Source: a bacterium (GTDB lineage Bacteria > Patescibacteriota > CPR2 > UBA1875 > CAIMLA01). Taken from it: 64,000 bases of DNA. Of this stretch, positions 1 through 64,000 are shown piece after piece. Positions within the stretch are counted from its first letter, which is position 1; each line of letters opens with the position of its first letter. The position numbers and the translations under genes are program-made. Location: contig JBAXUE010000001.1 in assembly GCA_037129835.1 (NCBI GenBank), forward strand, positions 174,858 through 238,857. The letters are read 5' to 3'. The notes beneath the pieces were generated by a model. The model had not been told where the DNA came from, ran no database searches, and saw only the letters and a program-made list of their open reading frames with translations.

Positions 1-1312
1 CGCCCTAACAATAAATGTCACCACCGAGCTAGAAGGGACAGTTCTTTCGAAAATAATAAAACTTGTCGAAGAAGCACAAGGGAGTAAAGCCCCAATCCAA
101 AGGCTTGCAGATATTGTTTCAAGTTATTTTGTTGTTTTTGTAATCGGTATAGCTCTTTTGACTTTCCTTTTTTGGTTAACAATAGGCGGAATGGGTTTTG
201 AATTTGCTTTAATGATGGCCGTATCGGTTCTGGTTATTTCTTGTCCATGTGCTCTTGGGCTTGCCACCCCCGCAGCGATAATGGTTGGAACTGGAATCGG
301 AGCCAAGAACGGGATTCTGATCAAGTCGGGTGAGGCTCTGGAAAAAGCTGAACAATTAAAGGCGGTTGTTTTTGATAAAACAGGAACATTAACAAACGGT
401 AAGCCAGTGGTAACGGACATTTTGCTGATAGACAAAAAGACACCAGAAACAGAACTTATTTCGATAGCAGCTGCTATCGAGAAAATGAGCGAACATCCAT
501 TGGCGGATGCGATCATAGCAAAGGCAATATTAGAAAAAATAGAGTTACCAAGGGCAACTAGTTTTGCATCGGTTCCTGGTTTCGGGGCTTCTGCCTTTAT
601 CGGCAAAGTGCAATATTTTATAGGGAATGAAAAGTATTTTCTAAAAATAACGGGCTCGAAAATTGGCCTTAAAGCTATGGAAAATCTGGAGAAATCTGGC
701 AAGACTGTTGTTATTGTTTTTAAGAAAAGTGCTCCGATTGGTCTTATCGCGGTTGCCGATCAACCGAAGAACAATGCCGCTGAAGCAATCGAAAATATCC
801 AAAATCTCGGAATTGCCACTTATATGGTCACCGGTGATAATCAGCGGACTGCGGATGCGATTGCATCTGTTTTGGGAGTGGAATATGTGATTGCGGGTGT
901 ATTACCAGATGAAAAAGGCGAACACGTTGTTTCAATAAAAAATAATGAGGGCCCCGTTGCATTTGTCGGAGATGGCGTGAATGATTCGATTGCACTCGCT
1001 AGAGCTGATGTCGGGATTGCGATGGGCAGTGGAACTGATGTGGCTATCGAGTCTGGTGACATCGTCCTTGTAAAAAGTAGTGTCACGGACGTTTATAAGG
1101 CAATAAAACTTTCAAGGCTCACAATGTCAAAGATAAGAATCAACCTTTTTTGGGCATTTATCTATAATATTATCGGTATTCCTATAGCTGCTGGTGTTTT
1201 GTATTCGGCGTACGGTATTATTCTGAGACCAGAAATCGCAGGTGCAGCTATGGCACTTTCTAGTGTGAGCGTTATTACAAACTCACTTTTGTTGAGAATT
1301 CGAAAGCTATAA
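1..1312 (+). CDS. copA: Heavy-metal (Cu+) translocating P-type ATPase, 5'-truncated by window edge
   Basis: Reading frame is open from position 2. It contains the P-type ATPase hinge motif [36 protein letters not shown] and C-terminal TM helices. No start codon is present in the window. Confidence 0.85.
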
Positions 1313-1348
1313 TTTATAAATGTTCCAAAGTTTGTTAGAATGTAGAAT

Positions 1349-2305
1349 GTGAACTATGTAGATTTATTATTTATCATTGTTACCTTGATTTTCGCAATCT
1401 GGGGATATTTTAGAGGTGGGATAAAAGAATTTTATTCATTATTTTCTTTTTTTATTTCTATATATATCGCCCTAGTGTTATATAAAAATTTCTTATCATT
1501 GGTGGGTTGGATCACCTTCATGCCTGAAAGTTATGTCAAAGCTTTAGCTTTCTTTGGTATTTGGTTAATAGTAGAGGTGTTATTCTTTACGGTATTTTAT
1601 TTTGGCGCAGATAAATTGCCTCAGAGCTGGGAAAAATCTCGAACAAACGCAGCATTTGGTATACTTGGAGGAGGTTTAAAGGCACTTCTCATCTTATCAT
1701 TAATTTTTTTGTCACTACTTATGCTCCCTCTACCTAAGTATGTTCAAAAAAGTATTAGCAAATCATATTTTAGTAAGTTTGGTCATGACAACAGCCCTCA
1801 GTTAGTTTCTTTCGTAGACACAAACTTTAGTGGTCTTGGCAGTAATGTGATTAAAGCCGTTGCTGTTAGCCCGGATCAAAAAAAGATAGTCAAGCTTGGT
1901 TTTACGGAAAAAAATCCTATAATAAATATTGCAGAAGAAAAAGTAATGCTAACCAAAATTAATAAGGCTAGAACCGAAATCGGTGTTGATAAATTGGTTT
2001 TGGATGATAAGCTTTCGGAAGTTGCGCTTTCGCATGGGATAGAAATGTTTGCAGGAGGATTTTTATCTCATCTATCAGCAGACGGCAGTAGTCCGTTTGA
2101 TAGGTTGAATAAACAGCAAATAAGTTATTTTTTTGCTGGAGAAAATTTGGCGATTGCACCAGATTTGGATAGTGCCTTTAACGCACTAATGGAATCACCT
2201 GGGCATAAAGCAAACATTCTTTCTGGAGATTATGGCAAGGTGGGAATAGCGGTTTTAGGAGCTGGGAGCAAGGGTAATATATATGTACAAGAATTCACGG
2301 ATTAG
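1349..2305 (+). CDS. CvpA-like multi-TM N-terminus fused to a C-terminal CAP/SCP (YkwD-like) domain
   Basis: Four predicted TM helices, then GENLAIAPDLDSAFNALMESPGHKANILSGDYGKVGIAV, which is typical of the CAP superfamily. Confidence 0.55.
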   Translation: MNYVDLLFIIVTLIFAIWGYFRGGIKEFYSLFSFFISIYIALVLYKNFLSLVGWITFMPESYVKALAFFGIWLIVEVLFFTVFYFGADKLPQSWEKSRTNAAFGILGGGLKALLILSLIFLSLLMLPLPKYVQKSISKSYFSKFGHDNSPQLVSFVDTNFSGLGSNVIKAVAVSPDQKKIVKLGFTEKNPIINIAEEKVMLTKINKARTEIGVDKLVLDDKLSEVALSHGIEMFAGGFLSHLSADGSSPFDRLNKQQISYFFAGENLAIAPDLDSAFNALMESPGHKANILSGDYGKVGIAVLGAGSKGNIYVQEFTD

Positions 2306-2307
2306 TT

Positions 2308-2892
2308 ATGGTTAAGAAGTTGATCATCGCAACACTTGTGGCAATACTCTTTGTAGTATTCCTTCCTTATGGAATCGCACTATACTTGTCGCCGCAAAAT
2401 ACTTTAGCAAAAAGTGATGCCATAGTAGTAGTCTCTGGTGGTGATACCGACGCCAGAATTTCCGAAGGTGTAAGACTCTATGAACAAGGGTGGTCAAAAA
2501 AAATTATTTTTTCTGGGGCTGCTGCAGAAGGAGATGTCTCAAACGCTTTAGCGATGAAGCATATAGCCATAGATAGTGGAATTCCAGAATTGGCGATAAT
2601 GGTTGAGGAAAACTCCAAGACTACTCTAGAAAATGCTCGATTCACTGCCCAGATAATCAAGAAAAATAATTATAAGAGTATTATTCTGGTTACATCGCCA
2701 TACCATCAAAGGCGAGCATATAGTTTATTTAGAACTGAACTAGGTGATAATTTCACTATTATTAATCATTCGGCAAAAGATACAAATTGGAGTAAACGAA
2801 ACTGGTGGGACAATAACGTCGCTCGTTTTTTAACATTTGGTGAAGTTTCAAAGCTTTTTGTAATATTTTTCCAGAGTTTGGGGAGTAACTAA
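2308..2892 (+). CDS. DUF218/YdcF(SanA/ElyC)-family envelope protein
   Basis: N-terminal TM segment, VVVSGGDTDARI...IIFSGAAAEG...LVTSPYHQRRA motif arrangement of the DUF218 family. Confidence 0.6.
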   Translation: MVKKLIIATLVAILFVVFLPYGIALYLSPQNTLAKSDAIVVVSGGDTDARISEGVRLYEQGWSKKIIFSGAAAEGDVSNALAMKHIAIDSGIPELAIMVEENSKTTLENARFTAQIIKKNNYKSIILVTSPYHQRRAYSLFRTELGDNFTIINHSAKDTNWSKRNWWDNNVARFLTFGEVSKLFVIFFQSLGSN

Positions 2893-3737
2893 TGAGAGAA
2901 AATGAGATATACGATAACGAAGGCCGTATTCTAAAAGCTGGTGGAATTATTATTAATAACAATAATGATATTTTGTTATATTTGAACGAAGATAGAGGAT
3001 TTGCATTCCCTAAAGGCCATTTGGAACAAGGTGAGACTTTCGAAGAGTGCGCGCACAGAGAAGTAAAAGAAGAAACAGGCTTAGATGTAGTGATTGTTGA
3101 TTATTTGTCACCAATTATCTATTTGAACCAGCACGATAACAAAGAAGTCTATATTGAGATGTTTCTAATGAAGCCATTGAATTTGGAACTTTCAACAGAG
3201 CTAAACGACGACACCCTACTGTGGGCAGATTATAATACTGCTGTTGTAAATTTGAAGCCCAATAATAAGCACCAGCATAATAGTCTTTCAGACTATTTGG
3301 TTAAAAATAAAGACAGTATATATAGAGAAAAGGTTCTTTCGGCCAACGGAGAAGTAATGAAGGCGGGAGCTTTGATTTATCGAGATTGTGGAAAAGAATT
3401 TTTACTAACCCATAGAATAAAAAGGGCGGATTATAGTTTCCCGAAGGGACATCTAGAAGCTGGTGAGTCATTTGAAGAAGCTGCAAAAAGAGAGATTATC
3501 GAAGAAACAGGCTGTGCCGTTAAAATTATCAAACCACTCGAAGATTTTAACTATGAATATCCCGAGTCTGGTAAAGTTTGTGTCAGGATGTTTTTAGCAG
3601 AGTGCGTGAGTCAAGGGGATAATCACGAATCATTTGAATCCCCGGTGTGGGTAAAGCGGGAAGAAGTAGAATCTACACTTACTTATGAAAATCTTAAAGA
3701 ATATTTTAAAGAGAATACAAAGGATCTTTTTTTATGA
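2892..3737 (+). CDS. Tandem-domain NUDIX hydrolase
   Basis: Two Nudix boxes: GHLEQGETFEECAHREVKEETGL and GHLEAGESFEEAAKREIIEETG. Confidence 0.75.
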   Translation: MRENEIYDNEGRILKAGGIIINNNNDILLYLNEDRGFAFPKGHLEQGETFEECAHREVKEETGLDVVIVDYLSPIIYLNQHDNKEVYIEMFLMKPLNLELSTELNDDTLLWADYNTAVVNLKPNNKHQHNSLSDYLVKNKDSIYREKVLSANGEVMKAGALIYRDCGKEFLLTHRIKRADYSFPKGHLEAGESFEEAAKREIIEETGCAVKIIKPLEDFNYEYPESGKVCVRMFLAECVSQGDNHESFESPVWVKREEVESTLTYENLKEYFKENTKDLFL

Positions 3738-4999
3738 AAATTGCAGTAGCTATGTCGGGTGGGGTCGATTCTTCTGTCGCTGCGGCATTGATGGTCGATA
3801 AATATGGTACACAAAATGTTTTCGGCGTGACTATGAAACTATTTTGTTATGGTGAAAGCGGCGGTAGCGATAAAAGTTGTTGTTCGTTAGACGCGATAGA
3901 CGATGCAGCTATGGTTTGCAAACAGCTTGGGATAAGTCACTATGTTGTAAATCTAGAAAAAGATTTTGAGGCAGAAATAATAGATAATTTTATTTCAGAA
4001 TATAGTCAAGGAAGGACCCCAAATCCCTGTGTGAGATGTAATAGTCTCATTAAATTCAAGCATTTATTACGAAAGGCACAGGAGCTGGGTGCTGATATTC
4101 TAGTTACGGGTCATTATGCTCGGATTCTCCCTTCTTTGTCATCCCTGGTAGTTAACCCAGGGATCTCTAGCGGCCCCTCTGACTTGTCTAGCGAAGCCTT
4201 GGTCATCGACTCTGAGGTGAGCCTCATCGCTCAGACTCGAAGGGCGAAGATGGAAGAAGATCCTCATTTTCGTAAGGATGACAACGTTTTGGGACTTTTC
4301 TGCGGTCTTGATTCCGCCAAGGATCAATCATATTTCCTTTACAATCTTGATCAATATCAGCTGGGCCACATTTGGTTCCCACTAGGGGAGCTCACAAAGC
4401 CGGAAACACGTAAATTGGCTGAGAAATATGCTCTTAAAACGGCTCAAAAGACAGAATCGCAGGACATTTGTTTTGTAACAACTACCACACAGGATTTTTT
4501 ATCCAATAAGATAAAGATAAAAGCGGGAAACATAGTAGATAAAGCCGGGAATGTACTCGGTAAACACGACGGGATACCTTTTTATACCATAGGACAGCGA
4601 AAAGGTCTCGGAGGAGGGTTTACAGAGCCAATGTATGTTACAGGGTTCGACCTTGTAAGAAATGATCTCGTCGTGGGAAGAGAAGAAGAACTATATGATG
4701 ATGAGATGATGGTGAGTGATATACATTGGACTTATGGAGCACCCGATTTACCCACTGAGATGGAAGTAAAGATTCGGTATAATTCTAAAGCGAGTTCCGC
4801 TTCACTAAATACTTCGAGCGAAGTTGAGAAGTCACGGTCTGATAGTTCTCGATCTGGCAACTGCCGGACTTCGAACAATAAAGTATTAATTAGATTCCAA
4901 AAACCTCAAAAGGCCATTACCCCTGGGCAAACTGCTGTTTTTTATATAAAAGAAGAGGTCGTTGGCGGAGGCATTATTGAGTCTACTAGAAAATATTGA
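3734..4999 (+). CDS. mnmA: tRNA-specific 2-thiouridylase MnmA carrying an in-frame ~50-aa insertion
   Basis: N-terminal PP-loop motif MKIAVAMSGGVDSSVAAALM, plus a CxxC motif, GHYAR, DQSYFLY and a C-terminal TPGQTAVFY. The protein is about 60 aa longer than typical MnmA because of two extra segments. Confidence 0.9.
   Translation: MKIAVAMSGGVDSSVAAALMVDKYGTQNVFGVTMKLFCYGESGGSDKSCCSLDAIDDAAMVCKQLGISHYVVNLEKDFEAEIIDNFISEYSQGRTPNPCVRCNSLIKFKHLLRKAQELGADILVTGHYARILPSLSSLVVNPGISSGPSDLSSEALVIDSEVSLIAQTRRAKMEEDPHFRKDDNVLGLFCGLDSAKDQSYFLYNLDQYQLGHIWFPLGELTKPETRKLAEKYALKTAQKTESQDICFVTTTTQDFLSNKIKIKAGNIVDKAGNVLGKHDGIPFYTIGQRKGLGGGFTEPMYVTGFDLVRNDLVVGREEELYDDEMMVSDIHWTYGAPDLPTEMEVKIRYNSKASSASLNTSSEVEKSRSDSSRSGNCRTSNNKVLIRFQKPQKAITPGQTAVFYIKEEVVGGGIIESTRKY
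4134..4285 (+). mobile_element. About 150-bp palindromic insertion element with 9-bp terminal inverted repeats (TTGTCATCC ... GGATGACAA), inserted in-frame in mnmA
   Basis: Terminal inverted repeats at 4135-4144 and 4277-4285. Inner hairpin ATCCCTGG-N7-CCCAGGGAT at 4141-4164, plus a second imperfect hairpin TCGACTCTGAG-N13-CTCAGACTCGA. It encodes LSSLVVNPGISSGPS...EEDPHFRKDDN, which is absent from MnmA homologues at the GHYAR/LDSxKDQSYFLY junction. A second copy lies at 16242-16318. Confidence 0.6.
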
Positions 5000-5035
5000 C
5001 TGTAATGATATAATAAAAGCACAGAAATGCAGTCT

Positions 5036-5066
5036 ATCAGGTTCTCTTACAGAGAGCCTGTTTTGA
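5036..5066 (+). terminator. Hairpin CAGGTTCTCT-tac-AGAGAGCCTG followed by TTTTG; putative mnmA terminator
   Basis: Inverted repeat with a T-run, 37 nt after the mnmA stop. Confidence 0.45.
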
Positions 5067-5108
5067 TAGATACGGTTCGTACCATTTATTCAGTAGGAGG
5101 TGAGTACA

Positions 5109-5372
5109 GTGAAGACTGTCCGCGAAAGAGCGCTTCCAGAAGAAGTGGTGGTAGAGGCTCTTAGTCTTACTACCGCTGAGTCAGCGAAGGTAAGTACGCT
5201 AGTGCGCTGGTTGCAGTGCAACAAAAAATGGCGTCGTGACCGAGACAACAAATTTTCTGAGAAGCAACTAGGGGACGCTCTACGTGCTACCGAAACGGAC
5301 TTTCCTGATTATGAGCGCCGAATGGTACTTATGAACAAGCTGCTGGTACTAGATCAGGAGCGAGGGGGATGA
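5109..5372 (+). CDS. Hypothetical protein in a GC-rich island (GTG start after AGGAGGTGAG)
   Basis: ORF of about 88 aa. RBS AGGAGG at 5094-5099. GC content is clearly above the flanks. No recognisable motif. Confidence 0.4.
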   Translation: MKTVRERALPEEVVVEALSLTTAESAKVSTLVRWLQCNKKWRRDRDNKFSEKQLGDALRATETDFPDYERRMVLMNKLLVLDQERGG

Positions 5373-5392
5373 TCTTCTTGTACGAAAAACTG

Positions 5393-5456
5393 AATCGGCG
5401 GACAAAAGTAGCCGCCTGAGGGTCGCAGTGCGCAAGTGCTAGCGACCCTCGTCCTT
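5393..5456 (+). terminator. Two consecutive GC hairpins (GGCGG-N9-CCGCC, then GAGGGTCGC-N15-GCGACCCTC) followed by TTTTATT
   Basis: Inverted repeats are directly visible, with a T-run after the second hairpin. Confidence 0.5.
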
Positions 5457-5457
5457 T

Positions 5458-5486
5458 TATTGACGAAACATACATTTGGGTATAAA
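5458..5486 (+). promoter_or_regulatory. Sigma70-like promoter TTGACG-17-TAAAAT upstream of the 5547 ORF
   Basis: The -35 and -10 hexamers are separated by 17 nt. They are followed by a GGAGG RBS before the ATG at 5547. Confidence 0.4.
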
Positions 5487-5546
5487 ATACATCACCGTAG
5501 TCGGAGGGCAGAAAGCTGCCAGCCATTATCTATCTGGAGGTATGAT

Positions 5547-5972
5547 ATGGGGATGTCACTGCGCGACAAAGTTCTAGACAGAGTACAGTCGGCCGTCTCG
5601 GCAAGATCGCCAGTAATCATTGCTTACGATTTTGTCAGCGCCTACGAAATCGCTATTGATAGTGGCGACAATGAAGGCGATGACCTTGCCTGTGCTGTCG
5701 GTACTGCTCTTGAGGAGTATTTACTAGAGAACAGTCCAGACTTCGCGGCGAATATCGCTGTGAGGGCGTACATCTCTGCAATCGACATCGGTGGGGATAC
5801 CGGAACAGAGATTTGCAATCAGCTCAGAGTCATCTATACACGCGCGTGTGAAAAGTCAGGGGAGTTTCTTGCTTCTCTGCATTACCACCAGAACGGAATC
5901 GGTGCTGACCTGGCATACTTGGGTCGGAATGGCTGTACGGTTCGACCAAAATTCGGTTTTGGCCGTTCCTAG
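5547..5972 (+). CDS. Hypothetical protein (about 141 aa) in the GC-rich island
   Basis: ATG preceded by CTGGAGGT. The listed ORF start at 5436 lacks an RBS. Acidic and Ala-rich. No recognisable domain. Confidence 0.45.
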   Translation: MGMSLRDKVLDRVQSAVSARSPVIIAYDFVSAYEIAIDSGDNEGDDLACAVGTALEEYLLENSPDFAANIAVRAYISAIDIGGDTGTEICNQLRVIYTRACEKSGEFLASLHYHQNGIGADLAYLGRNGCTVRPKFGFGRS

Positions 5973-6052
5973 CTCGACTACGGTAGGTGCCCCTTTTGGG
6001 GGCGCCTACCAAGAGCATTGAGAATAAGCTATATTTAAGATAATATATTGAT

Positions 6053-7948
6053 ATGAGAATAAACGAAGTAAGAGATAAATATATAAAGTTCTATATAGAT
6101 AGAGGACACACCGAGATTGAGTCTTCTTCTTTAATTCCCCAAAATGACCCTACGACACTGTTTACTGGTTCGGGCATGCAACAGCTTATGCCATTTTTGC
6201 TCGGGACATCACATCCTAAGGGGAATATGTTAGTCGATTCGCAAAAATGTTTTAGAGCTGACGATATCGATGAAATTGGGGACAATAGGCACACTACTTG
6301 CTTTGAAATGCTCGGAAATTGGTCACTTGGTGAATATTTTAAACAAGAGCAATTATCTTGGTTTTTTGAATTTATTACAAAAGAGCTTTTGCTCGACCCA
6401 AATCGTTTATATGTCTCTGTCTTTATCGGTGATAAAGCTAACAATATACCCAAAGATAATGAATCCGTCGACATTTGGCAGAAACTTTTTCAAGAAAAGG
6501 GGATCGAGGCAAAGGCAGTAGAGATTGGTTCTGAAGAAAACGGTTATTCTGTCGGCATGCAAGGCGGTCGAATTTTTTATTATGATTCAAAGAAAAATTG
6601 GTGGAGCCGTGCTGGAATCCCTTCCGAAATGCCTTCTGGTGAGCCAGGCGGTCCTGACAGCGAAATGTTCTATGAATTTACTGAGATTGAGCACGACAAA
6701 TCTTATGGGGAACATTGTCATCCAAATTGTGATTGTGGAAGGTTTATGGAGATAGGGAACTCGGTTTTCATGCAATATATTAAAAATACCGATGCAACTT
6801 TTGCACTTCTGCCAAAACAAAATGTGGATTTTGGCGGTGGTTTAGAGAGGCTTACAGCAGTCACCGAGGGACATTCAGATATATTTAAAACTGATATTTA
6901 TCAGAATATTATGGACAAGATTGCCGAAATAACAGGGAAAAAATACGCAGATGCAGATTTTGATACGATAAAGTCATTCCGTATCCTAGCAGATCATATC
7001 AAGGGAGCGACATTTATCATTGCAGATGGAATAAAGCCGTCAAATCTGGGGCAAGGATACGTAGTCCGTAGATTAGTAAGAAGAGCTATCCGGTACGCGC
7101 AGCTCGCTGATATTTTTGAGCAAAATATGTGTTCAGAAATCGCAAAAACGGTAATCGCAGATTATAAAGAGAATTATCCAGAGTTGGCAAAAGCCGAGAA
7201 TACAATCATTTCTGAGCTCAATATCGAGGAAAATAAATTTTTGAAGACTCTAGAGAGCGGACTTAAGGAGTTCGAGAGATTAACTAGAAGCAGGGACAGG
7301 CTTTCTGGCAAAGAAATATTTGAACTATTTGCTTCCCATGGCTTCCCTTTTGAGCTTACTAGGGAATTGGCCGATGAAAAAGGGATAACACTAGACGAGG
7401 TAGGCTATAAAATCGAGTTTGAGAAACATCAAGAGGTTTCCCGTGCAGGTATCCACGAAAAGAAATTTGCCAGTGGACTAGAGAACAAGGAAGACCCGAA
7501 AATTATTCAATATCATACCGCCGCACATCTGATGCTAGCGGCTCTAAAAAAAGTATTAGGCGAAGGTGTTCATCAGAAAGGTTCTAATATCACCGCTGAA
7601 CGTATCCGTTTTGATTTTTCCCACCCTGAAAAGATGACAGATGTAGATAAGAAGGCAGTTGAGGACTGGGTAAACGATAAGATATCTCAAAATCTTGAAG
7701 TATTTATGACTGAAACTAATCCAAAGACTGCTAAAGAAAAGGGCGCAGAAGGAGAATTTTCTGATAAATATGGCGATAAAGTTACTGTATATAGCATTGG
7801 AGGAGATATCGATAGTGCTGAAGCAGTTTCAAAAGAGATATGTACTGGACCTCATGTGAAGAATACTTCAGAGATTGGCCGCTTTAGAATAAAAAAAGAA
7901 GAGTCTTCTAGTTCTGGCGTACGGAGAATTAAAGCGATTTTAGAATAA
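6053..7948 (+). CDS. alaS: Alanyl-tRNA synthetase, short form lacking the C-Ala domain
   Basis: Class II core LIPQNDPTTLFTGSGMQQ. Editing-domain motifs HTAAHLMLAAL and CTGPHV. The protein ends at 631 aa, right after the editing domain. Confidence 0.9.
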   Translation: MRINEVRDKYIKFYIDRGHTEIESSSLIPQNDPTTLFTGSGMQQLMPFLLGTSHPKGNMLVDSQKCFRADDIDEIGDNRHTTCFEMLGNWSLGEYFKQEQLSWFFEFITKELLLDPNRLYVSVFIGDKANNIPKDNESVDIWQKLFQEKGIEAKAVEIGSEENGYSVGMQGGRIFYYDSKKNWWSRAGIPSEMPSGEPGGPDSEMFYEFTEIEHDKSYGEHCHPNCDCGRFMEIGNSVFMQYIKNTDATFALLPKQNVDFGGGLERLTAVTEGHSDIFKTDIYQNIMDKIAEITGKKYADADFDTIKSFRILADHIKGATFIIADGIKPSNLGQGYVVRRLVRRAIRYAQLADIFEQNMCSEIAKTVIADYKENYPELAKAENTIISELNIEENKFLKTLESGLKEFERLTRSRDRLSGKEIFELFASHGFPFELTRELADEKGITLDEVGYKIEFEKHQEVSRAGIHEKKFASGLENKEDPKIIQYHTAAHLMLAALKKVLGEGVHQKGSNITAERIRFDFSHPEKMTDVDKKAVEDWVNDKISQNLEVFMTETNPKTAKEKGAEGEFSDKYGDKVTVYSIGGDIDSAEAVSKEICTGPHVKNTSEIGRFRIKKEESSSSGVRRIKAILE

Positions 7949-7954
7949 ATGTAA

Positions 7955-7980
7955 GAGGCCGCCCGATGGGCGGCCTTCTC
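7955..7980. terminator. GC hairpin GGCCGCCC-gat-GGGCGGCC between convergent genes
   Basis: Perfect 8-bp GC stem between the alaS stop and the stop of the minus-strand gene. Confidence 0.45.
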
Positions 7981-7987
7981 ACTCGTA

Positions 7988-8533
7988 CTAGTGATGGAAA
8001 ACAGGTTGTAGGGCTTTTGCCTTCTCACGTTTCTTTGGTGGTTCACCTAGCCTTCGAACGTAGCCGATAAGTAAGACGACGTACGTAAAGCCGACATTAC
8101 TCATTGCTAGGTATATCCAGTAGGCTTGGTTGCTGACGCCACTTGGTCTTAGGCCTAGAGATAGCACGGTGGCGAAGATTGGAATCGCGACTAAGGTCGC
8201 AAGAGCTCCCATCTTGTCAGACTGTGTTTCTCTGATAGTTCCTGTCGCTTCGCATTTGACTACGTCTAGTCGGCTGAGAACCAGGAGGACTACCGCAAGC
8301 GTAAGGAAAGGCCATAGTGCTCCTAGTCGGATAAGGACGCTGAAGGCTATACTACAAACCAAGAAGTAGAAACCGCCGAAGGCGATCATCCTTTTGAACG
8401 CTGGCGTGTAATCTTCGTCATCTTCGTTTAGAAACGTTGCAGCCAAAAGCTTACAAAAGTGCAGTATAGCTACATCGATATGAGTGAGTAGAGTCCCATC
8501 TTGTTGAAGAATGGGATCAAATTGACGGTACAT
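7988..8533 (-). CDS. Hypothetical integral membrane protein
   Basis: Several hydrophobic helices. Convergent with alaS. Slightly GC-richer than the flanks. Confidence 0.45.
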   Translation of the reverse strand: MYRQFDPILQQDGTLLTHIDVAILHFCKLLAATFLNEDDEDYTPAFKRMIAFGGFYFLVCSIAFSVLIRLGALWPFLTLAVVLLVLSRLDVVKCEATGTIRETQSDKMGALATLVAIPIFATVLSLGLRPSGVSNQAYWIYLAMSNVGFTYVVLLIGYVRRLGEPPKKREKAKALQPVFHH

Positions 8534-8716
8534 CGGATCCCTCCCTAGTCGTTTTGTCGTCCGAGGCGCTTATTTTACTCGCTTTTGGCTACACTTTCAA
8601 GGCATTTTGTTTGCATGAAATATGTAGAAATATAGAGTCTTTAGAAATACTTATAGATTGTTTGAATATCTTTAATCATTGCGATACAATAAATAAGTAA
8701 GAATTGAATTAAATAA

Positions 8717-9970
8717 ATGAAAATACTTCCAAGGATAAAGAAAAAAGAACCAAGGGTGCCACATTATGTGTCACTTGATATTGGTACAGAGTTTGTAAAG
8801 GCTTTGATTTTTCGTATTGATGAAGGTAGGGGCATAATTGTTGGTACTGGCCGTCAGCGTCAAAGGCTTGGCGATATGCACGGTGGTACGGTTACGGATA
8901 TTGCCGGAGTTGTTGAAAATTGTTCTAAGGCGCTTGATAAAGCTGAGGAAATGGCGGGAGTTGTCGCGGACCAATGTATCATCGGTATCGCCGGCGAGCT
9001 GGTAAAGGGCACAACGACTACAGTTCATTATGAAAGACTAAATTCAACAAAAAAGATAGACCTCGCTGAGCTCAAAAACATCGTAAATAAAGTTCAGTGG
9101 AAGGCATACGATGCCGCTCGTGAGCAGCTGGCTTGGGAAACTGGCCAGGAAGAGCTAGACGTGAAGCTTGTTTCAGCCTCGATTGTAGACGTTAAAATAG
9201 ACGGATATAAAGTTACTAACCCAGTCGGATTTCAGGGTAAGGATGTTTCAATAGGGATATTTAATGCATTTGCACCGATGGTACATCTTGGGGCACTTCA
9301 AACTATCGCCGCCGACCTGGGTCTCGAACTCGTTAGTATCGCTGCTGAGCCATATGCGGTCGCAAGATCTGTTGGAGTAGACGAAGCTGGAGAATTCAGC
9401 GCGATATTTATCGATATTGGCGGTGGTACAAGCGATATCGCGGTTGTACGTAACGGCGGTCTCGAGGGGACAAAAATGTTTGCTATCGGTGGCAGAAGCT
9501 TTACTAAGCGCGTAAGCCAGTCGTTCAATGTACCTTTTGCAAAGGCTGAAGAAATAAAGATTACATACGCAACGGATGGTTTAGAAGAAGACGACGCCGA
9601 TAAAGTAAGAGACGCCCTAGAGCTAGATGCTGAAGTTTGGCTATCTGGCGTAGAACTTTCACTTTCAGAGTTTTCTGATGTTGATTCATTGCCTTCTAGA
9701 ATTTTGCTTTGTGGCGGCGGCTCTGCTCTTCCAGAGATTAAGAAAGCACTTGAGAGTAAGGACTGGTATAAAGACCTGCCTTTTGCCAAGAAGCCGAAGG
9801 TAAGTTTTATTAAGCCAGAAGATGTTGCGAATATGGTAGATGATTCGGATACAATCAAGGATCAGCAGGATATCACCCCAATGGGACTTGCAAGTTTGCT
9901 TGTTGATATGGACATAGAAGATGAAGTAATGCCATCAATATTACAAAAAATAGTAAGATCAATGCAGTAG
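8717..9970 (+). CDS. Actin-like ATPase of the FtsA/PilM family
   Basis: N-terminal phosphate-1 motif VSLDIGTEFVKALIF, IGIAGELVKG, and C-terminal ILLCGGGSALPEIKK, which is the actin-fold adenosine motif. Confidence 0.6.
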   Translation: MKILPRIKKKEPRVPHYVSLDIGTEFVKALIFRIDEGRGIIVGTGRQRQRLGDMHGGTVTDIAGVVENCSKALDKAEEMAGVVADQCIIGIAGELVKGTTTTVHYERLNSTKKIDLAELKNIVNKVQWKAYDAAREQLAWETGQEELDVKLVSASIVDVKIDGYKVTNPVGFQGKDVSIGIFNAFAPMVHLGALQTIAADLGLELVSIAAEPYAVARSVGVDEAGEFSAIFIDIGGGTSDIAVVRNGGLEGTKMFAIGGRSFTKRVSQSFNVPFAKAEEIKITYATDGLEEDDADKVRDALELDAEVWLSGVELSLSEFSDVDSLPSRILLCGGGSALPEIKKALESKDWYKDLPFAKKPKVSFIKPEDVANMVDDSDTIKDQQDITPMGLASLLVDMDIEDEVMPSILQKIVRSMQ

Positions 9971-9985
9971 AGTGAGGGAATAGAA

Positions 9986-11587
9986 GTGGTTACACCAAAA
10001 ACAATTTATTTAGAATCTGACGAAGAGATTACTTCGGTTATAGATAAAATAAGAAAAACGGAGTTTGCAGATATTGTTCTCGTGATACCAAAGGGAGCCA
10101 CTATAACTCAAAGTATTGTAAATTTAAAGTTAATTAAGAAAAAAGCCGAATCTTTAAATAAAAATATTTCTATCGTTACTGGCGACAAAGTAGCAAGAAC
10201 TCTCGCTGAAAAGGTTGGTATTGCTACTGGTGCGACGGTGGGAGCCCTGGGTGCTGAAGTTTTTGAACCAGCTGTTGCTACGGGTTCTGCAAATGACCCA
10301 TTACAAGAAACAAACGAGGTAATTTTTGATAAAGAAGCGATCCCAATCGAATCAGATGATTTGGTAATAACCGAGGGCGAAGATACGGAAGCAGAAGCTG
10401 AAGAGAAAGAAGAACTTCTAGAAAATATTAAAGAAAATGGGAAAAAGACAAAAAAGGATAATTTGATGCCAAGTTTTCCTTGGAAGAAAATTCTTCTTTT
10501 TGGCGGGATTCCGCTTATAGCACTTCTTGTTGCGGCCTACATATATTTACCTCAAGCAAAGGCTAATATTTTTGAAGATGCGGAAAAAACACCCGTCACC
10601 TTAGACATCAGTGGCCAAAAAGGGGTCAAGCTAGATTTAGAAAAATCAGTTATACCAACCCAGGTAATAGAGGTTACTAAAGAGTCGAGCAAAAAATCGC
10701 CTGCTACAGGGAAGAAAGATGTTGGGACAAAAGCTACGGGTGTAATTACTATTGCTAATACCACAGCATCTGATTCATTACCGGTACAGACCTTTTCACC
10801 ATCGAGTAATACTGCGCTCGTCTATACCGCGACTCAAGCAGTTGTTGTTAAGGCTAAAACAGTTGAGAATATAAATGTTACAGCATCTGGAATAGGTGAA
10901 AATTATAACGGATTTACGAGCAGTGAATTTTTCGCAATAAAAGCTCCATCGGTTTCTGGAACATGTAATTCTGGGATGGCTGGAGGTACAACAAAGCAAG
11001 TTACTATAGTTACCCAAGGCGATTTTGACTCGGCAAAAGAAGCCTTAATCAAAACCGCTACAGAAGAAGCGACAACAGATTTTAACGCAAAAGCGAAGGA
11101 TTTAAAACTTATTGAGAGCACCAAAAAGACTGAAACAGTATCCGTAACATCGTCCCCAGAAGTTGGGGCAGAAGGCGAATCTTTCACAGTCATAGCTAAA
11201 ATAAGTGTCAGGGCGCTTGCGATTTCAAACAGCGATTTATCTGCACTTATTAAATATGAAGTAAAAAGACAGCTTGGCGGTACAAAAGAAATCATTGACG
11301 ATGGTTCGGGCGTTGTTAGCTTGTCAGTTGATGCTGCGAACCTAGACGAAGGTACGCTTTCAGGAACAGTCACTACCACTGCCTTTGTTGCGCCGAAGCT
11401 TGATAAAGAAAAAATACAGATAAATCTAGAGGGTCTTAATGACTCTCAAGCCAAGTCATATTTACTCGGATTAGACGGTGTTGGCACCGTCGAGCTAGAA
11501 TATTTCCCTTCATTTATCAAATCTTTCCCAAGAATAAAGGACCATATTTACGTAAATGTCAAAGTCTCAGATAGCTCAAAGGAATAG
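9986..11587 (+). CDS. Bitopic membrane protein: about 160-aa cytoplasmic domain, acidic linker, one TM, Thr/Ser/Val-rich extracytoplasmic domain
   Basis: TM segment ILLFGGIPLIALLVAAYIYL. No recognisable catalytic motif. Gene is directly downstream of the actin-like ATPase. Confidence 0.5.
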   Translation: MVTPKTIYLESDEEITSVIDKIRKTEFADIVLVIPKGATITQSIVNLKLIKKKAESLNKNISIVTGDKVARTLAEKVGIATGATVGALGAEVFEPAVATGSANDPLQETNEVIFDKEAIPIESDDLVITEGEDTEAEAEEKEELLENIKENGKKTKKDNLMPSFPWKKILLFGGIPLIALLVAAYIYLPQAKANIFEDAEKTPVTLDISGQKGVKLDLEKSVIPTQVIEVTKESSKKSPATGKKDVGTKATGVITIANTTASDSLPVQTFSPSSNTALVYTATQAVVVKAKTVENINVTASGIGENYNGFTSSEFFAIKAPSVSGTCNSGMAGGTTKQVTIVTQGDFDSAKEALIKTATEEATTDFNAKAKDLKLIESTKKTETVSVTSSPEVGAEGESFTVIAKISVRALAISNSDLSALIKYEVKRQLGGTKEIIDDGSGVVSLSVDAANLDEGTLSGTVTTTAFVAPKLDKEKIQINLEGLNDSQAKSYLLGLDGVGTVELEYFPSFIKSFPRIKDHIYVNVKVSDSSKE

Positions 11588-11588
11588 C

Positions 11589-11987
11589 TTGAGAGGAAGA
11601 ATACTTGCTATAGACGTTGGTGAAGCTAGAGTTGGATTGGCAATATCTGATGAGCTTCAGATTATTGCATCTCCTTTGGGTTTTGTTAGTCGTGAAGATT
11701 CTTTTCAAGAAATTGATTCTATTATTAAAAAAGAAGGTATAAGTGTTATATTAGTAGGAATGCCACTTCTTGCGAGCGGTGAGATGGGTTCGCAAACAAA
11801 GGATATCCAGAAATTTGCGAAAGAATTAAAGCAAACTACAGATCTGAATATTGATTTCGAAAATGAAATACTTTCTTCGGTTGAGGCAGAGAATAGACTA
11901 AAAGAGATGAAAAAACCTTATCAAAAAGGGGATATAGACGCGATGGCTGCTTGTATTATTTTAGAAACTTATTTAAGAGGGGTATAG
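11589..11987 (+). CDS. ruvX: Putative pre-16S rRNA nuclease / Holliday-junction resolvase-like YqgF
   Basis: ILAIDVGEARVGLAISD motif. The in-frame TTG at 11589 just after the upstream stop is the likely start. The ORF track start at 11556 overlaps the upstream gene. Confidence 0.75.
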   Translation: MRGRILAIDVGEARVGLAISDELQIIASPLGFVSREDSFQEIDSIIKKEGISVILVGMPLLASGEMGSQTKDIQKFAKELKQTTDLNIDFENEILSSVEAENRLKEMKKPYQKGDIDAMAACIILETYLRGV

Positions 11988-11988
11988 A

Positions 11989-13029
11989 TTGAAAAATAGC
12001 TTTATCGACAAGACATTGGTTTATATAAAAGAGAAACTCTGGCCCAAACTACTTTTGGGGCTTATTGCTTTAGTTTTTTTGGTAGCTTTGATTACGTTTT
12101 TTATTTTTAGCAGTTTTATTAATACGGGTAATGGCGGTAAAAATGATACTAACTTTGTAGTAGTTAATGGCCAGGGATTAAAAGTAATATCTACAAATCT
12201 CAAGACCAAAAATATTATCAGTAACGACCTTTTGTTTATGATATATATGAAATATGCAGGCCTATCTGGGAATATTAAAGCAGGAGACTATATTTTATCT
12301 CCATCTATGACTCCGATGCAGATTGCAGATATCCTTTCCCAAGGTAAGGTCGCGAGCAGAACGATAACTATCCCTGAGGGTTGGACCGTGGCGGAGATCG
12401 GCACTTATCTTGAGAAACAAGGGATAGTAAAGAAGTCTGATTTTGTCTTAGCCTCAAATAAAGAATATTCTTATGATTTTCTGTCCAGCAAGCCAGCAGA
12501 TGTTGGTTTAGAGGGCTTTCTTTTTCCAGACACTTATCAGATATCTATTACTGCAGACTCTGAATCTATTATTAAAACAATGTTAGATAATTTTGGGAAA
12601 AAAGTAACTCTTGACATGCGTCTGGCTGCGAAACAAACTGGATTTAGTCTTTACGAGACTATTACTCTCGCTTCTGTCGTTGAAGAAGAAGCTAATAAAC
12701 CAGCAGATCGAAAAATAGTCGCCGGGATATTTATTTCAAGACTCAATGAGGATATGATGCTTCAGTCTGATGTTACAGTAGCTTATGCGCTCGGTGAAGA
12801 CAGAAAAGAGTTAACGGCAGCAGATATTTCCCTAGATTCACCGTATAACACCTATGTTGTAGCGGGTCTTCCTAAAGGTCCAATCAGTAATCCTGGTCTG
12901 GAATCTATAAGCGCAGTTATTTACCCAGAGATAACTGATTTCAGATACTTTATCGCGGCCAATGATCAGATTTACTATGCCAAAAATATCGAAGAACATA
13001 ACGCAAATGTGGCTAAATATCTCAACTAA
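11989..13029 (+). CDS. mltG: Endolytic murein transglycosylase MltG (YceG family)
   Basis: N-terminal TM, IPEGWTVAEIGTYLEKQGIV, and a YceG-like C-terminus. The ruvX-mltG neighbourhood is conserved. Confidence 0.85.
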   Translation: MKNSFIDKTLVYIKEKLWPKLLLGLIALVFLVALITFFIFSSFINTGNGGKNDTNFVVVNGQGLKVISTNLKTKNIISNDLLFMIYMKYAGLSGNIKAGDYILSPSMTPMQIADILSQGKVASRTITIPEGWTVAEIGTYLEKQGIVKKSDFVLASNKEYSYDFLSSKPADVGLEGFLFPDTYQISITADSESIIKTMLDNFGKKVTLDMRLAAKQTGFSLYETITLASVVEEEANKPADRKIVAGIFISRLNEDMMLQSDVTVAYALGEDRKELTAADISLDSPYNTYVVAGLPKGPISNPGLESISAVIYPEITDFRYFIAANDQIYYAKNIEEHNANVAKYLN

Positions 13030-13067
13030 AGTAGTTTATTAATAAAACTATTTTGTGCTCAATGTAC

Positions 13068-13096
13068 TTGACAAAACAAGCCAAATAGCTTAAAAT
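13068..13096 (+). promoter_or_regulatory. Sigma70-like promoter TTGACA-17-TAAAAT
   Basis: Perfect -35 hexamer with 17-nt spacing to the -10, upstream of the LysM/CHAP gene. Confidence 0.45.
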
Positions 13097-13113
13097 TTAT
13101 ACTGTTTTAAGTT

Positions 13114-14382
13114 TTGGAGGTGGGTATTAGTACTCACACAAAAAGACTAATCGGTTGGATAAAAAATATAACCGCCGTATTGGCAAAAATATATAATAAA
13201 ATTAGTCATAAAGACCCAGATGTAAATCTAGGCACCAATAATGATATTGCTGGGAAAAATATAGTAAGCAAGTCTGGTTTTAAAACAGCAAGAAAAAAAT
13301 TAATTGTTTTTTTTCGCAGTCCACTAAGTGATATTTCCCACGTAAGTGTGATTATTGTTATTTGTATTGCCCTAATCACAGGACTTTCTTCAATTGTACC
13401 TACAGGTGGTCAGGTGTCGATCAATCCTTTTCTTACTAAGAAGATTGATTCCGCCGCCAACTATGTTTCTTCTGATGAAAAAAGGATATTTGAGGCGGAC
13501 CTTGTTACTACGCTCGCAAGTATACACAGCGATAAGCTAGGCCAAGATGCCGCGTCCGTGACGGAAAGTCTTTATAAAAAAGAAAATAATACTTCTGCGG
13601 AAGTAACAACAATAGCTAATGTGCCATTATTGGCACCCGCAATTGCTACTAGTAGCCAAGTCGGTCCTACATCTACATACGTCGTTCAAGATGGTGACAC
13701 ACTTTCACAAATTGCCTCGAAGTTTAATATTTCTACTGACACAGTTAGGTACGCGAATCAGCTTGATGATGAAAATAGTATCAAGCCTGGCTCTAGCCTT
13801 ATAATATTGTCAACTAGCGGTATTTTGTATACTGCTGATCCGGGAGATACAATCGCATCAGTTGCAGCAAAATATAATCTCAAAGAAGATGATATTATTG
13901 CGCAAAATAATTTGTATGGTGACGAGCTCACCGTGGGGATGAAAATAGTTTTACCAGATGCAGAAATACCGGCAGCTCCGACTCCTACACCAGATCCACA
14001 AGAAGAATCCTCAGTAGGAAATAATAGTAATAATTATGATCCTGGTATTTCATATGTCAAAACATCAACTGGACCTAACCATTTTCCATATGGTTGGTGT
14101 ACTTGGTGGGTAGCTCAAAAACGATATGTTCCTTGGAGTGGTAATGCTATCGATTGGTATTATAATGCTCAGTCATATGGTAGGCCAGTTGGCAGTACTC
14201 CTGTACCAGGATCCATACTTGTAACAGCAGAAAGTGGTTATGGACATGTGGCTTACGTTGAATCAGTTAATGGCAACGGCTCATTTAATGTTTCGGAAAT
14301 GAATTATCAAGGCTGGGGCATCGCCTCAAATCGTACGATTAGTAGGGGTGACGGAACACCAATAATCGGGTTTATATACTAA
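13114..14382 (+). CDS. Peptidoglycan hydrolase: TM anchor, two LysM domains, C-terminal CHAP domain
   Basis: LysM motifs YVVQDGDTLSQIASKFNIS and YTADPGDTIASVAAKYNL. The CHAP region has a conserved Cys (YGWCTWWVA) and His (GHVAYVESV). The start codon is ambiguous (TTG at 13114 or downstream). Confidence 0.75.
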   Translation: MEVGISTHTKRLIGWIKNITAVLAKIYNKISHKDPDVNLGTNNDIAGKNIVSKSGFKTARKKLIVFFRSPLSDISHVSVIIVICIALITGLSSIVPTGGQVSINPFLTKKIDSAANYVSSDEKRIFEADLVTTLASIHSDKLGQDAASVTESLYKKENNTSAEVTTIANVPLLAPAIATSSQVGPTSTYVVQDGDTLSQIASKFNISTDTVRYANQLDDENSIKPGSSLIILSTSGILYTADPGDTIASVAAKYNLKEDDIIAQNNLYGDELTVGMKIVLPDAEIPAAPTPTPDPQEESSVGNNSNNYDPGISYVKTSTGPNHFPYGWCTWWVAQKRYVPWSGNAIDWYYNAQSYGRPVGSTPVPGSILVTAESGYGHVAYVESVNGNGSFNVSEMNYQGWGIASNRTISRGDGTPIIGFIY

Positions 14383-14454
14383 GAATAAGCAAAGAAGCCG
14401 TGACAATAGGCCTTTCTGGTGCTATAATTATGCTTTGCAAAAAAGGAAAAATAT

Positions 14455-15747
14455 ATGTTTTGTGACAAAGCAGAAATCTCAATTAAGGCCGGTAATGGCG
14501 GCAATGGACACCTGTCTTTTTTGCATGAAAAATATCGGGAATTCGGTGGCCCAGACGGCGGTAACGGCGGAGATGGGGGAGATGTAATTTTTAGAGTTAA
14601 TTCTAGCTGGAATACGCTGTATCATTACAAAACAAATCGTAATCTATCAGCCGAAAACGGCGTAGAAGGGGTTGGTAGAGAGAAGCACGGCAGAAACGGG
14701 AAAGATCTTATTATTGATGTTCCAGTCGGAACTTCAATTTATGATGTAGAAACAGGAAATATTATCGCAGATCTAGAACAAGATGGTTCAGAGGTGGTAA
14801 TTGCTAAGGGCGGCCTGGGTGGTTTCGGTAATGCTCATTTTGCGTCTTCTACAAGACAAACTCCGAGGTTTGCAGAGCTAGGAACTAAAGGTGAAGAAAA
14901 GAGCCTGAGACTTGAGCTCAAGCTGATAGCAGACGTAGCTTTAGTAGGCCTTCCTAATATTGGTAAATCGACACTACTTTCTGTAATTTCGGCTGCAAAG
15001 CCCAAGATAGCTGATTATCAATTTACTACTATTGTTCCAAATCTTGGAGTAGTAGAAAGATTTGGAGTAGATGGGTTTGTTGCACTAGACTTACCCGGTC
15101 TTATCGAGGGAGCCGCTGAGGGCAAAGGTCTTGGTGACGAATTTCTACGTCATATTGAAAGAACTAGAGTCGTAGTTCACATTATTGATGGTATGGGCGA
15201 AAATATCACTGAAGATTATGCCAAAATTAATAAAGAAATATTGGCTTACAATAAAGATATTCTGAAAAAACCACAAATATTGGCAGTTTCCAGAATCGAT
15301 TTATTAAATGAAAAAGAAATAGCCGAGAAGTATGCAGAAACTAAGTTAATTATTGACGCTAATCCCAAGATATTTAAATCCGTAAAAGAGCCATTCATGT
15401 TTTCTGCAGTTACTCATAAGGGTGTTAATGAGCTAGTCTGGGCGATATCAAAAGAACTAAAAAGTGTACCGAAGGCAGTTAGCAAGATTGAACAAAAAGT
15501 TTATACAATCGCCGACGTAGATGATAAATCTGTACCAAAAATTGAAAAAATTGAGAAAGGCTATTCCGTGATTTCAGATAGATTAAATGGCTTTGTGATT
15601 AAAACTGATTTTTCAAATCCTTACGCAGTAGAGAGAATTTACGACATAATGACCAAGATGGGAATAATCAAAAAGATTGGTAAGATGGGTGCCATTTTCG
15701 GAGATAAAATATATTTAGGCGAAAAAACTGTCGATTATAGGGGATAG
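14455..15747 (+). CDS. obg: GTPase Obg/CgtA
   Basis: Gly-rich Obg fold region GGPDGGNGGDGGDVIF, plus GLPNIGKST G1 and DLPGLIEGA G3 motifs. Confidence 0.9.
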   Translation: MFCDKAEISIKAGNGGNGHLSFLHEKYREFGGPDGGNGGDGGDVIFRVNSSWNTLYHYKTNRNLSAENGVEGVGREKHGRNGKDLIIDVPVGTSIYDVETGNIIADLEQDGSEVVIAKGGLGGFGNAHFASSTRQTPRFAELGTKGEEKSLRLELKLIADVALVGLPNIGKSTLLSVISAAKPKIADYQFTTIVPNLGVVERFGVDGFVALDLPGLIEGAAEGKGLGDEFLRHIERTRVVVHIIDGMGENITEDYAKINKEILAYNKDILKKPQILAVSRIDLLNEKEIAEKYAETKLIIDANPKIFKSVKEPFMFSAVTHKGVNELVWAISKELKSVPKAVSKIEQKVYTIADVDDKSVPKIEKIEKGYSVISDRLNGFVIKTDFSNPYAVERIYDIMTKMGIIKKIGKMGAIFGDKIYLGEKTVDYRG

Positions 15748-15835
15748 GGCGTTTTAATAACACCAAAATCTAAATTTATTTATAAAATTGTGCCAAGGCA
15801 CGATTTTTTACTAACTTTTAGTATATAATGGCTAT

Positions 15836-16756
15836 ATGAATATCAAGGAAGCTAGTATTTGGGCTAGAAAAGTCCTGAAAGATAACGAAGTTGACTCGCC
15901 AGAGGCATCTGCGGATTTTTTGCTCAGGCAACTTTTAGCCATTGATAAAGCTCAGATGCTGACTCACCCAGAAGAGAAAATACCCAAGCTACAAGAGCTT
16001 AAGTTTCGCCGCTGGGTAAAGAAAAGATCAAAACACGAACCAGTCTGGTATATTACTGGGAAAATTGAGTTTATGGAGCTAGATCTCGCTGTTAATCAAA
16101 GTGTTCTTATCCCGCGACCTGAAACAGAGTTATTGGTTGAGAAAATACTCGCTCAATACAAAATACAAAATACAAAATACAAAATATTAGATGTCGGTAC
16201 GGGTAGTGGGACTATAATTCTTTCTTTGGCAAAACATCTTCCTTTGTCATCCCTGGTCGCAAACCCAGGGATCTCTAGCGTTCCCTCCGAAGGAGATCCT
16301 CGTGTTCGTAAGGACAACATATGCTTTTTTGCCTCTGATATTTCTTCAACAGCTCTGGATACAGCTAAGAAAAACAAGAAAAATAATAATATTGCTCCAG
16401 AAATCAAGTTTGTGGAAGGGGATTTGTTCGGTCCTTGGGCGGGAGAAAAATTTGATCTTGTCGTTGCAAATCTACCATATGTGCCTCACGAAGACATGGC
16501 TACTCTCGCATTTGATTTAACTCATTATGAGCCAAGAGTCGCCCTGGATGGAGGTATCCTAGGTCTTGAAGTCTATAAAAGATTTATTGAAGAATTGCCA
16601 AATTATTTAAATCCTGGCGCGAAAGTATTTATGGAAATCGGTTATGATCAGGGAAGATATATCGAGGATTTTGTACATAAATATTTGCCGAAAGCAAAAG
16701 TAGAAACACTGGGTGACTACCGCCAAATTGATCGAATAGTTGTCATAGAAACCTAG
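15836..16756 (+). CDS. prmC: Release-factor glutamine methyltransferase PrmC/HemK with an in-frame ~25-aa insertion
   Basis: LDVGTGSGTI SAM motif and the NLPY (NPPY-type) catalytic motif. Extra segment LSSLVANPGISSVPSEGDPRVRKDN lies between the SAM motif and motif II. Confidence 0.85.
   Translation: MNIKEASIWARKVLKDNEVDSPEASADFLLRQLLAIDKAQMLTHPEEKIPKLQELKFRRWVKKRSKHEPVWYITGKIEFMELDLAVNQSVLIPRPETELLVEKILAQYKIQNTKYKILDVGTGSGTIILSLAKHLPLSSLVANPGISSVPSEGDPRVRKDNICFFASDISSTALDTAKKNKKNNNIAPEIKFVEGDLFGPWAGEKFDLVVANLPYVPHEDMATLAFDLTHYEPRVALDGGILGLEVYKRFIEELPNYLNPGAKVFMEIGYDQGRYIEDFVHKYLPKAKVETLGDYRQIDRIVVIET
16156..16183 (+). repeat. Heptanucleotide tandem repeat (ATACAAA)x4 inside the prmC coding sequence
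   Basis: Four perfect 7-nt units, translated as QNTKYKIL. Confidence 0.8.
16242..16318 (+). mobile_element. Internally deleted (~75 bp) copy of the palindromic in-frame insertion element, inside prmC
   Basis: Shares CTTTGTCATCCCTGGT-N5-AACCCAGGGATCTCTAGCG and GATCCTC-N4-TTCGTAAGGA(TG)ACAAC with the mnmA copy, both nearly identical. Lacks the central ~80 bp. Confidence 0.55.
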
Positions 16757-16816
16757 AAAACAAAACATATACGTGCTAAAATCTTTTCGTCATTCTGAAC
16801 TTGTTTCAGAATTCTA

Positions 16817-16892
16817 CGGGCCCTTAGCTCATCTGGTAGAGCGCGTCCATGGCATGGATGAGGTGGCAGGTTCGAGTCCTGTAGGGTCCACC
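16817..16892 (+). tRNA. tRNA-Ala (anticodon GGC), CCA encoded
   Basis: Cloverleaf folds manually. Acceptor GGGCCCT/AGGGTCC contains the G3:U70 Ala identity pair. Anticodon loop is ATGGCAT. Confidence 0.85.
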
Positions 16893-17058
16893 AGATATTC
16901 AGCAGGCCCTATTTTATTAAGATGGTTTGCACCGAGGAGGTAGCAGGTTCCCAGCCCGACAGAGTCATTCTGGCGGGAAGTCGTGCCCGCCCGCCCGTAG
17001 TATGACGAAGGAGGGTTGGGTCCACCATATTGACCCCATATTACTTGGTTGGAACAAA
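16893..17058 (+). other. GC-rich structured non-coding segment downstream of tRNA-Ala. Candidate ncRNA or tRNA-end remnant plus one copy of the intergenic repeat family
   Basis: Hairpin GGCGGG-N8-CCCGCC. GGGTCCACCA at 17018-17027 duplicates the tRNA-Ala 3' end. Positions 17010-17056 resemble the repeats at 19837 and 25425. The 62-aa ORF at 16927..17115 is unlikely to be coding. Confidence 0.3.
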
Positions 17059-17085
17059 GAGGTAGAAATACCTCTTTTTGTGTTA
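17059..17085 (+). terminator. Rho-independent terminator AGAGGTA-gaaa-TACCTCT + TTTTTGTG
   Basis: Perfect 7-bp stem followed by a T-run. Confidence 0.6.
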
Positions 17086-17095
17086 ATATTATCTT

Positions 17096-17740
17096 ATGAG
17101 GGCGTTATTTTCTGAACCAACCGTTAAATTCTGCGAAGAAGCAACCAGGGGTATAATCAAAAGACCTTATTATGCTTTGTCCAATTTTGCATTCTTCATT
17201 TCCGCAATCGCGATTTTCGTCAAGGGGAAGGGTTCAAAACTTTCAAAAATATTTGGCACCACCGCTTTATTAATCGGGTTCTTTTCTTTGGTGTACGATT
17301 CAACCTATATTTATCTTGCCCAGTTGTTTGATATCAGCGGGATGCTTTTATTTGTTAACGTTTTGTTATACCTAAATCTTAAGAATGTATTCAAAGCAAA
17401 AACCCTACTACTTACCCAGTTGCTTTTATTCGTTTTAAATATGATTTTAATTATCACTTTTCAAGGTCACTCGGGTAATATCATATTTGGATTATACATA
17501 ACTGCAGTAGTTGTTTCCGAGGTTTATTTAATAAATAGTAAGATACACACAAATTTATGGAAATGGTTGGTGCCCTTCGGAATTTTTATTATCAGTTTCC
17601 TGATATGGATTTTGGATGCAAGGAAAATATTTTGTTCACCTGTCGGGTTACTCAATGGTAGGGCAATATTTCATTATCTTAACGCGATTGTAATTTACCA
17701 GTTATACAAATTTTACGATTCACAAAAAGAGTTAACCTAA
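17096..17740 (+). CDS. Hypothetical polytopic membrane protein (about 6-7 TM)
   Basis: Hydrophobic periodicity only. No recognisable motif. Confidence 0.45.
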   Translation: MRALFSEPTVKFCEEATRGIIKRPYYALSNFAFFISAIAIFVKGKGSKLSKIFGTTALLIGFFSLVYDSTYIYLAQLFDISGMLLFVNVLLYLNLKNVFKAKTLLLTQLLLFVLNMILIITFQGHSGNIIFGLYITAVVVSEVYLINSKIHTNLWKWLVPFGIFIISFLIWILDARKIFCSPVGLLNGRAIFHYLNAIVIYQLYKFYDSQKELT

Positions 17741-17765
17741 ACAGATCGTTCCCAGTTCTTGCCAT

Positions 17766-17880
17766 TCCAACAATTCAAGAACCAACTGGTTCCAATGAGA
17801 TAACAGGCAGTCCACCATAAATTTAATGGCTAATTGGAGCCATTAAATTTATATACCCAATTTTCAGTTGGAACCTTTTT
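17766..17880 (+). repeat. Intergenic structured repeat, copy a (nested inverted repeats, GTCCACCATAAATTTAATGGCT core)
   Basis: Shares CAGTCCACCATAAATTTAATGGCTA-N-GAGCCATTA...TTTATATACC-AA-TTT-CAGTTGGAACC with 25425-25530. Outer inverted repeat GTTCCAA/TTGGAAC. Inner palindrome TTTAATGGCT/AGCCATTAAA. Confidence 0.6.
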
Positions 17881-17939
17881 AGGGATAAATACAAATAATA
17901 ATTTGCCCACTAATGCTATAATTATGAAAAGGAGAAACT

Positions 17940-18320
17940 ATGAATAAAAATATAATATATGTAATTATTGCTGTCGTGATTGGAGTATTGGCTGTCGGTG
18001 GCTATTTTGTTTTTCGAAATAATGGTAATAATACGAATAACAGCCAAAAGCAAACAACAACTCCAACAGCAGCTGAAACAACTAATTCCGTTAGGATTAA
18101 GGACTTCGCCTTTAGCCCGTCAGAAATAAAAGTAAAAAAAGGTACCACTGTAACTTGGAAAAATGAAGACTCGGCAACGCATAAGATAAAGTCAGACGCC
18201 TTTGAGTCAGGTGATCTTGCAACTGGTGATACATATCAATTTAAATTCGAGAGCACGGGGACATTTAGTTATATCTGTTCCATACACCCCTCGATGAAAG
18301 GAACGGTGACTGTAGAATGA
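17940..18320 (+). CDS. Membrane-anchored type-1 copper (cupredoxin; amicyanin/plastocyanin-like) protein
   Basis: N-terminal TM, Thr-rich linker, and a cupredoxin fold with ligands H (ATHKI) and C-x2-H-x2-M (CSIHPSM), an amicyanin-type spacing. Confidence 0.6.
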   Translation: MNKNIIYVIIAVVIGVLAVGGYFVFRNNGNNTNNSQKQTTTPTAAETTNSVRIKDFAFSPSEIKVKKGTTVTWKNEDSATHKIKSDAFESGDLATGDTYQFKFESTGTFSYICSIHPSMKGTVTVE

Positions 18321-18538
18321 TAAGAGAAATTGCTACATTCCAAATCCTCGGCCTCCCTGTAGTTGTCTATGGGGGATTGGTGACATTAACAGCATTTGCC
18401 TTTACGGCATATATAGGATATACAAACAAAAGCGGCAAGGGGAAAATACCATTCAAGTGGCACTCCAGAATGGTAATAGCCTCTTTTGTCCTTGCACTTA
18501 TTCATGCATTCTTTGCTATTTCATTGTTTGTTGGATAG
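18317..18538 (+). CDS. Small two-TM membrane protein
   Basis: Two hydrophobic helices. Stop/start overlap with the upstream gene. Confidence 0.35.
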   Translation: MIREIATFQILGLPVVVYGGLVTLTAFAFTAYIGYTNKSGKGKIPFKWHSRMVIASFVLALIHAFFAISLFVG

Positions 18539-18551
18539 GAAGTGAGGTTTA

Positions 18552-18834
18552 TGTGACTAGAGTAAAAATAAGTGATTCAAACATAAGGCATTGCCGATGC
18601 CCTGGGTGTCCGGTTCAGGTTGAAAGTGATTGTGCAAATAGGATATTAAAAGAAAAAAAGGTAGATGAGAGTGCCGGTAATATAGGTGAACTTTACTGTG
18701 CTACGGGAAAATCCACTTGTAATGATCTTAATAAAAATGAAACCTGTATTTGTTCATCATGTCTTGTCTGGGATGAAAATAATCTTGGTTCAATGTATTA
18801 CTGTCTCCGTGGTAGTGCGGAAGATAATGGATAG
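18552..18834 (+). CDS. Small cysteine-rich protein (about 94 aa, about 14 Cys), possible metal-binding domain (DUF2769-like?)
   Basis: GTG start after a GGAAGTGAGG RBS. Motifs CRCPGCP, CxNDLNKNETCICSSC and YYC. Family assignment is from memory only. Confidence 0.4.
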
Positions 18835-18845
18835 AGTTTGATCTG

Positions 18846-19796
18846 ATGAATATACCCGATATTATCGAATCTTTTGGTTTCCCGGTTACTTTAGCTTTTT
18901 CAGCAAAAGGTAGAGCATTTTTTAGCGAAAGAATAACTGGTAATATTTGGGAAATAAAGGGAGACAAGATGGATCTTGTTTACAAGTTCCCAATTGTAAA
19001 TATTTCAGGGCATCACGAGACTGGGCTCATAGGAATCGCGGTGGATCCTGATTTTGACATCAGCGGTTATATATATGCTTTCTATACCTATGGTCGAGAT
19101 GAATACTCGATGAAGAATAAAGTGGTTCGATTCTTAGTTGGAAGCGGGAAAGAGGAGACGATTTTAGATAATATTCCTGCTGGCCGAATCCATAATGGCG
19201 GCATCATCGCCTTTGCTCCGGACAAAACCCTATATATCGGCGTTGGTATCGGTAACGAGGTTATGGATAGGTCTCAAGATATCGACTATCTCGGAGGTAA
19301 AGTCTTACGAATAAATAATGATGGCTCGATACCTAAAGATAACCCGTATAAGGAATCTCCGGTTTACTCCTATGGTCATAGGAATATATTTGGCCTCGCG
19401 TTTCATCCTAAAAATGGCAAACTCTTTATAAGCGAGGATGGCCCAGAAAAAAATGACGAAATAAATATTATCCAACCCGATGGAAATTACGGCTGGCCGG
19501 AGGTTACGGGAAAAGTCGGGAGTCCAAAGTTTGTAGACCCCATCATTACCTATACTCCCACTATTACTCCTACCCAATGTTGTTTTGATGAAAAGTATTT
19601 TTACTTTGGGAGCTATAATGATGGGGCAGTACATCGATTAACACTTGGTGGAAAGGATTATAATAAGGTCGAAAAGGATGAGACTGTATATCGTGGGAAA
19701 TCATTCGGGGTAATCGGGGTTTTCCATAGCCCAGATCACCAGTTTTATGTTACAACACCGAATAGAATCTCAAATTTTTCTCCAGAGGTAAGCTGA
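18846..19796 (+). CDS. Soluble quinoprotein glucose/sorbosone dehydrogenase-like beta-propeller (GSDH family)
   Basis: HNGGIIAFAPDKTLYIGVG, GGKVLRINNDGSIPKDNPY, YSYGHRNIFGLAFHP and GNYGWP, as in PQQ-dependent sugar dehydrogenases. Confidence 0.7.
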   Translation: MNIPDIIESFGFPVTLAFSAKGRAFFSERITGNIWEIKGDKMDLVYKFPIVNISGHHETGLIGIAVDPDFDISGYIYAFYTYGRDEYSMKNKVVRFLVGSGKEETILDNIPAGRIHNGGIIAFAPDKTLYIGVGIGNEVMDRSQDIDYLGGKVLRINNDGSIPKDNPYKESPVYSYGHRNIFGLAFHPKNGKLFISEDGPEKNDEINIIQPDGNYGWPEVTGKVGSPKFVDPIITYTPTITPTQCCFDEKYFYFGSYNDGAVHRLTLGGKDYNKVEKDETVYRGKSFGVIGVFHSPDHQFYVTTPNRISNFSPEVS

Positions 19797-19836
19797 TAAC
19801 TATATCTTTGAGTTCTTCCAAGCCATCAGTTCTTTA

Positions 19837-19930
19837 ACCAATAAGTTCCAACTATTTTCGAAGTAGTCCACCATTTTGACCACATCGAAAATACTTGGAA
19901 CCAAGGGGAGACACGAAAGTGTCTCTTTTG
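19837..19930 (+). repeat. Intergenic structured repeat, copy b, ending in the terminator hairpin GGAGACAC-gaaa-GTGTCTC + TTTTG
   Basis: ACCAATAAGTTCCAACTATTTTCGAAGTAGTCCACCAT shared with copies c and d. Internal inverted repeat GTTCCAACTATTTTCGA / TCGAAAATACTTGGAAC. Terminator at 19907-19930. Confidence 0.6.
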
Positions 19931-19982
19931 TATTCTAAAAGGTGTTTTTATGGGTTATTATATACTCAGGTATAGGGGGAAC

Positions 19983-22823
19983 ATGAAAATAGCTAAATTT
20001 AAACTTGCTTACCTTGGCCTTTCGGTGCTTTTGCTTATCTCAGCAACTTTTGTTGGTTTCAAATTTCTTTATAATAATTCTGCAGGTCAGCTAGCCAAGG
20101 GCTCATTTTATATTAGCCAATTTATTGACTCGAACTGGAAGGAAATCTACGACGAGTCCTTTGGGGTCGAATATCAAACTAAAACTTTTACTATTGCACC
20201 ACGTGACGGCAAGGTTCAGATACAGATAAATCAAAAGAATATTCCTTATTCGGATGTTGAATTTGTCCATTTGAATGCTTGCGGGGTGAATATTACTCCT
20301 GAATACGCAAAGTATGCGGTTACCGGTGAGAGCGTCCTAGCGGATATATCGGCCGATGATAATAACGTAATCGTCGCCCACGAGAAGCCAGTTGAAATAC
20401 TTTGGAACATGCCAATTGGTTGTACAGGCACAGCCACCATGACGATGAAGGCGAACGAGTACAGCTCAGCTGAAGCAGGAGCAATTCGCTTTCCATACTC
20501 TGGTGCTCCTAATCAGACTTATCAATTTATAAACAACGGAACCATCACCATAGACGGTAACATCAAGGAAGTTGACGGCATCGCCACTCCAAACTATTCA
20601 CCTACTTGGCTATCTGGCACTGGCCATCCTGGAGGTAGTACATATATCTATATGCAAGATGATGCAAAATACGTCTATCTTTCATATGACATCACCGGTG
20701 ATAATACCAATGAGCACGGACCTGACTGGCTCAAGATCATGGCGCTAAATACTAAAGACGGTAAAGAAAAAGAATATAAGATAAATGATGATCCAGGCCA
20801 ATACGGTCAATGTGGTTTTGGTCTGACTGGTAAAGTTTCATACAAACACCAGACATGTGAGGCAAAGATACCAAAGGCAGATCTGGTTGGTAGTCATCTC
20901 TCATTCTACTCGCTGTATTATGGAACTTTTTCAGGACCTCAGTTTAATAATTATCCTAGCGTTATAACAAGCCCATCAAATACACTGCCGGTTGTGAAGG
21001 GAATGGTATCTGACAATAGCGAAACTCCGGGAAACATCGGGGCTGTAAAATTCCGTGTCAGAGATAGAAATTCTTACTCGACCAGAGAAGAAGACAGTGG
21101 GGCATATGATGGTGTTTGCACTGCAGATGATGGAGTATTCTCTGGGTCTGAAGAGAATTTCACCTGTACTGCCACCGAAGCACTCTCTTATGGCATTAAC
21201 TATGCCTTTGATCTGGAGCTAACTCTGGAGGGCAGTAGTGTCCCGAATGCATACGGAGAGGCCGATTTTACACTCTACGATAATGATTATTCAATCGTTC
21301 ATGATTATAGCGACACCCTGGGTAGTTATCCAATTGGTCAATTTGTAAAGAATGGCAACAAGCTATACGGTGCTACAACTAGTGGTGGTGAACATGGCTA
21401 TGGCAATATATATTCGATGAACATAGACGGTACAAACATGACCAGTATTCACTCCTTTGATGGACAAGGTGATGTAGCTGGCGGTTACACAGTCAGTAAT
21501 TCCTTGGTTTTATCGGGTTCATATCTGTATGGTATGGTCCAAGGTGGAGGCGATGTCGATCAGGGCGGTGTATTCAGACTGAATGTAAACGGAAGCGACT
21601 ATTCAATGATTCACTCATTCAGCGGGTCCACCGACGGATACACCCCCTATGGTTCACTGACTGTATTAGGGAGTCGTCTGTATGGTATGAATGTCAATGG
21701 GGGAATAAATAGTCGGGGAACTATTTTTGGACTGGATATGGACGGGACCAACTTCTCGGTTATTCATAGTTTTGCAGGTCCTGAAGGTGGTAATCCTTTT
21801 AGCACCTTGATTGAGTCGGGTGGCGTTCTGTATGGTATGACAAACTCCGGTGGACTTCAGGATAATTTTGGTGTAATCTTTTCTATCTTGCCATCCGGTG
21901 CCGACTATCATATTTTACATTCATTTTCTGCATCTGATGGCTTTCAGCCGAGTGGGTCATTAACGCTCATTGGGGAAACACTGTTTGGGGCGACTCAGAG
22001 TAGCGGAGCAGAAAGTGGCAATGGGATTATCTTTAAAATCCAGAAGTCTGGGGCCGACTATTCTATCATTCATAATTTTGGCGATGATTTAAACGATGGG
22101 GACCTACCAACATATTCGTCGCTTCAGCTTTGGGGTGACAAACTATATGGAGTCACTGACATCGGGGGAGATAATAACATGGGGACAATATTCTCTATAA
22201 ATACGGATGGTACTGGCTACTCGCTGTTACATGAATTCGCTGGAGGCCCCTATGATGGTCAAACGGGTAGATTCTCGGTGCTCATTTCTAATGGCGTGCT
22301 TTACGGTACGACTTTTTATGGTGGCACATCAAGTCAGGGTGCCATGTTCAAAATGACACTTCCTGGGGCTGTCAGTAACCCAGGCAGTAGCGGTCCAGTA
22401 TTCACGAATCTACCCAGCGCTACCACGGTTATCAATATTACAGATGGTCAGACCATCACTACAAATCCCTATACTTTAAAAGTGAAGCCAACAGATGCCG
22501 ATGGTATTCAAAAGGTTGAGTTTTATATCGATAATATCCTTATCTGTACTGATACTACCGCCGATGTTGATGGCGTATATTCATGTGATTGGGATACTAG
22601 TAAATATCACTCAGATGTTAAAGTCTTGGCTTATGATACGAATGGCAATGTATCCACTGCACTAACTCGTTCGGCTACTGTGAGGCTGGCCAGTACGACT
22701 ACAGGAACATTGCCAGAGACAGGTGGTAAGAATAATCTAGGAAACATCTTATGGCTCATCGGTTTACTCGGCGTAGCGTTCGTAGGTGCTCGTTCAACAC
22801 TAAAGGATAAGGGAGGGGAATAA
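19983..22823 (+). CDS. Large sortase-anchored surface protein: signal peptide, N-terminal domain, about 8 tandem ~40-aa beta-propeller-like repeats, Ig-like domain, LPETG sorting signal
   Basis: Repeats of the form G-x-LYG-x-T-x-GG-x4-G-x-[IV]F-x-[IL]-x3-G-x3-S-[IV]-[IL]HSF (GloVer-like). C-terminal LPETGG followed by a hydrophobic segment and a basic tail (ARSTLKDKGGE). ATG at 19983 preceded by an AGGGGGAAC RBS. Confidence 0.75.
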   Translation: MKIAKFKLAYLGLSVLLLISATFVGFKFLYNNSAGQLAKGSFYISQFIDSNWKEIYDESFGVEYQTKTFTIAPRDGKVQIQINQKNIPYSDVEFVHLNACGVNITPEYAKYAVTGESVLADISADDNNVIVAHEKPVEILWNMPIGCTGTATMTMKANEYSSAEAGAIRFPYSGAPNQTYQFINNGTITIDGNIKEVDGIATPNYSPTWLSGTGHPGGSTYIYMQDDAKYVYLSYDITGDNTNEHGPDWLKIMALNTKDGKEKEYKINDDPGQYGQCGFGLTGKVSYKHQTCEAKIPKADLVGSHLSFYSLYYGTFSGPQFNNYPSVITSPSNTLPVVKGMVSDNSETPGNIGAVKFRVRDRNSYSTREEDSGAYDGVCTADDGVFSGSEENFTCTATEALSYGINYAFDLELTLEGSSVPNAYGEADFTLYDNDYSIVHDYSDTLGSYPIGQFVKNGNKLYGATTSGGEHGYGNIYSMNIDGTNMTSIHSFDGQGDVAGGYTVSNSLVLSGSYLYGMVQGGGDVDQGGVFRLNVNGSDYSMIHSFSGSTDGYTPYGSLTVLGSRLYGMNVNGGINSRGTIFGLDMDGTNFSVIHSFAGPEGGNPFSTLIESGGVLYGMTNSGGLQDNFGVIFSILPSGADYHILHSFSASDGFQPSGSLTLIGETLFGATQSSGAESGNGIIFKIQKSGADYSIIHNFGDDLNDGDLPTYSSLQLWGDKLYGVTDIGGDNNMGTIFSINTDGTGYSLLHEFAGGPYDGQTGRFSVLISNGVLYGTTFYGGTSSQGAMFKMTLPGAVSNPGSSGPVFTNLPSATTVINITDGQTITTNPYTLKVKPTDADGIQKVEFYIDNILICTDTTADVDGVYSCDWDTSKYHSDVKVLAYDTNGNVSTALTRSATVRLASTTTGTLPETGGKNNLGNILWLIGLLGVAFVGARSTLKDKGGE

Positions 22824-22828
22824 ATACT

Positions 22829-24829
22829 ATGAATTTTAATTTAAAAAAGACATTCAGCAATATTTTAGTTTTTGTTTTTATGTTTAATTTTTTAATGCCA
22901 GTAGCCCAGGCTGCAGCGCCAGTACAAAGTGTTTTTTTATACGAGCCTGGGGTTAGTCCAACCAATATTCAAATAGACTTTTATCCAAACGAATGGAGCG
23001 ATGTAATAGATTATTGGACGGTTGAATACAAAAAAAGTACCGATACTACCTGGACATCTATGCTATCCGCAAATAACGGGGGCAGCAATTGGGCGCGCAT
23101 TACCGGCTTGTTGCCGGGAACTTCATATGATATTAGGGTTTATGCGACAAACAGTGATGGACAGGGTCCATATAGTGATATTACTACAGTTTCTACCCCG
23201 TCATATGGGCCTGCTGCAGTAGATTTTTTTGGCAGTGGAAGAAACGACTATGGTGAGGATTGGACCGAGTCTAATAGCGACAATACAAATACGTCTTTTA
23301 GTAATCCTAGCGGTGTCGCCATAGACAAGAATCATCATAGGTTATTTGTTGCTGATGGTGGTGGCGATGGTGATCGTAATCATAGAATTATGGTCTTTAA
23401 TCTGGATAGTAATAATGAACCCCTGGACCACATAGCAGATGCGGCAATTTACTCTGTGGATATAGATGGTGATGAGTCGCTTTTGAGAGCGCCAAGAAAT
23501 GTCTTGTACGATAATGACAGTGACACCTTATTTATAGCTGATAGTGATAACGGTAGGATTGTGGTTGTAGATGGCTCCGAGGATCTTATTGTCGAGGGTA
23601 CAGAAGACGACCCTTGGGCTATCCCAGTGGCACAGAACATCTTGGGAGCTGGCGATTTTGATTACCCTCTTGGTATGACCCTAGACAGTGTAAATGGCAG
23701 ATTGTTTGTTGCAGAGAAAGATAAAACAAAAGGTAGTGTTTACGGCAGTGTAAACGTATTTGACGTAAGACCTGCAGGAAGTACTGCAAAAACGATGTGT
23801 GGTGTAACTACAACGGGCATCGAAGATACGACTCCTTCATGCAGCTTGTGGGCAAGTGATGCACTTAGACCTAGAGATGTTGCCTTTGATAGCGTAGGTC
23901 AAGTTCTTTATGCTGCGTATGCAGACCAAAATAGGGTTTTGTCCTTTGATGCTAGAGCTGAGGAAAGTGAAAATAAAACAATGTGTGGAGTGACTACGAC
24001 TGGACTACCCACTAGCGATACAACTGCCATGACCCCATCTTGTGTTTTGGGTCAAACAAATATGGATGATACCGATGGCGATACCACTCAAAGTGGACTA
24101 GATGTTCCCAGAGGTTTGTGGTTTGATCAAGATAACGACCGCCTGTTTGTAGCTGATTTGGGTAATAACCGCGTTCTACAGTTTAATGGTCTGTCATCTA
24201 TGACTAATGGCATGGATGCGACTGCTGTTTTTGGACAAGGGGCCTTTACACAAGACAATAGTCAAACAACTCAATATGAGCTCGATAGTCCAAATGCAGT
24301 TACTATAGACCCTATCACCAAGCGTTTATATGTTAGCGATAACCAAAACAATCGTATAATGGTCTTTGCCTTAGAGGATCCACCAGAGCCACCAGCAACC
24401 CCACCAACTTTCGTCGATTTACCTGGTACAAGCTCTGCTATTAACGTCACCGAAGGCCAAACGATTACAACCAACCCATACACCATAAAGGTAAAACCAA
24501 CAGATACTGACGGTATCAAGAAAGTCGAGTTCTATATCGATAATATTCTTATTTGTACCGATACAACAGCAGATAGTGACGGTGTCTACTCCTGTGATTG
24601 GGATACCTCGAAATACCACTCTGATATCAAAGTGCTGGCCTATGACACAAATGACAATGTATCAACAGCCCTAACTCGCTCTGCTACTGTGAGACTAGCT
24701 AGTACTACTACAGGAAAGCTTCCAGAAACTGGCGGTAATAATAATCTAGGAAACATCTTATGGCTCATCGGTTTACTCGGCGTAGCTTACGCAAGCAGAC
24801 GCCTGATGCTCAAAAAAATAAATATTTAA
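22829..24829 (+). CDS. Sortase-anchored surface protein: signal peptide, fibronectin-III-like domain, about 6 NHL-type beta-propeller repeats, Ig-like domain, LPETG sorting signal
   Basis: Signal peptide MNFNLKKTFSNILVFVFMFNFLMPVAQA. NHL-like repeats (SNPSGVAIDKNHHRLFVADGG...NHRIMVF, NNRVLQF, NNRIMVF). C-terminal 130 aa are about 90% identical to the C-terminus of the upstream gene, including LPETGG. Confidence 0.75.
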   Translation: MNFNLKKTFSNILVFVFMFNFLMPVAQAAAPVQSVFLYEPGVSPTNIQIDFYPNEWSDVIDYWTVEYKKSTDTTWTSMLSANNGGSNWARITGLLPGTSYDIRVYATNSDGQGPYSDITTVSTPSYGPAAVDFFGSGRNDYGEDWTESNSDNTNTSFSNPSGVAIDKNHHRLFVADGGGDGDRNHRIMVFNLDSNNEPLDHIADAAIYSVDIDGDESLLRAPRNVLYDNDSDTLFIADSDNGRIVVVDGSEDLIVEGTEDDPWAIPVAQNILGAGDFDYPLGMTLDSVNGRLFVAEKDKTKGSVYGSVNVFDVRPAGSTAKTMCGVTTTGIEDTTPSCSLWASDALRPRDVAFDSVGQVLYAAYADQNRVLSFDARAEESENKTMCGVTTTGLPTSDTTAMTPSCVLGQTNMDDTDGDTTQSGLDVPRGLWFDQDNDRLFVADLGNNRVLQFNGLSSMTNGMDATAVFGQGAFTQDNSQTTQYELDSPNAVTIDPITKRLYVSDNQNNRIMVFALEDPPEPPATPPTFVDLPGTSSAINVTEGQTITTNPYTIKVKPTDTDGIKKVEFYIDNILICTDTTADSDGVYSCDWDTSKYHSDIKVLAYDTNDNVSTALTRSATVRLASTTTGKLPETGGNNNLGNILWLIGLLGVAYASRRLMLKKINI

Positions 24830-25380
24830 GACTTATCCTTGCTGGGGTTGGGGTTGCTTCGCTTCTTGCTTTTGGTATTTTCTTTCCATGGAAACCATTT
24901 GCCGATAACTTGTTCAACAAGAATGGACTAAACATCACCATGTCTAAAGAAGAAGAGGGATCCTTTCAAGATTTTGGTATAGAGATACCGAAGCTTGATG
25001 TAAAAGCGCCGGTTATGGCCAACGTAAATGGTGATAATAAGTCAGAATACAACAAGTCACTGACGAAGGGACTCGCTCACTACAAGGGGACCTCTCTACC
25101 TGGCGAAAAGAGCAATATCTTTGTTTTTGGTCACTCAAGTAGCGACACAGACGGTGGACGTTACGCTAAAATATTTAGAAAACTAGACGATCTAAAAAGT
25201 GGCGATAAGATAACTGTGTATTATAAGAGCAAGAAACATGAGTACACAGTAACCGATAAGAAAGTTGTCGAGGCCGACGACCTTTCACCTCTCAACCTGA
25301 CTGATGGTGAACAGCTAACTTTGATGACCTGCTGGCCGATAGGAACCGTAGAAAAGAGATTGATAGTTATCGCGAAATAG
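24760..25380 (+). CDS. Sortase (transpeptidase), N-terminal TM anchor
   Basis: Catalytic His in IFVFGHSS, TLxTC motif LTLMTCWP, and a downstream Arg. The ATG at 24760 has an AGGAAA RBS and overlaps the last 70 nt of the upstream LPETG gene in another frame. Confidence 0.8.
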   Translation: MAHRFTRRSLRKQTPDAQKNKYLRLILAGVGVASLLAFGIFFPWKPFADNLFNKNGLNITMSKEEEGSFQDFGIEIPKLDVKAPVMANVNGDNKSEYNKSLTKGLAHYKGTSLPGEKSNIFVFGHSSSDTDGGRYAKIFRKLDDLKSGDKITVYYKSKKHEYTVTDKKVVEADDLSPLNLTDGEQLTLMTCWPIGTVEKRLIVIAK

Positions 25381-25424
25381 CATCTATTCTAGACTGATTC
25401 AGCACTTTCCAGGCGAGTAATTCC

Positions 25425-25530
25425 TTTACCAACAAGTTCCAACTATTTTCGACGCAGTCCACCATAAATTTAATGGCTATTTAGAGCCATTATTTTTATA
25501 TACCAAATTTACAGTTGGAACCTTTGAGCG
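25425..25530 (+). repeat. Intergenic structured repeat, copy c
   Basis: Near-identical to copy a over CAGTCCACCATAAATTTAATGGCTA and TATATACCAAATTTACAGTTGGAACCTTT. Confidence 0.6.
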
Positions 25531-26891
25531 TGAGATGGTATTATTTCGGTATGGAGCAACTAGGTCAAAATCAATCAATCGAAACTGATGACGTTAAACC
25601 GCCAGAAGTCTTTGAGGCTAAAGCAGATGCTGATCCTGCCTTGGCGGCATATTCTTCTCAACCTGAGAATAATCCACTCTCGCAAGCTTTTATGGAAAAA
25701 TATGGGGTTGAATATTCCGACCCTCAAGCCTTAGCTGAAAATCCAGACAAACCTTCACCGGAAATTTCTATGGTGATCCCGGTTCACAATGAGGGTGAAA
25801 GTATTGTTGGGTTGCTCGAGTCCCTAGCGTCACAGGTAAGCGATAAAAGCGCCGAAATTGTATTAGTAATAAATAATGACACAGTCGGGACTAGAGACAT
25901 TATTGATAAGGCAATCGCGGAAGGTAAAATTGACGGTTCTAAATTGCGCCTAGTCGATTGTAGCTACGAAACAAAAGAAGATGGTGATGCTAAGATGGGC
26001 GGGGTTGGGTTAGCCAGGAAAATTGGTATGGACTATGCCGTAAGCTCTGGCTCTGAAACGATAGTCTCCTTAGACGCAGACTGGAAGGTCGAAGACGGCT
26101 TTATTGACCAGGTTGACCAAACAATGTCGCCAGATATCGATGGATTCACCTTTCAAACTGAAGGAATTGCTAACGATGATAGTTCACGTGAATATATGAG
26201 GGTGATGGGTCAGGTCCAGCGCTACAGAGAAGCACTAGGTATTTCTGCAATAAAAAAAGAGGTTGATTTAGAATCGCCGCTAGACAAGAATACAGGTGCA
26301 GTCCATGTGGTCAGAGCTTCTAGCTATGCCAAGGCTGGTGGCATGGTCCCTGTCGTCACAGGTGAGGACGGTAGGTTTGGTGCAAGGGTTTCTGAGAGTG
26401 GCGCTCGACTAAAGAAATCAGAAATTACAGTTGGCGTTGAAATTAGGGAGAGTGACACGCCGGGTGGTCAAGGGGAAAGCCTAAAGAAATTCAACGAAGG
26501 CCTTGTTACAAACCCAGATAAGCCGGGCGAATATATCACGATTGATGAGGCTCAAGAAAAGATGGATAACAGCAAAGAATTTCAGGCAGAACAGAAAAGA
26601 CAAGAAAAAATTGATGAGATCTCAAAAGAACTTATCCAAGAACTTACTAGTTTTTATAACAATAACAAAGAAAAATTACAGACATTAGAAATTGAAGACA
26701 TTGATTCAATTAAAGAAGAGGCAAATACCAGTCCGCTAATAAGCAAGTATCTACTATCTTCAGAGAACGATTTTAGCCAACTGATTGGGATACTTAAGGA
26801 CAGCACTACAGTAGATCAATTCATTTCGGGATTAAGAGATAAGCTGGGCGACGCTGTTAAGGGAAGGGTAGAGGAGTCCGTAGCTTCGTAA
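25515..26891 (+). CDS. Family-2 glycosyltransferase with long C-terminal charged/coiled-coil tail
   Basis: ISMVIPVHNEGESI and a DxD (LDAD) arrangement. C-terminal 130 aa are Lys/Glu-rich. Confidence 0.6.
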   Translation: MEPLSVRWYYFGMEQLGQNQSIETDDVKPPEVFEAKADADPALAAYSSQPENNPLSQAFMEKYGVEYSDPQALAENPDKPSPEISMVIPVHNEGESIVGLLESLASQVSDKSAEIVLVINNDTVGTRDIIDKAIAEGKIDGSKLRLVDCSYETKEDGDAKMGGVGLARKIGMDYAVSSGSETIVSLDADWKVEDGFIDQVDQTMSPDIDGFTFQTEGIANDDSSREYMRVMGQVQRYREALGISAIKKEVDLESPLDKNTGAVHVVRASSYAKAGGMVPVVTGEDGRFGARVSESGARLKKSEITVGVEIRESDTPGGQGESLKKFNEGLVTNPDKPGEYITIDEAQEKMDNSKEFQAEQKRQEKIDEISKELIQELTSFYNNNKEKLQTLEIEDIDSIKEEANTSPLISKYLLSSENDFSQLIGILKDSTTVDQFISGLRDKLGDAVKGRVEESVAS

Positions 26892-26916
26892 ATCTTCTTC
26901 CATTCTTTTAACTCTC

Positions 26917-27015
26917 CCACCAATAAGTTCCAACTATTTTCGACGCAGTCCACCATATATTTAATTGCCGATTCGGGTCATTATTTTTTTGTACTTATTT
27001 TTCGCTGGAATGAAA
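26917..27015 (+). repeat. Intergenic structured repeat, copy d (3' half degenerate)
   Basis: ACCAATAAGTTCCAACTATTTTCGACGCAGTCCACCATATATTTAAT is shared with copies b and c. The right arm has diverged. Confidence 0.5.
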
Positions 27016-27083
27016 GAGGGCGTTTGATTTCTGCTTTTCGATATTATTGAGTTATAATTAAACAAATAATTATTAGGGGGGAT

Positions 27084-27788
27084 ATGTTTTTATATAAAAT
27101 AAACAATCTGACAAAAACTTACGGCGAAAAAGAGGCCAAAGTAGTTGCGCTAAATGACATCAATCTTGAGATTCCTTCAGGGAAATTTATAGTTATTCTG
27201 GGAGCGAGTGGCTCAGGTAAAAGTACGCTGCTAAATATTATGGGAGGTATGGACAAGCCGACTTCGGGCGAAGTCTTTTTTAATGATCAAAGTATTTCAA
27301 AATATAATAAAGGGGAACTAACAAAATATCGGAAAAGTAATATTGGTTTTGTTTTTCAATCATATAATCTACTGCCAGATCTAACAGCTCTTGAGAATGT
27401 AGAATTTTCAACAGAAATAGCCAAACTACCGAGGATAAAAGCAGAAGAAGCCTTGGGTCTAGTAGGGCTAGATAAGAGACAAAGACATTATCCAAGTGAA
27501 ATGTCGGGTGGCGAGCAACAGCGTGTATCTATAGCAAGGACGCTGGCCAAGAATCCGAAGGTTTTACTTTGCGATGAACCAACAGGAGCCCTTGACTATA
27601 AAACGGGCATCAAGGTCCTTGAACTACTCCACAACGTACACGAAGACGGACTTACCTCGGTGATAGTGATTACTCACAACCAAGATATTGCCAAGATTGC
27701 TGATATGGTAATAAAGATGCGCAGCGGTGAGATAATTGATATAAATGAAAACAAAAAGCCGCTCAAGCCTTCGGAAGTGAAGTGGTAA
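27084..27788 (+). CDS. ABC transporter ATP-binding protein (MacB/LolD/FtsE-like)
   Basis: Walker A GASGSGKST, signature LSGGEQQRV, Walker B LLLCDEPTGALD. Confidence 0.9.
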   Translation: MFLYKINNLTKTYGEKEAKVVALNDINLEIPSGKFIVILGASGSGKSTLLNIMGGMDKPTSGEVFFNDQSISKYNKGELTKYRKSNIGFVFQSYNLLPDLTALENVEFSTEIAKLPRIKAEEALGLVGLDKRQRHYPSEMSGGEQQRVSIARTLAKNPKVLLCDEPTGALDYKTGIKVLELLHNVHEDGLTSVIVITHNQDIAKIADMVIKMRSGEIIDINENKKPLKPSEVKW

Positions 27789-27789
27789 G

Positions 27790-30108
27790 GTGAAAACCGG
27801 CAACAAAATAATCGTTCGACGTAATTTTGAACAACTTGGCGCCTTTATTTCAACACTTTTAATAATTGCGGTCGCCGTTGGGTTTTTTGTTATTATTAAA
27901 TCAGTGGTCGCTTCTTACCAAAATAGAGGAGAAGAGTATTTTCAGACAAATGCCTTGGCCGAATATTCTTTTTTTGGTGAAGGCTTTAATGAATCGGATG
28001 TTTCGGAAATAAATAATGTCGCAGGGGTCAAAGATGTTTTTGCCCGCAATGTTTTTGATGTCAAAAATGAAGACAAAACCTTTCGTGTTATATCGGCTCC
28101 ACAGAGTCCTCAAATAAACATTCCATATATTTATGAAGGCGAGATGCCGAAAGGGTCAGCTCAGTGCTTACTCGCCAAAAAATACGCTGATGCCAACGGT
28201 TTACATCTTGGTGATTATCTCGATATCACTATAGCTGGTCAGGTATACAAACTAAAGATTACTGGCCTAATGGCTTCCCCAGAATATGTTTATTTGTCAA
28301 AAAATGTTGCAGTCCCATTTGCTAACCCTAAAGAATTTGGGATTGTTATGGTTGATAATGATTTTTTTCAAATTATCGGTAATCCATACTATAACGAAAT
28401 ACTTTTGTCTTTTAACGCCGACGCAAATCAGTCAAAAACTGTCGAAAGTGTAAAAAAAGCGATTGATAGCAGTAAAATTGTTTCTGAAACTGAGAAAAAG
28501 GATCAGTTGAGCTATAGTTTTTTTAAGGCAGATTTGAAGCAAATCAACCTTTTTGCCTATATCTTTCCTCTTGTATTTTTATTTATTACGGGAGTAATTA
28601 TACTGGTAATCCAAAAAAGAAATGTTATTCACGATCGACGACAAATCGGTGTTATGAAGGCGATGGGGCTGTATGATCGAGAAATTATTTGGATTTATGT
28701 CAAAAGTGCCTTACTACTATCGACTTTGGGAATATTTATAGGAATCATTCTGTCGATACTTATCGGTCAGTTTATCGTAAGTATGTTTGGTTCTATGTAT
28801 GAATTGCCGAATTATATTTATCAAAATGATTTTATTACATGGATTGTTCCTGCGTTAGCAGTTTTGGTCATTAGTACGATAGCCAGTTTTTGGGCCGTAA
28901 TATCGGTCACCAAGATTGTTCCAGCTGAAGCTATGCATGCAGAAACTCCGAAACAAGGTAAGGATATCTGGCTTCAAAGATGGAGATTTTGGGACCATTT
29001 GTCATTTAATAGTCGATATGCCATCAAGTCGGCAGTCAGAAATCGCGGAAGATTTTGGGCGGTAGTTATCGGGATGATTGCCACAATTTCATTGTTATCA
29101 TTTTCCTTTGGTTTTAAGGATTCGCTCCAAGAAACAGTAACTAATGGTTTTGAGAATACTGCCAAATATGACCTCTCAGTTTATCTAAGTGAAGTCCCTT
29201 TTGAGACGGATCAATCGTTTCTAGGAGATAAAGGTGTAATTGATTATCAAAAAACAAATCTTATAAAGACTACCATCAAGAACGGATCCAAAAGTAAAGA
29301 TGTTACGCTTGAGATTTCTAATGATATTTTCTCGATGCATAATATCAAGAATCTAGAGGGAAACAGACCCGATATCGCTAATGGCATAGCTTTGCCAAGA
29401 TACATCGCGAAATTAATGGACGTAAAGAAGGGCGATATAGTAAGTATTTCAACTTCTGATAAGCAGATTGATACAGAGGTAACTGTTTCTGACATTACCG
29501 ATCAAACCGCCAATTTTTATGCCCTAGCTACTTATGATTTTGCTCAAGAATATCTAAAATTAGATAATAAAAGTTATAATACAATCTTTATAAAAAGCAA
29601 CAATCCGAGTGCGTTGCGAGATAAAATTACCGAGAGCAATACCTCAATGTGGGTTACTTTGAGATTAGAAGACGCAAAGAGCTTGAAGAATATGATGATG
29701 ATATTTGATCCATTTATATATTCACTGATTTTCTTTGCGATGGTTTTGGGGGTGGCAGTCTTGTTTGCTATTATGACTATCAATATTGCCTCGAGAGAAT
29801 ATGAATTTGTACTCCTGAGGGTAATGGGTTATTCGCCACTACAAATAATTGTCGCGTATATCAAAGAGCTTCTGATACAGATAATTATTGCACTACCTCT
29901 TGGTATTGTACTTGGGAATCTAATGCTCATGGGTATAGGCGACGCGTTTTCTACCGATGCCTTTGAAATGATTGGTCGGATTTATCCCACAAGCTATCTA
30001 TACTCGTTTTTGCTTTTAATTTCTGTGATGGTAATTGTAACTTTCTTTGCCTTCAGGAAAATCAACAAGCTTGATCTTGTAGCTGGCCTTAAAGAGCGAG
30101 AAGAGTAG
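27790..30108 (+). CDS. ABC transporter permease, double FtsX-domain (MacB-type) with large extracytoplasmic domains
   Basis: Two blocks of four TM helices with FtsX-like C-terminal hairpins. Stop/start overlap with the ATPase. Confidence 0.8.
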   Translation: MKTGNKIIVRRNFEQLGAFISTLLIIAVAVGFFVIIKSVVASYQNRGEEYFQTNALAEYSFFGEGFNESDVSEINNVAGVKDVFARNVFDVKNEDKTFRVISAPQSPQINIPYIYEGEMPKGSAQCLLAKKYADANGLHLGDYLDITIAGQVYKLKITGLMASPEYVYLSKNVAVPFANPKEFGIVMVDNDFFQIIGNPYYNEILLSFNADANQSKTVESVKKAIDSSKIVSETEKKDQLSYSFFKADLKQINLFAYIFPLVFLFITGVIILVIQKRNVIHDRRQIGVMKAMGLYDREIIWIYVKSALLLSTLGIFIGIILSILIGQFIVSMFGSMYELPNYIYQNDFITWIVPALAVLVISTIASFWAVISVTKIVPAEAMHAETPKQGKDIWLQRWRFWDHLSFNSRYAIKSAVRNRGRFWAVVIGMIATISLLSFSFGFKDSLQETVTNGFENTAKYDLSVYLSEVPFETDQSFLGDKGVIDYQKTNLIKTTIKNGSKSKDVTLEISNDIFSMHNIKNLEGNRPDIANGIALPRYIAKLMDVKKGDIVSISTSDKQIDTEVTVSDITDQTANFYALATYDFAQEYLKLDNKSYNTIFIKSNNPSALRDKITESNTSMWVTLRLEDAKSLKNMMMIFDPFIYSLIFFAMVLGVAVLFAIMTINIASREYEFVLLRVMGYSPLQIIVAYIKELLIQIIIALPLGIVLGNLMLMGIGDAFSTDAFEMIGRIYPTSYLYSFLLLISVMVIVTFFAFRKINKLDLVAGLKEREE

Positions 30109-30389
30109 TGGTCCCGCTTTTTTGTAAAATTCTTAAAACGGTTTGGTCCGGTGACCGTTAGTCACATTTATTTGGCGATATTGACACTAGAATATAACAG
30201 TAATTTGTGCTAAGATAACGTGATTATATCGTCATATAATATTTAAAACATATACAATAAAATAATAAATTATCAAAATAATAATAAGTTCAAACTAAAT
30301 AAATATTTTCCGTACGGTCAGCATGTTTTACCGGCAACAAAAGGGCTGCAATCTTAGTTTTGTACCCTTGCGAAAATAAAGGAAACGAT

Positions 30390-31547
30390 ATGAAAATACT
30401 AATGGATGCTCCAACGAAGATAAATGGCGGCCTTACTACTCATACGAATGGTATTTTTCAAGCTGCTTTAATAAATCCTGATATAAATATATTGGGTATT
30501 GATTTTAGTAGAGACGTTCTGAAACCTCAAACTATCAGCAAAGGAGCGGCTGGTAAAATAATAACTTACCCACTACCCGAAGATTTCTTTAAAAGATTGT
30601 ATTATGAAAATTCGTTAAAGGCCTTTACTGCTAAAATGAAAAACAAAATTAATATTTTTGAAAGTAATATAATATCTTTTAAGCCCGATTTAATTATGAT
30701 AAATGGAACTACTTGGAAGCAATTTGCTCTTTTTTGTGCAGCAAAAAAATTCAATATCCCCGTTATCCAATATCATGGGAGTTGTATTACAAACGAAACA
30801 AAACACTATCCGAAGTATGTACAAGAAACTATTAAAAAAATTGAATGTAGTTACATGCACCCGGTAGTCAAAATGAGAATATTCCCTTCTCAAATTATAA
30901 AAACTACCCTTGAAGATCAAGTGTGGAAGAAAAAATCGATTAACTCAATCATAATACACAGCGGTGTTAGAATTTCAGAAATGAAAATAAACCCCGGAGC
31001 AGGAAATTATTCAGTTGGGATGGTCTGTAGATGGTCTCCAGAAAAAAATCCAAATTATATTGTTGAATTAGCCGACTTTAATAGGAAGAAAAATGGACCG
31101 TTAACATTTAATATCGTATCCGAGCTTGAGGCCAATCACTCGAATTATGAAAAAGCCTCAGAGAGTTGTATCGTTTTTACTCCAATGGCATATGACTTAC
31201 TTGTAGATTTTTATCGAAATTGTAGTGTTATTATCTGCCCATCTCTTTTTGAAACATATGGTAGAGTCCCGCTAGAAGCAGTTGCGCATGGAGTACCTGC
31301 GTTAGTTAGCCATAATATGGGAGTTGCTGAAGTGTACAAAAAGGTAGGATTAGCTGATTTAATCGTCGATTTTAATGATGTTAACTCTGTCTATAAAAAG
31401 ATAATATCTCTAAAGAATTATCAAATTCCAAGAGAAATAGTAAACGAAATAAGGCAATATTATTCAGAAGAAAGAGTTTACGGGGAATACATGGAATTAT
31501 TTAGGAGTGTAGCGAACCATTCATTGGCTTTTGGTCTTGGTCTTTAG
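30390..31547 (+). CDS. Glycosyltransferase family 1 (GT4-like)
   Basis: C-terminal CPSLFETYGRVPLEAVAHGVPALVS E-x7-E-type motif. ATG at 30390 after an AAAGGAAAC RBS. The track start at 30360 lacks an RBS. Confidence 0.7.
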   Translation: MKILMDAPTKINGGLTTHTNGIFQAALINPDINILGIDFSRDVLKPQTISKGAAGKIITYPLPEDFFKRLYYENSLKAFTAKMKNKINIFESNIISFKPDLIMINGTTWKQFALFCAAKKFNIPVIQYHGSCITNETKHYPKYVQETIKKIECSYMHPVVKMRIFPSQIIKTTLEDQVWKKKSINSIIIHSGVRISEMKINPGAGNYSVGMVCRWSPEKNPNYIVELADFNRKKNGPLTFNIVSELEANHSNYEKASESCIVFTPMAYDLLVDFYRNCSVIICPSLFETYGRVPLEAVAHGVPALVSHNMGVAEVYKKVGLADLIVDFNDVNSVYKKIISLKNYQIPREIVNEIRQYYSEERVYGEYMELFRSVANHSLAFGLGL

Positions 31548-32372
31548 TTTTTCTTTTAGTTTAATATTCTCTTTCTTGAGTTTTTTTATTTCATCCATGT
31601 ATTCCTTTATTGTAGTAGCAAAAAAGGAAAGAGAATCACTGTGTAGGGTCTTTTTGATTTTCACGTGTGATTCGTCTTTGTATTTTGTTAGTTCATGATT
31701 GCGTTCCCATCTATATGTGTAAGCATTTTGGTGGACCCTGTAGGTGAAAATATAATCATCAATGAAACCAACATTAAGTTTTTTCTCTGGCTTTGATAGT
31801 TCTAGCCATAAAAAATAATCTTGTGTTCGGTCTAGCCACGATGGCCAGGTGATATCTTCCAGGGTTTTTCTGCTGATTGTGGGTGTACCGTTATGAATAA
31901 AATTCTTAATAATAAGTCTTTCATAAAAATGGTCGTCTGGGAATTTGCTCTGATAAGTAACGGGAATAAACTTTCCCGTTTCGTTAATCCATTTTGCCTT
32001 GCCATAAAACCAGTCAACATCTGGATTTTCTGTTATGTATTTTGCTCGTGTTTTTAAACTATTGGGCGGTAGCATATCATCGTCATCCATAAAGATGACA
32101 TAATCATTTGTGGCCGAAGCAAGGCCTATTTTATAGTTGCAACCAGTGCCCTTATTCGTTTTATTGGTGATAGTGATTAGGTTTAGATATTTGCCTTTAG
32201 CTTTATTGAGATAATCAGAAGTCATATCCGTCGAGGCGTCATCGATAATAATATGCTGGAAAGTAAAATTATCGCCAGATTGCTGCTGAACACTTTTTAT
32301 GCATTTTTCTAAATAGCCAGATTTTAAACGGTTATATGTTGGTGTAATTATAGAAAATGATACTTTTTTCAT
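31521..32372 (-). CDS. Glycosyltransferase family 2
   Basis: FSIITPTYNR and the acidic motif FMDDDDML, with a GT-A fold arrangement. Confidence 0.8.
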   Translation of the reverse strand: MKKVSFSIITPTYNRLKSGYLEKCIKSVQQQSGDNFTFQHIIIDDASTDMTSDYLNKAKGKYLNLITITNKTNKGTGCNYKIGLASATNDYVIFMDDDDMLPPNSLKTRAKYITENPDVDWFYGKAKWINETGKFIPVTYQSKFPDDHFYERLIIKNFIHNGTPTISRKTLEDITWPSWLDRTQDYFLWLELSKPEKKLNVGFIDDYIFTYRVHQNAYTYRWERNHELTKYKDESHVKIKKTLHSDSLSFFATTIKEYMDEIKKLKKENIKLKEKLKTKTKSQ

Positions 32373-32406
32373 TTATTCTTCCTTAATACTGAGTTAAGAT
32401 TATAAC

Positions 32407-33036
32407 ATGAAAACAGTAATTTTTGATTTTGATGGCACTCTTGCGGACACATTTGTCTTTGCTTTAGAGATTGCGAACAAGTATGCGGCCAAATACCATC
32501 TCGGTCAATTTACCCCCGATGATTTGGAGAAAATGAAAAAATTGTCGCTTGCAGAGATTGTAAAAAAATATAAGATTTCTTGGTTTAATTTGATAAGAAT
32601 GGTTTTAACATCACGTCGTGAAATAACGGCTAGGTTAGAAGAAATCAACACATTTCCTGGGCTGCCAGAAATGATGAAAAGACTCCATGAAGAAGGCTAT
32701 CAGATCGCTGTCGTATCGACAAATTCGAAGAAAAACATCGATTATTTTGTAAATAAATATTTTCCTGATGATGTTTCTATAATCCACACTTCGCTTAACC
32801 CATTTAACAAGGATATGATTTTAAGAAAACTGCTTACGAAATTTGATATTCAGTTGAAAGATGCACTGTATGTAGGAGACGAAATTCGCGACATAGATGC
32901 TGCCAAAGGGGCCGGGATAAAAGTTATCAGCGTTGATTGGGGATATAACAGTAAGACTTATCTAAAAGAAAAAAATCCAATCGTTGTGAGTAGCTCCAAG
33001 GCATTATATGAGACAATCGTAAAGCTATTCAAATAA
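32407..33036 (+). CDS. HAD-superfamily phosphatase (phosphoglycolate phosphatase-like)
   Basis: Motif I VIFDFDGTLADT, motif II VVSTNS, motif III K...GDEIRD. Confidence 0.75.
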   Translation: MKTVIFDFDGTLADTFVFALEIANKYAAKYHLGQFTPDDLEKMKKLSLAEIVKKYKISWFNLIRMVLTSRREITARLEEINTFPGLPEMMKRLHEEGYQIAVVSTNSKKNIDYFVNKYFPDDVSIIHTSLNPFNKDMILRKLLTKFDIQLKDALYVGDEIRDIDAAKGAGIKVISVDWGYNSKTYLKEKNPIVVSSSKALYETIVKLFK

Positions 33037-33067
33037 AGGCTTTTTTCTGCTAGAATGTAGCTTAATT

Positions 33068-35506
33068 ATGGCAAAATACGACCACAAAAAAATAGAAAAA
33101 AAGTGGCACGACGTTTGGACTGAAACAGAAATATATGTCGCTAACGATAATGATGAGCGCGAAAAGTACTATAACTTAGTGATGTACCCATACCCCTCGG
33201 GGGATTTACATATCGGACACTGGTACAACTTTTCTGGTGGTGATTTTTACGCTCGTTATAAAAGAATGAATGGTTATAACGTCTTAAATCCTATCGGATT
33301 TGATTCGTTTGGGCTTCCCGCAGAGAACGCGGCTATTAAGCGTGGTATCGCTCCCAAGACGTGGACATATGACAATATAGATAATATGCTGAAACAGTTA
33401 CATCGAATCGGGGCGAGCTATGATTGGGATAGAATGGTTATTACTAGTGACCCCGAGTATTACAAATGGACTCAATGGATGTTTCTGGAGCTGTACAAGA
33501 GGGGGCTAGCTTATAAAAAGAAACAAGTAGCCAACTGGTGTACAGATTGTAATACGGTTCTTGCTAATGAACAGGTTGTAGACGGCAAATGTGAGCGCTG
33601 TGGCAATGATGTAATCCAAAAAGAACTTGATCAGTGGCTTTTTAAGATTACTGACTACGCCGATGAGCTTATCTCTGGTCTTGATCAGGTTGATTGGCCA
33701 GAACGCACCAAAATAGCACAACGCAACTGGATAGGTAGAAGTGAGGGCGCAGAAGTTAATTTCAAGGTGGATGGTTCGAAGCATGTAATTAAAGTATTTA
33801 CTACTCGTATTGATACTCTTTATGGCGCTACTTTTATGGTTCTTGCGCCAGAAAACCCTCTAGTCGAAAAAATAACTACTAAAGAGCAATTTGAATTGGT
33901 AGAAAAGTACATATCTATGACAAAGGGCAAAACTGAGCTAGATAGAATGCAAGAAAAGGTCAAAACAGGAGTTTTTACCGGAGCCTATGCATTAAACCCT
34001 ATAAATAATGAGAAAATACCCGTTTGGATAGGCGACTACGTTCTGATGGGCTATGGAACAGGTGCTATTATGGCCGTTCCTGCTCATGACGAACGTGATA
34101 ACGAATTTGCCAAGAAATATAAGTTACCTATTATAGAAGTAGTCGAGCCAATTAATAATAAAAAAGAAATAATGTTCACCGCCTACGGCAAGTTAATTAA
34201 TTCTGGTGATTTCACTGGCCTTACATCTGAAGAAGCAAAAACTAAAATTATAGCCCTTCTATCTAAAGAGGAAAAAGCTACCAAGAAAATAAATTATAAG
34301 CTTAGGGATTGGTTAATTTCACGTCAAAGATACTGGGGCTCTCCAATACCAATAGTTTACTGTGACAAATGTGGTGAGGTACCAGTGCCAGAAAAAGATC
34401 TGCCAGTAGTGCTTCCAGAGGAAGTGAACATGAAGTCAACTGGTGAATCTCCTTTGAAATATGAAAAGGATTTTTATGATACAACTTGTCCAAAGTGTGG
34501 CGGTAAAGCAACTCGCGAAACCGATACTATGGACACTTTCGTATGCTCTAGTTGGTACTATCTGCGATATGCAGATCCTAAAAACGATAGAGAATTCGCA
34601 TCTAAAGAGAAAATGAAACAGTGGCTGCCTGTAGATATGTATATTGGTGGCGCAGAGCACACAGTACTTCATTTATTGTATTCACGTTTCTTCACAAAAG
34701 CACTTAGGGATGGGGGATATTTAGATTTTGACGAGCCATTTATGAAACTACGTCATCAGGGGATGATACTAGGGCCTGACGGGTTGAAAATGTCAAAATC
34801 AAAAGGAAATGTAATAGATCCTGACATAGAGGTAGAAAAGTACGGTGCCGACGCTATTCGTATGTATCTTTCGTTTATGGGACCGTACGAACAAGGTGGA
34901 CCATGGAACCCGAACGGTCTCGTCGGCGTCCGTAGGTTTCTTGATAAATTTTATGAATTTGCGCAAATAATTTGTTCAGCATCTAATAATCAAGATGCTA
35001 ATAGTATTAAACAAGCCGATTTAGACAAGATTATTTCTAAATTGATTGATAAAGTCTCAAGAGATTTTCCCGAGATGAAATTTAATACCTGTATTTCCGG
35101 TTTCATGGAAACCATGAACAGCCTTGTGGCCTTAGCGAAAGAATTTCCCATTACGGATAATAGTAAGGTGTGGAAGAAGGCAATTTCGCAGATGTTACTT
35201 GTGATGGCTCCATTTGCACCCTTTCTTACAGAAGAGTTGTGGTATAACCTTGGCAATAATGGCAGTATTCACCTTCAGCAATGGCCAACTTCAGATAAAT
35301 CTTTATTAATAGATGACTTAGTAACGGTCGCGATTCAAGTAAATGGCAAAGTACGCGATACTTTGCTTGTTTCGCCAGGTGCAGAAGAGGTAGATTTGTT
35401 GAAAATAGCGAAAGAATCTGATAAAGTCGCAAAATATCTTGAAGGTAAAAATATTTTAAAATCATTCTATGTTAAGAGTAAAATCCTTAGCATTGTCACG
35501 GATTAA
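33068..35506 (+). CDS. leuS: Leucyl-tRNA synthetase
   Basis: HIGH motif (DLHIGHWYNF), KMSKS motif (LKMSKSKGN), zinc knuckles CxxC and a CP1 editing domain. Confidence 0.92.
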   Translation: MAKYDHKKIEKKWHDVWTETEIYVANDNDEREKYYNLVMYPYPSGDLHIGHWYNFSGGDFYARYKRMNGYNVLNPIGFDSFGLPAENAAIKRGIAPKTWTYDNIDNMLKQLHRIGASYDWDRMVITSDPEYYKWTQWMFLELYKRGLAYKKKQVANWCTDCNTVLANEQVVDGKCERCGNDVIQKELDQWLFKITDYADELISGLDQVDWPERTKIAQRNWIGRSEGAEVNFKVDGSKHVIKVFTTRIDTLYGATFMVLAPENPLVEKITTKEQFELVEKYISMTKGKTELDRMQEKVKTGVFTGAYALNPINNEKIPVWIGDYVLMGYGTGAIMAVPAHDERDNEFAKKYKLPIIEVVEPINNKKEIMFTAYGKLINSGDFTGLTSEEAKTKIIALLSKEEKATKKINYKLRDWLISRQRYWGSPIPIVYCDKCGEVPVPEKDLPVVLPEEVNMKSTGESPLKYEKDFYDTTCPKCGGKATRETDTMDTFVCSSWYYLRYADPKNDREFASKEKMKQWLPVDMYIGGAEHTVLHLLYSRFFTKALRDGGYLDFDEPFMKLRHQGMILGPDGLKMSKSKGNVIDPDIEVEKYGADAIRMYLSFMGPYEQGGPWNPNGLVGVRRFLDKFYEFAQIICSASNNQDANSIKQADLDKIISKLIDKVSRDFPEMKFNTCISGFMETMNSLVALAKEFPITDNSKVWKKAISQMLLVMAPFAPFLTEELWYNLGNNGSIHLQQWPTSDKSLLIDDLVTVAIQVNGKVRDTLLVSPGAEEVDLLKIAKESDKVAKYLEGKNILKSFYVKSKILSIVTD

Positions 35507-35509
35507 GTG

Positions 35510-36001
35510 ATGATAATATTTATTAATGGTAATATGAATTCTGGGAAAACTACCGTATCAAAGGTGTTAGAGAAAAAAATACCAAATACTGCAAGACTTG
35601 AAGTAGATGCTTTGAGGCACTTTATTTCTTGGATGCCTGTCCACGATAGTGTTAGATATAATTTGGAAAACACTGTTTCTCTAATTCGTAATTTTGTAAA
35701 AAACGGATTTAATGTAGTTGTTCCATATCCGCTTTCACCAGAGAGCTATAAATATTTAAACAAAGAGTTAAGCGATATTGAAACAGAGGTTTTTTATTTT
35801 ACCTTAAATCCTTCTATTAAGCATTTGCTCTTAAATCGTGGGACAAGAGAGTTGCCCAAGGAAGATATTGAACAAATAAACTTTTTGCATGCAGTTAAAA
35901 TTGCCGAAGTAAATTTTGGTATCACGTTAGATAATTCAGAGCAAACACCTGAAGAAACCGCCAACATTATTATTCAGTCTATTAAGGAACGCACCCAATG
36001 A
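35510..36001 (+). CDS. P-loop NTPase / small-molecule kinase-like protein (AAA_33-like)
   Basis: Walker A GNMNSGKTT, about 160 aa. Starts 4 nt after the leuS stop. Confidence 0.5.
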   Translation: MIIFINGNMNSGKTTVSKVLEKKIPNTARLEVDALRHFISWMPVHDSVRYNLENTVSLIRNFVKNGFNVVVPYPLSPESYKYLNKELSDIETEVFYFTLNPSIKHLLLNRGTRELPKEDIEQINFLHAVKIAEVNFGITLDNSEQTPEETANIIIQSIKERTQ

Positions 36002-36069
36002 TTAATGATTGTGCTGGATTAACTTTTGTGCTATAATTTGCTTTGTTTTTAGTAATTTGAAAGTAGAAA

Positions 36070-36525
36070 ATGCAGGAGATATCGGTAAAGGAAATATTTA
36101 AGAAGCAAATGGGCGCATCAGAAGATGTGGAGCTAGATTTTGACCCAGAGCAAATTGATATACCGGAATCAATAATCCTAAAGTCCTTATCGGGGAAAGC
36201 TAAGTTATTTCGTTTGGAAGATACAGTAATGGTAACTGTCAAATTAAAGGCCGAGCTGAACCTAATATGTGATCGCTGTCTTGATAATTTTGATACAAAA
36301 GTCGAATTTGTCGCCGAGAGAGAATATCTTTTTGACCGGAAGCAAGAGAATGAAAACGACGAAGGTTATGTAGATAAATACTTCAACGTGGACATATTAC
36401 CAGAAGTTCGGGAAGAATTAATACTCGCAGTACCGACCAAAAATCTTTGTAAAAAAGATTGTGTGGGGATATGTCTGACATGTGGAGTCAATCTGAATCA
36501 CCAAGAATGTAAATGTAAAATATAG
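36070..36525 (+). CDS. yceD: YceD/DUF177 family protein (23S rRNA accumulation protein)
   Basis: C-terminal CxxC...CLTCGVNLN Cys cluster. Conserved position upstream of rpmF. Confidence 0.75.
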   Translation: MQEISVKEIFKKQMGASEDVELDFDPEQIDIPESIILKSLSGKAKLFRLEDTVMVTVKLKAELNLICDRCLDNFDTKVEFVAEREYLFDRKQENENDEGYVDKYFNVDILPEVREELILAVPTKNLCKKDCVGICLTCGVNLNHQECKCKI

Positions 36526-36550
36526 TTACGGAATACTAAAAGGAGTAAAA

Positions 36551-36781
36551 ATGGCAGTACCAAAGAAAAAGAAAACATCTTCACAGGGGAAGCAAAAAAG
36601 ATCACATGACGCGCTGGTAATAACCAAGCTAGTTAAATGTTCTAAATGCGGTGAATCCGTAAGATCACACACAGCATGTGCTACATGTGGCTACTACGGG
36701 GACAAAAAAGTTTTGAATATTGAGAGTAAGCTAGATAAAAAACTCAAAAAAGAACAGAAAAAAGACGCAAAAGAGGAATAA
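36551..36781 (+). CDS. rpmF: 50S ribosomal protein L32
   Basis: MAVPKKKTS N-terminus and a CxxC...CxxC zinc ribbon. Confidence 0.9.
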   Translation: MAVPKKKKTSSQGKQKRSHDALVITKLVKCSKCGESVRSHTACATCGYYGDKKVLNIESKLDKKLKKEQKKDAKEE

Positions 36782-36790
36782 GCATAAAAA

Positions 36791-37291
36791 ATGGCTTCAA
36801 ACAGGCACCTCTCCAGAATAATAGCTTTCCAAACCCTATACGAATGGGAGTTTTTGCGGCATAAATGTTCTGAGGATATGACCGAAGGCGTTGATCCAAA
36901 GGCTGGGCTAGAGCCAGCAATGGAACGGAATTATAATGAATATGCTAAAAGCCTAGAGAATCGCACTTTTATTGAGAATTTGGTATGGGGAGTTATCGAT
37001 AAGCAAACGAACATTGATGCTATCCTGGCACCTGCTGCTCCAGATTGGCCGATAGACCAAATTTCTCTAGTAGACCTCGTAATAATGAGAATGGGTATTT
37101 ACGAGCTCTTGTTTGCCGTAGAAGTGCCTCCTAAAGTGGCTATAAACGAGGCTGTCGAGCTAGCAAAGGCTTTTGGGGGAGAGAATTCATCAAAGTTTGT
37201 AAACGGCGTCCTGGGGACTGTATTTCGAGCATCTGATAAATATGATCCTACCGAAGATAAAAGATTGTTAGAAAAAAAGAAAGGCAAGTAA
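36791..37291 (+). CDS. nusB: Transcription antitermination factor NusB
   Basis: RIIAFQTLYEWEF N-terminal helix. About 165-aa all-helical protein. Confidence 0.8.
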   Translation: MASNRHLSRIIAFQTLYEWEFLRHKCSEDMTEGVDPKAGLEPAMERNYNEYAKSLENRTFIENLVWGVIDKQTNIDAILAPAAPDWPIDQISLVDLVIMRMGIYELLFAVEVPPKVAINEAVELAKAFGGENSSKFVNGVLGTVFRASDKYDPTEDKRLLEKKKGK

Positions 37292-37335
37292 TTTACGGTT
37301 TAGTGTTGGGAATTTGAAATATCGAATTTCAAACA

Positions 37336-38040
37336 TTGGCCGAGAAAGGCAACATGGAACTAGAAAAAATAGAAGAAATTCTCGGAGTAACCTTCAAAGA
37401 TAAGGAGTTTTTGCAAACTGCGCTTACACACCGATCATACTTGAACGAGAACAGAGAATTTGCAAAACATAATGAAAGATTAGAGTTTTTGGGCGATGCA
37501 GTTCTTGAGTTAGTGACTACAGAATATCTTTATAGGAACTATCAAAATCCAGAAGGGGAGCTGACGAATTGGCGTAGTGCACTTGTGAAAACAGAAACGA
37601 TTTCTGGGGTTTCTAAGGAGCTCGGTGTAGAGGAATTTATACTTATGAGCAGAGGAGAAACCAAAAGCTTCGGACGTAGCCGACAACTTATTCTTGCGAA
37701 TACCTTTGAAGCAATAATCGGAGCGATATATCTGGACCAGGGACTAGAAGCCGCGAACAAATTTATTACAAAAAATCTTCTTTTTAAACTAGACCATATC
37801 CTCGAAGCAAAATTATATATTGACCCCAAAAGCCAGTTTCAAGAGATGGCACAGGAAAGAGACGGCATCACCCCGAGATATAATGTTGTTTCAGAAGAAG
37901 GTCCAGATCATGACAAGACGTTTATAGTTGGAGTTTTTGTCGGTGAAAAAAAGTGGGGTGAAGGCAACGGAACCTCGAAACAGGTTGCACAGCAGAGTGC
38001 AGCAGCGGATGCAATAAATAAGTATAAAGAAAAATTATGA
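37336..38040 (+). CDS. rnc: Ribonuclease III
   Basis: Signature ERLEFLGDAVLELV, catalytic E in FEAIIGAIYLD, and a C-terminal dsRBD. Confidence 0.9.
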   Translation: MAEKGNMELEKIEEILGVTFKDKEFLQTALTHRSYLNENREFAKHNERLEFLGDAVLELVTTEYLYRNYQNPEGELTNWRSALVKTETISGVSKELGVEEFILMSRGETKSFGRSRQLILANTFEAIIGAIYLDQGLEAANKFITKNLLFKLDHILEAKLYIDPKSQFQEMAQERDGITPRYNVVSEEGPDHDKTFIVGVFVGEKKWGEGNGTSKQVAQQSAAADAINKYKEKL

Positions 38041-38375
38041 TTGATGTCTTCCACCATCTAATCCATGAACATACGAACAAAGAAACAGAAAAATACCAAA
38101 AAATTCACGAAAAAAAATGGATTATATTCATAGATAAATATATTTACCTAGTTGCACTTGTGGGTATATTGATGACCCTGCCTCAAATATATGATATTTG
38201 GATTTTAAATAAAGTCGACGGTGTATCGGTTATTTCTTGGTCTAGCTATGGTTTGATGGCAGTTTTTTGGACTATTTATGGTTTGGGTCATAAGGAAAAA
38301 GTAATTATTTACTCAAATATCTGTTGGATAATTCTCGATTTCTTAATTGTTTTAGGCGTATTTATCTTCAGATAG
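38037..38375 (+). CDS. Small three-TM membrane protein, hypothetical
   Basis: Hydrophobic helices. Stop/start overlap with rnc. Confidence 0.4.
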   Translation: MIDVFHHLIHEHTNKETEKYQKIHEKKWIIFIDKYIYLVALVGILMTLPQIYDIWILNKVDGVSVISWSSYGLMAVFWTIYGLGHKEKVIIYSNICWIILDFLIVLGVFIFR

Positions 38376-38446
38376 GGAGAATTGAATGCGGGTATTCTTA
38401 AAAACGTTGCTACTAGCAGTGTTTTTTTAGTACAATATATAAGTTA

Positions 38447-41400
38447 ATGTATTTAAAAAGAATTGAAATTATAGGCTTTAAATCATTCGCGCAAAAAAGC
38501 GTGCTTGATTTTGATATATCTGGAACGACTGGGATTACGGCTGTAGTCGGTCCTAATGGTTCTGGCAAAAGTAATGTCGCTGACGCAATCCGTTGGGTTA
38601 CTGGCGATCAGAGTAGCAAAAATTTACGCAGCAAAAAAAGTGAAGATATTATTTTTTGCGGTAGTTCGGTAAGACCAAGAGGTTCATATGCGCAGGTTAC
38701 TTTGTTGCTTGCAGATAAAGAACCATTCAAGTTTCAAGTTAATAATAGAGAATTTGAACTTTCTGAACTTGAAATATCAAGAAAGCTTTTTCGATCTGGA
38801 GATAGTGATTATCTGATAAATAATAAAAAAGTACGGTTGACTGATATTCAACAGCTGTTAGCTTCTCTTGGTTTTGGTCAGTCCTCTTACACTGTTATCG
38901 GCCAAGGGATGGTTGATAGACTACTTTTCTTTTCACCATCTGAGCGAAAAGTCCTTTTCGACGAAGCGGCTGGGGTAAAGCAGTATGAAATTAAAAGAGA
39001 ACAAAGTTTACGCAAATTGGAGTCTACGGATTTAAATTTGATAAGACTAAGAGATATTTTGACTGAGTTAGAGCCAAGAGTTACGAATCTCCGAAGGTTA
39101 GTAAAAAGAGCCGAAGGCAGAAAAGAGTTAGAAGCCCAAATCCAGGAAGTCCAAACAAAATATTACGGAGCGCTAGTGGCTGAATATTCTAGTATTGTCG
39201 AATCAGCAGAAGTAAAAAAGACAGATATTAACAACAAAATATTACAAATCGAGAATAAAATCACCTTACTCTCTGAACGTCATCAATCAGCAACTATAAA
39301 TCCTTTTACCGAAGAGAGAAAACAGCTCGAAGATGATATTGCCCACGAAATTTCTAGAAGGAATAATCTCAGAGAAGGTGTTGCTTATCTCCGTGGCCAA
39401 ATAGAGAGTCTTAAGAGAAATGAAGATCAATCAAAGTCGAAGAAAAAATATCTGGAAACAGAAAACGAAAGTATCGAGGCAAAGCTAGCGGAACTGAGGA
39501 AGGAAATAAGCCACGGCTCAAAAGAGCTAAAAGACTTGAATAGTGAAATCAAGACTGAACAATCAAAGTTATTGGAAATAGAAAAAACTTTAGAAGTTTT
39601 AGATCAAGAACTTGCGAATCCGAAGACAGATAATTTTTCAAAGGAACTGGCTGCCGCAGAAACAAAAAAGGAAGAAATCGAAGCCAAGAGGCAAGAAATA
39701 ACTGCGAAGCTTTATAATTTACGGCAAGAACATAGTATTTCTCAAGAAAAACAAGAGCAGGCAGCGAGGAGCCATAAAGCCCTAGCGGAAATAGTATCGT
39801 CTTTAAATTCTGTCCTTCAGGCGACCCAGTCAAAATTTTCAGATGCAAAATTACGTGAAAATCAAATAAAAAAGAACATTGCGTTAAAAGAGAATGAGTT
39901 AGATAAAGTTGCTAAAACTCTCGATAATGTCGAAAAAGACCTACACGAACTTGCTTCTCAGGTTACTGATTCCAATATTTCAGAGCTAGAAAGCGAAATT
40001 TCTCTTGTTGTTATAAACCACCGTGGTTTACTTTCAAAAATCTCAGCAGCGAAGAATGTCGCGGATTTTGCGAAAATTAAACTTGAATATATAGATTTTG
40101 GTGCAAATCTCGATAAAATGTTAAGCCGATTTAAATATGTCGCCAAAGCAGTTAATCATAAGGAACGTGATCGCATAGAAAATCTTTTGCTAGAAGCGAG
40201 AAGTAGAACAGCGGTTAAAACCAAAGAATTACAGGCTTTGCAATTTGATTTAGTTAGAACTGAGTCTGAAATCTCGTCTCTAGAAGCCAAGATAGCCGAC
40301 ACGGTCACGCAGATAAAAACTAGGGAATTAGAGAAACAGGCTCTTGAGTTAGTGGAAACTACAGAAGTCGATGAACGTCTGGAATCAGAGCTTGCTAAGC
40401 AATTAGGTAAATATAATGAAAAACTTGCAGTTTTGGCAATCGAAATTCGAAAAAACAGCGGGGCTGCCAGTGAACGCCAAAATATGGTATTGAGGCAAAA
40501 GGACCTTTCACAACAAAAGCACAGAGAACTAAGGCAAATTATTCACAATCTAGAGCTAGAAATTTCAAGAAAACAATCAAGGCAAGATAATTTTGAGGCA
40601 GATATTCAAAAAAATGAATCGCGAATTATTATGATAATAAATGAAATCTCAGATATTGAGAAAGCAGCTACTGTAGCGGGCGGGGGAGAGAGTGAGCAAG
40701 CAATTGTCGCAAAAGAAAGAGAGCTTTCAAGGGCGGAAGAGGATATAGCTAAGCTTCGCGGTGGGCTTACACAGCTGATTGCCAAAGAAAGAGAGCATGA
40801 GCAGAGAACTTCAGGACTCCAAGTAGAACGACAGAATCTTGAAAGAGAAAAAACAAACTTTATTGCTCAATTATCAGCTCTTGATATTGATTTTGCCAAA
40901 GTGACCATTCGTTTAGAAGACGTAAATTTCGAGATTAATTCCTCTAATATAAATATTCCAACAGGGGTAAAATATGATTTGCTAGATCAAATGGAAAAGG
41001 ACGTTTTGAAGCTTAAAATAGATAATATCCGTAGAAAAATAGATACTACTGTCGGAATAGACCCAGAGATGGAGGCAGAATATCATGAGCTTGAAGCTAG
41101 GGCGACTGCGATGACCGCTCAGGTTACAGATCTTGCAAATGCCAAAGCCGATTTAGAGAAAGTTGTTAGTGAGCTCGATGAACGAATAAAGGGGCAATTT
41201 TCAACTGTATTTAAAGAAATAGCGATTGAGTTTAATAAATATTTTTCTACGTTGTTTTCTGGGGGAACGGCAAAGTTATCATTAGGTGAGAATGAAGATG
41301 GAGTATTTGGTATTGATATATCTGCGAATCCGCCTGGAAAAAGAATTCAGAGTTTATCTTCTCTATCTGGCGGTGAACGCACTATGACATCTCTTGCACT

Positions 41401-41659
41401 GCTTTTCGCCATCCTTTCAGTCAATCCTAGCCCCTTTGTTGTGCTAGATGAGGTAGATGCTGCGCTTGATGAATCAAACACTATTAGATATGTAGAAATA
41501 CTGAAAGATTTAGCAAAAAAGACTCAATTTATTGTAATCTCACATAATAGAGATACGATGAAATCTGCTTCGCTCTTGTACGGCGTGACTATGGACGAAA
41601 GTCATATCTCGAAACTTCTTTCGGTGAAACTAAACGATGCCTTGGTCTTGGCAAAGTAG
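38447..41659 (+). CDS. smc: Chromosome partition protein SMC
   Basis: N-terminal Walker A GPNGSGKSN, long coiled coils, C-terminal LSGGERTMTSLALLFA signature and DEVDAALD Walker B. Confidence 0.9.
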   Translation: MYLKRIEIIGFKSFAQKSVLDFDISGTTGITAVVGPNGSGKSNVADAIRWVTGDQSSKNLRSKKSEDIIFCGSSVRPRGSYAQVTLLLADKEPFKFQVNNREFELSELEISRKLFRSGDSDYLINNKKVRLTDIQQLLASLGFGQSSYTVIGQGMVDRLLFFSPSERKVLFDEAAGVKQYEIKREQSLRKLESTDLNLIRLRDILTELEPRVTNLRRLVKRAEGRKELEAQIQEVQTKYYGALVAEYSSIVESAEVKKTDINNKILQIENKITLLSERHQSATINPFTEERKQLEDDIAHEISRRNNLREGVAYLRGQIESLKRNEDQSKSKKKYLETENESIEAKLAELRKEISHGSKELKDLNSEIKTEQSKLLEIEKTLEVLDQELANPKTDNFSKELAAAETKKEEIEAKRQEITAKLYNLRQEHSISQEKQEQAARSHKALAEIVSSLNSVLQATQSKFSDAKLRENQIKKNIALKENELDKVAKTLDNVEKDLHELASQVTDSNISELESEISLVVINHRGLLSKISAAKNVADFAKIKLEYIDFGANLDKMLSRFKYVAKAVNHKERDRIENLLLEARSRTAVKTKELQALQFDLVRTESEISSLEAKIADTVTQIKTRELEKQALELVETTEVDERLESELAKQLGKYNEKLAVLAIEIRKNSGAASERQNMVLRQKDLSQQKHRELRQIIHNLELEISRKQSRQDNFEADIQKNESRIIMIINEISDIEKAATVAGGGESEQAIVAKERELSRAEEDIAKLRGGLTQLIAKEREHEQRTSGLQVERQNLEREKTNFIAQLSALDIDFAKVTIRLEDVNFEINSSNINIPTGVKYDLLDQMEKDVLKLKIDNIRRKIDTTVGIDPEMEAEYHELEARATAMTAQVTDLANAKADLEKVVSELDERIKGQFSTVFKEIAIEFNKYFSTLFSGGTAKLSLGENEDGVFGIDISANPPGKRIQSLSSLSGGERTMTSLALLFAILSVNPSPFVVLDEVDAALDESNTIRYVEILKDLAKKTQFIVISHNRDTMKSASLLYGVTMDESHISKLLSVKLNDALVLAK

Positions 41660-41722
41660 ATTTCGTTGACAAAAGGCTAATTTTAGGCTAAAATTTATAG
41701 GCGTAATAACTAGGAGATACCG

Positions 41723-42142
41723 TTGGTTGTAATCAGACTTACTAGAATAGGAAAGAAAAAGCAGGCGTTTTATCGTATCGTAGCAGCAGACTCTCATCGT
41801 TTTGTTAATTCAAAATTTATTGAAATTCTTGGTTGGTATAATCCAAAAACCAAGGAAGTTTCACTCAAAAACGACCGAATTACTGAGTGGATTTCTAAAG
41901 GCGCTCAGCCTTCTATTACTGTAGCAAAGCTACTTAAAGCTAGCGGTATGAAATTACCAGATTGGGTCAAGATAACCGAAAAAGTTAGTAAACCCAAGAA
42001 GGAGCCAGTAGTAAAAGAGGTTAAAGCAGAGGAAATAGTCGAAGAGCAGCCCATAGAGGAAGATACAACTTCAAAAAGTGAAGAAGTAAGCACTGAGACT
42101 GAAATAAAAGAAGAAATCGCCGAAACTAAAGAGGCAGAATAA
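41723..42142 (+). CDS. rpsP: 30S ribosomal protein S16 with acidic C-terminal extension
   Basis: VVIRLTRIGKKKQAFYRIVAADSHR. TTG start. Confidence 0.88.
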   Translation: MVVIRLTRIGKKKQAFYRIVAADSHRFVNSKFIEILGWYNPKTKEVSLKNDRITEWISKGAQPSITVAKLLKASGMKLPDWVKITEKVSKPKKEPVVKEVKAEEIVEEQPIEEDTTSKSEEVSTETEIKEEIAETKEAE

Positions 42143-42209
42143 AAAAAATCCTGGTTGCACCAGGATTTTTTATTGTATATAATGAAATTACCTAATTAAG
42201 GAGAATGTC

Positions 42210-42581
42210 ATGGCAGAAAAAGAAGCCGATCAGGAGTTCGTAGAATACGTAGTAAAACAGCTGGTAACAAAACCAGAAGCAGTGGTGACCACTAGAAAGA
42301 TCGATGAGCTCGGAGTTCTTATAGAGCTCACAGTCGATCGAGAAGATATGGGAGTTATTATAGGTAAAGAGGGTAAAACAGCTAAATCAATAAGAACTTT
42401 ACTTCGAGTCCTTGGAGCTAAGATTGATTCAAGAATTAATCTAAAAATAGTAGAACCAGAGGGCGGAGAAGCGCCTGTTAAGGTGGCTAAAACCGAAGAA
42501 GTTGAAGAACAGCCAGTTGTTGCTGAAGTTGTCGTAGAAGAAGATGACGATGAAGCTCCTATGGCTGACCTAGATCTGTAA
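42210..42581 (+). CDS. KH-domain RNA-binding protein (YlqC/UPF0109-like) with acidic tail
   Basis: KH motif VIIGKEGKTAKSIRTLLRV. Conserved position between rpsP and trmD. Confidence 0.75.
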   Translation: MAEKEADQEFVEYVVKQLVTKPEAVVTTRKIDELGVLIELTVDREDMGVIIGKEGKTAKSIRTLLRVLGAKIDSRINLKIVEPEGGEAPVKVAKTEEVEEQPVVAEVVVEEDDDEAPMADLDL

Positions 42582-42662
42582 CAGAAATATTTTAATAACA
42601 AAGCCAGAAGACTATCTGGCTTTGTTTTGTTATAATAAGAAAATATCAATGGAGAATAAAAA

Positions 42663-43337
42663 GTGAATTTTGTCGTTATAACCTTATTTCCCGAAATGTT
42701 TGAGGGAATAATTAGTAATAGTATCTTGGGTCGAGCAGGAGAAAAGAATCTAATTTCTGTAGATTTTATAAATCTTAGAGATTTTGGCCTGGGCGCAAGA
42801 AAACAAGTCGATGATACGCCTTATGGTGGTGGATCGGGGATGGTTCTGCGTGTCGACGTAGTTGAGAAGGCGATAGAATCAGCAAAATTGAAAATTCAAA
42901 ACACTGAATACAAAATATTACTTATGACCCCACAGGGGATTAGGCTTAAACAAGATAACCTTAGTGAAATGGCTGCAAATAACAACAATTATATTGTCAT
43001 TTGTGGTCATTATGAGGGTTTTGACGAGAGAATACGCAGCTTGGTTGATAAAGAGATTTCAATCGGTGATTTTGTCTTAACGGGTGGGGAAATACCTGCA
43101 ATGGCATTTATTGATGGGATTTCTAGGCTACTACCTGGTGTACTAGGCAGTGCTAATTCTCACGTTGACGAAACACATTCCGAAAACGGTAGGATAGAAT
43201 ACCCTCAATATACCAGACCAGAAAGTTGGGATGGAGTTGATGTGCCGACGGTGCTTTTGTCAGGTAATCACAAGAAGATACAAGAATGGCGCGATAACGC
43301 TTCAAGGGTAAAAAGTCATAAAGTTGTTGAAAAATAA
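42663..43337 (+). CDS. trmD: tRNA (guanine37-N1)-methyltransferase
   Basis: FxVITLFPEMF N-terminus, YGGGSGMVL, GHYEGFDER, and a SPOUT knot fold. Confidence 0.9.
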   Translation: MNFVVITLFPEMFEGIISNSILGRAGEKNLISVDFINLRDFGLGARKQVDDTPYGGGSGMVLRVDVVEKAIESAKLKIQNTEYKILLMTPQGIRLKQDNLSEMAANNNNYIVICGHYEGFDERIRSLVDKEISIGDFVLTGGEIPAMAFIDGISRLLPGVLGSANSHVDETHSENGRIEYPQYTRPESWDGVDVPTVLLSGNHKKIQEWRDNASRVKSHKVVEK

Positions 43338-43360
43338 CGAAAAATTTACTATTATAGCTT

Positions 43361-43570
43361 ATGATAAGGAGGAAAATGACTAAAATAATTGTAGATGATG
43401 ATATGTGTATTGGTTGCGGTTCTTGTATTTCGGCCTGTCCGGAATGTTTTGAACTAAGCGAAGACGGAAAATCACTTTCAAAAGGTGTTTCTTGTGATAG
43501 TTGCGATCTAGACGAAGTCGCCTTGGATTGTCCAGTTCAAGCAATAACGATAAAAAAAGATGAGTCTTAG
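43361..43570 (+). CDS. Small 4Fe-4S ferredoxin
   Basis: CIGCGSCISACP cluster-binding motif. 69 aa. Confidence 0.7.
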   Translation: MIRRKMTKIIVDDDMCIGCGSCISACPECFELSEDGKSLSKGVSCDSCDLDEVALDCPVQAITIKKDES

Positions 43571-44198
43571 AAGCTGGCAAATAATTAGCGCAGTAATCGG
43601 AGTATTATTACTAGTTGCTGTTGTTTTTTTATTGATATTTGGATCTAAGATATCTGATTTTAATAAATTAAAAGAAGCTGAAATTAATTTAAACTTAGAC
43701 AAGCAACAAAAAAAACTAGAATTAGAGTGTCAAAGATTTAAAGAAGTAGTTACTACCACCTATATAGCTGATGATATTTTCGGTTCTTTTGAATTTTCTT
43801 ATCCAAAAGTTTGGTCTACTTTTGTAACAAAGGCCGTAAATTCAAATCAAAAGGGGACAATGACCTTTAGAGGGGATCCAAGCATGATAATTTTAAATGG
43901 AACCGATTATAATAATGCATATACAGCTATTAAAATTGAAGTTATTGCTCAAAAATACGTAGATTATTTATCGGGTGCTGAATATAATTTAGGCAAGCTA
44001 CTTTTTACGGAATCGGATATAACCGTTTCTGGCATAAAAGGGAAAAGTTTCGTTGGCAAACCTAAAAATCGCGACGTTACAATGAAATTTATCATAGTAC
44101 CAATAAGAGATAAGACCTTGTATATAGGGACCGATGATGTGGATCGTTTCTCAGACAATTTAAATAACGTAGTTGATAGCTTTAAAATCTATAAGTAA
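43560..44198 (+). CDS. Membrane-anchored hypothetical protein
   Basis: N-terminal TM IISAVIGVLLLVAVVFLLIF, then a coiled region and a beta-rich domain. No known motif. Confidence 0.45.
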   Translation: MSLRSWQIISAVIGVLLLVAVVFLLIFGSKISDFNKLKEAEINLNLDKQQKKLELECQRFKEVVTTTYIADDIFGSFEFSYPKVWSTFVTKAVNSNQKGTMTFRGDPSMIILNGTDYNNAYTAIKIEVIAQKYVDYLSGAEYNLGKLLFTESDITVSGIKGKSFVGKPKNRDVTMKFIIVPIRDKTLYIGTDDVDRFSDNLNNVVDSFKIYK

Positions 44199-44268
44199 AT
44201 TTATATATAAGTATATAAGCCATTAGACTTCTTTTATTAACCAAACAGAGATATAATAGTTTTTCGAT

Positions 44269-46335
44269 ATGGAAAAAAATAAGTTTATTTTACATTCAAA
44301 ATATAGTCCTGAGGGAGACCAGCCGACAGCAATTAAAAAATTAGCCGCCGGTATTGATAATGGTCTTAAGCATCAAACATTACTAGGAGTAACAGGTTCT
44401 GGGAAAACTTTTACAATGGCCAAGCTTATCGAACATGTCCAAAAACCAACTTTAATTATTTCCCATAATAAGACTCTTGCCGCTCAACTTTATTCAGAAT
44501 TTAAAGAATTTTTTCCTGATAATGCAGTTCACTATTTTGTATCATATTATGATTACTATCAACCCGAGGCATATATTCCAAGAACAGACACATATATCGA
44601 AAAAGATGCCGATATCAATGAAGAGATAGACCGATTGCGCAACGCTGCTACCAGCGCGCTATTGTCACGTTCGGACACCTTGATTATCGCTTCTGTTTCT
44701 TGTATCTACGGCCTGGGTAATCCTGAAGAGTATCAAAATCTTTCAGTGGCTATAAAAGTAGGGGAAGAAAGAAGTAGAGATAGGGTTTTGAGATTACTTT
44801 CGGATGTCCAATATGAAAGAAATGACAAGAGCCTAGAAAGGGGCAATTTCAGAGTTCGTGGGAGTATCCTTGATATTTTTCCTTCGTATGAAGAATTCGC
44901 ATATAGAATTGAATTTGATGGAAATATTGTAGAAAATATAAAGCTAATTAACCCTCTTACTGGCGAGATTTTGAATAAATTTCAAGAAATTACAATATAT
45001 CCAGCAAAGCATTTTGTTACTACCAAAGAAAGAATAGCCGAAGCATCAATAAAAATACAAAAAGAACTTGAAGAACGGGTTAAATTTTTCGAATCGGAGA
45101 ATAAGTTACTCGAAGCCCAAAGAATATCACAAAGAACAAATTATGACTTAGAAATGCTGTCAGAGCTTGGCTATTGCTCGGGGATAGAAAATTATTCGAG
45201 ATTACTTTCTAATCGTGAGGTGGGCAGTGAGCCGGCAACGTTAATTGACTATTTCCCTGATGACCTACTTATCTTAATAGACGAGTCACACATGACAGTT
45301 CCGCAGATTAGGGGTATGTACAATGGCGATCAGGCTCGCAAGCAAAACTTGGTGGACTTTGGTTTTCGTCTTCCGAGCGCTCTCGATAACAGACCTATGA
45401 AATTCAATGAATTTGAATCTCATATCAAACAAGCTATTTATGTGTCGGCAACACCGGCTGAATATGAACTTAGAAATAGCACAGGTGGTAAAGTCTCTAC
45501 TAGTGCGGAATTTTATGAAAATAGACGAAAAGGGATCGAATACGAAGCGATTGCGGAGCAGGTTATTCGACCTACGGGGTTAATTGATCCTACTATAGAA
45601 GTACGACCAATCGAGGGACAAATAGATGATCTAATTAAAGAAATCAGAAATAATACGGCCAAAAATCACCGAACTATCATTACAACACTTACAAAAAGAA
45701 TGTCTGAAGAATTGTCTCAATATTTATCAGAACTTGGTATTAAGGTGAAATATATTCATTCGGATATTCACACGCTTGAACGCCCAGAAATATTGCGGGA
45801 TTTACGGCTTGGTGTTTATGATGTTATTGTCGGTATTAATCTCCTACGGGAGGGGATAGATTTGCCAGAAGTATCTTTGGTTGCTATTTTAGATGCTGAT
45901 AAAGAGGGTTTTCTGCGTGGGGAGCAAGCCTTGATACAAACCATAGGACGAGCAGCAAGGCACCAAGAAGGTCGGGTAATAATGTATGCAGATAGGATGA
46001 CTGGATCGATGGAACGGGCAATAGCGGAGACAGATAGAAGGCGTAAGATACAAATCGAATATAATGATAAAAACGGTATTACCCCACAATCAATCAAAAA
46101 GGCTATATCGAATTTGGTTCACTCAAAAGAAATAGAAAAAGAAGCCCCAGAATTTGATATAACTAAAGTTCCGGCCGAAGATTTAGGGCGTTTGGTTAAG
46201 GATTTGGAGAGAAAAATGGATCTAGCGGCTAAAAATCTCGAGTTTGAAAGAGCGGCAGACCTAAGAGACCAAATATCATCTATTGAGCAAATAAAAGAGA
46301 AGAATAAGATTAGTAAGCACTTAAAGAGTTTATAA
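44269..46335 (+). CDS. uvrB: Excinuclease ABC subunit B
   Basis: Helicase motif [10 protein letters not shown] and a C-terminal UVR domain ([10 protein letters not shown]). Confidence 0.93.
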
Positions 46336-46342
46336 ATGGGCT

Positions 46343-46370
46343 GAGGCCAGAATGCAAGCATTCTGGCCTC
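46343..46370. terminator. Hairpin GAGGCCAGAATGC-aa-GCATTCTGGCCTC after uvrB
   Basis: Perfect 13-bp inverted repeat. Confidence 0.5.
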
Positions 46371-46379
46371 ATAAATCTC

Positions 46380-46760
46380 GCCATTGATGGGGGTACTAGT
46401 TCGCGGAAACTCTTGGAAATGCAGCATTTGCAGCAGTGATGAGGTGGTTTGCAAGAGCGCGATTGCTGCTAGAGTACTTTCTGGCAGTTTCCTGCGGCGT
46501 TGTGCCTACGAACTTGTCGCATGAGGAGCCCTTGGGTAAGTGGTTATTGCGACAGTTTGTTTGAAGTCTGTTAGCCAGAGCGTACTCCGCCGTACCTTCT
46601 TCGCAGTTGCAAAGAAAGATAGAACACAATCCAGCTTTTGTACAGATCATCCGGGCACCCCCTTTCGTGGGGTTGCTTTGAGGGATAGAACTTGACACAA
46701 AAAAAGAGAGCTATAAACACCAGCCTTGTTGGCTAGGGTTACTCTCTTTGTGTATTCGTA
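46380..46760. other. GC-rich non-coding island (candidate structured ncRNA; identity unresolved) ending in a minus-strand terminator-like hairpin AGAGAG-N-CTCTCT + T7
   Basis: No plus-strand ORF. Only weak minus-strand ORFs. GC is clearly above the genome average. Conserved RNase P (GGAAAGUCCGG, ACAGAANCCGGCUUA) and tmRNA landmarks were sought by eye and not convincingly found. Confidence 0.3.
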
Positions 46761-46829
46761 TCACATGTCTATTATAATACAGCAAGTCAAAAATAGGAAT
46801 AATTAGGCCTCTTGGGGCGCGTAAAAGCC

Positions 46830-46858
46830 TTGAAATATCTTGACATCCGCTGTAGAAT
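46830..46858 (+). promoter_or_regulatory. Sigma70-like promoter TTGAAA-17-TAGAAT for uvrA
   Basis: Hexamers with 17-nt spacing, 39 nt upstream of the uvrA ATG. RBS GAGGTGAGG. Confidence 0.45.
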
Positions 46859-46896
46859 GGAGGAGTTCTATCGCTAATTTTTGAGGTGAGGTCAAG

Positions 46897-49716
46897 ATGT
46901 ATGAAAATATTGTGATTCGTGGTGCCAGAGAGCACAATCTAAAAAACATTGATGTTACTATCCCAAGGGATAAGTTGGTTGTCATAACTGGTCTTTCTGG
47001 TTCAGGCAAGTCATCGCTCGCTTTTGACACTATTTATGCAGAAGGCCAAAGAAGATATGTAGAAAGTCTATCTAGTTATGCTAGGCAATTCTTGGGTCTA
47101 ATGGAGAAGCCAGACGTAGATCAAATAGAGGGTCTATCACCGGCGATTTCAATCGACCAGAAATCAACTACTAGAAACCCACGTTCTACTGTGGGTACAG
47201 TCACTGAGATATATGATTATCTTAGATTACTATTTGCTCGTATTGGCATACCTCATTGCCCAGTATGTGGTCGCGTGATCACAAAGCAAACTATAGTTCA
47301 GATTGTTGAGCAAATTTTAAGTAAACCCAAAGATAGTAAGTTTATGATATTAGCTCCTATTATCAAGGACAAAAAAGGAGTACACAAGTACGTTTTTGAT
47401 GGTCTAAAAAAAGCTGGATACGCTCGAGTGAGAGTAGATGGCAAGCTTTATGATATTGAAGAAGAGCATGGACTTGATAAAAACAAAAAACACACAATCG
47501 ATGCAGTAATTGACAGACTTATGGTAGACCCAGAAATCACAAAAAGACTGACTGAGTCGGTGGAAAATGCTCTTAATCTTGGCGAGGGTGTGATGATCTT
47601 CCTCGATAGTGATACTCAAGAAGAACAAGTTTTTTCACAAAATTTTGCTTGTCCAAATTGCCATATTAGTTTACCCGAGATCACTCCTAGAAGTTTTTCG
47701 TTTAATAGCCCTCATGGTGCATGCCCAGTGTGTACTGGCCTAGGGACTAAGTTGGAAATAGATCCCTCTCTGGTAATGCCAAATCAGAAATTAACAATAG
47801 CAGAGGGTGCCATTAGGCCTTGGAGTAGGACGACCGCGAGGATGAGTTGGTACAGTAAAATCCTTGAAGAAGTAGGCAAAAAATATGATTTTTCGGTAAA
47901 TGACTCAGTGGATAGCCTTAGCGATAAGGTAATTGACATTATTATGTACGGGACTGGACAAGAGAGTTTTACTGTACATTTAGGTACTAGAGTCTATGAG
48001 GCAACCTACGAAGGTGTTATCGCCAATCTCGAACGGCGTTATCATGAGACTGACTCAGATTATGTCCGTAAGGAAATTGAAAAATATATGGCGCTTCGAG
48101 TTTGTCCTAAATGTAAGGGAAAAAGGCTAAAACCTGAATTTTTAGCAGTAACCATAGATGGAAAAAATATTTATGACGTTACAAATATGTCTATTGATAT
48201 AACTGCTGATTTATTTAATGAAATCAAACTAAGCGATCGCGATCTAGAAATAGCAAAGCAAATATTAAAAGAAGTGAGAGAGCGACTCGGCTTTTTAATT
48301 AATGTTGGATTGAATTATCTTACTCTTGACCGTTCGGCGAATACTTTATCCGGTGGAGAGGCGCAAAGAATCCGTCTAGCGACGCAAATCGGTTCTTCTT
48401 TAATGGGCGTTATTTATATATTAGATGAGCCATCTATCGGCTTGCACCAAAGAGATAATTTTAGGTTAATCGAAACATTAAAGAGATTAAAATCTCTTGG
48501 TAATTCTGTGATCGTCGTAGAGCATGATGAAGACACGATGAATGAAGCAGATTGGATTATCGATGTTGGTCCAGGTGCTGGTGAGCACGGCGGCGAAATA
48601 ATAGCCGAAGGAACGCCAGAACAGATAAAGAAGAACAAGAATTCTCTTACCGGACAGTATTTGTCTGGCCATAAAACAATCGAAGCGCCAGAGAAAAGAA
48701 GAAAGGGTAACGGGAAAGATATTACTATAGTAGGTGCCGCCGAAAATAATCTTAAAAATGTAACAGTTTCGGTTCCATTGGGAATGTTGGTACTTGTTAC
48801 GGGAGTATCTGGATCGGGTAAATCAAGCTTAATAAATGATATTTTGGCAAAAAAATTATCTCAGGTTTTTCATCACGCTCAGGAGCCAGCCGGCAAACAT
48901 CTTGAAATCTTAGGACTAAAAAATCTTGATAAAGTTATTGATATAGATCAATCTCCGATCGGCCGAACTCCTAGATCAAATCCAGCGACGTATACCGGAG
49001 TATTCACAGATATACGCGATCTTTTCGCCGGTACGCCTGAGGCAAGAATAAGAGGATATAAACAAGGACGTTTTAGTTTTAATGTTAAAGGCGGTCGTTG
49101 CGAATCATGTCGAGGCGAAGGTATTTTAAAAATAGAGATGCACTTTTTGCCCGATGTCTATGTGACATGTGAAGAATGTGCCGGGAAAAGATACAATAAA
49201 GAAGCATTGGAAATCCATTATAAGGGAAAAAATATTTCTGACGTTCTTGATATGACTGTAGCTGAAGCATACGAATTTTTCCAAAACATCCCTCAAATTA
49301 AGCGCAAACTCGAAACACTTGTAGAGGTTGGCCTAGGATATATTCGCTTGGGACAGCCAGCGACTACACTTTCGGGGGGAGAGGCACAACGCGTCAAACT
49401 GGCTTCTGAACTCGCAAAAAGAGCAACTGGTAAAACTTTATATATCTTGGATGAGCCCACCACGGGTCTTCATTTCGATGATGTAAATAGACTCATGACA
49501 GTGCTAAATAAGCTAGTAGATACTGGAAATACAGTTTTGGTTATTGAGCATAATTTAGAAGTAATTAAGTGCGCAGATTGGATTATCGACCTTGGACCAG
49601 AGGGTGGCAATGCTGGTGGAGAAATCGTGGCAACAGGAACGCCTGAAAGCGTTGCTAAAAATCCTCGATCCTTCACTGGCCAATATCTTGCCAAGGTTAT
49701 TAATAATAGAACCTAG
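46897..49716 (+). CDS. uvrA: Excinuclease ABC subunit A
   Basis: Two ABC modules ([20 protein letters not shown]) and zinc-finger Cys pairs (CPNC...[12 protein letters not shown]...CEEC). Confidence 0.93.
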
Positions 49717-49764
49717 TCAGAAGGGACTATCTAAGTATTTGTAGCAAGTCACACCTCGAAAGGA

Positions 49765-50046
49765 GTGACAATCGTGGTAATACTGAGAAACCCATCAGAC
49801 TACAAAACAATGTCAACGGTTGAGCTTAGGTCGGAGAAGAGAATTCTTGAGATGATAATCTATATCGAGGATTTCTTCTATATAGACAATCTCAAGAAAA
49901 CCGTGGCCGAAGGTGGCACAGAGATTATAAATGTGTTACCTCGCGGATATCTATCACGAGTGCTCATGGCATCTCGGATCGTTAAAGGCGCCAATAGCAG
50001 AGTCGATATAATCGAACTTGAGCTCGCGCGGCGGGCAGACCCTTAG
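49765..50046 (+). CDS. Hypothetical small protein (about 78-93 aa)
   Basis: ORF between uvrA and uvrC. No recognisable motif. Confidence 0.35.
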   Translation: MTIVVILRNPSDYKTMSTVELRSEKRILEMIIYIEDFFYIDNLKKTVAEGGTEIINVLPRGYLSRVLMASRIVKGANSRVDIIELELARRADP

Positions 50047-50052
50047 GGGTCT
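50023..50052 (+). terminator. GC hairpin GCGGGCAGACCC-tta-GGGGTCTGCCCGC
   Basis: Perfect 12-13-bp stem overlapping the stop codon of the small ORF. Confidence 0.45.
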
Positions 50053-50074
50053 GCCCGCTAGAAAGTAAACATTT

Positions 50075-51499
50075 ATGAATAATAATATTATGCAAGAGAA
50101 GCTAAATAATTTACCAAAAAATCCCGGAGTCTATCTGTACCGAAATATAAAGGGCAATATTATTTACGTTGGGAAGGCAATTAATCTAAAAAATCGAGTA
50201 ACTTCATATTTTCGTGGCAACCATGATATAAAAACCGTAGAACTCGTAAAAAACATTTCCGATTTTGAGTGGATCGTAGTTGGTTCAGAGATTGAGGCTT
50301 TACTACTTGAGGCAGAACTGATTAAGCGCTATAAGCCTCACTATAATATAGATTGGAAAGACGACAAAAATTATTGCTATATCAAAATAACCAAAGAGGA
50401 TTATCCTCGCATTTATATAGTTCGTCAAGTTGTGGATGACAAGGCGGACTACTTGGGTCCATATATCGATGCTAATGCTGTCAGAATGAGTTTAAAGGTC
50501 TTACGAAAGGCTTTTCCTTTTTGTACCTGTACTTTGAATCCCGACTCTACTTGTCTCTATTATCATTTAAATCTCTGCCATGGTCATGGTTCAAAATATA
50601 TTTCAAAAGTTGACTACCAGTCGAGTATTAGGGGATTGGTTAATTTTTTATCAGGTAAGCGCGAAGAAGTTATGAAAGATTTGAGAAGACTAATGAAGAT
50701 GTATTCAAATTCCAAACAATTTGAGCTTGCAGCAGATATCAGAAACCGCATAGCAGCATTAGAGAGAATGCGCTATCAGCACGTCATAGAAGAAAAAAGA
50801 GAAGTTGAGCTCGACAAGGCGCTAATTACTTTAAAAACCGTTTTAGCATTACCTCAGCTACCAAGAAGAATCGAGTGTTATGATATCTCAAATATATTCG
50901 GACGTAATGCAGTTGGCTCGATGGTTGTATTTAAGGATGGGATACCCAGTAAGAACGATTATCGACGATTTGAGATAAAAACAGTGAAAAGGATTGATGA
51001 TTATGCGATGCATCGGGAGGTGCAGAAACGTCGTTTTGCAAATCTTATTAAGGGCACAAAAGATTCGTTCAAAGAAGTACCGGATTTGGTTATTATAGAT
51101 GGCGGTAAAGGCCAACTTTCGTCGGTAATGGAAATTGTAGAGCCTCTACACTTGCAAACGAAGTTTGTTGGTTTGGCGAAAAGATTGGAAGAATTAGTTG
51201 TTTTGACTTCTGATGGAAGCTTCGATACGGTTCAGCTCGAGTTAAATTCGGAAGCATATTTTCTGGTACAACGTATTCGTGACGAGGCGCATCGTTTCGC
51301 TATAACCTATCATCGGAATCTTCGATCCAAAGAACTGACAAGTTCTAGTTTAGACAATGTTCCTGGGATTGGCCCTATAACAAAAAAGAAATTAATGACA
51401 AAGTTTGGTTCACTTGATATGATAAAGGCCGCATCGGAGGAAGAGTTGTCGGGTATGTTGAGTAAAAAAGTTATACAAAAACTGAAAGAATATTTATGA
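50075..51499 (+). CDS. uvrC: Excinuclease ABC subunit C (compact form)
   Basis: GIY-YIG motif (GVYLYRN...IYVGKA), UVR domain, endonuclease V-like region and C-terminal HhH (GIGPITKKKL). Confidence 0.9.
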   Translation: MNNNIMQEKLNNLPKNPGVYLYRNIKGNIIYVGKAINLKNRVTSYFRGNHDIKTVELVKNISDFEWIVVGSEIEALLLEAELIKRYKPHYNIDWKDDKNYCYIKITKEDYPRIYIVRQVVDDKADYLGPYIDANAVRMSLKVLRKAFPFCTCTLNPDSTCLYYHLNLCHGHGSKYISKVDYQSSIRGLVNFLSGKREEVMKDLRRLMKMYSNSKQFELAADIRNRIAALERMRYQHVIEEKREVELDKALITLKTVLALPQLPRRIECYDISNIFGRNAVGSMVVFKDGIPSKNDYRRFEIKTVKRIDDYAMHREVQKRRFANLIKGTKDSFKEVPDLVIIDGGKGQLSSVMEIVEPLHLQTKFVGLAKRLEELVVLTSDGSFDTVQLELNSEAYFLVQRIRDEAHRFAITYHRNLRSKELTSSSLDNVPGIGPITKKKLMTKFGSLDMIKAASEEELSGMLSKKVIQKLKEYL

Positions 51500-52458
51500 A
51501 AAAAATAGTTGTAATGGGTGGGGGTACAGGACTCGCTACCTTACTTAGGGGAATCAGAGACTATCCAATTGATATTAGCGCTATAGTAACTATGACCGAT
51601 GACGGTGCAAGTTCGGGAAGATTGCGAAAAGACGTCGGGATATTACCCCCTGGCGATATCCGTAAATGCATCGCAGCCCTTTCTGACGATGAGACAATGC
51701 TTACTGAACTGTTTGAGTACAGATTCAAAAAAGGTTTCGGTATCTCTGGTCATAGTGTTGGCAATCTATTAATCACGGCCTTAAAAGAAATGACGGGCAG
51801 TTTTGAATTAGCAATCGCTGAAATATCTAGTATTTTGAACATCCGTGGGAAAGTTTTGCCAGCAAGCCTTACTGATGTGGATCTCGTTGCTGATTTTGAA
51901 GATGGTCGGAAAGTAATTGGTGAATCGAAAATCACAAAATATGGATATAAACACAAAATTACTCAAATATCATTGACTAAAGCTGCTAAAATCAATCCAG
52001 AAGCACTTGAATCTATTGAAAACGCAGATGTTATTTTTGTTGGCCCAGGAAGCCTCTATACCAGTGTAATACCAAATTTCTTGCCAACAAAAATGAAAAA
52101 GACTTTTAATGACAGTACCGCCTTTAAGGTATTCGTCTGCAATGTATCAACAGAGAGGGGGGAGACAGAGGGTTTTACTGTTTCAGACCACATAGAATCG
52201 TTACGAAAACACGGAGTTGCCTGCGATGCAGTGCTAGTTAACAGCAATACCTTGGCTAGTTGTACAGGAGATGGCTATGTTTGTTCGGTCCCAAATGATA
52301 GCGAGGGAATAGACCATATATGTATATATTCGGATTTAGTAAGTGAAGAAAATCCGCTGTATCATGATCATAATAAGCTTGGGGTTGCGGCGTGGAAAAT
52401 AATCTTAGGGAGTCAAAAAATTAAAAAAAACACAACCAGAAAGCCAATTGTGTTATAA
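51496..52458 (+). CDS. yvcK: YvcK/UPF0052 (CofD-like) family protein
   Basis: MKKIVVMGGGTGLATLLRG Rossmann-like N-terminus characteristic of gluconeogenesis factor YvcK. Confidence 0.8.
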   Translation: MKKIVVMGGGTGLATLLRGIRDYPIDISAIVTMTDDGASSGRLRKDVGILPPGDIRKCIAALSDDETMLTELFEYRFKKGFGISGHSVGNLLITALKEMTGSFELAIAEISSILNIRGKVLPASLTDVDLVADFEDGRKVIGESKITKYGYKHKITQISLTKAAKINPEALESIENADVIFVGPGSLYTSVIPNFLPTKMKKTFNDSTAFKVFVCNVSTERGETEGFTVSDHIESLRKHGVACDAVLVNSNTLASCTGDGYVCSVPNDSEGIDHICIYSDLVSEENPLYHDHNKLGVAAWKIILGSQKIKKNTTRKPIVL

Positions 52459-52511
52459 AAAACTATTGTGGTTGTTTACGAAATGCTTAAAAAGTAGTAA
52501 AATGTCTTGGT

Positions 52512-52730
52512 ATGAAAAACATTTTTGAAATAATAATAGTTGTATTCTCAATATTCGTAGTAATAGCAATATTGCTACAGCAGAAAGGCTCGGGTCTTTC
52601 AGGGGTTTTTGGCGGTTCCGACGTATCATATCTTTCGAAGCGTGGCGCTGAAAAATTTTTAGTATATTTCACAATTTTTTGTGTAATCGTGATATGCATT
52701 AGTGCTTTATCATTAATAATATTTGTCTAA
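52512..52730 (+). CDS. secG: Preprotein translocase subunit SecG
   Basis: Two TM helices separated by LLQQKGSGLSGVFGG, a typical SecG signature. Confidence 0.65.
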   Translation: MKNIFEIIIVVFSIFVVIAILLQQKGSGLSGVFGGSDVSYLSKRGAEKFLVYFTIFCVIVICISALSLIIFV

Positions 52731-54490
52731 TGAAACTTTCTGGCCTTGGCATTAGGTTAAAATTAATGCTCAAAAAAATAGCTATAGATGTTAAGAATAC
52801 CCACATCAAAGATTTGCGTAACCGCTTTTTGTCTTCACTAAAGAAAATTCCTGATATTATTCATCTAAAGAATTTAGTATTTTTTAGCGGAATACTAAGT
52901 GTTTTGGTCTTAGTTTTATTTGTTCAAAGATTTAACAGTTTAGGTAAGTACTATATTATTAAGAAGCCTGAGTATGGTTCTACATATAATCAGGGCGTCG
53001 TGGGGTTAATAGATAAAATAAACCCATTATTTATTCGCAATGAAGCAGAAAACACGGCTACAAAGCTGATATTTTCTGGTTTAACTAGGGTGGTTGATGG
53101 TAATACAATAATCCCAGATTTGGCTAAGTCATGGACTGTTTCAGAGGACGGCAAGGTTTATGATTTTATTTTGAAAAAAAATATCAGCTGGCATGACGGA
53201 GAGACATTTACTGCCGATGATGTTATATACACAATCGGGCTAATACAGAATAGCGAGACGAAAACTTCTTTATTCAATACTTGGAACGGTGTTACGACAC
53301 AAAAGGTAAATGACTATGAGGTGAAATTTACCTTACCCGCACAATATCCGGATTTTTTAAATGTGGCATCTCAGGCAATGTTGCCAAAGCATTTATTAAG
53401 TTCAGTCGACCCAAAAAACATCAAGATTGCCGAATTTAACCAAGTACCTGTCGGTACAGGGCCATATAAATTTATTCGCTTTGATCAGCTGGGTTCTCAG
53501 TCAGAGGTAGTTCTCGAAAGTAACGACAATTTTGCTATAAGTAGACCTTTTATTCAGGGAATCAATCTTATTATTTATGATGACGACAAATCTCTTTATG
53601 ATGGTTTGGCAAGAAGGCAAATAGACGGTGTTTTAGAGATTAATCCCGAAAGCTTCTCTGAAATAAAGAATTTCTCAAATACTAATATTAAATCAATATA
53701 TTTTCCTGAAGCACAGGTTTTGTACTTAAACACAAAAAATACTATTCTTTCGGATAAATCAGTGAGAGAAGCAATTACGGCCTCTATTGATCGAACATCT
53801 TTGATAAACAAGGTTTTTGGAACCAGGGCACAAGCGCAATCCACACCGATTGGGCCGGGGCAACCAGGATATGACAGCGATGCAAGTTCGGTCAAATTTG
53901 ACATCTCTAATGCTAATAAAATCTTGGATTCATTGGGCTGGGTAATGGGTCAAGATGGTAATAGATTTAAAGATGGTAAAAAATTAGAACTTAGGCTTAT
54001 TTATCCAGATAATTATGAAAATTTTGAAGTCGCGTCGATTCTAAAAACTCAGCTTAGAACAATCGGAATCAACATAAGTCCTGTCGGAGTCGACCCAGGA
54101 GTACTTAGCTTTAGTTATATCAAATCTAGAAATTTTGACCTACTTCTTGTTCCACAAAACCTTGGAGTGGGCCAGGATTGGTTTAGTTTCTGGGACTCGT
54201 CTCAAATAAATTTCCCTGGACTTAATTTGAGCGGTTTCTCAGATAAAAGACTCGATAAGTTTGTTGAGCAACTTCACAAGAGTGGTGACGCTACATATCG
54301 TGCAGAAAGATTTAAGCAAGCCCAAGCAGTGATATTAGAACAGAACCCAGTCGTTTACCTTTATCGGAGAGAACATCTGTCAGCTATTGCCGATAAGGTT
54401 AAGGGTTACGAACAATCAAAATATGGCACTTCGCTGGATATTTTAAATAATATTTATGCATGGTATATAAACACTAAAGATACTTATTAG
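52730..54490 (+). CDS. ABC transporter substrate-binding protein, family 5 (peptide/nickel, OppA/DppA-like), membrane-anchored
   Basis: N-terminal TM anchor and SBP_bac_5 signature region LAKSWTVSEDGKVYDFILKKNISWHDGETFTADDVIYT. Confidence 0.8.
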   Translation: MKLSGLGIRLKLMLKKIAIDVKNTHIKDLRNRFLSSLKKIPDIIHLKNLVFFSGILSVLVLVLFVQRFNSLGKYYIIKKPEYGSTYNQGVVGLIDKINPLFIRNEAENTATKLIFSGLTRVVDGNTIIPDLAKSWTVSEDGKVYDFILKKNISWHDGETFTADDVIYTIGLIQNSETKTSLFNTWNGVTTQKVNDYEVKFTLPAQYPDFLNVASQAMLPKHLLSSVDPKNIKIAEFNQVPVGTGPYKFIRFDQLGSQSEVVLESNDNFAISRPFIQGINLIIYDDDKSLYDGLARRQIDGVLEINPESFSEIKNFSNTNIKSIYFPEAQVLYLNTKNTILSDKSVREAITASIDRTSLINKVFGTRAQAQSTPIGPGQPGYDSDASSVKFDISNANKILDSLGWVMGQDGNRFKDGKKLELRLIYPDNYENFEVASILKTQLRTIGINISPVGVDPGVLSFSYIKSRNFDLLLVPQNLGVGQDWFSFWDSSQINFPGLNLSGFSDKRLDKFVEQLHKSGDATYRAERFKQAQAVILEQNPVVYLYRREHLSAIADKVKGYEQSKYGTSLDILNNIYAWYINTKDTY

Positions 54491-54556
54491 TTTTATTGAC
54501 CCAAGTAGGATAATCGAGTATAATATTACAGCATTTCAAGTGCAGACTTGGCTTCT

Positions 54557-54643
54557 GCGGACGTGGCGGAATTGGTATACGCGCTAGCATGAGGGGCTAG
54601 TGATCGCAAGGTCTTGGAGGTTCAAGTCCTCTCGTCCGCACCA
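54557..54643 (+). tRNA. tRNA-Leu (anticodon GAG), long variable arm, CCA encoded
   Basis: Manual cloverleaf: acceptor GCGGACG/CGTCCGC, anticodon loop ATGAGGG, T arm GAGGTTCAAGTCCTC. Confidence 0.8.
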
Positions 54644-54644
54644 A

Positions 54645-54721
54645 GGGCGCCTAGCTCAGTTGGTTAGAGCATCTCGTTTACACCGAGAGGGTCAGAGGTT
54701 CGAATCCTCTGGCGCCCACCA
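54645..54721 (+). tRNA. tRNA-Val (anticodon TAC)
   Basis: Acceptor GGGCGCC/GGCGCCC, D arm GCTCAGTTGGTTAGAGC, anticodon loop TTTACAC, T loop TTCGAAT. Confidence 0.85.
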
Positions 54722-54829
54722 TTCGACTCGCTAACTCGCTCATGGCTTACAGCCATAGAGTTTGAGGGGAGAATGTCCTGAGTGAGGTTGTAAAACCGAA
54801 TCGAATGGACAAAAGTAAATATTATTTGT

Positions 54830-54905
<76 letters not shown>

Positions 54906-54951
54906 CTTAAATAAGAGAATAATTTTCATCGTTGGTTTGAAAGTTTTACGA

Positions 54952-55026
54952 GCGAGAGTAGCTTAGCGGTAGAGCGCAACCTTGCCAAGGTTGAGGTCGC
55001 GGGTTCGATCCCCGTCTCTCGCTCCA
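54952..55026 (+). tRNA. tRNA-Gly (anticodon GCC)
   Basis: Acceptor GCGAGAG/CTCTCGC, anticodon loop TTGCCAA, T loop TTCGATC, discriminator U. Confidence 0.85.
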
Positions 55027-55040
55027 TTAATATTATTTAG

Positions 55041-55114
55041 GGCCTGATGGCGGAGTGGTTACGCAGCGGTCTGCAAAACCGCGTACCCCGGTTCAATTCC
55101 GGGTCAGGCCTCCA
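55041..55114 (+). tRNA. tRNA-Cys (anticodon GCA)
   Basis: Acceptor GGCCTGA/TCAGGCC, anticodon stem-loop GCGGT-CTGCAAA-ACCGC, T arm CCCGGTTCAATTCCGGG. Confidence 0.8.
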
Positions 55115-55199
55115 GCCCGGGTGGCGGAATTGGTATACGCGACGGACTTAAAATCCGTTGGCTTCGGTCTTGCGGGTTCAAGTCCCGCCTCGGGCACCA
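55115..55199 (+). tRNA. tRNA-Leu (anticodon TAA), long variable arm
   Basis: Acceptor GCCCGGG/CTCGGGC, anticodon loop CTTAAAA, T arm CGGGTTCAAGTCCCG. Abuts tRNA-Cys. Confidence 0.8.
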
Positions 55200-55282
55200 A
55201 GAAAAGCTTCGAATATTATCGAGGCTTTTCTTTTATAAAATATATAGTGATTTATTTTATAAAATTAGTGTATAATATCCTC

Positions 55283-55741
55283 ATGACAAAAAAAGCTAAA
55301 GAATCTCTTTCGAGCGAATTCAAGGAAGAAATAAAAAAATCTCGTAGCGGGTTAAACGGAGTATTTAATGTAATTATCGCAATATTAACAATTATATTAA
55401 TTTTCGGTACAGTCGGAATGGCTGCCTATCAGATGTTGTATAAATCAACTAATGTTGAGAATAAAACCGTAGAAGAAAAAATCGAATCCCGCCCCAAAGA
55501 GGAGGCGGTAGTCGCGACAACAACACCAGTGCCGACATCAACACCAGTACCCGTAGTTGCTACTCCGGAGCCAACAGCTGAACCTGTGGTATCAAAAAGT
55601 GGCGAATACACTGTTGCCGCTGGAGATGTTTTGGGAACAATAGCCAGTAAATACAATACCACGGTTGCAAAACTAAAGGAGCTTAATAGCATTACAGATG
55701 AGAATTCCTTGCAAATAGGCGATATAATAAAAGTACCATAA
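55283..55741 (+). CDS. Membrane-anchored LysM-domain protein with Pro/Thr-rich linker
   Basis: ATG after a TATAAT box at 55271. TM helix, PTSTPVPVVATPEPT linker, and C-terminal LysM YTVAAGDVLGTIASKYNTTVAKLKELN. The track ORF start at 55055 overlaps the tRNAs and is rejected. Confidence 0.65.
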   Translation: MTKKAKESLSSEFKEEIKKSRSGLNGVFNVIIAILTIILIFGTVGMAAYQMLYKSTNVENKTVEEKIESRPKEEAVVATTTPVPTSTPVPVVATPEPTAEPVVSKSGEYTVAAGDVLGTIASKYNTTVAKLKELNSITDENSLQIGDIIKVP

Positions 55742-55769
55742 TAATATAAATATTAATTTAGGAGGTAAC

Positions 55770-56318
55770 ATGAGTGTTTGGTTAATAGTCATAATAGTCA
55801 TCGCGGCGGTGATACTTTTCGTTATAGTAACTTACAACGGACTTATTACGTTGAAAAATAGAGTCCAAGAAGCAGCCAGTGATATTGATGTCCAATTGAA
55901 GCGACGCTTTGAGCTTATCCCAAATTTAGTAAACACAGTAAAGGGGTATGCCAAACACGAGACTGAGCTTTTCGAAAAAGTAACTAAAGAACGAGCTAGT
56001 ATGGCGAACGGCTCTACTGCTGATAAAATAAATTCTAGTAATCAGCTTTCCGAAACATTAAAATCTCTTTTTGCTGTAGCAGAAGCATACCCTGACTTAA
56101 AGGCTAATCAGAATTTTCTTCAGATGCAGGCCGATCTTACAGATACACAAGATAAAATAATGGCCTCACAAAGATTTTATAATGCAAACGTGCGAGATTT
56201 TAACACAAAACTCCAGGTGTTTCCTACAAATATCTATGGTAAACAGCTAGGGTTTACACAATTTGAATTCATTGAGGCTGCAGATGCAGAAAAACAAAAT
56301 GTTAAAGTTGAATTTTAG
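55770..56318 (+). CDS. lemA: LemA family protein
   Basis: N-terminal TM, then LITLKNRVQEAASDIDVQLKRRFELIPNLV, the canonical LemA region. Confidence 0.85.
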   Translation: MSVWLIVIIVIAAVILFVIVTYNGLITLKNRVQEAASDIDVQLKRRFELIPNLVNTVKGYAKHETELFEKVTKERASMANGSTADKINSSNQLSETLKSLFAVAEAYPDLKANQNFLQMQADLTDTQDKIMASQRFYNANVRDFNTKLQVFPTNIYGKQLGFTQFEFIEAADAEKQNVKVEF

Positions 56319-56339
56319 TTATTTACCTTAAAACCCTTA

Positions 56340-57251
56340 ATGGCAACTACTTATACTCACATTACAGAGAATAAAACAAAGACATTTATAATTGTCTTGT
56401 TTTTCCTTTTCTTAATTATGGGGGTTGGTTACATAATGGCTTTGTCTTTCGATATTTATTGGCTTTTCCCCGCGGCGGTAGTGATCGCATCAGCCCAAGC
56501 CATTATTTCTTATTGGTGGAGCGACAAGATTGCTCTCGCCATTTCCGGCGCAAAAAAAGTAGAAAAAATAAATGAGCCAGAGCTATATAAACTTGTGGAA
56601 AATCTTTCTATCGCATCTGGACTCCCAATCCCTGGGGTGTATGTTATTGAAGATATGGCCCCAAACGCTTTTGCTACAGGTAGAAATCCCGAGCATTCAG
56701 CCATTGCCGTTACAAGGGGTTTATTAACTAAGCTTAGCAAGCCTCAACTTGAAGGGGTTCTAGCGCATGAATTTTCGCATATCGGTAACGACGATATTTT
56801 GCTGCAAACAGTTTTGGTTGTTTTAGTTGGTGTCGTTGTAATGATTTCAGATTGGTTCTTGAGAATTTCCTTTAGCAACGGAATAGATAATGATAATAGT
56901 GATTCTTCACAAGCGCATCTTATTTTTATGGCCGCTGGTATTGTCCTTGCATTATTATCTCCTCTTTTTGCGACACTTATTCAATTAGCAGTTTCAAGAC
57001 AGCGAGAATACCTCGCTGATGCTAGTGGGGCACTGTTAACTAGAAACCCAGAGGGTTTAGCGACAGCGCTTGAGGCTATTTCCGCTGATTCTGTACCTCT
57101 TTCACATGCGAATAAAGCAACTGCACATATGTATATTGCTAATCCTATGGCAGATCATAAAGGTTCTGCTAGAGGCTGGTTCGCCGGTATGTTTAGTACA
57201 CACCCTCCTACTGAAGAACGCGTTAAAGAACTGAGAGAAATGGCGATGTAG
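56340..57251 (+). CDS. htpX: M48-family zinc metalloprotease (HtpX-like)
   Basis: HEFSHIGNDD HExxH motif between TM helices, and a downstream Glu in REYLADASG. Confidence 0.8.
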   Translation: MATTYTHITENKTKTFIIVLFFLFLIMGVGYIMALSFDIYWLFPAAVVIASAQAIISYWWSDKIALAISGAKKVEKINEPELYKLVENLSIASGLPIPGVYVIEDMAPNAFATGRNPEHSAIAVTRGLLTKLSKPQLEGVLAHEFSHIGNDDILLQTVLVVLVGVVVMISDWFLRISFSNGIDNDNSDSSQAHLIFMAAGIVLALLSPLFATLIQLAVSRQREYLADASGALLTRNPEGLATALEAISADSVPLSHANKATAHMYIANPMADHKGSARGWFAGMFSTHPPTEERVKELREMAM

Positions 57252-57314
57252 ACAATCTCCGCCTCATATATAATAAAAGGTCCATAATAGGGCCTTTTTT
57301 GGTATAATATATAT

Positions 57315-59348
57315 ATGAAAAGTTTATCCATTGCTGAAGCAAATAAAAGAGCAGAAAAACTCAGAACTGAGCTCGATAAAATTCGATATGATTATCATGT
57401 TCTAGATACGGAAAGTGTCTCGGAATCCGTAAAATCTTCTTTGATGCACGAGCTTTCATTGTTAGAAGACGAATTTCCTGAGTTAATTACACCTGAATCG
57501 CCGACACAAAGGATTGCCGGAGAGCCGTTGCCAGGCTTTAAGAAAGTAGTTCATAGCATACCTGGGAATTCGCTTAATGATGTTTTTAATGAATCAGAAA
57601 TATCTTCCTGGGAAAAAAGAATCAAATCAATTGCTGAGAGCGACGAGATTTTTGAAGGAAAAATAAATTATTTCGCTGAGTTGAAAATAGATGGTTTATC
57701 GGTTTATCTAGTTTACAAAGATGGGCTTCTGCAAACAGCGGCTACTAGAGGTAATGGAAAAATAGGGGAAGATGTGACGGCCAACATCAAAACCATCGAG
57801 GCAATTCCCCTTAGGCTGCGTCTCGACACAAAGGAATTGTTAGACATTACAAATAATGGAAATATTGAAGTCAGGGGCGAAGTATTTATGACTCACAAAG
57901 AGCTAGAGAGAATAAACAAACAACGCGAAACAAATGGCGAAGCGGTTTACGCAAACCCACGAAATCTAGCAGCTGGGACTTTGAGGCAGTTGGATCCCAA
58001 AGTAGTAGCTGGTAGAAAGCTTGAATTCGCAGTTTGGGCTGTTTTTGACTCCAAGGCCAAAACACATGAAGAGGAACATTCATTAGCAAAAAAACTAGGC
58101 TTTAAGGTCGAAGAACATTCGAAACAATGCAAAGATATATCTGAGGTTGTTGAATTTATAGAAAAATGGGATAAACCAAGACATGTTTTGCCTTATCAAA
58201 CAGACGGTATGGTTATAAATGTAAATAATTCAAAAATATTTTCACGACTTGGGATGGTAGGTAAGGCTCCCAGAGGGGCGGTAGCTTATAAATATTCGGC
58301 AGAACAAGGCACCACGAAGATTCTTGAAATTCGAGTAAATGTAGGCAGAACCGGGGCGATTACACCATTTGCTGTCATGGAGCCAGTGAAGCTTGCTGGG
58401 ACTACTGTTACAAGAGCAACTCTTCATAATGCAGACGAAATAGATCGTAAGGATATACGACTGGGGGATACGGTAATAGTACAAAAGGCTGGAGATATCA
58501 TTCCCGAAGTAGTTCGAAGTCTCCCTGAACTTAGAGACGGTAAGGAAAAAAAATTCGTTATGCCAACAAAATGTCCGATTTGCGGTGGTCCAGTATCAAA
58601 GCCCGAGGGCGAAGCCGTGGCAAGATGTATTTCTACTGATTGTTTTGCGATCGAAAAAGAAAGAATAATACATTTTGTTTCTAGAGACGCTTTTAATATT
58701 GAAGGTTTGGGAGAAAAAATAGTTGAGCAGTTAATAATCGAAGGAATTATTGCAGACGCTGCCGATTTGTTTGTATTAGAAAAGGGTGACCTCGAGCCCC
58801 TAGAGAGATTTGCGGATAAAAGTGCTAGTAATCTAGTAGCTTCGATATCTGATCACAAGAGAATACCTCTAAATAGGCTAATATATGCACTTGGGATACG
58901 CTTTGTCGGTGCCATAACGGCTAACGATCTAGCTAATTATTTTGATAACTTGGACCAAATAGCAAAAGCAACAAAAGATGAGCTTACGTCGATTGAGGGT
59001 ATCGGAGAAGTCGCTTCTGAGAGTATTGAGAGTTGGTTCAAAGACAATAAAAACAAGAAATTGATTGCCAAGTTGATTGAATCTGGGGTTGATTTTGAAA
59101 AAAAACGAAGTGTATCCGATAAACTTAAAGGTATGACGTTTGTAATAACCGGTAGTCTAGAGTCAATAAGTCGAGATGTGGCAGAACAAAAAATCAGAGA
59201 ACTCGGCGGAAAAGCCACCAGCTCAGTATCTGCGAATACCTCTTATTTAGTTATTGGCGAGAAGCCAGGCTCAAAGCTGGCGAAAGCAGAGCAGTTCGGA
59301 GTAAAAATAATTTCTGAATCGGAGTTTCTAGCTTTAATTAACCAATAA
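57315..59348 (+). CDS. ligA: NAD-dependent DNA ligase
   Basis: Adenylation motif ELKIDGLSVYLVY (KxDG), OB fold, zinc finger CPICGG...C, HhH and BRCT domains. Confidence 0.92.
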   Translation: MKSLSIAEANKRAEKLRTELDKIRYDYHVLDTESVSESVKSSLMHELSLLEDEFPELITPESPTQRIAGEPLPGFKKVVHSIPGNSLNDVFNESEISSWEKRIKSIAESDEIFEGKINYFAELKIDGLSVYLVYKDGLLQTAATRGNGKIGEDVTANIKTIEAIPLRLRLDTKELLDITNNGNIEVRGEVFMTHKELERINKQRETNGEAVYANPRNLAAGTLRQLDPKVVAGRKLEFAVWAVFDSKAKTHEEEHSLAKKLGFKVEEHSKQCKDISEVVEFIEKWDKPRHVLPYQTDGMVINVNNSKIFSRLGMVGKAPRGAVAYKYSAEQGTTKILEIRVNVGRTGAITPFAVMEPVKLAGTTVTRATLHNADEIDRKDIRLGDTVIVQKAGDIIPEVVRSLPELRDGKEKKFVMPTKCPICGGPVSKPEGEAVARCISTDCFAIEKERIIHFVSRDAFNIEGLGEKIVEQLIIEGIIADAADLFVLEKGDLEPLERFADKSASNLVASISDHKRIPLNRLIYALGIRFVGAITANDLANYFDNLDQIAKATKDELTSIEGIGEVASESIESWFKDNKNKKLIAKLIESGVDFEKKRSVSDKLKGMTFVITGSLESISRDVAEQKIRELGGKATSSVSANTSYLVIGEKPGSKLAKAEQFGVKIISESEFLALINQ

Positions 59349-59787
59349 ATCGGTCTAGAATATCGGTAATTATATCTTCGTGGAGACCGAAATGTTCCGC
59401 AAAGCTATATATTGTGTAGCTATTTTTGTCTCCAGGTACCACCTCTCTTGAAATTTCAGCCTTGTCGATGAGTGCTAATAAATCATTTGCGCTTATGCCC
59501 CTGTATGAGAAACCTTCAGGATTCTCAGGGTGAGAATCTGCATAAGAAACATACGCAAGCCGTATTGTTGTGGCCGCCTCTTTTTTTAGTATATTAACTA
59601 GTGGCGTAAAGTATTTTTCTATTTTAAGTTCAGCTGCATTATCTTTTTTTGATAATTCAAACTTTTCCGTCTGGTTATTACCTGTTGAGTCGCTGTTGTT
59701 TTCTGGTCCCATATTCTTCCATAATTTATACTTAAATGTTATACTGATTTGGTAATTTAGGCAAATAAATGAATCAAATAACAACAA
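59338..59787 (-). CDS. Hypothetical protein (convergent with ligA; true start probably at an internal Met)
   Basis: ORF only. No recognisable motif. Confidence 0.35.
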   Translation of the reverse strand: MLLFDSFICLNYQISITFKYKLWKNMGPENNSDSTGNNQTEKFELSKKDNAAELKIEKYFTPLVNILKKEAATTIRLAYVSYADSHPENPEGFSYRGISANDLLALIDKAEISREVVPGDKNSYTIYSFAEHFGLHEDIITDILDRFIG

Positions 59788-60059
59788 AGGAAGTTTCTAA
59801 TCTGGCTATCTTGGCTAGGGTGGGGCTGACATCAGAAGAGGAAGTGGCGCTGGCTTCACAGATGACCGATATCCTAGAGTTTGCTTCAGAGCTTGAGAAA
59901 GTGAACACAGACGGAGTATTACCGACTAGCCAGGTTTCAGGACTAACTAGTGTATTTCGAGAAGATAAAGCAGTTGATTCCATATTTTCTAGGGATGAGC
60001 TACTTTCAAATACACCGGAGGTAGAGTCAAGCTCGATTAAGGTGAAAAAGGTATTATAG
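59769..60059 (+). CDS. gatC: Glutamyl/aspartyl-tRNA amidotransferase subunit C
   Basis: VSNLAILARVGLTSEEEVALASQMTDILEFASEL, a typical GatC. Confidence 0.8.
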   Translation: MNQITTKEVSNLAILARVGLTSEEEVALASQMTDILEFASELEKVNTDGVLPTSQVSGLTSVFREDKAVDSIFSRDELLSNTPEVESSSIKVKKVL

Positions 60060-60061
60060 GA

Positions 60062-60496
60062 GTGAAAAAGATTCTTTCTAACAAATTATTAAAAAGGCTT
60101 ATTATTTTCGGATTAATCTGGGGGCTGATATCTTGTTTTTTTATTGGATTATTTGAATTTTATAGCTATCAAAACATTTTTGTTTCATATCTAAGTTATA
60201 CTGTATTCCTTCCAGCAAAAATTGTAACCCTATTATTACCAATTAGAAACACTTTGTTGGAGGTATATCAGCAATTCAGTTTTCAAAATTTAATAAATAT
60301 CGAAACCGCTGGTTCCGGCTTTGGCATGATAGTAGTACTAGGCTTAGTATGGATCATTAGATACATTCTCATTTGCGTTTTTTTCGTGGGAATTATTCTT
60401 GGCGAAATATTACTAGCCCTGCTAATTTCTGTGTTGTTTTCTACAGCCCTGTATCCGTTTTTGCTTAATAGAGGATTTAAACATGTCATTAATTAG
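60062..60496 (+). CDS. Hypothetical four-TM membrane protein inserted between gatC and gatA
   Basis: Hydrophobic helices only. Confidence 0.4.
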   Translation: MKKILSNKLLKRLIIFGLIWGLISCFFIGLFEFYSYQNIFVSYLSYTVFLPAKIVTLLLPIRNTLLEVYQQFSFQNLINIETAGSGFGMIVVLGLVWIIRYILICVFFVGIILGEILLALLISVLFSTALYPFLLNRGFKHVIN

Positions 60497-61946
60497 TATT
60501 TCAGAATTGAATAAAAAATTTACACAAAAGCCTGATTCTATTTTAGATAACATGCAAAAAGCCCTTATTAGAATTGACGAAGCTGAGGACGAAGTAAATG
60601 CGCTAGTAACAGTAGCCGCTAAGGAGGCAATTGTAGATGCAAAAACTTCTGTGGAAAGATACGCTTCTAAAAAACCATTAAGCGCTATTGACGGCATCGT
60701 AGTTACAATAAAAGACGTTTTTTGTACAGATGGGATTCGTACAACTGCTTCTAGCAAAATGCTTGAGGAATTTGTTCCGGTTTATGATGCAACCGTGGTA
60801 AGTAAGCTTAAAGAAGCGGGTGCTATCATGGTCGGGAAAAATAATTGTGACGCCTGGGCACATGGTGCCAGTACTGAAAATTCTGACTATGGTGTTACTA
60901 AAAATCCTTGGGATTTAACTCGGGTTTCTGGAGGTTCTTCCGGAGGTTCTGCAGCAGCTGTGGCACTAGGGGAATGTGATTTTTCTATTGGTTCTGATAC
61001 TGGTGGTTCCATTCGTCAACCTGCCGGATTTTGCGGTGTCGTCGGCCTTAAACCGACATATGGACGAGTTTCTCGCTATGGTCTTATTGCAATGGCATCT
61101 TCCTTGGACTGTGTTGGACCCTTGGCAAAAAGTACCGTAGATGTAGCACAGATTTTAGAAGTTATTGCTGGACATGATGAAAAAGATTCTACGTCAGTAA
61201 ATATTCCTGTACCAAAATACACTGAACTGATAGACAAGCCATTGAGAGGTAAGAAAATCGGTTGGGCGAAAGAATATTTTGATGTTGCCTTAAATAAGGA
61301 AATAAAATCAGCAATCGAGAATGCAAGAGACGAATTTATAGCGCTGGGTGCTGAAATTGTGGATATTAGTCTTCCAAATATAAAGTATGGAGTTCCTGTT
61401 TATTATATAATTCAACCAGCCGAAGTTAGCTCAAATCTTGGTAGATACGATGGAATAAAATATGGGTACAGTACTGAGAACAGTGAAAACTTGATAGACC
61501 ATTATTTTAAATCGAGAGATGAGGGTTTCGGCGCTGAAGCAAAAAGACGAATAATGCTCGGAACTTTCGTCCTATCAGCCGGCTATTATGATGCTTATTA
61601 CAACAAGGCAATGAAGGTTCGCACTCTTATCAAACAAGATTTTGAAAAAGCTTTTGAAAATGTAGATATTATTCTTTCGCCTGTTTCACCGACAACTGCA
61701 TTTAAAATAGGGGAGAAAACAGCCGATCCGATGGAAATGTATTTAGCAGACGTCTATACAGCGGCAATAAATCTATCTGGCAATCCCGCCTTGTCACTAC
61801 CTTGTGGTTTTGATTCGAACAAATTGCCTATAGGGATGCAGATTATTGGGAAACATTTTGACGAAAGCTTGGTTTTAAATTTTGGTAATATGTATGAAAA
61901 AAAGACAGAAAAAGATGATTGGAGAGGCTACAAAACTGTAGTATAA
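60483..61946 (+). CDS. gatA: Glutamyl/aspartyl-tRNA amidotransferase subunit A
   Basis: Amidase signature GGSSGGSAAAVA, Ser-cisSer-Lys triad context. Confidence 0.92.
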   Translation: MSLISISELNKKFTQKPDSILDNMQKALIRIDEAEDEVNALVTVAAKEAIVDAKTSVERYASKKPLSAIDGIVVTIKDVFCTDGIRTTASSKMLEEFVPVYDATVVSKLKEAGAIMVGKNNCDAWAHGASTENSDYGVTKNPWDLTRVSGGSSGGSAAAVALGECDFSIGSDTGGSIRQPAGFCGVVGLKPTYGRVSRYGLIAMASSLDCVGPLAKSTVDVAQILEVIAGHDEKDSTSVNIPVPKYTELIDKPLRGKKIGWAKEYFDVALNKEIKSAIENARDEFIALGAEIVDISLPNIKYGVPVYYIIQPAEVSSNLGRYDGIKYGYSTENSENLIDHYFKSRDEGFGAEAKRRIMLGTFVLSAGYYDAYYNKAMKVRTLIKQDFEKAFENVDIILSPVSPTTAFKIGEKTADPMEMYLADVYTAAINLSGNPALSLPCGFDSNKLPIGMQIIGKHFDESLVLNFGNMYEKKTEKDDWRGYKTVV

Positions 61947-61955
61947 GGAGAAAAA

Positions 61956-62720
61956 ATGGGTAAAAATCAAAAATTAAAAGAACAAAGAAAGATCGATAAG
62001 GTTAGAAAACAGCTTACGAAAGAAAAAAAGCTGAAGCTAAGCGGTCTTGTCTTTCTTGGAATTATTCTCGGTATAATCGTTGGAACGGGCGTATATTTTG
62101 GTACCTTGGGTTTGAAAAATTGGTTCGGTTCAAATAATAGCAACAAGACTAAGCAGGTGGACAGCTCAAAATTAAAAACTTATAAAAAAGGAGAACATGT
62201 GTATACACAAGCACCAGATATGCAAATAGACACGAGTAAAAATTATGTCGCAAAATTTGAAACAATTAACGGTAATTTCGAAGTTGCTTTGAATGCCAAG
62301 GACGCTCCCAAGACTACAAATAATTTCGTAGTTCTTGCAAAGGATGGTTTCTATGACGGTTTGACTTTCCATAGAATAGTCAAAGACTTTATGATTCAGG
62401 GCGGTGACCCGGATGGTACTGGTTCGGGAGGACCTGGCTACAAGTTTGATGACGAAAAATTCTCTGGTGACTACACTGTTGGGACAATCGCGATGGCAAA
62501 TTCTGGCAAAAATACAAATGGTTCACAATTCTTTATTATGACAGGTGACTATTCTGGCGGAAAACTTCCTAAAGATTATATAATTTTTGGAAAAGTTACA
62601 TCTGGTCTTGACGTTGTTACAAAGATTGGATCAACAGAAACTAAAGCTGGCTCTGGCGGAGAAAACTCTACACCAGTTAGTAAGGTTACGATTAATAAGG
62701 TAACAATCGAGGAAAAGTGA
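61956..62720 (+). CDS. ppiB: Membrane-anchored cyclophilin-type peptidyl-prolyl isomerase
   Basis: N-terminal TM. FHRIVKDFMIQGGDP...GGPGY...GTIAMAN cyclophilin motifs. Confidence 0.85.
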   Translation: MGKNQKLKEQRKIDKVRKQLTKEKKLKLSGLVFLGIILGIIVGTGVYFGTLGLKNWFGSNNSNKTKQVDSSKLKTYKKGEHVYTQAPDMQIDTSKNYVAKFETINGNFEVALNAKDAPKTTNNFVVLAKDGFYDGLTFHRIVKDFMIQGGDPDGTGSGGPGYKFDDEKFSGDYTVGTIAMANSGKNTNGSQFFIMTGDYSGGKLPKDYIIFGKVTSGLDVVTKIGSTETKAGSGGENSTPVSKVTINKVTIEEK

Positions 62721-63178
62721 GTCTACTTACAGGATTATTCGGATTATTAGTCGTCGTGATATTGGTTGTTTCGATACCAGTATTTTTCGGCGGTTTTGGA
62801 AGAAAAGACAAAAATAAAACGTCTAAGAATGGTGATGGTCACGGCATAGACAAACAATTTGTTAGAAATAAATGGTTGGAAATAAACAAGATATTTCGAC
62901 TCGGTGGTGGTAGTAATCTAAAATCTAGTGTGATGGAAGCAGATAAATTGGTTGATTATGTCTTGGTCGGAAAAAAAATTAGTGGTAATACGATGGGCGA
63001 ACGGTTAAAATCGGCAAAAAAATACTTCCCGAATCAGGCAGATTATAATGATCTCTGGTTCGCACACAAAGTAAGGAATAATATTGCTCACGAAGCAACA
63101 CATCAGCTTGGTGTCGGAGAAGCAAAAAGAGCGATGGAATATTTTGAGAAATCTTTAAAAAAACTGGGAGCACTATGA
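62717..63178 (+). CDS. Membrane-anchored hypothetical protein with a possible HEPN-like R-x4-H motif
   Basis: N-terminal TM. C-terminal helical region with HKVRNNIAHE (R-x4-H). Weak evidence. Confidence 0.4.
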   Translation: MSLLTGLFGLLVVVILVVSIPVFFGGFGRKDKNKTSKNGDGHGIDKQFVRNKWLEINKIFRLGGGSNLKSSVMEADKLVDYVLVGKKISGNTMGERLKSAKKYFPNQADYNDLWFAHKVRNNIAHEATHQLGVGEAKRAMEYFEKSLKKLGAL

Positions 63179-63462
63179 ATAAAAAACTATTCAAATCGAT
63201 AGGCATCTTACTCGGTTCGTCGGTGGCCGTAACTGTGTTGACAGCATTGGTTCTTGGATTCCCATATGCGTATCTAAAAGAATATTATGGAGTAGTATGT
63301 ATCGTGGCACCCTGCCCGGAGCCTTATCTGATTTTTGGATATCAATTTGTTGGCGCATATTTCTTGAGAGACTTATGTATTTGGTTTGTTTTTATCGCCT
63401 TTATTGTTTTTTTATATAATTACCTAAAAACGAAGAACGTGCTGTGGAGAAAAGTTAAATGA
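63175..63462 (+). CDS. Small three-TM membrane protein, hypothetical
   Basis: Hydrophobic helices. Translationally coupled to its neighbours. Confidence 0.4.
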   Translation: MNKKLFKSIGILLGSSVAVTVLTALVLGFPYAYLKEYYGVVCIVAPCPEPYLIFGYQFVGAYFLRDLCIWFVFIAFIVFLYNYLKTKNVLWRKVK

Positions 63463-64000
63463 ATAAATATGAAGTGGTTATTGGTTTAGAAGTCCATGCT
63501 CAGCTGAAAACAAAGAGTAAGATGTTTTGTACTTGTAACAATATGTCAGTTGACGCAGAACCGAATACAAATGTCTGTCCAGTTTGCCTGGGAATGCCAG
63601 GGATGTTGCCAGTCGCCAACAAAAAGGCACTAGAGTGGACATATCTACTAGGGATGGCTCTGGGTTCGAAAATACCAAATGAATTTAACTTTGAACGTAA
63701 AAACTATTTCTATCCAGACCTACCAAAAGCATATCAGATTACTTCAAGCTCAGTTCCTCCAGTGATTGGTGGGACGCTAGATATTGAGATTGATGGAAAC
63801 ATTCGCACTATAAGGATTCACCATGTGCATCTAGAAGAAGATGCAGGAAAGCTGACCCACCCAAGCGTCGGGGGTTATAGTTTGGTAGATTTGAACAGAG
63901 CGGGAACACCTCTGATGGAAGTAGTGACAGAGCCAGTTATGAGAAGTCCTTTAGAGGCTAGAATATTTATGCAAGATTTTCGAAGTATTCTGAGGTATCT
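63459..64000 (+). CDS. gatB: Glutamyl/aspartyl-tRNA amidotransferase subunit B, 3'-truncated by window edge
   Basis: MNKYEVVIGLEVHAQLKTKSKMFC...NVCPVCLGMPG N-terminal GatB signature. Continues past position 64000. Confidence 0.85.
   Translation, partial: MNKYEVVIGLEVHAQLKTKSKMFCTCNNMSVDAEPNTNVCPVCLGMPGMLPVANKKALEWTYLLGMALGSKIPNEFNFERKNYFYPDLPKAYQITSSSVPPVIGGTLDIEIDGNIRTIRIHHVHLEEDAGKLTHPSVGGYSLVDLNRAGTPLMEVVTEPVMRSPLEARIFMQDFRSILRY

Follow-up and report, generated by a model that had tools for sequence, protein, structure and literature searches.

Inside mnmA, the gene for a tRNA 2-thiouridine(34) synthase, the 64-kb stretch of DNA analyzed here (the window) carries a segment that is very probably a dispersed, non-autonomous palindromic repeat of the CGTC-tagged REP superfamily, tolerated by its host as an in-frame loop. 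The segment is a real member of a family of a known kind of selfish DNA, here in a Patescibacteria-like lineage. Rickettsia is the best-known case of essential genes with palindromic repeats in frame. An earlier note had described a palindromic in-frame element in mnmA tolerated as an extra loop, a description that the reading frame, the orthologues, the predicted local confidence (pLDDT), and the dispersed copies all support. Its author knew of no account of such elements in this kind of genome, and we likewise found no description of them in the literature on this bacterial group. A 2024 review regarded in-frame palindromic repeats outside Rickettsia as merely "conceivable" (PMC10969869).

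The segment in mnmA

The mnmA open reading frame (ORF; 3734 to 4999, + strand) encodes 421 amino acids, scores above the cut-offs of the NCBIfam models NF001138 and TIGR00420, and remains open through the inserted segment with 0 stops. Both models match MnmA as two stretches with the insert between them, at a conserved motif junction of this essential gene. The insert is a REP cluster of 147 nt (4137 to 4283, + strand), or 49 codons at MnmA residues of about 135 to 184, reading LSSLVVNPGISSGPSDLSSEALVIDSEVSLIAQTRRAKMEEDPHFRKDDN; it scores 77.8 bits (E = 1.7e-19) with our covariance model R1 and has a GC content of 0.52, versus about 0.38 in the flanks. Its freedom from stop codons had been noticed before, but its length, previously given as close to a multiple of three, is an exact multiple. 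The MnmA chains 9hln, 2hma, and 2der in the PDB align to residues 2 to 131 and 180 to 417 (187 to 417 for 2der), and since they align only on either side, residues 132 to 179 are without a counterpart in solved structures. Many close Patescibacteria orthologues also lack the segment (P0004, P0007, P0008, P0009, P0012, P0016, P0023, and P0047). The segment is therefore extra to the MnmA family, as had been proposed, being absent both from solved MnmA of unrelated bacteria and from many close orthologues. AlphaFold2 gives a pLDDT of 47 to 62 across residues 141 to 180, bounded by strands at 129 to 133 and 186 to 190, so that the alignment with orthologues and structures suggested in the earlier note places the insert on a low-confidence loop; on this model it is predicted to be a floppy surface loop, kept in frame. 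An identical 421-amino-acid MnmA is encoded by six contigs, and three retrieved loci from three samples agree with the window, barring differences at alignment edges where one short contig ends; an assembly artefact is excluded. For annotation, the consequence is that domain matches are split by the insert. The NCBI name of the window protein is only [quoted passage not shown]

A second palindromic insert, from another repeat family, lies in the C-terminal barrel of MnmA (4811 to 4883, + strand; reading about SSEVEKSRSDSSRSGNCRTSNNK). The PDB chains have no counterpart of it, and the pLDDT is 38 to 51 over residues 361 to 380. It has the 22-mer pattern CTTCGAGCGAAGTYGAGAAGTC in common with an insert at the prmC site in locus L022. 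A viral match to this 22-mer lies in a GC-rich context, looks like chance, and was set aside.

All of the palindromic features first reported in the mnmA segment were recovered: terminal inverted repeats of 9 bp that are 100% complementary (TTGTCATCC at 4136 to 4144 and GGATGACAA at 4276 to 4284), a perfect 8-bp hairpin (ATCCCTGG at 4141 to 4148 and CCAGGGAT at 4157 to 4164), and a second, imperfect hairpin of 11 nt with 91% complementarity (TCGACTCTGAG at 4206 to 4216 and CTCAGACTCGA at 4230 to 4240). They belong to two REP monomers and the spacer that separates them. The left monomer (4137 to 4167, + strand) consists of the tag TGTC (4137 to 4140), the stem ATCCCTGG/CCAGGGAT around an 8-nt loop, and the tail CTC (4165 to 4167). 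The right monomer (4257 to 4283, + strand) is inverted, running from the tail AAG through the stem ATCCTCAT (4260 to 4267) and GTAAGGAT (4272 to 4279), with the loop TTTC, to the tag GACA (4280 to 4283). The terminal inverted repeats thus consist of the outer tags together with stem bases from the two REP hairpins, which are inverted relative to each other; the repeats themselves stand, whereas their reading as the ends of a transposon does not, nor does any target duplication accompany them. The enlarged spacer between the monomers (4168 to 4256, + strand) contains a CTTGTCYAGCG...GAAGATG extension that, by alignment, is common to the mnmA copy, L009, L015, and L003:6915-7019. Nested within the spacer is a third hairpin (4206 to 4240, + strand), in which TCGACTCTGAG and CTCAGACTCGA are separated by 13 nt. 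By eye, from inspection of the sequences only, this third hairpin also occurs inside the L006 copy, in the opposite orientation.

Across the family, the hairpin stems co-vary and the spacers gain and lose modules. In a model of two hairpins, six pairs show compensatory changes and 94% of cells are paired; that count of compensated pairs was reached by only 1 of 500 shuffles, while slid controls had 0 to 1 such pairs. The left stem is 100% paired in 19 copies, with two compensated positions, and the right stem is 84% paired, with compensation across the family (e.g., ATCCTCAC/GTAAGGAT versus ATTCCCGC/GCGGGAAT). A tRNA-like cloverleaf with paired ends (GGATCTC with GAGATCC) was rejected: it has three compensated pairs, all in local hairpins, and 0 in its two long-range helices, and the two-hairpin REP model replaced it because of its six compensated pairs versus three. 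Folding, which had been proposed as a check, gave a divided answer. Shuffled sequences fold as well as the whole 147-nt segment (z = -0.4 to -1.0), whereas the canonical 75-nt unit of the family folds better than its shuffles (z = -3.6 forward and -4.1 reverse). Among the copies, the two in the window fold least well (z = -1.0 to -1.7, sense strand).

The prmC copy and the dispersed family

The second copy in the window lies in prmC (15836 to 16756, + strand), which encodes a release-factor glutamine methyltransferase of 306 amino acids (TIGR03534, 251.6 bits). It is a canonical 75-nt head-to-head REP dimer of 25 codons (16245 to 16319, + strand; R1 score 86.1 bits, E = 7e-22) that reads LSSLVANPGISSVPSEGDPRVRKDN, in a reading frame identical to that of the mnmA copy. 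Its left monomer (16245 to 16275) keeps the tag TGTC (16245 to 16248), while the outer tag of its right monomer (16293 to 16319) has decayed to AACA. BLAST aligned 4134 to 4182 with 16242 to 16290 at 88% identity, and the 29-mer TTGTCATCCCTGGTAGTTAACCCAGGGAT recurs at 16244 to 16272 with 3 mismatches (0 expected from 100 shuffles). The earlier note had left room for a chance resemblance, but the similarity of the two copies is not chance. PrmC orthologues P0125 to P0128, P0131, and P0138 are without the segment. The note had also placed this copy at 16242 to 16318 and taken it for internally deleted; the copy is real, but the deletion is not, and comparison of the sequences indicates that prmC holds the canonical form of the family and mnmA an expanded one, with an enlarged spacer and the third hairpin.

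At a single site, different families replace each other between closely related strains. The L021 strain is 95% identical to the window over 2.2 kb, and about 97 to 98% identical outside one swapped block at the prmC site (16241 to 16324), where L021 has a different CGTC-type element. Depending on the lineage, the mnmA site is occupied by a singleton, a dimer, or a cluster or is empty; in L025, for example, a singleton half-element with the tail CCA occupies it. Both MnmA loops and the PrmC loop hold other REP families in other lineages.

A scan of metagenome contigs with the left hairpin found 14 loci, and covariance model R1 added more. Together, this one scan and the model yielded about 25 relatives on other contigs, some of them intergenic and others inside seven further genes, so that the further copies the earlier note had suggested looking for do exist, in many unrelated contexts. 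Because loci were recruited by the exact left-hairpin pattern, the sample is tilted toward conserved members and gives no basis for deriving copy number; the window has two copies in 64 kb, and the 6.3-kb contig L012 has five copies of the superfamily. The element is the main DNA similarity between the window and the recruited loci (85 to 94% identity), the only other matches being to a tRNA and to a single short repeat between genes, in L004/L005. The copies resemble each other in DNA far more than their host genes do. The copies make up a repeat family spread over otherwise unrelated contigs, both between genes and within at least nine of them.

Ten copies lie within genes, nine belonging to this family and the tenth to a related subfamily, with lengths of 75, 147, 126, 105, 75, 105, 69, 105, 96, and 96 nt. 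All ten have lengths divisible by three, lie in the sense orientation, and are read without stops in the single frame LSSLVANPGISS...DPxxRKDD. The confirmed hosts are MnmA, PrmC, PheT, a MiaB-like enzyme, a DHH phosphoesterase, Dus, a WecG-family transferase, and a DNA-alkylation-repair protein, and the copies are located in their loops or linkers. Since the antisense frame of the in-gene copies is also open and equally hydrophilic, neither stop codons nor hydropathy accounts for the sense-only orientation within genes. Copies between genes favor neither orientation with respect to their neighbors (8 sense and 6 antisense); those in L004/L005 lie directly upstream of tRNA genes, and others probably lie in the 5′ leaders of dus and grpE.

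When the 32-amino-acid prmC peptide was searched exhaustively against 1.84 billion cluster representatives, one match was returned, P0241 (E = 1.6e-5), a result that cannot count host genes, as representatives at 50% identity seldom carry a given insert. A word-indexed protein search with the 57-amino-acid insert peptide returned no candidate and is uninformative, as the collection includes the host protein itself. In a scan of genome contigs, one Chloroflexota contig contained the left hairpin only, in GC-rich intergenic DNA, and the match in L014 is alike; the Chloroflexota match is unrelated or at most a distant relative within the superfamily. The family was absent from the viral contigs, phage records, and plasmid records searched.

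Movement, persistence, and rival explanations

The unit of the family is a head-to-head dimer, about 75 nt long, of two tagged hairpins joined by a short spacer, and the mnmA copy is a grouped version of it. Its spread to new sites may depend on a trans-acting enzyme that recognizes the tag and hairpin on single-stranded DNA, in the manner of RAYT with GTAG REPs and of the TnpA of IS200/IS605. Insertions into genes would persist only where their cost to the protein is nil, and the frame statistics suggest that the insert is translated as a disordered loop rich in Pro, Gly, Ser, and Asp rather than removed from the RNA. A tblastn search with Escherichia coli RAYT against 232 kb of loci gave nothing below E = 1, and no transposases were found among the minus-strand ORFs of the window.

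A classical miniature inverted-repeat transposable element (MITE), that is, a deletion derivative of an insertion sequence (IS) whose DDE transposase binds terminal inverted repeats of 8 to 9 bp and leaves target-site duplications, would account for a short, dispersed element that is AT-poor relative to its host and has perfectly inverted ends (TGTCATCC and GGATGACA, starting with TG and ending with CA). However, 0 of 25 copies have a direct repeat at their flanks, and the end repeats are explained as the tag and stem of two inverted REP hairpins. Covariation, moreover, falls in the local stems rather than in end-to-end pairing; no partner transposase or parental IS with the same ends was found in the window or the 232 kb of loci; and singleton half-elements, such as that at the mnmA site of L025, are expected for REPs but not for MITEs. 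We therefore regard a MITE as very unlikely. An RNA or DNA module under selection (an mRNA stabilizer, an RNase site, a terminator or attenuator, or a protein-binding site), with the coding frame as a side effect, is somewhat easier to entertain but still improbable. REPs in other bacteria are thought to work as RNA elements (PMC3733652), the stems here co-vary and include G-U pairs, and copies in different genomes are 85 to 94% identical between flanks of no DNA similarity; the exclusively sense copies in genes and those ahead of tRNA genes or in the probable dus and grpE leaders also speak for such a role. Yet intergenic copies take both orientations, the host genes and positions are unrelated, and orthologues lack the element or have a different family at the same site. 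The window copies, with their weak folding and the lost outer tag in prmC, are also better fitted by decay than by maintenance.

It is hardly credible that the segment is instead a feature of the proteins, an ancestral or convergent low-complexity loop of MnmA and PrmC that was never inserted as DNA. Both MnmA sites and the PrmC site do vary in length across many orthologues, and the segment is predicted to be disordered, but the same nucleotide sequence in intergenic DNA already refutes this reading, and its presence in seven other unrelated genes, a DNA likeness among copies far above that of the host genes, a GC content of 0.52 against 0.38, and a palindrome with compensatory changes also speak against it. 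Equally implausible is an intervening sequence that is excised from the transcript or the protein, whether an intron-like element or a mini-intein. Its place across a conserved motif junction of this essential gene would suit one, but every in-gene copy keeps a stop-free sense frame in multiples of three, which would be needless if the element were excised. Only tRNAs reached the gathering threshold in Rfam 15, with 0 overlaps with the element at E ≤ 1 to 5. At 25 to 49 amino acids the inserts are too short for an intein, and the element peptides of the window matched no NCBIfam family at E ≤ 1, a release that may or may not include models of Rickettsia palindromic elements (RPEs). Identity of the element with a tRNA or tmRNA, an Rfam family, an intein, or an intron was rejected.

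If the segment is a CGTC-type REP cluster, as we favor, the superfamily now extends to an uncultivated group with small genomes, where it colonizes loops of tRNA-modification and translation enzymes, and for protein evolution it offers a ready source of new surface loops. The difference at the prmC site between close strains is a natural experiment on the movement of CGTC REPs. We can only speculate that loops of housekeeping enzymes act as landing pads where different families of CGTC-type REPs insert, replace one another, and are pruned as strains diverge. This reading is possible but on balance doubtful, and it draws on the cassette swap in prmC, the variety at the mnmA site, and a bias in flank composition (pyrimidine-rich to the left of the element and purine-rich to the right). 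If the pattern reflects an active, site-selective, and strand-aware mechanism, it would give a first handle on the movement of CGTC REPs and RPEs, to which no transposase has been tied; a published survey associated none with the CGTC class (PMC3733652). Should the pattern instead arise simply because harmless insertions survive, it would deserve far less notice.

Kinship with known palindromic repeats

MITEs are marked by target-site duplications, a parental IS, and terminal inverted repeats of greater length; none of these was seen for the mnmA family in its copies, the window, or the 232 kb of loci. Correia, ERIC, BOX, and QMITE1, bacterial MITEs able to sit inside genes (reviewed in PMC10969869), are nevertheless similar in being small, structured, and non-autonomous and in sometimes forming in-frame fusions. 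The REPIN/RAYT system shares with the mnmA family a unit of two inverted REP hairpins and a short spacer, the lack of target duplication, and a dispersed, mostly intergenic distribution. REPINs are GTAG REP doublets moved by REP-associated tyrosine transposases (RAYT); the tag here is CGTC or TGTC rather than GTAG, and no RAYT homologue was found in the window or the loci.

The RPEs (RPE-1 and others; Ogata et al. 2000), as summarized in a review, are palindromes of about 100 to 150 bp that lie in frame in unrelated housekeeping genes, with one peptide frame per family and at positions compatible with the protein fold (PMC10969869). The mnmA family shares with these original RPEs the palindromic repeats of about that length, the in-frame insertion, the unrelated host genes, the constant frame, and the fold-compatible positions, such as the MnmA loop, but it differs in host phylum and in its basic unit, 75 nt made of two REP hairpins. 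The earlier note had likened the segment to RPEs, and the likeness is closer than claimed: the CGTC-tagged REP superfamily (Di Nocera, De Gregorio, and Rocco 2013, BMC Genomics 14:522, PMC3733652) includes RPE-6 as CGTC-1 and RPE-4 as CGTC-4 of Rickettsia conorii.

Members of that superfamily have an unpaired terminal CGTC, often TGTC, with CCTC allowed as a variant; a stem of 8 to 9 bp whose first two positions are complementary A-T residues; loops of 4 to 5 nt in the four described families, with exceptions of other lengths mentioned; and a 3-nt tail with the consensus CCA. They occur mostly as head-to-head dimers, with heterodimers common, in which the tags lie outside spacers of 20 to 100 bp that may contain small stem-loops; inside genes, dimers encode 20 to 30 amino acids and clusters encode 43 to 82, and the hosts are often tRNA- or nucleic-acid-related enzymes (PMC3733652). 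The mnmA family shares the tag (TGTC at 4137 to 4140 and 16245 to 16248, GACA at 4280 to 4283, and CGTC in L007 and L009), the 8-bp stem that starts with A-T and then T-A (ATCCCTGG/CCAGGGAT and ATCCTCAT/GTAAGGAT), and the layout, with tags outside in every copy and spacers of 17 nt (prmC) to 89 nt (mnmA) in which hairpins are possible. Heterodimers, the peptide lengths encoded inside genes, and the kinds of host enzyme agree as well. The loop has the published length in the right monomer (4 nt, TTTC) but is longer in the left one, where it measures 8 nt and, in the L019 and L012 variants, as much as about 27 nt, and the tail is again 3 nt but is CTC or GAG rather than CCA. Furthermore, the Patescibacteria-like host falls outside the phyla listed in the paper (Proteobacteria, Chlorobi, Bacteroidetes, Spirochaetes, and Thermotogae; PMC3733652). 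Given that its stem and spacer sequences differ, the family would be a new one within the superfamily. The encoded peptides may point to the same kinship. Sister copies encode VIPAKAGIQ, where the CGTC-REP paper lists VIPAKAGI, and the right monomer of L008 (CGTC-ATTCCCGC-GAAG-GCGGGAAT) encodes DSRLRGND, close to the DSRFRGND of CGTC-1/RPE-6 in R. conorii (PMC3733652).

Copies of the repeat and their fold

The palindromic element in mnmA and its relative in prmC (ORF 15836-16756) form a repeat family. A 29-mer of the mnmA element recurs at 16244-16272 with 3 mismatches, where shuffled sequences are expected to give 0, and BLAST joins 4134-4182 with 16242-16290 at 88% identity, so the similarity that the earlier note saw between the two genes is real rather than due to chance. 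One run of a metagenome scan with the pattern TCATCCCTGG-N6-10-CCCAGGGATCTC returned 14 stretches, 13 of which contain the full element, and a covariance model trained on 16 copies recovered these and, within that set of loci, additional copies of greater divergence. Copies beyond the window therefore do exist, including five on a single 6.3-kb contig, while the model finds only two in the window. The retrieved loci come from several source projects and range from 36 to 49% GC, and the element is their main DNA similarity to the window (85 to 94% identity); the only other matches are one tRNA and one short intergenic repeat, in L004/L005. The element has 52 to 55% GC against a background of 38 to 39%, and no copy was found in the viral contigs, phage records, and plasmid records searched. 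The window itself, part of a 372,584-bp metagenome contig, has 39% GC and carries 49 of its 54 long ORFs on the + strand, and the nearest named relatives of its MnmA and PrmC are "Patescibacteria group bacterium" MAGs; on these grounds alone the host is termed Patescibacteria-like.

The canonical element is ~75 nt long (TGTCATCCCTGGTCGCAAACCCAGGGATCTCTAGCGGCCCCTCCGAAGGAGATCCTCACTTTCGTAAGGATGACA), and the prmC copy (16245-16319, 75 nt) fits this unit. In the mnmA copy, the ends are those of this unit but enclose a spacer of 89 nt, part of which is a CTTGTCYAGCG...GAAGATG module shared with L009, L015, and L003 (6915-7019); the remainder is a nested hairpin with, by inspection of the sequences, an inverted counterpart inside the L006 copy. 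The earlier note took the prmC copy to be internally deleted, but it is the canonical form, and the mnmA element, with its enlarged spacer, is an expanded cluster.

A cloverleaf, in which the ends pair and GGATCTC pairs with GAGATCC, was considered and rejected, since compensatory changes fall only in its two local hairpins and none in its long-range helices. Two independent hairpins fit better, with 94% of cells paired, a covariation score of 0.242 versus 0.158 for the cloverleaf, and six pairs showing compensatory changes, a count reached by 1 of 500 shuffles (slid controls, 0 to 1). Each hairpin consists of an outer, unpaired TGTC or CGTC tag, an 8-bp stem that starts with A-T and then T-A (left, ATCCCTGG/CCAGGGAT; right, inverted, ATCCTCAY/GTAAGGAT), and a 3-nt tail, CTC or GAG. 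On either strand the canonical unit folds better than shuffled controls do (z = -3.6 and -4.1), and the window copies fold more weakly than this unit.

Other repeats are present in the window. A half-element-like hairpin at 16790-16815 (GTCATTCTGAA-CTTGT-TTCAGAAT) lies directly 5′ of tRNA-Ala (16818), and in L004 (806-881) and L005 (1437-1512) a full element ends ~11 nt before a tRNA gene that is oriented the same way; REP-type hairpins are thus recurrent in tRNA leaders. A separate intergenic family of ~100 nt follows +-strand genes at 17781-17878, 19816-19900, 25428-25525, and 26919-26994, with ends GTTCCAACT and AGTTGGAAC and an AT-rich inner hairpin (CCATAAATTTAATGGC...GCCATTAAATTTAT); window positions 19866-19938 are 90% identical to L004 1383-1454, directly 3′ of a tRNA. 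A 338-bp direct repeat (22440-22777 and 24449-24786, 80% identity) covers the C-terminal end of each of two large surface-protein-like ORFs that lie side by side (19950-22823 and 22829-24829); these share an LPETG-type sorting region at their ends and are followed by a sortase gene (24760-25380).

Inserts within reading frames

The window mnmA (3734-4999, + strand) encodes 421 amino acids, and the element proper occupies 4137-4283 on the same strand. The earlier note described a stop-free segment close to a multiple of three in length; it is stop-free, and its 147 nt are exactly 49 codons. The pairings noted there hold as well: the terminal inverted repeat TTGTCATCC (4136-4144)/GGATGACAA (4276-4284) and the 8-bp hairpin ATCCCTGG (4141-4148)/CCAGGGAT (4157-4164) pair perfectly, and the second hairpin, TCGACTCTGAG (4206-4216)/CTCAGACTCGA (4230-4240), is 91% paired. 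That the segment is extra to the MnmA family is upheld by NCBIfam MnmA models, whose match to the window protein is broken into two stretches, and by solved chains from three species, which align with residues 2-131 and 180-417 (187-417 for 2der) and have no counterpart for residues 132-179. In an AlphaFold2 model (mean pLDDT, 82.9), residues 141-180 (pLDDT, 47 to 62) lie between strands E129-133 and E186-190, and the insert is accordingly modeled as an excursion from a β-hairpin. NCBI names this protein (P0001) a [quoted passage not shown] rather than MnmA, and the splitting of the model match by inserts may be the cause. Six contigs encode an identical MnmA protein. Mis-assembly as the source of the insert is ruled out, since three loci retrieved from three samples agree with the window, apart from differences at the alignment edge where one short contig ends.

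A GC-rich island of ~1 kb (5040-6030, + strand; GC, ~0.50 versus 0.38 in the flanks) separates mnmA from the following ORF (at 6053), which resembles alaS. Folded as RNA it reaches -364.9 kcal/mol versus -320.7 ± 7.3 for shuffled sequence (z = -6.1; 20 shuffles only). Rfam gives no match for it at E ≤ 5, and neither of its two ORFs (5100-5372 and 5436-5972) matches anything in Pfam, PHROGs, or PADLOC. In the syntenic relative L019 the corresponding interval spans only ~450 bp. A large structured RNA is one possible identity for the island, a small island of foreign genes another.

Ten copies, of which nine belong to the element family and the tenth to a related subfamily, lie inside genes whose identities were confirmed. 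The hosts are MnmA and PrmC in the window, PheT (L012), a MiaB-like enzyme (L009), a DHH phosphoesterase (L006), a DNA-alkylation-repair protein (L015), the C terminus of a WecG-family transferase (L003), MnmA of L019 at two sites, and, for the related subfamily, Dus (L008). All 10 have 3n lengths and lie in sense orientation, and in each the frame reads (L)SSLVANPGISS...DPx(F/V)RKDD; among intergenic copies, lengths such as 74, 76, 71, 68, 94, and 59 nt occur. Insertion sites fall in loops or between Pfam domains, in keeping with the earlier suggestion that such inserts are tolerated in frame as extra loops. The kept frame and 3n length argue that the insert is translated and argue against its excision, since an excised sequence would need neither.

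The consensus has three stop-free frames, and the sense frame in use (GRAVY, -0.97) and one antisense frame (-1.03) are equally hydrophilic. Among the copies examined there was no clear use of the antisense frame, the one possible case being L013, upstream or at the N terminus of grpE, and with respect to their neighbors, 8 intergenic copies are sense and 6 antisense. Neither hydropathy nor this split accounts for the sense-only rule in genes; one possible reason is the greater stability of the hairpins on the antisense strand (-34.2 versus -28.7 kcal/mol).

Turnover at fixed sites and possible routes of movement

The content of the MnmA loop after GHYAR varies across orthologues. It is empty in L026 (P0004) and many others, holds one singleton hairpin whose tail is CCA (TGTCATTCCTGGTCGCAAGCCAGGAACCCA) in L025 (P0003) and, in L019 (P0002), a head-to-head dimer whose left loop is long, and holds the grouped element in the window. 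There is a second such loop in the C-terminal barrel, occupied in L019, L025, and L026 by other dimers and in the window by a palindromic insert of a different repeat family (4811-4883, + strand; about SSEVEKSRSDSSRSGNCRTSNNK). This insert has no counterpart in solved MnmA structures and shares a 22-mer pattern (CTTCGAGCGAAGTYGAGAAGTC) with the element at the prmC site of strain L022 (P0124). The PrmC loop after motif I behaves likewise: it is empty in P0125-P0128, occupied by the element family in the window and P0121, and occupied by different families in P0122/P0123, P0124, P0129, P0135, and P0154. The most telling example is L021 (P0122): over 2.2 kb it shares 95% identity with the window (~97 to 98% without the replaced block), yet window positions 16241-16324 (compared with L021 1175-2086) are cleanly swapped for a different CGTC-type element, CGTCATCCTGAG...CTCAGAATGAC, the replaced block reaching 4 to 9 nt past the tags on each side. 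A swap between sequences this similar indicates that turnover of elements at a fixed site outpaces divergence of the host gene.

None of 25 copies (window and loci L002-L019) has a target duplication. Their left 12-nt flanks are depleted of G (0 to 3 of 25 per position) and their right 12-nt flanks of C, which could reflect target preference or weakly conserved outer arms. Neither the window nor 232 kb of loci yielded a RAYT-like (REP-associated tyrosine transposase) or other transposase. By analogy with GTAG REPs and their RAYTs, for which copying on single-stranded DNA has been proposed, we tentatively favor hairpin-directed copying of single-stranded DNA by an enzyme that would act in trans. 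Alternatively, short-homology recombination or gene conversion between copies could move the element and would account for the prmC cassette swap too. Of these routes, hairpin-directed copying seems the likeliest, if by no means assured.

Relation to CGTC-tagged REPs

The earlier note's analogy with Rickettsia palindromic elements (RPEs) is borne out, in that the anatomy fits the CGTC-tagged REPs, a superfamily that includes RPE-6 (CGTC-1 of R. conorii) and RPE-4 (CGTC-4) (PMC3733652). These repeats end in CGTC, or often TGTC, and have stems of 8 to 9 bp, almost always beginning with complementary A-T residues, and 3-nt tails; head-to-head dimers (tags outside) are commonest, with spacers of 20 to 100 bp that contain stem-loops in some (PMC3733652). 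Within genes, dimers encode 20 to 30 amino acids and clusters 43 to 82, and no dedicated transposase is known (PMC3733652). The element agrees with this published definition and departs from it in its long left loop, its CTC tail, and its host phylum, Patescibacteria not being among the five phyla given (PMC3733652). Sister copies in L008 and L019 encode DSRLRGND and L012 encodes VIPAKAGIQ...LLQGNDK, compared with the published DSRFRGND and VIPAKAGI (a third is SFPRKRES) (PMC3733652), and the right monomer of L008, CGTC-ATTCCCGC-GAAG-GCGGGAAT, is a textbook CGTC hairpin. No Rfam family matches the element, no NCBIfam family matches its peptides, and nonexhaustive literature searches, which do not prove absence, returned no earlier description in Patescibacteria. 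The best placement of the element is as a new family within the CGTC-tagged REP superfamily, which is itself known. Elements of this kind have been described before; what is new is the host group, the hot spots at the same sites, and the cassette swap at the level of strains.

Follow-up and report, generated by a model that had tools for sequence, protein, structure and literature searches.

A GC-rich island between mnmA and alaS in a Patescibacteria genome, probably one lineage's form of an old accessory-gene slot

A kilobase of foreign-looking DNA lies between mnmA and alaS in the stretch of patescibacterial genome analysed here (64,000 nucleotides, hereafter the window). Is it a recent insertion, or does it belong to this site? 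The island, positions 5036-6020, has a GC content of 0.50, where the window as a whole averages 0.389 (z=3.6); no other 985-nt segment of the 64 kb is as high. It contains two small open reading frames, ORF1 and ORF2 (Table 1). A sequence-only reading had seen this jump, placing the surrounding GC slightly too low at ~37%, and had proposed a horizontally acquired, self-contained cassette with an addiction or defence function. We retain the atypical composition, the self-contained genes and a content that varies by lineage; the recent insertion and the addiction or defence role are not borne out. With a probability of about 0.68, the island is instead the local version of an old mnmA-alaS accessory-gene slot, in which the frame is conserved and the cargo differs between subclades.

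Table 1. Features of the mnmA-alaS slot in the window. Promoters and terminators are predicted from sequence.
Feature	Position	Strand	Details
mnmA (tRNA 2-thiouridylase)	3734..4999	+	Pfam tRNA_Me_trans 1.4e-68; bounds the slot upstream
Promoter-like site TAGAAA-16-TGaTATAAT, extended -10, over the mnmA stop codon	4987..5014	+	within block 4993-5033, identical in L001
Hairpin A	core 5038-5060, extended 5032-5071	+	-18.3 kcal/mol, z -4.5; followed by TTTT
ORF1, 87 aa, GTG start	5109..5372	+	Shine-Dalgarno AGGAGG at 5095-5100
Tandem-hairpin element	5396..5463; H1 5397-5416, H2 5417-5451, T-run 5455-5458	+	-33.9 kcal/mol, z -4.9
ORF2 promoter TTGACG-17-TAAAAT (predicted)	5460..5488	+	in L001, boxes kept, spacer with 5 changes
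ORF2, 141 aa, ATG start	5547..5972	+	Shine-Dalgarno GGAGG at 5536-5540
Hairpin C, GGTAGGTGCCCC-TTTTG-GGGGCGCCTACC	5982..6010	+	-31.3 kcal/mol, z -6.2; without U-tract
alaS promoter TTGAGA-17-TAATAT (predicted)	6018..6046	+	6 nt from the end of the -10 box to the alaS ATG
alaS, short form, 631 aa	6053..7948	+	Pfam tRNA-synt_2c 3.4e-118; downstream border of the slot

Pfam identifies the two flanking genes as they had been named before, and the neighbourhood of the slot reads nudix, mnmA, alaS, membrane protein, ftsA. Within it, both ORFs depart from the habits of the genome. Given their amino-acid sequences, their GC3 lies above genome codon usage by +2.6 (ORF1) and +5.0 (ORF2) standard deviations, so that the proposed check of GC content and codon usage finds both genes atypical. 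Most genes of this genome have no Shine-Dalgarno sequence; ORF1 and ORF2 have strong ones and are among the 8 of 51 crude gene calls with such a site upstream. In composition as in translation, the pair is atypical for the genome and looks foreign. High-expression codon bias was considered as the cause of the high GC3 and rejected on thin evidence, the gene of ribosomal protein S16 having a GC3 of 0.29. No paralogues or repeated DNA were found elsewhere in the 64 kb.

A bias of substitutions towards third codon positions and dN/dS ratios of 0.07-0.15 identify both ORFs as real genes under purifying selection. Compared with sister lineage L001, the substitutions in ORF1 are distributed 6/4/20 over the three codon positions (p=5e-4; dN/dS 0.07); for ORF2 the distribution is 13/12/41 (p=4e-6; dN/dS 0.08-0.15). 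One might still suspect spurious ORFs in a structured non-coding RNA region, since RNA genes often account for GC-rich islands in AT-rich genomes and the hairpins here are strong. The codon-position pattern already refutes this, and the low dN/dS, the strong Shine-Dalgarno sites and the confident AlphaFold2 models of both proteins argue in the same direction. Rfam, run on the window and three relatives with gathering and E-value thresholds, returned nothing, apart from a chance-level ncS54 match at E<=1; we leave this explanation next to no probability.

The product of ORF1, earlier put at about 88 residues, has 87 from its GTG start, is basic (pI 8.9) and is modelled by AlphaFold2 as a small helical bundle (pLDDT 89.8). 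That of ORF2 is acidic (pI 4.7) and Ala/Gly-rich, with the length read before. Its model is an all-helical repeat protein of 7 helices (pLDDT 84.6), with an internal duplication relating residues 21-47 to residues 63-89 (p=0.002).

Neither protein belongs to a recognised family, in agreement with the sequence-only reading: Pfam, PHROGs, PADLOC and NCBIfam gave zero matches, PADLOC-DB 2.0 at E<=1 gave 0 families for either ORF, and a sequence search of the PDB nothing usable. The structural matches of both models are generic helical proteins. The fold and the internal duplication of ORF2 fit alpha-helical repeat proteins (TPR, HEAT, designed), but no Pfam repeat profile matches it even at E<=1, and the identities are 7-21%, with matches such as any helical hairpin array would give. 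A match to PDB 7rdr, a designed protein, proved to be a summed repeat artefact. Among 5.8 billion proteins, homologues of ORF1 and ORF2 occur in sister lineages only. ORF2 is found there in just three clusters and, against 1.84 billion representative proteins, matches itself only; the sole homologue of ORF1 found in a word-indexed database search comes from a sister lineage and is 92% identical. Viral-contig scans revealed no relatives of either ORF, and no donor-lineage or mobile-element homologue appeared in the 5.8 billion proteins or the viral contigs. Our best guess is that the two proteins may be small protein- or nucleic-acid-binding adaptors, accessory and of fast turnover.

Each gene also appears to have its own control signals, as had been proposed. 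The bounding and internal hairpins described before are all present and have, by eye, near-perfect GC stems. A T-run follows two of the three: hairpin A runs into TTTT and H2 into TTTTATT, but hairpin C, earlier taken for a terminator, has no U-tract. In lineages L009, L168 and L170 the tract that follows H2 is interrupted. Promoter-like sites as a class are only slightly above chance (8 found, 3.8 +/- 2.0 expected), so the support for the promoters rests on their conservation.

At the upstream border, hairpin A is predicted to terminate mnmA transcription, to form a stem-loop in the leader of ORF1, or both. For ORF1 there is a single good promoter-like site, the one over the mnmA stop codon; it lies upstream of hairpin A, and the hairpin would consequently be part of that leader. 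Its stem is kept in L001 via G-U/A-U changes, and analogous CAGG...CCTGTTT hairpins exist in L008 and L009. A TTGACy-N7-TATAAT motif also lies over the mnmA stop codon in L008, L009, L065 and L170.

The tandem-hairpin element, a predicted terminator of ORF1, is the best-conserved part of the island. A covariance model, R1, scores 71.5 bits on it. Each close relative has a single R1 hit in its slot, including L090, on which the model was not trained (E=1.6e-8); a second copy was not found in the 64 kb. RNAalifold reports compensatory changes in 5 of its 14 pairs. By blastn, the inter-ORF element is similar between the window and L170 (E=4.5e-5) and between L008 and L089 (E=4e-8), and shuffle tests give p=0.001-0.003. 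The 174-nt spacer between the ORFs holds this conserved, predicted terminator together with the conserved promoter that had been reported before ORF2 and whose boxes are indeed kept in L001. From this arrangement we infer that ORF1 and ORF2 would be two separate transcription units.

At the downstream border, hairpin C is predicted to insulate the slot from alaS. Hairpins with a GGCGCC core and covarying outer stems occupy the same position in L008, L089 and L168, and both H1 and hairpin C covary across lineages. The alaS promoter has a leaderless-type layout, judged by the distance of 6 nt between its -10 box and the ATG and by the lack of a Shine-Dalgarno sequence. The layout TTGAGATAAG...TAAAAT-6 nt-ATG recurs in L008, L009, L089 and L168, and the alaS promoter regions of L008 and L089 match by blastn with E=1.5e-13.

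How old, then, is the island? The comparison set comprises about ten lineages, all MAGs or metagenome contigs. The gene order mnmA-ORF1-ORF2-alaS-TM181-ftsA is common to lineages L001-L007. Three sister lineages have the island at the same site, with a dS for ORF1 and ORF2 (0.51-0.57) like that of the flanking genes (0.51-0.75); the pair would have been inherited vertically at least since these lineages split. Relatives at ~70% AlaS identity keep the slot, its raised GC and a homologous non-coding scaffold, found across genera: the tandem-hairpin element, the GGCGCC-core hairpin and the leaderless-type alaS promoter. In L008 (AlaS 70%) the slot contains ORFs of 78 and 129 aa at a GC of 0.57-0.60, against 0.46 for the genome, and its promoter, hairpins, Shine-Dalgarno sites and terminator follow the order of the window. 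The same frame is found in L009, L089, L090, L168 and L170; L089 has proteins of 62, 75 and 67 aa, and L168 one of 156 aa. For the outer spacers, the comparison of the window with L008 gives p=0.06 for IG1 (promoter and hairpin A) and p=0.15 for IG3 (hairpin C and alaS promoter), neither significant alone.

The sequence-only reading had suggested that adjacent mnmA and alaS in relatives would confirm an insertion, and that an island of conserved position and composition in distant relatives would refute it. Adjacency exists only in two distant Patescibacteria, L041 (gap of 40 nt) and L103 (27 nt); the slot is occupied in L001-L007, L008, L009, L089, L090, L168 and L170, and the relatives at ~70% AlaS identity largely show the refuting pattern. 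Composition deviates as in a genomic island, but no sister genome has an empty site. Mobility genes, flanking direct repeats and a tRNA target are absent from the slot, the nearest tRNA being at 16818. Boundary repeats were considered as att sites and set aside: they are matches of only 9-10 nt, at chance level. On these comparisons the island is not a recent insertion. Raised GC has characterised the slot for a long time and is no sign of fresh import; it might come from repeated recombination or replacement at the site, or from selection. Amelioration of ORF2 over three lineages, with 45 GC->AT and 33 AT->GC changes, is not decisive.

We therefore describe the island as one state of a slot that appears to be spread across a Patescibacteria clade of Saccharibacteria-like MAGs. 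Its conserved frame begins with a predicted promoter over the mnmA stop codon, followed by a stem-loop, a first small ORF and the tandem-hairpin terminator element. It continues with a second promoter, zero to three further small ORFs, the GGCGCC-core GC hairpin and, last, the alaS promoter of leaderless type. The cargo in the window, a basic helical bundle and an acidic helical-repeat protein, is made up of genuine proteins of the cytoplasm, with strong Shine-Dalgarno sites for their translation and apparently two transcripts.

Within the conserved scaffold the small ORFs differ between subclades. ORF1 and ORF2 have no significant protein or DNA similarity to the ORFs of L008, L089, L168, L038 or L065, and tblastx found no frameshifted descent between slots. 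Among relatives the second position holds 0 to 3 ORFs; L009 keeps the first gene and has this position empty. We infer replacement of the ORFs rather than extreme divergence. In the latter reading, which we consider unlikely, the slot would be equally old, and same-position ORFs would be orthologues that diverged beyond recognition in fast episodes while the hairpins were constrained. Relatives do share the order, the strand, the sizes (78-87 aa, then 129-156 aa) and the charge pattern, basic first and acidic second. Between sister lineages, ORF2 evolves ~2.6x faster than AlaS at the protein level (dN 0.085 vs 0.033). Along its whole length, ORF1 can be aligned with the 78-aa family of relatives at 26-33% identity and nominal p values of 0.016-0.04 (33% identity over 67 columns by hhalign; p=0.019 in an HMM shuffle test and p=0.016 for the global alignment), so at least the first ORF may be a strongly diverged orthologue and not a replacement. 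Taken as a test of homology with the same-position ORFs, however, BLASTP, hhalign, HMM and shuffle comparisons yield nothing for ORF2 and only nominal values for ORF1 (p ~0.02-0.04). At the measured dN, which for ORF1 (0.036) is close to that of AlaS (0.033), the identity expected at the distance of L008 is ~60% for ORF1 and ~35-40% for ORF2, but ORF2 has no detectable similarity (p=0.69). The 78-aa family is itself well conserved, being 72% identical between L008 and L168, whose MnmA is 63% identical, and this argues against uniformly fast drift. The varying number of second-position ORFs also speaks for replacement.

Replacement at an old slot also has to be weighed against readings in which the island is, or was, mobile. 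Many defence genes are unannotated orphans, and ORF1 and ORF2 resemble a type II toxin-antitoxin pair in being small, adjacent, on one strand, lineage-specific, and basic and acidic, respectively. A horizontally acquired addiction or anti-phage defence cassette would further account for the atypical GC and codon usage, the lineage-variable content of the slot and the adjacency of mnmA and alaS in L041 and L103. Yet the pair would not be an operon: a conserved, predicted terminator and a promoter for ORF2 alone separate the genes and, with apparently two transcription units, the layout does not look toxin-antitoxin-like. Neither protein matches a toxin or antitoxin family, nor shows a domain of the toxin-antitoxin superfamilies (RHH, HTH and AbrB antitoxin domains included), and the defence, phage and general family databases and the viral contigs are equally silent. 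The genes are single-copy, in a fixed chromosomal position and under purifying selection, and the second may be absent, as in L009. With neither mobility genes nor direct repeats or att-like borders, a dS equal to that of the flanking genes in a cassette common to three sister lineages, and a scaffold and GC excess conserved in different genera, such a module is very unlikely. Still more improbable is an integron-like array, in which the GC-rich hairpins would be attC-like sites exchanging single-ORF cassettes. Its appeal lies in the conserved, imperfect hairpins that separate variable single-ORF units, and in L008 and L009, whose difference is precisely that one has the second unit and the other lacks it. 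Against this, no integrase or recombinase adjoins the slot among six Pfam-annotated neighbours, and each unit has its own predicted promoter, whereas integron cassettes are usually promoterless. Hairpin A, the tandem hairpins (B) and hairpin C differ from one another and resemble ordinary terminators, attC-type core sites were not seen by eye, and the tandem-hairpin element is single-copy in the 64 kb.

A bolder version of the slot reading makes the hairpin and promoter frame a dedicated exchange-and-expression platform, where related Patescibacteria would swap single small-gene cassettes by recombination at the tandem-hairpin element and the GGCGCC hairpin without a linked integrase. We regard this as quite unlikely. 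If true, reduced genomes would have here a set place for accessory genes of fast turnover, serving for instance in phage or host-interaction conflicts, and frequent recombination would, through GC-biased gene conversion, produce the persistent GC excess as a side effect. Should the cargo truly be exchanged at the hairpin elements, a simple, testable model of accessory-gene renewal in reduced genomes would follow.

Patescibacteria have tiny genomes with a large share of small unannotated genes, and two such orphans are shown here to be genuine genes under selection. What looks like a foreign GC island can belong to a clade of old, at a fixed position, which calls for caution in composition-based island calling. 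It is unusual that non-coding elements remain recognisably homologous between genera and the protein genes that they frame do not. The practical importance is limited for now, and a literature search on GC islands in Saccharibacteria retrieved nothing specific. The nearest parallel is with flexible genomic islets, hotspots on the chromosome where conserved core genes flank accessory ones: here too, linked core genes (mnmA and alaS) enclose a variable spacer with lineage-specific genes of atypical composition. The slot differs in having a non-coding frame that is homologous between genera when its ORFs are not, and borders free of mobility genes, tRNA or repeats. Across the phylum, the mnmA-alaS spacer ranges from 27 nt to >3 kb and harbours lineage-specific genes of atypical composition.

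Sequence comparison best supports reading the GC-rich island between mnmA and alaS as a slot for accessory genes that is old, shared across a clade and set in a conserved regulatory frame. In the window it carries ORF1 and ORF2, which encode two small proteins predicted to be helical and would be transcribed independently. The window has 39% GC and is a piece of a Patescibacteria (CPR) MAG; its closest species representatives bear the labels Candidatus Saccharibacteria or Patescibacteria group. As the sequence-only reading held, the island (5036-6020) stands out: it has 50% GC, no other stretch of 985 nt in the 64 kb is as GC-rich (z = 3.6), and a predicted promoter precedes the second ORF. 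The hairpins described there exist at all three sites and fold far more stably than shuffled sequence, but the last of them, taken for a terminator, has no U-tract. A perfect 10-nt inverted repeat flanks the predicted ORF2 transcript and is kept, with one G-U change, in the sister-lineage contig L001; it may be meaningless, as chance alone would give ~0.75 repeats of this kind in the region.

Features of the mnmA-alaS region and other sites (window coordinates unless a locus is named)
Feature	Position	Properties
mnmA	3734-4999	upstream flank (Pfam); 421 aa, Ser-rich insertion (relatives 351-383 aa)
Hairpin A	5038-5060	fold versus shuffled, z = -4.5
ORF1	5109-5372	GTG start, 87 aa, pI 8.9; AGGAGG 8 nt upstream
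Two tandem hairpins	5397-5451	fold versus shuffled, z = -4.9
Predicted promoter	5460-5488	TTGACG-17-TAAAAT
Inverted repeat	5494-5503, 5975-5984	ACCGTAGTCG / CGACTACGGT
ORF2	5547-5972	ATG start, 141 aa, pI 4.7; GGAGG 6 nt upstream
Hairpin C	5982-6010	fold versus shuffled, z = -6.2
Pre-alaS layout	6041-6055	TAATAT/TAAAAT -10 box, ends 6 nt before ATG
alaS	6053-7948	downstream flank (Pfam); short, 631 aa, last domain tRNA_SAD
Membrane-like ORF (-)	7988-8533	between alaS and ftsA; 181 aa, GC 0.47, GC3 z = +4.0, strong Shine-Dalgarno site
uvrB-uvrA spacer	46336-46896	560 nt; ~50% GC at 46400-46700
Small ORF (+)	49765-50046	between uvrA and uvrC; 93 aa, no Pfam match, GC3 0.50 (z = +3.8)
L089, tandem paralogues	3461-3909	75 and 67 aa, E = 1e-7
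L090, small ORF	2543-2746	67 aa, by eye similar to the L089 pair
L090, Cys-rich ORF	2888-3937	349 aa, CxxxCxxC close to N-terminus
L168, alaS	4150-6033	AlaS 50-55% identical to that of L008, L089 and window

Neither protein has a match in Pfam, PHROGs, PADLOC or NCBIfam, in keeping with the earlier impression that they belong to no recognised family; the NCBI entry for the ORF2 product reads 'MAG: hypothetical protein WCP14_01015 [bacterium]'. Among 5.8 billion protein clusters, ORF1 finds only one cluster (92% identity) and ORF2 only itself and two clusters at 84% identity. An exhaustive profile search with the ORF2 alignment against 1.84 billion representatives returned nothing beyond ORF2 itself. 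The contigs holding these homologues, L001-L007, align colinearly with the window (87% DNA identity) and share the order mnmA-ORF1-ORF2-alaS-membrane protein-ftsA. Between the window and L001, substitutions at the three codon positions number 6/4/20 in ORF1 (p = 5e-4) and 13/12/41 in ORF2 (p = 4e-6), with dN/dS of 0.07 and 0.08-0.15, respectively. From this third-position bias and low dN/dS, both are therefore protein-coding and under purifying selection: they are real genes, predating the split of three sister lineages. Their dS (0.51-0.57) is as in alaS, ftsA and other neighbours (0.51-0.75). A non-coding reading of the island is excluded by the codon-position pattern; an Rfam scan of the island found no RNA family.

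We compared loci around alaS relatives taken from species-representative genomes and metagenomes. In Patescibacteria mnmA and alaS are widely linked, but the spacer between them can be as short as 27 nt (L103) or 40 nt (L041) and as long as >3 kb. Near-adjacency of the two genes, which the sequence-only reading would have taken as confirming an insertion, is thus found in two distant relatives, but throughout the clade nearest to the window (AlaS ~70%, MnmA 58-72% identical) small same-strand ORFs always fill the slot. Its GC there is usually above that of the genome: 0.555 in the slot against 0.46 in the locus for L008, 0.55 against 0.47 for L009, 0.54 against 0.45 for L168 and 0.51 against 0.455 for L089. 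The relatives repeat the window's layout in eight ordered parts: a TTGACy-N7-TATAAT motif across the mnmA stop codon (absent in L089, where the first ORF directly follows mnmA); a hairpin of CAGG...CCTGTTT type; a Shine-Dalgarno site and first small ORF; a tandem hairpin pair ending in ...GGCCCTCGTCC; a promoter; further ORF(s), again preceded by a Shine-Dalgarno site; a GC hairpin built on a GGCGCC core; and a TTGAGATAAG...TAAAAT promoter, in which 6 nt separate the end of the -10 box from the alaS ATG. Judged by these relatives, the island is evidently not a recent insertion.

The inter-ORF element aligns by blastn between L008 and L089 (E = 4e-8) and between the window and L170 (E = 4.5e-5), and when the window is compared with L008 and L009, shuffle tests yield p = 0.001-0.003; non-equivalent spacer pairs were mostly unremarkable, with one at p = 0.017. 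A covariance model trained on seven copies finds exactly one copy per slot, including an untrained one in L090/L091 (44 bits, E = 1.6e-8). The 64-kb window yields no further copy, and 42 sources (0.46 Mb in total) gave no other hit. In the second hairpin of the pair, RNAalifold predicts 14 pairs, five of them with compensatory changes. The first keeps its structure while the stems vary (GGCGG/CCGCC, GGGTGAC/GTCACCT, GTGGC/GCCAC, GCGGC/GCCGC), and in hairpin C the GGCGCC core is constant while the outer stems covary. These patterns argue that the non-coding frame is homologous between lineages.

The cargo differs. ORF2 has no similarity to any second-position ORF of the relatives: a 129-aa ORF in L008, nothing in L009, a 156-aa ORF and a possible short one (~50 aa) in L168, two paralogous ORFs in L089, and small ORFs with a large Cys-rich one in L090. 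The first position holds three unrelated-looking families, namely ORF1, a 78-aa family (L008, L009, L168, L170) and a 62-84-aa protein (L089, L090). A homologous frame around non-matching proteins favours replacement of cargo inside it. For the first ORF, strong divergence is a live alternative: ORF1 aligns with the 78-aa family over its full length at 26-33% identity, although the support is only nominal (hhalign P = 0.33; p = 0.016-0.04 in shuffle tests). Yet L008 and L168 share 72% identity in that family against only 63% in MnmA, so fast evolution is not intrinsic to the first position. The L168 locus differs further in its alaS, which is followed by greA, not ftsA; its AlaS is only 50-55% identical to those of L008, L089 and the window, although MnmA (58-66%) and the 78-aa protein (72%) put L168 at a comparable or shorter distance, and its alaS may reflect replacement or rearrangement.

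Codon usage bears out the atypical composition. GC3 is 0.48 in ORF1 (z = +2.6) and 0.51 in ORF2 (z = +5.0), where the encoded amino acids and codon usage in the window would predict 0.35 and 0.32; amino-acid composition accounts for ~40% of the GC excess and synonymous choice for ~60%. Both L008 slot ORFs have a GC3 of 0.70. ORF1 and ORF2 have strong Shine-Dalgarno sites, a feature of just 8 among the window's 51 crude gene calls; many genes there show a -10 box just upstream of the (crudely called) start. Two other small unannotated genes, the membrane-like ORF after alaS and the ORF between uvrA and uvrC, share the codon bias; the S16 ribosomal protein gene does not. Because it is present in several genera, the GC excess is long-standing. 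ORF2 changes across the three lineages (45 GC->AT, 33 AT->GC) suggest at most mild drift toward genome composition; repeated import, recombination-linked GC-biased conversion or selection could each be the source.

AlphaFold2, despite very shallow alignments, predicts all-helical folds with confidence for ORF1 (pLDDT 89.8; two short and three long helices) and ORF2 (pLDDT 84.6; seven helices). ORF2 also carries an internal duplication of residues 21-47 (SPVIIAYDFVSAYEIAIDSGDNEGDDL) and 63-89 (SPDFAANIAVRAYISAIDIGGDTGTEI; p = 0.002), and model and duplication together make it a predicted small helical-repeat protein. Such folds are typical of binding or scaffolding proteins and diagnostic of no function. 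No hydrophobic segments were found in either protein, nor paralogues within the 64-kb window.

A recently acquired foreign cassette gives way before the gene order of L001-L007, dS values like those of the flanks, and a slot and GC excess recurring in other genera. A toxin-antitoxin or defence cassette, as the sequence-only reading proposed, fails the tests that could be run: ORF1 and ORF2 apparently form no operon, match no family or defence model and have no mobile-element links, the island's position is conserved, and L009 does without the second gene. An integron-like cassette array would fit the conserved hairpins that surround variable ORFs, but none of the six Pfam-annotated neighbours is an integrase and each unit carries a predicted promoter of its own. 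The island is a real and somewhat unusual finding; it is not a recent foreign cassette, and no addiction or defence module can be recognised in it. Variable accessory slots between core genes are known, and the island is of the same kind; peculiar here is a non-coding frame that outlasts its genes.

The alaS gene has no Shine-Dalgarno site, which together with its -10 box layout suggests a leaderless mRNA; the layout recurs in L008, L009, L038, L065, L089 and L168. The membrane-like ORF beyond it has a counterpart in the sister lineage (dN/dS 0.08) and is missing from L008, L009 and L089, where ftsA directly follows alaS: it is a second lineage-specific GC-rich gene adjoining alaS. The uvrB-uvrA spacer, with no convincing ORF and no Rfam match at E<=1, folds more stably than shuffled sequence whichever strand is taken (z = -3.0 and -4.2). 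A perfect 13-bp hairpin stands at its start, and it may be an undescribed non-coding RNA.

Follow-up and report, generated by a model that had tools for sequence, protein, structure and literature searches.

An in-frame palindromic repeat within prmC of a Patescibacteria bacterium with the architecture of a CGTC-tagged REP dimer

Introduction

Palindromic repeats lying in-frame within genes became famous first in Rickettsia; the later catalogue of intragenic REPs drew mostly on Proteobacteria. The Rickettsia palindromic elements were reportedly described by Ogata et al. in 2000 and treated by Claverie and Ogata in 2003. Neisseria dRS3 repeats, in turn, are intergenic and represent sites of phage integration. 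The class of CGTC-tagged REPs (Di Nocera, De Gregorio & Rocco 2013, BMC Genomics 14:522; PMC3733652) is characterized by an outer unpaired CGTC tag, with TGTC or CCTC allowed, by 8-bp stems that start with AT and enclose a loop of 4-5 nt, with exceptions, and by a tail of 3 nt, consensus CCA, that is left unpaired after the stem. These repeats are predominantly found as head-head dimers with conserved and often structured spacers of 20-100 bp; hybrid dimers have been reported as well, and intragenic dimers encode 20-30 residues (PMC3733652). Different REPs can occur at about one gene site in related species, and no dedicated transposase is known for the class (PMC3733652). The R. conorii repeats RPE-4 and RPE-6 correspond to CGTC-4 and CGTC-1, respectively, and dRS3 of Neisseria to CGTC-1 (PMC3733652). 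A further example is Rickettsia PheT, which carries an RPE-7-like insert of 63-84 bp (PMC1779305).

No report of such repeats in the CPR was found in the literature searched. The window considered here, a stretch of 64,000 nucleotides from a bacterium of the Patescibacteria (CPR), contains a repeat of this kind within prmC and a longer copy within mnmA (Table 1). With a probability of roughly 80%, the repeat is best explained as a pair of TGTC-tagged REP hairpins joined head-head into a heterodimer, belonging to the CGTC-tagged REP superfamily and to a family that has proliferated in a Patescibacteria lineage and survives in-frame at permissive sites. The kind of element is not new, and a known phenomenon is extended to a new lineage; the features of note are that the host lineage is new, that modules are nested within copies and that elements are apparently exchanged at the level of alleles.

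Table 1. Positions in the window of the repeat, its parts and its host genes
Feature	Position	Strand	Basis
prmC (hemK), release-factor glutamine N5-methyltransferase, 306 aa, host gene	15836..16756	+	ORF; Pfam PrmC_N and methyltransferase domains; PDB HemK matches
75-nt core element, in-frame, residues ~137-161 of PrmC	16245..16319	+	leave-one-out nhmmer E 3.6e-24, full length, gapless; family alignments
5' arm: tag TGTC 16245-48, stem ATCCCTGG 16249-56, loop TCGCAAAC 16257-64, stem CCAGGGAT 16265-72, tail CTC 16273-75	16245..16275	+	sequence
Conserved spacer with small stem-loop CTCC-GAA-GGAG (16285-95)	16276..16295	+	family alignment; consensus fold pairs 43-52
3' arm, canonical TGTC-ATCCTTAC-GAAA-GTGAGGAT-CTC	16293..16319	-	family alignment; compensatory pair 61-68
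Single CGTC-tagged REP, CGTC-ATTCTGAA-CTTGT-TTCAGAAT-TCT	16788..16815	+	conserved in strain variants L090-L092
Long 147-nt copy, in-frame in mnmA (3734-4999): core plus 72-nt block at 4183-4254	4137..4283	+	alignments, profile
Inner GTCA-tagged module nested in the mnmA copy	4202..4249	+	47/49 identity to reverse complement, 3' arm module of L012

Identification of the element in prmC

The best boundaries of the element in prmC enclose 75 nt, running from TGTC to AACA. The prmC reading frame stays open across it and encodes LSSLVANPGISSVPSEGDPRVRKDN (residues 137-161), in agreement with the about 25 in-frame codons counted in a preliminary description of this DNA; the peptide that starts with LSSLVANPGISS would, by reading frame, be the product of the 75-nt insert. 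An identical insert-bearing allele of prmC was found in three independent assemblies (L001-L003), and the insert is therefore not an assembly artefact.

That the inserts of prmC and mnmA belong to the same repeat family, as had been proposed from the letters alone, is confirmed by blastn, by a shared 19-mer and by a profile. In particular, the pairwise alignment that had been suggested as a check matches 16242-16280 with 4134-4172 (92% over 39 nt, 36/39 identical, E 5e-10) and 16289-16314 with 4253-4278 (88% over 26 nt, 23/26 identical). Exactly two occurrences of the 19-mer AACCCAGGGATCTCTAGCG were counted in the window, compared with 0.01 expected from shuffles. A leave-out profile, built solely from copies outside the window on other metagenome contigs, matches 16244-16319 end to end and gapless (E 3.6e-24) and mnmA at 4136-4284 with one 72-nt insertion (E 5.4e-13). 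As this profile matches the prmC copy over its full length without a gap, the prmC copy can be regarded as a canonical unit. Its sole defects compared with the 75-nt form are two 3'-terminal transitions at 16315/16316, which change GGATGACA to GGACAACA; a 3-nt deletion at the 3' end was dropped as a candidate, since in the family alignment the two transitions explain it. Beyond the prmC and mnmA copies, no third copy of the family was detected in the window by the leave-out profile, so that these 64 kb contain two copies of the family, in addition to one single CGTC REP. The latter sits between the prmC stop and tRNA-Ala.

Loop length is variable among PrmC homologues, and the insert might be viewed as a native, lineage-specific loop of PrmC that resembles the mnmA segment by chance or low complexity. 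The probability of this is close to nil. Indeed, the similarity is far above chance and is not the generic low-complexity resemblance that the preliminary description had considered as an objection. Moreover, full-length copies are found in five other gene families and in intergenic DNA, the latter refuting a native loop, and the GC content of the element (54-56%, vs 39% for the window) is 15 points higher than that of the surrounding gene.

Structure of the repeat

The element consists of two inverted hairpins whose tags lie at both outer ends, in the head-head arrangement, with a conserved and structured spacer of 23 nt between the arms that includes CTCC-GAA-GGAG and is also the place where extra modules are nested in the long copies. 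The tag T/C-GTC is found directly ahead of the stem in 21/21 copies, and the change of the 3' arm tag from GACA to AACA is seen solely in the prmC copy. In the 5' arm, the 8 pairs of ATCCCTGG/CCAGGGAT are retained in 13/13 aligned copies and the loop measures 8 nt, or 5 nt when a T-A pair and a bulged C are allowed. The 3' arm has a stem of 8 bp with one internal mismatch (ATCCT-C-AC/GT-A-AGGAT) and a loop of 4 nt (TTTC/GTTC), and its pair 61-68 undergoes a compensatory change from A-T to G-C in three copies. Both arms of the family have CTC as their tail, and chimeric copies have CCA (GGGATCCA, GGAATCCA).

RNAalifold identified only one compensatory pair within the family. Another is seen in a sister element in the mnmA of L095, which has the same 3' arm and a 5' stem altered in a compensatory manner from CCCTGG/CCAGGG to CCCCGG/CCGGGG. 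Covariation support for the hairpins is thin, as the majority of stem positions do not vary and were in part set by the search pattern. The predicted hairpins of the element reach -22.5 kcal/mol; the folding energies of single copies were not significantly better than those of shuffles (z = -0.74 and -1.37), and for this reason no significance of RNA structure is claimed. No Rfam 15 family was matched over 16200-17110, either at gathering score or at E up to 1. Across 252 kb of related loci, GTCAT adjoins 37/99 GC-rich hairpins, with 1.2 expected, and 16 of the 37 fell outside the selection made by the search pattern.

The long copy in mnmA and its nested modules

The preliminary description regarded the prmC repeat as an internally deleted copy lacking about 80 bp in its centre, a reading that finds no support in this form. 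The actual difference is of 72 bases, and these are extra in the mnmA copy, whereas the prmC copy fits the commonest 75-nt form gapless. The 72-nt block is a 30-nt module interrupted by a 42-nt module. The former is common to L006a, L018 and L030, where it adds 30 nt in the central loop, while the latter occurs alone, as the 3' arm of the copy in L012, where its orientation is reversed. Since it matches that arm, in reverse complement, at 47/49 positions, the 42-nt module is an independent unit that was inserted. Additions to the loop of the 3' hairpin are also found in L021 (+33 nt) and L012 (+42 nt). By these alignments, the mnmA copy appears to be a composite of the core and nested modules.

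The opposite polarity, in which the prmC copy derives by internal deletion from a long master element of 147 or 105 nt, is improbable. It draws on the orthologous sites L006a (105 nt) and L016 (75 nt), whose flanks are 82% identical and which differ by exactly the 30-nt module; as both forms coexist, this module could have been lost by deletion or conversion. The module is also homologous in four copies, so that a long sub-family does spread as a unit. However, no other form is as frequent or as widely placed as the 75-nt one, to which the prmC copy aligns without gaps. In addition, the inner 42 nt are present elsewhere as an independent tagged module, in another context and orientation, which argues for their insertion into the mnmA copy and against their deletion from prmC.

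Compared with B. subtilis MnmA, the insert provides extra residues between positions 134 and 136. The MnmA of the window is annotated just as 'PRC-barrel domain-containing protein', and near its C-terminus it contains a second insert of 19 codons that belongs to another family.

Distribution of the family

Metagenomes were scanned for the 5' hairpin with the pattern GTCATCCCTGG-N6-10-CCCAGGGATC. The 5' arm was found at 27 loci, around 20 of which are on low-GC, CPR-like contigs, and these approximately 20 low-GC copies have the complete 75-nt architecture, TGTCATCCCTGG-N8-CCAGGGATCTCTnnCGnnCCCTCCGAAGGAGATCCTCACTTTCGTAAGGATGACA. Measured from the T of the tag to the A of the opposite tag, units are 75, 105 or 147 nt long, the 75-nt form being the commonest with at least 8 independent copies. 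Intergenic copies are located just upstream of a tRNA (L007/L008) and in the 5' leader of grpE (L026). Within genes, copies lie between the tRNA-binding and B3_4 domains of PheT (L024), between the UPF0004 and radical-SAM domains of a MiaB-like enzyme, near the N-terminus of Dus, in the C-terminal tail of a DHH phosphoesterase and at the C-terminus of a WecG-type glycosyltransferase. Together with PrmC and MnmA (both window copies included), these are the seven Pfam-supported genes with a copy in the same orientation; the family consensus has two stop-free plus-strand frames, and all seven use the frame SSLVANPGISS, which is rich in Ser, Pro, Gly and Asp. QueH and a PEP-utiliser-like protein have chimeric copies in the opposite orientation. 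In such chimeras (L005, L011, L013, L014 and L017), the 5' arm of the family is joined to a right arm CGTCATTCCCGCGAAGGCGGGAATCCA, presumably of dRS3 type given the consensus ATTCCC-N8-GGGAAT.

The exact pattern TGTCATCCCTGG-N8-CCCAGGGATC had zero matches in species-representative genomes, from which the family is therefore absent in exact form. At the protein level, concatenated peptides of the element, taken from three frames, gave no candidate in a word-indexed search. A profile of two element peptides likewise had no match at E up to 0.001 in an exhaustive HMMER search, a result uninformative as to absence because the query is too short for the library size. Viral contigs had no match to the 5' arm pattern; the 3' arm pattern was found in one high-GC contig that has that hairpin alone (DPRFRKDD) and is uninformative for this lineage.

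None of the 21 copies is flanked by a target-site duplication. As the unit length is a multiple of three and no target duplication is added, insertion would be frame-neutral. The early suggestion of a mobile, frame-tolerant element is sustained by the copies in two unrelated housekeeping genes, by the dispersed intergenic and intragenic copies and by the empty sites of relatives, and the repeat behaves as a mobile or proliferating one. The accompanying term 'MITE-like' agrees with the inverted termini, the shortness and the dispersal, but not with the lack of a target-site duplication and of a related IS in the DNA analysed, nor with the architecture of a REP head-head dimer. A classical MITE would be a deletion derivative of an IS, mobilized in trans by a DDE transposase through terminal inverted repeats of 8-9 nt (TTGTCATCC/GGATGACAA), and the parent IS would have TGTCATCC ends. 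Such an origin is distinctly improbable. Although the repeat has terminal inverted repeats and is short, dispersed and non-autonomous, a duplication is seen in 0/21 copies, and its 'inverted repeats' are formed by the tags and the opening stem bases of two distinct REP hairpins. Furthermore, its arms recombine freely with other tagged hairpins, which is the behaviour of REP dimers (PMC3733652), and the DNA analysed yielded no mobiliser, that is, no longer element and no transposase gene with these ends. In line with this, Pfam detected no transposase among 20 ORFs of the window (first 25 kb), and tblastn with an IS608 TnpA query, a weak test, retrieved no HUH transposase from about 0.9 Mb of related loci.

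Consequences for the PrmC protein

Compared with E. coli HemK (2b3t/1t43), the extra residues of PrmC fall between HemK positions 138 and 140. This places them behind the helix that follows motif I (GxGxG) and ahead of strand beta2. In the class I methyltransferase topology, a loop of this kind is located at the N-terminal end of beta2 and not near the SAM site, and by analogy the loop formed by the prmC insert would be distant from that site as well. An AlphaFold model built with 25 homologues has a mean pLDDT of 83.7, and values below 50 are confined to residues 139-159, which are modelled as coil between helix 126-134 and strand 163-168. The 25 encoded residues are thus predicted to form a disordered surface loop of this essential enzyme.

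The element in prmC is probably translated and not removed, since copies in genes keep the open frame and a length of 3n nt, and a length of 74 or 76 nt is found for some intergenic ones. The PrmC of the window and a 99% identical relative (P0001) have just two amino-acid differences, and the location of both within the insert is consistent with relaxed constraint on it. The closest PrmC relatives among species-representative genomes come from MAGs labelled Candidatus Saccharibacteria or Patescibacteria group, at no more than 64% identity, and the MnmA relatives likewise.

Variation at the insertion sites

Comparison with relatives of prmC, which had been suggested as a way to find an empty site and a target-site duplication, revealed empty sites: the homologues P0005-P0008, 63-65% identical to PrmC, have no insert at this position. 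Similarly, the MnmA homologues P0124 and P0127-P0132 are without the insert, and the syntenic mnmA locus L096 is empty. No recent empty allele (>90% identity), transposition event or mobilising enzyme was observed.

The same loop can be filled differently. The same lake metagenomes contain two strain variants, L090 and L091, that are around 95% identical over 2.2 kb. Their flanks differ at 0-8 positions per 100 nt, with no mismatch over about 570 nt downstream, and at the prmC loop they bear an unrelated tagged element, CGTCATCCTGAG...CTCAGAATGAC. A further prmC allele, L093 (81% identity in protein and about 79% in DNA), has yet another family in the loop, the same as that of the 19-codon insert of MnmA in the window. 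In distant PrmC homologues, assorted hairpin-derived peptides occupy this loop, and many different elements are found at two loops of MnmA homologues. The presence of three unrelated elements in one PrmC loop of close strains is the least explained feature of the locus. It could reflect a filter that retains repeated insertions at permissive sites, or replacement at an occupied site. On these grounds, namely the three elements in PrmC alleles (two at about 95% and one at about 79% DNA identity) and the many at two MnmA loops, a more speculative and rather unlikely proposal is that in this CPR lineage tagged REP dimers act as frame-neutral coding cassettes of 75, 105 and 147 nt with one preferred stop-free frame, which would be exchanged at fixed permissive loops of essential enzymes by site-directed replacement or recombination, as opposed to repeated random insertion under a selective filter, and would generate hypervariability in the loops of housekeeping proteins.

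A related question is whether the element has a function of its own, as an mRNA element that modulates translation or stability of prmC, as a selected protein loop or as a hypervariable cassette site. This is highly improbable. Stable hairpins are predicted, REPs have been proposed as RNA elements (PMC3733652), and the filling of the same loop by different elements in close strains, as well as in many distant PrmC and MnmA homologues, would fit such a role. On the other hand, the element recurs in intergenic DNA and in genes of unrelated kinds, its folding z-scores lack significance, disorder is predicted for its peptide, the insert gathers the only substitutions between near-identical alleles, and relatives do well with an empty site. 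The repeat is probably selfish or neutral, and the prmC element would most likely be neutral or slightly deleterious passenger DNA with no function.

Taken as a head-head heterodimer of tagged REPs, the repeat would be a palindrome non-coding by origin, made of two hairpins joined by a structured 23-nt spacer, and its family would have proliferated in both intergenic DNA and genes of Patescibacteria (CPR). A 75-nt unit equals 25 codons with a stop-free frame and leaves no target duplication, so that a gene would remain unbroken when the unit is inserted in that frame. The copies surviving in genes are those at permissive places only, such as surface loops, inter-domain linkers and termini, and translation of the prmC copy would yield a disordered loop of 25 residues between the helix after motif I and strand beta2. 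Spread may have occurred via an enzyme acting on single-stranded hairpins or via recombination or gene conversion between copies.

Comparison with described systems

In this CPR lineage, tagged REP dimers colonise enzymes of translation and tRNA modification, including PrmC, MnmA, PheT, Dus and a MiaB-like enzyme. Such inserts inflate and diversify CPR protein sequences, break alignments to domain models, as for MnmA, and can mislead phylogenies and strain typing. At the same time, the movement of CGTC REPs could be studied in a natural setting, in strains that occur together and whose alleles have different elements at one loop.

Among the systems described so far, bacterial MITEs such as ERIC and Coxiella QMITE1/2 are similarly small and non-autonomous and can create in-frame fusions, but their ends are related to those of IS and they come with direct repeats or target duplications (PMC10969869), none of which is present on the prmC element. 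REPIN/RAYT systems share with this family the inverted doublet of tagged hairpins as the replicating unit and the lack of target duplication; they differ in the tag, GTAG as opposed to TGTC/CGTC here, and no RAYT gene was found in the DNA searched. Unlike Neisseria dRS3, the prmC copy has no arm of the CGTCATTCCCGCGAAGGCGGGAATCCA type.

The palindromic elements of Rickettsia are the closest functional analogue (PMC10969869, PMC1779305, PMC1166351). Indeed, RPE-1 to RPE-10 are palindromic repeats found in intergenic DNA and in-frame in housekeeping genes, at permissive positions and in a host with a reduced genome, and PheT is a shared host gene, as Rickettsia PheT has its RPE-7-like insert and the PheT of L024 a copy of the present family. 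Compared by description, they differ in host phylum and in size, RPE-1-type elements being of 100-150 bp (PMC1779305) vs a 75-nt core here.

The closest match in architecture is with CGTC-tagged REPs, with which the family shares inverted dimers of hairpins that have an outer tag, an 8-bp stem beginning with AT and a 3-nt tail, and a conserved spacer with a small stem-loop, along with heterodimers and hybrids, intragenic dimers of 20-30 residues, the sharing of sites and the absence of an associated transposase. It departs from them in its stem sequences, which are new, possibly in the 5' arm, whose loop of 8 nt (5 nt when a bulged C is allowed) compares with 4-5 nt, with exceptions, for the published repeats, in the modules nested in loops, in the large share of the copies found here that lie in-frame in genes and in its host lineage, as Patescibacteria/CPR lie outside the phyla surveyed (PMC3733652).

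Repeat inserts in the MnmA and PrmC coding sequences

Besides its 147-nt copy of the TGTC-tagged element, mnmA carries a second in-frame insert (Table), which belongs to a distinct palindromic family, ACTTCGAGCGAAGTTGAGAAGTC...CTTCGAAC; this family also occupies the prmC loop of the strain allele L093, and pieces of it are present in three further related metagenome loci (L004, L005 and L006). The MnmA loop that receives the insert contains differing inserts in nearly all MnmA homologues. A protein identical to the window MnmA (3734-4999) is found in NCBI (P0121), where it is labelled simply as 'tRNA methyl transferase PRC-barrel domain-containing protein'. Its family model is probably disrupted by the two repeat inserts, a side-effect of such elements on annotation.

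The prmC coding sequence also includes a perfect tandem heptanucleotide repeat. Adding or losing a single unit would put prmC out of frame, so this repeat could be a slippage-prone site. Among the strain variants, the repeat is found in allele L090 too, while L091 has unrelated sequence instead.

Features in the window and in related contig L017
Feature	Position in window	Location	Description
Second mnmA insert	4813-4880	mnmA, residues ~361-383	about 19-22 codons, in-frame; peptide SSEVEKSRSDSSRSGNCRTSNN
ORF	5100-5372	mnmA-alaS interval	
ORF	5436-5972	mnmA-alaS interval	
Heptanucleotide repeat	16155-16186	prmC coding sequence	AATACAA x 4.6; encodes QYKIQNTKYKI
Single CGTC-tagged REP	16788-16815	between prmC stop codon and tRNA-Ala	textbook form; CGTC-ATTCTGAA-CTTGT-TTCAGAAT
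GC-rich stretch	16927-17035	directly downstream of tRNA-Ala	contains GAGTCATTCTGGCGGGAAGTCGTGCCCGCCCGCCCGTAGTATGACG, whose ends are GTCAT...ATGAC
L017 Dus dimer 1		near N-terminus	75-nt element family with CGTC-1-type arm
L017 Dus dimer 2		internal	SLSSLVTSQGPSPKLDSWPPTRNDK

Features around tRNA-Ala and between mnmA and alaS

The single REP upstream of tRNA-Ala is kept in the strain variants L090-L092. The stretch downstream of the tRNA had no Rfam match at E-values up to 1, and may represent a tagged-REP dimer that has degenerated, or else a small RNA. The mnmA-alaS interval (5000-6050) is unusually GC-rich (46% across 4001-6000); its two ORFs gave no match in a Pfam search, and the corresponding interval of the syntenic loci L095 and L096 has only ORFs of 62-78 codons. 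The DNA of this interval could be of foreign origin, or it could encode an RNA that has escaped annotation.

Tagged REPs in other contigs

In the related contig L017 (3750-3820), the Dus ORF hosts two different tagged-REP dimers, both in-frame. A near-identical 5' hairpin, CGTCATCCCTGGGCTTGACCCAGGGATC (9-bp stem, 5-nt loop), occurs in contigs of 63-68% GC from unrelated organisms (L009, L010, L019, L025 and L027-L029), thus suggesting that this stem type is common to several phyla. Such cross-phylum sharing of stem types was proposed for the CGTC-tagged superfamily (Di Nocera et al. 2013, PMC3733652).

Follow-up and report, generated by a model that had tools for sequence, protein, structure and literature searches.

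A mosaic copy of tRNA-Ala(UGC) behind tRNA-Ala(GGC), a probable relic of recombination at a tRNA-Ala hotspot

Displaced tRNA gene fragments reportedly mark the ends of islands integrated in tRNA or tmRNA genes, an observation credited to Williams in 2002. Serine recombinases act on att sites that are imperfect palindromes of roughly 40-50 bp, and their 2-bp crossover alone makes no long direct repeats. With respect to RNA, 3'ETS-leuZ of E. coli is a small RNA derived from a tRNA 3' external transcribed spacer, and it is not tRNA-derived in sequence. An acceptor-TΨC minihelix, minihelix-Ala, is said to go back to Francklyn and Schimmel. Finally, a regenerated tRNA gene accompanied by a displaced fragment is a documented signature of tDNA-integrating islands, as set out in the Islander report (PMC4383910). 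Here, we analysed the segment that follows a tRNA-Ala(GGC) gene in a 64,000-nt stretch of bacterial DNA (the window). Seen against these systems, the segment is most likely a new example of an ordinary, known kind of feature.

The segment downstream of tRNA-Ala(GGC)

The features of the locus, in window coordinates, are the following.

16754-16782, + strand: promoter-like site upstream of the tRNA, TAGAAA-17-TAAAAT with TG before the -10 (by consensus match only)
16818-16893, + strand: intact tRNA-Ala(GGC) with encoded CCA and G3:U70 (ARAGORN; Rfam RF00005, 55.1 bits)
16894-16903, + strand: spacer of 10 nt, from the CCA to the start of the tRNA-derived copy
16904-16910, + strand: AGGCCCT, perhaps left over from the 5' acceptor strand GGGCCCT (6/7; gapped alignment to the tRNA-Ala(UGC) of locus L077)
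16911-16924, + strand: AT-rich 14 nt without tRNA homology, where a tRNA would have 24 nt of D-arm and 5' anticodon-stem strand
16925-16950, + strand: block A, GTTTGCACCGAGGAGGTAGCAGGTTC (blastn; local and gapped alignment to tRNA-Ala(UGC))
16951-17017, + strand: GC-rich (64%) palindromic insert of 67 nt (fold of 16943-17027)
17018-17027, + strand: block B, GGGTCCACCA, acceptor 3' strand, discriminator and CCA (identical in the window's tRNA-Ala(GGC) and the tRNA-Ala(UGC) of L077)
17028-17055, + strand: AT-rich spacer, unique in the window
17056-17085, + strand: intrinsic terminator AAAGAGGTA-GAAA-TACCTCTTT with T-rich tail (terminator scan; also in the MFE fold)
17096-17740, + strand: ceramidase-family membrane protein gene (Pfam PF05875), the first of ~13 kb of lineage-specific DNA

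The preliminary description of this DNA had named a tRNA-Ala(GGC) gene and, downstream of it, a strong terminator, and both were borne out. ARAGORN and Rfam agreed on the tRNA at 16818-16893, which is separated from the prmC stop codon by 61 nt; on the 5' side of the tRNA-Ala(GGC)/prmC locus are obg, a LysM/CHAP gene and yceG. The terminator has the make-up of a rho-independent one, with a 9-bp stem (17056-17077), a 4-nt loop and the tail TTGTGTTAAT after the stem's TTT, and it is the sole terminator-like site from tRNA-Ala(GGC) to the next gene, which starts at 17096. Judging by this arrangement, the segment is probably transcribed from the tRNA promoter as a tRNA trailer that would run up to the terminator.

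The base composition changes sharply across the segment. GC content was 56.7% over 16894-17027, compared with 38.9% for the whole window; it amounted to 64% over 16951-17017, 35.5% over 16894-16924 and 34.5% over 17028-17085. The previously noted GC enrichment is therefore real, and the enriched stretch measures ~134 nt rather than 190 nt, since 17028-17085 has 34.5% GC. Similarly, the second copy of GGGTCCACCA is exact (17018-17027, compared with 16884-16893) at a spacing other than the 126 nt given earlier: the copies lie 134 nt apart end to end (129 start to start), and the exact repeat is 10 nt only. The GGCGGG/CCCGCC hairpin was located at 16972-16977 and 16986-16991. An intergenic repeat family was also said to have a copy here; 17030-17055 turned out to have no second copy in the window (at most 3 mismatches; blastn-short), and no other copy of any part of the segment was found elsewhere in the window. 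Four GGGTCCACCA-like sites were read (6599, 21624, 24376 and 31729), those at 47522 and 61112 being left out; all four are in protein-coding-looking sequence and look unrelated.

Block A covers the anticodon loop (UGC), the 3' strand of the anticodon stem, the variable loop, the 5' strand of the T-stem and the start of the T-loop. Specifically, 16925-16950 matched positions 31-56 of the tRNA-Ala(UGC) of L077 (GGGCCCTTAGCTCATCTGGTAGAGCGCCTCGTTTGCACCGAGGAGGTGGCAGGTTCGAGTCCTGTAGGGTCCACCA) in 25 of 26 nt, and 16927-16950 matched positions 34-57 of the tRNA-Ala(UGC) of locus L072 in 23 of 24 nt, with a local alignment z of 13.5 relative to shuffles. Against the window's own tRNA-Ala(GGC), from which the L077 gene differs in the anticodon arm only, block A gave a match of 17 nt only (z 4.3). 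Block B was identical (10/10) to the 3' end of the L077 tRNA-Ala(UGC), and blocks A and B are collinear and in the same orientation. The segment thus shows the significant collinear identity to a bona fide tRNA gene by which tRNA-derived sequences are recognised. For AGGCCCT at 16904-16910, the chance of a 6/7 match was p ~0.01 by rough estimate. Block A and AGGCCCT were both overlooked in the preliminary description.

Taken together, these alignments identify 16904-17027 as a broken mosaic copy, close to full length, of the gene for the sister isoacceptor, tRNA-Ala(UGC). It keeps the stretch from the anticodon loop to the start of the T-loop plus the last 10 nt with the CCA; the D-arm is lost, and with it the anticodon stem's 5' strand. 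Earlier, the segment had been thought to re-use the tRNA 3' end and, as one option, to be a tRNA-derived element. Both ideas hold in part: the same GGGTCCACCA end is present and the segment is a mosaic tRNA-Ala copy, but the copy is of the UGC type and its source is not the adjacent GGC gene or that gene's own end.

The Rfam search that had been suggested returned the tRNA and nothing for the segment: on 16894-17085, no tRNA, tmRNA or other family was found at the gathering threshold or at E<=10. The same stretch failed the tRNA test (cloverleaf; family threshold of 29 bits). ARAGORN with intron, relaxed, mitochondrial and tmRNA settings reported the GGC gene only and no second tRNA or tmRNA; its -ps70 setting produced a call at 17005-17084 that spans the terminator and is therefore spurious. 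A tmRNA identity was rejected, as neither ARAGORN nor Rfam gave one and the segment is only ~124 nt long. Since cloverleaf detection fails, the segment is no functional tRNA or tmRNA, and it should be annotated not as a gene but as a pseudogene or fragment derived from tRNA-Ala(UGC).

The 67-nt insert (16951-17017) stands in for 10 nt of the T-loop and the 3' strand of the T-stem, a net gain of 57 nt. It is an imperfect palindrome with three nested helices, namely 16950-16957/17013-17020, formed by CCCAGCCC/GGGTTGGG (8 bp), 16964-16968/17002-17006 (GTCAT/ATGAC) and 16972-16977/16986-16991 (GGCGGG/CCCGCC). The predicted RNA fold of 16943-17027 had an energy of -38.7 kcal/mol (z -3.28, with 0 of 200 shuffles equally stable), and that of 16894-17085 had a z of -2.79. 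Nothing resembling the insert was found among tRNAs, in the remainder of the window or in ~80 related loci. An origin from tRNA-Ile or another tRNA was also considered and dropped, no alignment being above chance (z at most 2). Three exact-pattern scans of IMG/VR contigs for the insert and the segment, a blastn search of GenBank phages for the segment and an IMG/VR protein-profile scan for element ends all returned nothing.

The locus in related genomes and the DNA next to it

Comparing the tRNA-Ala locus across related genomes, as the preliminary description had proposed, separated the tRNA from what follows it. The relatives of PrmC place the bacterium itself among the Saccharibacteria (Patescibacteria/CPR). 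Three metagenome contigs of the same strain (L060-L062) were 100% identical over the locus and offered no variation. The tRNA-Ala(GGC) itself was identical in L060-L063 and L079. In L079 (PrmC 92%) the end of prmC, the spacer and the tRNA were identical as well, and right after the CCA the sequence switched to a minus-strand ORF; L063 (PrmC 88%) showed the same picture, and in both the identical tRNA was followed, directly after the CCA, by the 3' end of a recombinase gene. L080 (PrmC 81%) had the tRNA, a terminator and an unrelated gene, without the fragment and with downstream DNA unrelated to that of the window, so that it does not make a clean empty site; clean pairs came only from the analogous cases L002/L005 and L074/L075. 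The contig of L078 (PrmC 99%) stops inside the tRNA. There was no trace of the segment in the more distant L001-L006 (PrmC 50-64%) and no homologue of it among the relatives of the ceramidase gene (67-75% identity), and none of the relatives with the prmC-tRNA-Ala(GGC) locus had a second tRNA-Ala beside it. A conserved-ncRNA test on related loci, viral contigs and phages recovered only 100% identical same-strain copies as homologues, and Rfam on seven related loci found tRNAs and one 23S start only. The segment lacks conservation in relatives. With no counterpart in L079, L063, L080, L001-L006 or the ceramidase relatives, it is thus specific to one strain or species.

In L063 and L079, the tRNA-Ala(GGC) site is occupied by a recombinase gene. 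The ORF after the CCA in L063 and L079 was 58% identical to protein P0001 and 49% to P0002. P0001 is the C-terminal third of a frame of 534+ aa in L072 that has one internal stop, and the N-terminal part of this frame contains Resolvase, Recombinase and Zn_ribbon_recom domains, which makes it a large serine recombinase. Genes resembling Replic_Relax (relaxase-like) and VirD4/TraG adjoin the recombinase in L072, where the element abuts tRNA-Ala(UGC); P0002 abuts the tRNA-Ala(UGC) of L077. The same tRNAs are thus attachment sites in related genomes, in L063 and L079 at the GGC gene and in L077 and L072 at the UGC gene. In all four loci the recombinase frame runs on antisense into the tRNA ('VDPTGLEPATSS...').

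Near the tRNA in the window, no recombinase domain was found among the ORFs of at least 110 aa at 11989-14382 and 17096-36001, excluding 18457-18834 (Obg and PrmC by Pfam). The spacer region 16894-16926 showed a weak similarity to the L063 recombinase 3' end (p ~0.03, in one of six tests, the others being non-significant). The antisense frame through the GGC tRNA has no stop along the entire segment, and BLASTP with this frame gave recombinase homology over 21 tRNA-encoded residues only. A 43-aa antisense peptide through the pseudo-tRNA was discarded after a full HMMER scan that retrieved only unrelated repetitive proteins. Large-serine-recombinase elements at the CCA end of both tRNA-Ala genes are less familiar than tyrosine-integrase islands, and the antisense run of the recombinase frame into the tRNA is worth following for gene flow in reduced-genome episymbionts.

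The tRNA borders DNA that varies between lineages. According to tblastx and Pfam, the ~13 kb of lineage-specific DNA extends to ~30300 and encodes, besides the ceramidase-like protein, a cupredoxin, a glucose/sorbosone dehydrogenase, surface proteins, a sortase, a glycosyltransferase and an ABC/FtsX transporter. In L001, L002, L003 and L005, homologues of the window genes at 30360-35506 (a HAD hydrolase and LeuRS, with a glycosyltransferase in L001 only) lie just downstream of tRNA-Ala(GGC). In the window, ~13 kb of additional genes therefore separate the tRNA from these conserved neighbours. No recombinase was found in this ~13 kb, and no far-end repeat of the region was visible at 30109-30359. 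The ceramidase homologue lies directly downstream of tRNA-Ala(UGC)-tRNA-Ile(GAU) in L075 and L076 and likewise in L074, there upstream of 23S rRNA, an order that may point to a joint move of fragment and ceramidase gene. In L081 a ceramidase gene is found beside a serine recombinase.

Copies of tRNA 3' ends recur elsewhere in related loci. Counting copies of the last 12 nt of a tRNA with at most 1 mismatch and at most 600 nt downstream, we found one for 3 of the 23 tRNA genes in Saccharibacteria loci. L002 has an exact 20-nt copy of the tRNA-Ala(GGC) end at 4223-4242, 147 nt after the gene, and L005 is its empty counterpart, with the same downstream gene and no insert. L074 has an exact 19-nt copy of the tRNA-Ile end at 848-866, after a hairpin-rich insert, for which L075 and L076 are the uninterrupted counterparts. 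At 534-569, L074 also contains a perfect 14-bp hairpin capped by GAAA and followed by ACCA, with a G·U third pair. The inserts of L002 and L074 share no sequence with that of the window.

Origin of the segment

We consider it probable that 16904-17027 is a non-functional mosaic relic of tRNA-Ala(UGC) in the 3' trailer of tRNA-Ala(GGC), generated by recombination at a tRNA-Ala hotspot. Under this model, the two tRNA-Ala isoacceptors would serve as attachment sites for large-serine-recombinase elements and border variable DNA, and site-specific or illegitimate recombination at these genes would have given rise to the segment, a displaced or element-borne partial tRNA copy staying behind once the body of the element was lost. 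As to the route, an element-borne tRNA-Ala(UGC)-like arm may have been left beside the host end, elements at the two alanine tRNA genes may have rearranged with one another, or a once-adjacent gene may have decayed. The trailer, relic included, would be removed in tRNA 3' maturation, and the relic would have no function of its own.

An attL/attR-like remnant had been among the options raised at the outset, and it gained indirect support from the recombinase elements at the tRNA CCA in relatives and from the inserts of L002 and L074; against it, the window contains no recombinase or element body. As at an island end, a same-orientation 3' copy lies downstream of the intact gene, with GGGTCCACCA present twice and block A upstream of the second occurrence; being of the UGC type, this copy matches the adjacent gene over 17 + 10 nt. 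Neither an integrase nor any other recombinase or element body is found between the tRNA and the fragment. With only 10-31 nt there, the length of the 'island' is thus essentially zero. A simple attR model fits poorly, because a UGC-type copy stands at a GGC locus and may retain a 5' acceptor remnant; the GC-rich insert at the place of the T-loop and the presence of serine recombinases at the site are further misfits to a textbook attR. Viral and phage scans revealed no element end homologous to the segment. An insert with 64% GC and a fold z of -3.28 in a 39% GC genome is, moreover, unexpected in a long-decaying relic, and this counts against our preferred explanation.

Foremost among the alternatives, though unlikely, is a functional tRNA-derived small RNA, transcribed together with tRNA-Ala(GGC) and then freed from its 3' trailer. 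The GC-rich three-tier hairpin and the tRNA-like ...GGGUCCACCA 3' end would stabilise such an RNA, and enzymes that process tRNAs or recognise CCA might take it as a decoy or a substrate; a regulatory role as a trailer-derived RNA would be another option. The stability of the fold (-38.7 kcal/mol, z -3.28; z -2.79 for 16894-17085) would suit such a molecule, as would a GC content of 57-64% in a 39% GC genome and the position of the terminator, which follows just after the segment with none between tRNA and segment. It would also suit the pattern of decay, in which the tRNA blocks are near intact (25/26 and 10/10) and the neighbouring parts fully replaced, and the hairpin with ACCA at 534-569 of L074 is in a comparable position. 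However, no Rfam family was found even at E<=10, and the segment is absent at the orthologous locus at PrmC identities of 92%, 88% and 81% and upstream of ceramidase homologues. The window and the related loci hold no second copy, the available copies are identical and so lend no covariation support, and the L002 and L074 inserts have no sequence in common with it. Poor conservation had been named in advance as an observation that would speak against an unrecognised small RNA, and it is what we found. The proposal therefore comes down to the stable fold, with no Rfam family and no presence in relatives.

Next in order, and improbable too, is an att site still open to recombination, either attB or an attL/attR pair, or else a miniature element that is not autonomous, with a large serine recombinase supplied in trans. 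The imperfect palindrome at 16950-17020 beside a tRNA-like 3' end would then, with equally little probability, be DNA-level machinery and not a dead scar. In its favour, close relatives have elements with a large serine recombinase placed precisely at the CCA of either tRNA-Ala gene. The insert is a palindrome bounded by inverted repeats of 8 bp (CCCAGCCC/GGGTTGGG), att sites of serine recombinases are imperfect palindromes of roughly 40-50 bp, and short inserts between tRNA 3'-end copies recur in L002 and L074. Against it, the palindrome does not coincide with the point where L063 departs from the window, directly after the first CCA, but lies 57-127 nt beyond. Neither the recombinase-proximal junctions of L063, L072 and L077 nor the inserts of L002 and L074 resemble the insert, which had no second copy in the loci or viral contigs searched.

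Third, and again improbable, an ancestral tandem tRNA-Ala(UGC) gene may have decayed in place, independently of any mobile element, by deletions and a single insertion. Such a gene could stem from a tandem duplication in which the anticodon arm diverged, or could be the vestige of the tRNA-Ala(UGC) found ahead of the ceramidase gene in relatives. With the possible 5' acceptor remnant (16904-16910) the copy comes close to full length, both alanine isoacceptors are identical outside the anticodon arm, and tRNA-Ala(UGC)-tRNA-Ile precedes the ceramidase homologue in L074-L076. We rejected that synteny as proof of an in-place vestige, as it is confined to L074-L076 and the ceramidase gene has other accessory contexts elsewhere; these varied contexts, including the serine recombinase of L081, make the synteny argument weak. 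No relative with prmC-tRNA-Ala(GGC) has an adjoining second tRNA-Ala, and the damage consists of block replacement, not of scattered point substitutions. In any case, decay in place would have the same outcome as recombination at the hotspot, a dead tRNA copy, and only the route would differ.

Last and very improbable, trailer hairpins ending in an acceptor 3' strand and NCCA would mimic the top half of a tRNA in Saccharibacteria or, as DNA, serve as serine-recombinase attachment sites, with the window segment and the L074 534-569 hairpin as examples; if true, the RNAs might be substrates of RNase P or 3' exonucleases and be recognised by the CCA-adding enzyme or AlaRS, and the DNA sites would belong to elements with a recombinase frame antisense through the tRNA.

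Comparison with known systems

As a probable relic of recombination, the segment alone matters little, being a lineage-specific scar. Its value is that of a marker: it points to tRNA-Ala(GGC) as a hotspot of recombination at the border of ~13 kb of accessory genes in this Saccharibacteria genome.

Minihelix-Ala resembles the segment in having a long hairpin immediately upstream of ...UCCACCA, and resembles the perfect 14-bp hairpin of L074 534-569, with its ACCA and its G·U at the third pair. In contrast to minihelix-Ala, the predicted window helix leaves no clean single-stranded NCCA, its third pair is not G·U, and it has no T-loop. The 3'ETS-leuZ RNA lies, as the segment does, between a tRNA 3' end and an operon terminator, so that the segment would be part of the tRNA precursor. 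The two differ in that the window segment lacks conservation and that 3'ETS-leuZ is not tRNA-derived.

With tRNA pseudogenes and truncated tandem copies, the segment shares its descent from a tRNA, a cloverleaf that is gone together with the D-arm and the T-arm, and its invisibility to tRNA finders. Unlike them, it has decayed by block replacement and insertion of a GC-rich palindrome, not by point mutations, and it probably belongs to the same transcription unit as a functional tRNA.

The tDNA islands differ from the window in several respects. Only 10-31 nt lie between gene and fragment in the window, and no integrase is left; the site is associated in relatives with large serine recombinases and not with the usual tyrosine integrases; and the fragment comes from the sister isoacceptor (UGC) and has a 67-nt insert in its T-loop. 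The likeness is nevertheless close. The islands, as described in the Islander report (PMC4383910), show the arrangement seen here, an intact tRNA followed by a same-orientation partial copy with the same acceptor 3' strand and CCA. As in the islands, moreover, elements integrate at this tRNA in close relatives of the window, where lineage-specific DNA adjoins it.

Serine recombinase genes at tRNA-Ala genes

Large serine recombinase genes adjoin the CCA end of tRNA-Ala at four loci of relatives, the tRNA being tRNA-Ala(GGC) in L063 and L079 and tRNA-Ala(UGC) in L077 and L072.

Large serine recombinase genes adjoining a tRNA-Ala CCA end
L063 2159-2563, minus strand
L079 2159-2563, minus strand
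L077 19-525, plus strand
L072 6810-8510, plus strand

At all four loci this CCA end is the point of abutment, and the recombinase frame reads the tRNA antisense, giving '...VDPTGLEPATSS...'; the final ~20 codons are therefore set by the tRNA sequence. The antisense frame stops in the D-loop in L063, L079 and L077, while that of L072 passes through the tRNA and continues beyond it. The L072 copy contains one in-frame stop and is neighboured by relaxase-like and VirD4-like genes.

The region behind the window tRNA-Ala(GGC) gene

Approximately 13 kb of genes (window 17096-30300) separate tRNA-Ala(GGC) from the conserved GT1/HAD/LeuRS genes, which lie close behind the tRNA in relatives L001-L005. 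This stretch is a lineage-specific accessory region, encoding a ceramidase-like protein, a cupredoxin, a glucose/sorbosone dehydrogenase, two large Big_7/NHL surface proteins, a sortase, a GT2 and an ABC/FtsX transporter; no recombinase was found within 17096-30300. An exact 11-nt match to the tRNA-Ala 3' end (AGGGTCCACCA) occurs on the opposite strand at window 31729-31739 (minus strand), within a GT2 glycosyltransferase gene, and is probably due to chance, even though this is improbable for an 11-mer.

Other GC-rich and repeated sequences

Two further non-coding stretches of the window are GC-enriched, 49975-50067 and 46336-46896, and neither matched Rfam at the gathering threshold. The former contains a strong hairpin (GCGGGCAGACCC-TTAG-GGGTCTGCCCGC, 50031-50058) just upstream of an ORF at 50075, and no large ORF occurs in the latter, a gap of 560 nt. 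At the tRNA-Ala(GGC) locus of another relative, L006, tRNA genes are preceded by a repeated module of ~75 nt (4328-4400 and 4800-4880), and a GC-rich unit (GAGGCGCGCGGTATTCGTAAATACCGCACCGTCGTCACTCGGAAA) is present as a tandem duplicate downstream of tRNA-Ala(GGC) (4455-4575). The tRNA-Phe gene of this locus (4606-4678) is partly masked by N.

Inserts next to tRNA genes and a minihelix-like hairpin

Two short hairpin-rich inserts end in exact copies of a tRNA 3' end, and for both an uninterrupted counterpart site is present in other relatives (L075/L076 and L005, respectively).

Hairpin-rich inserts ending in a tRNA 3'-end copy
L074 673-866, ~190 nt, 3' of tRNA-Ile, 19-nt copy of the tRNA-Ile 3' end
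L002 4076-4242, 167 nt, 3' of tRNA-Ala(GGC), 20-nt copy of the tRNA-Ala(GGC) 3' end

The order in L074 (270-2683) is tRNA-Ala(UGC), tRNA-Ile(GAU), a ceramidase-like gene, a histidine phosphatase gene and the 23S rRNA start, so that protein genes lie between spacer-type tRNAs and the 23S gene. The start of this contig (1-58) resembles a sequencing-library adaptor (…GTCTCGTGGGCTCGGAGATGTGTATAAGAGACAG) and looks like assembly contamination. Between its tRNA-Ala(UGC) and tRNA-Ile, L074 carries another insert of ~150 nt, which L075 lacks. This insert ends in a perfect 14-bp hairpin (534-569) with a GAAA loop, a G·T third pair and ACCA directly 3' (GGGGTAGTTCAGGC-GAAA-GTCTGAACTACTCC-ACCA), which resembles a tRNA-Ala acceptor/T-arm minihelix.
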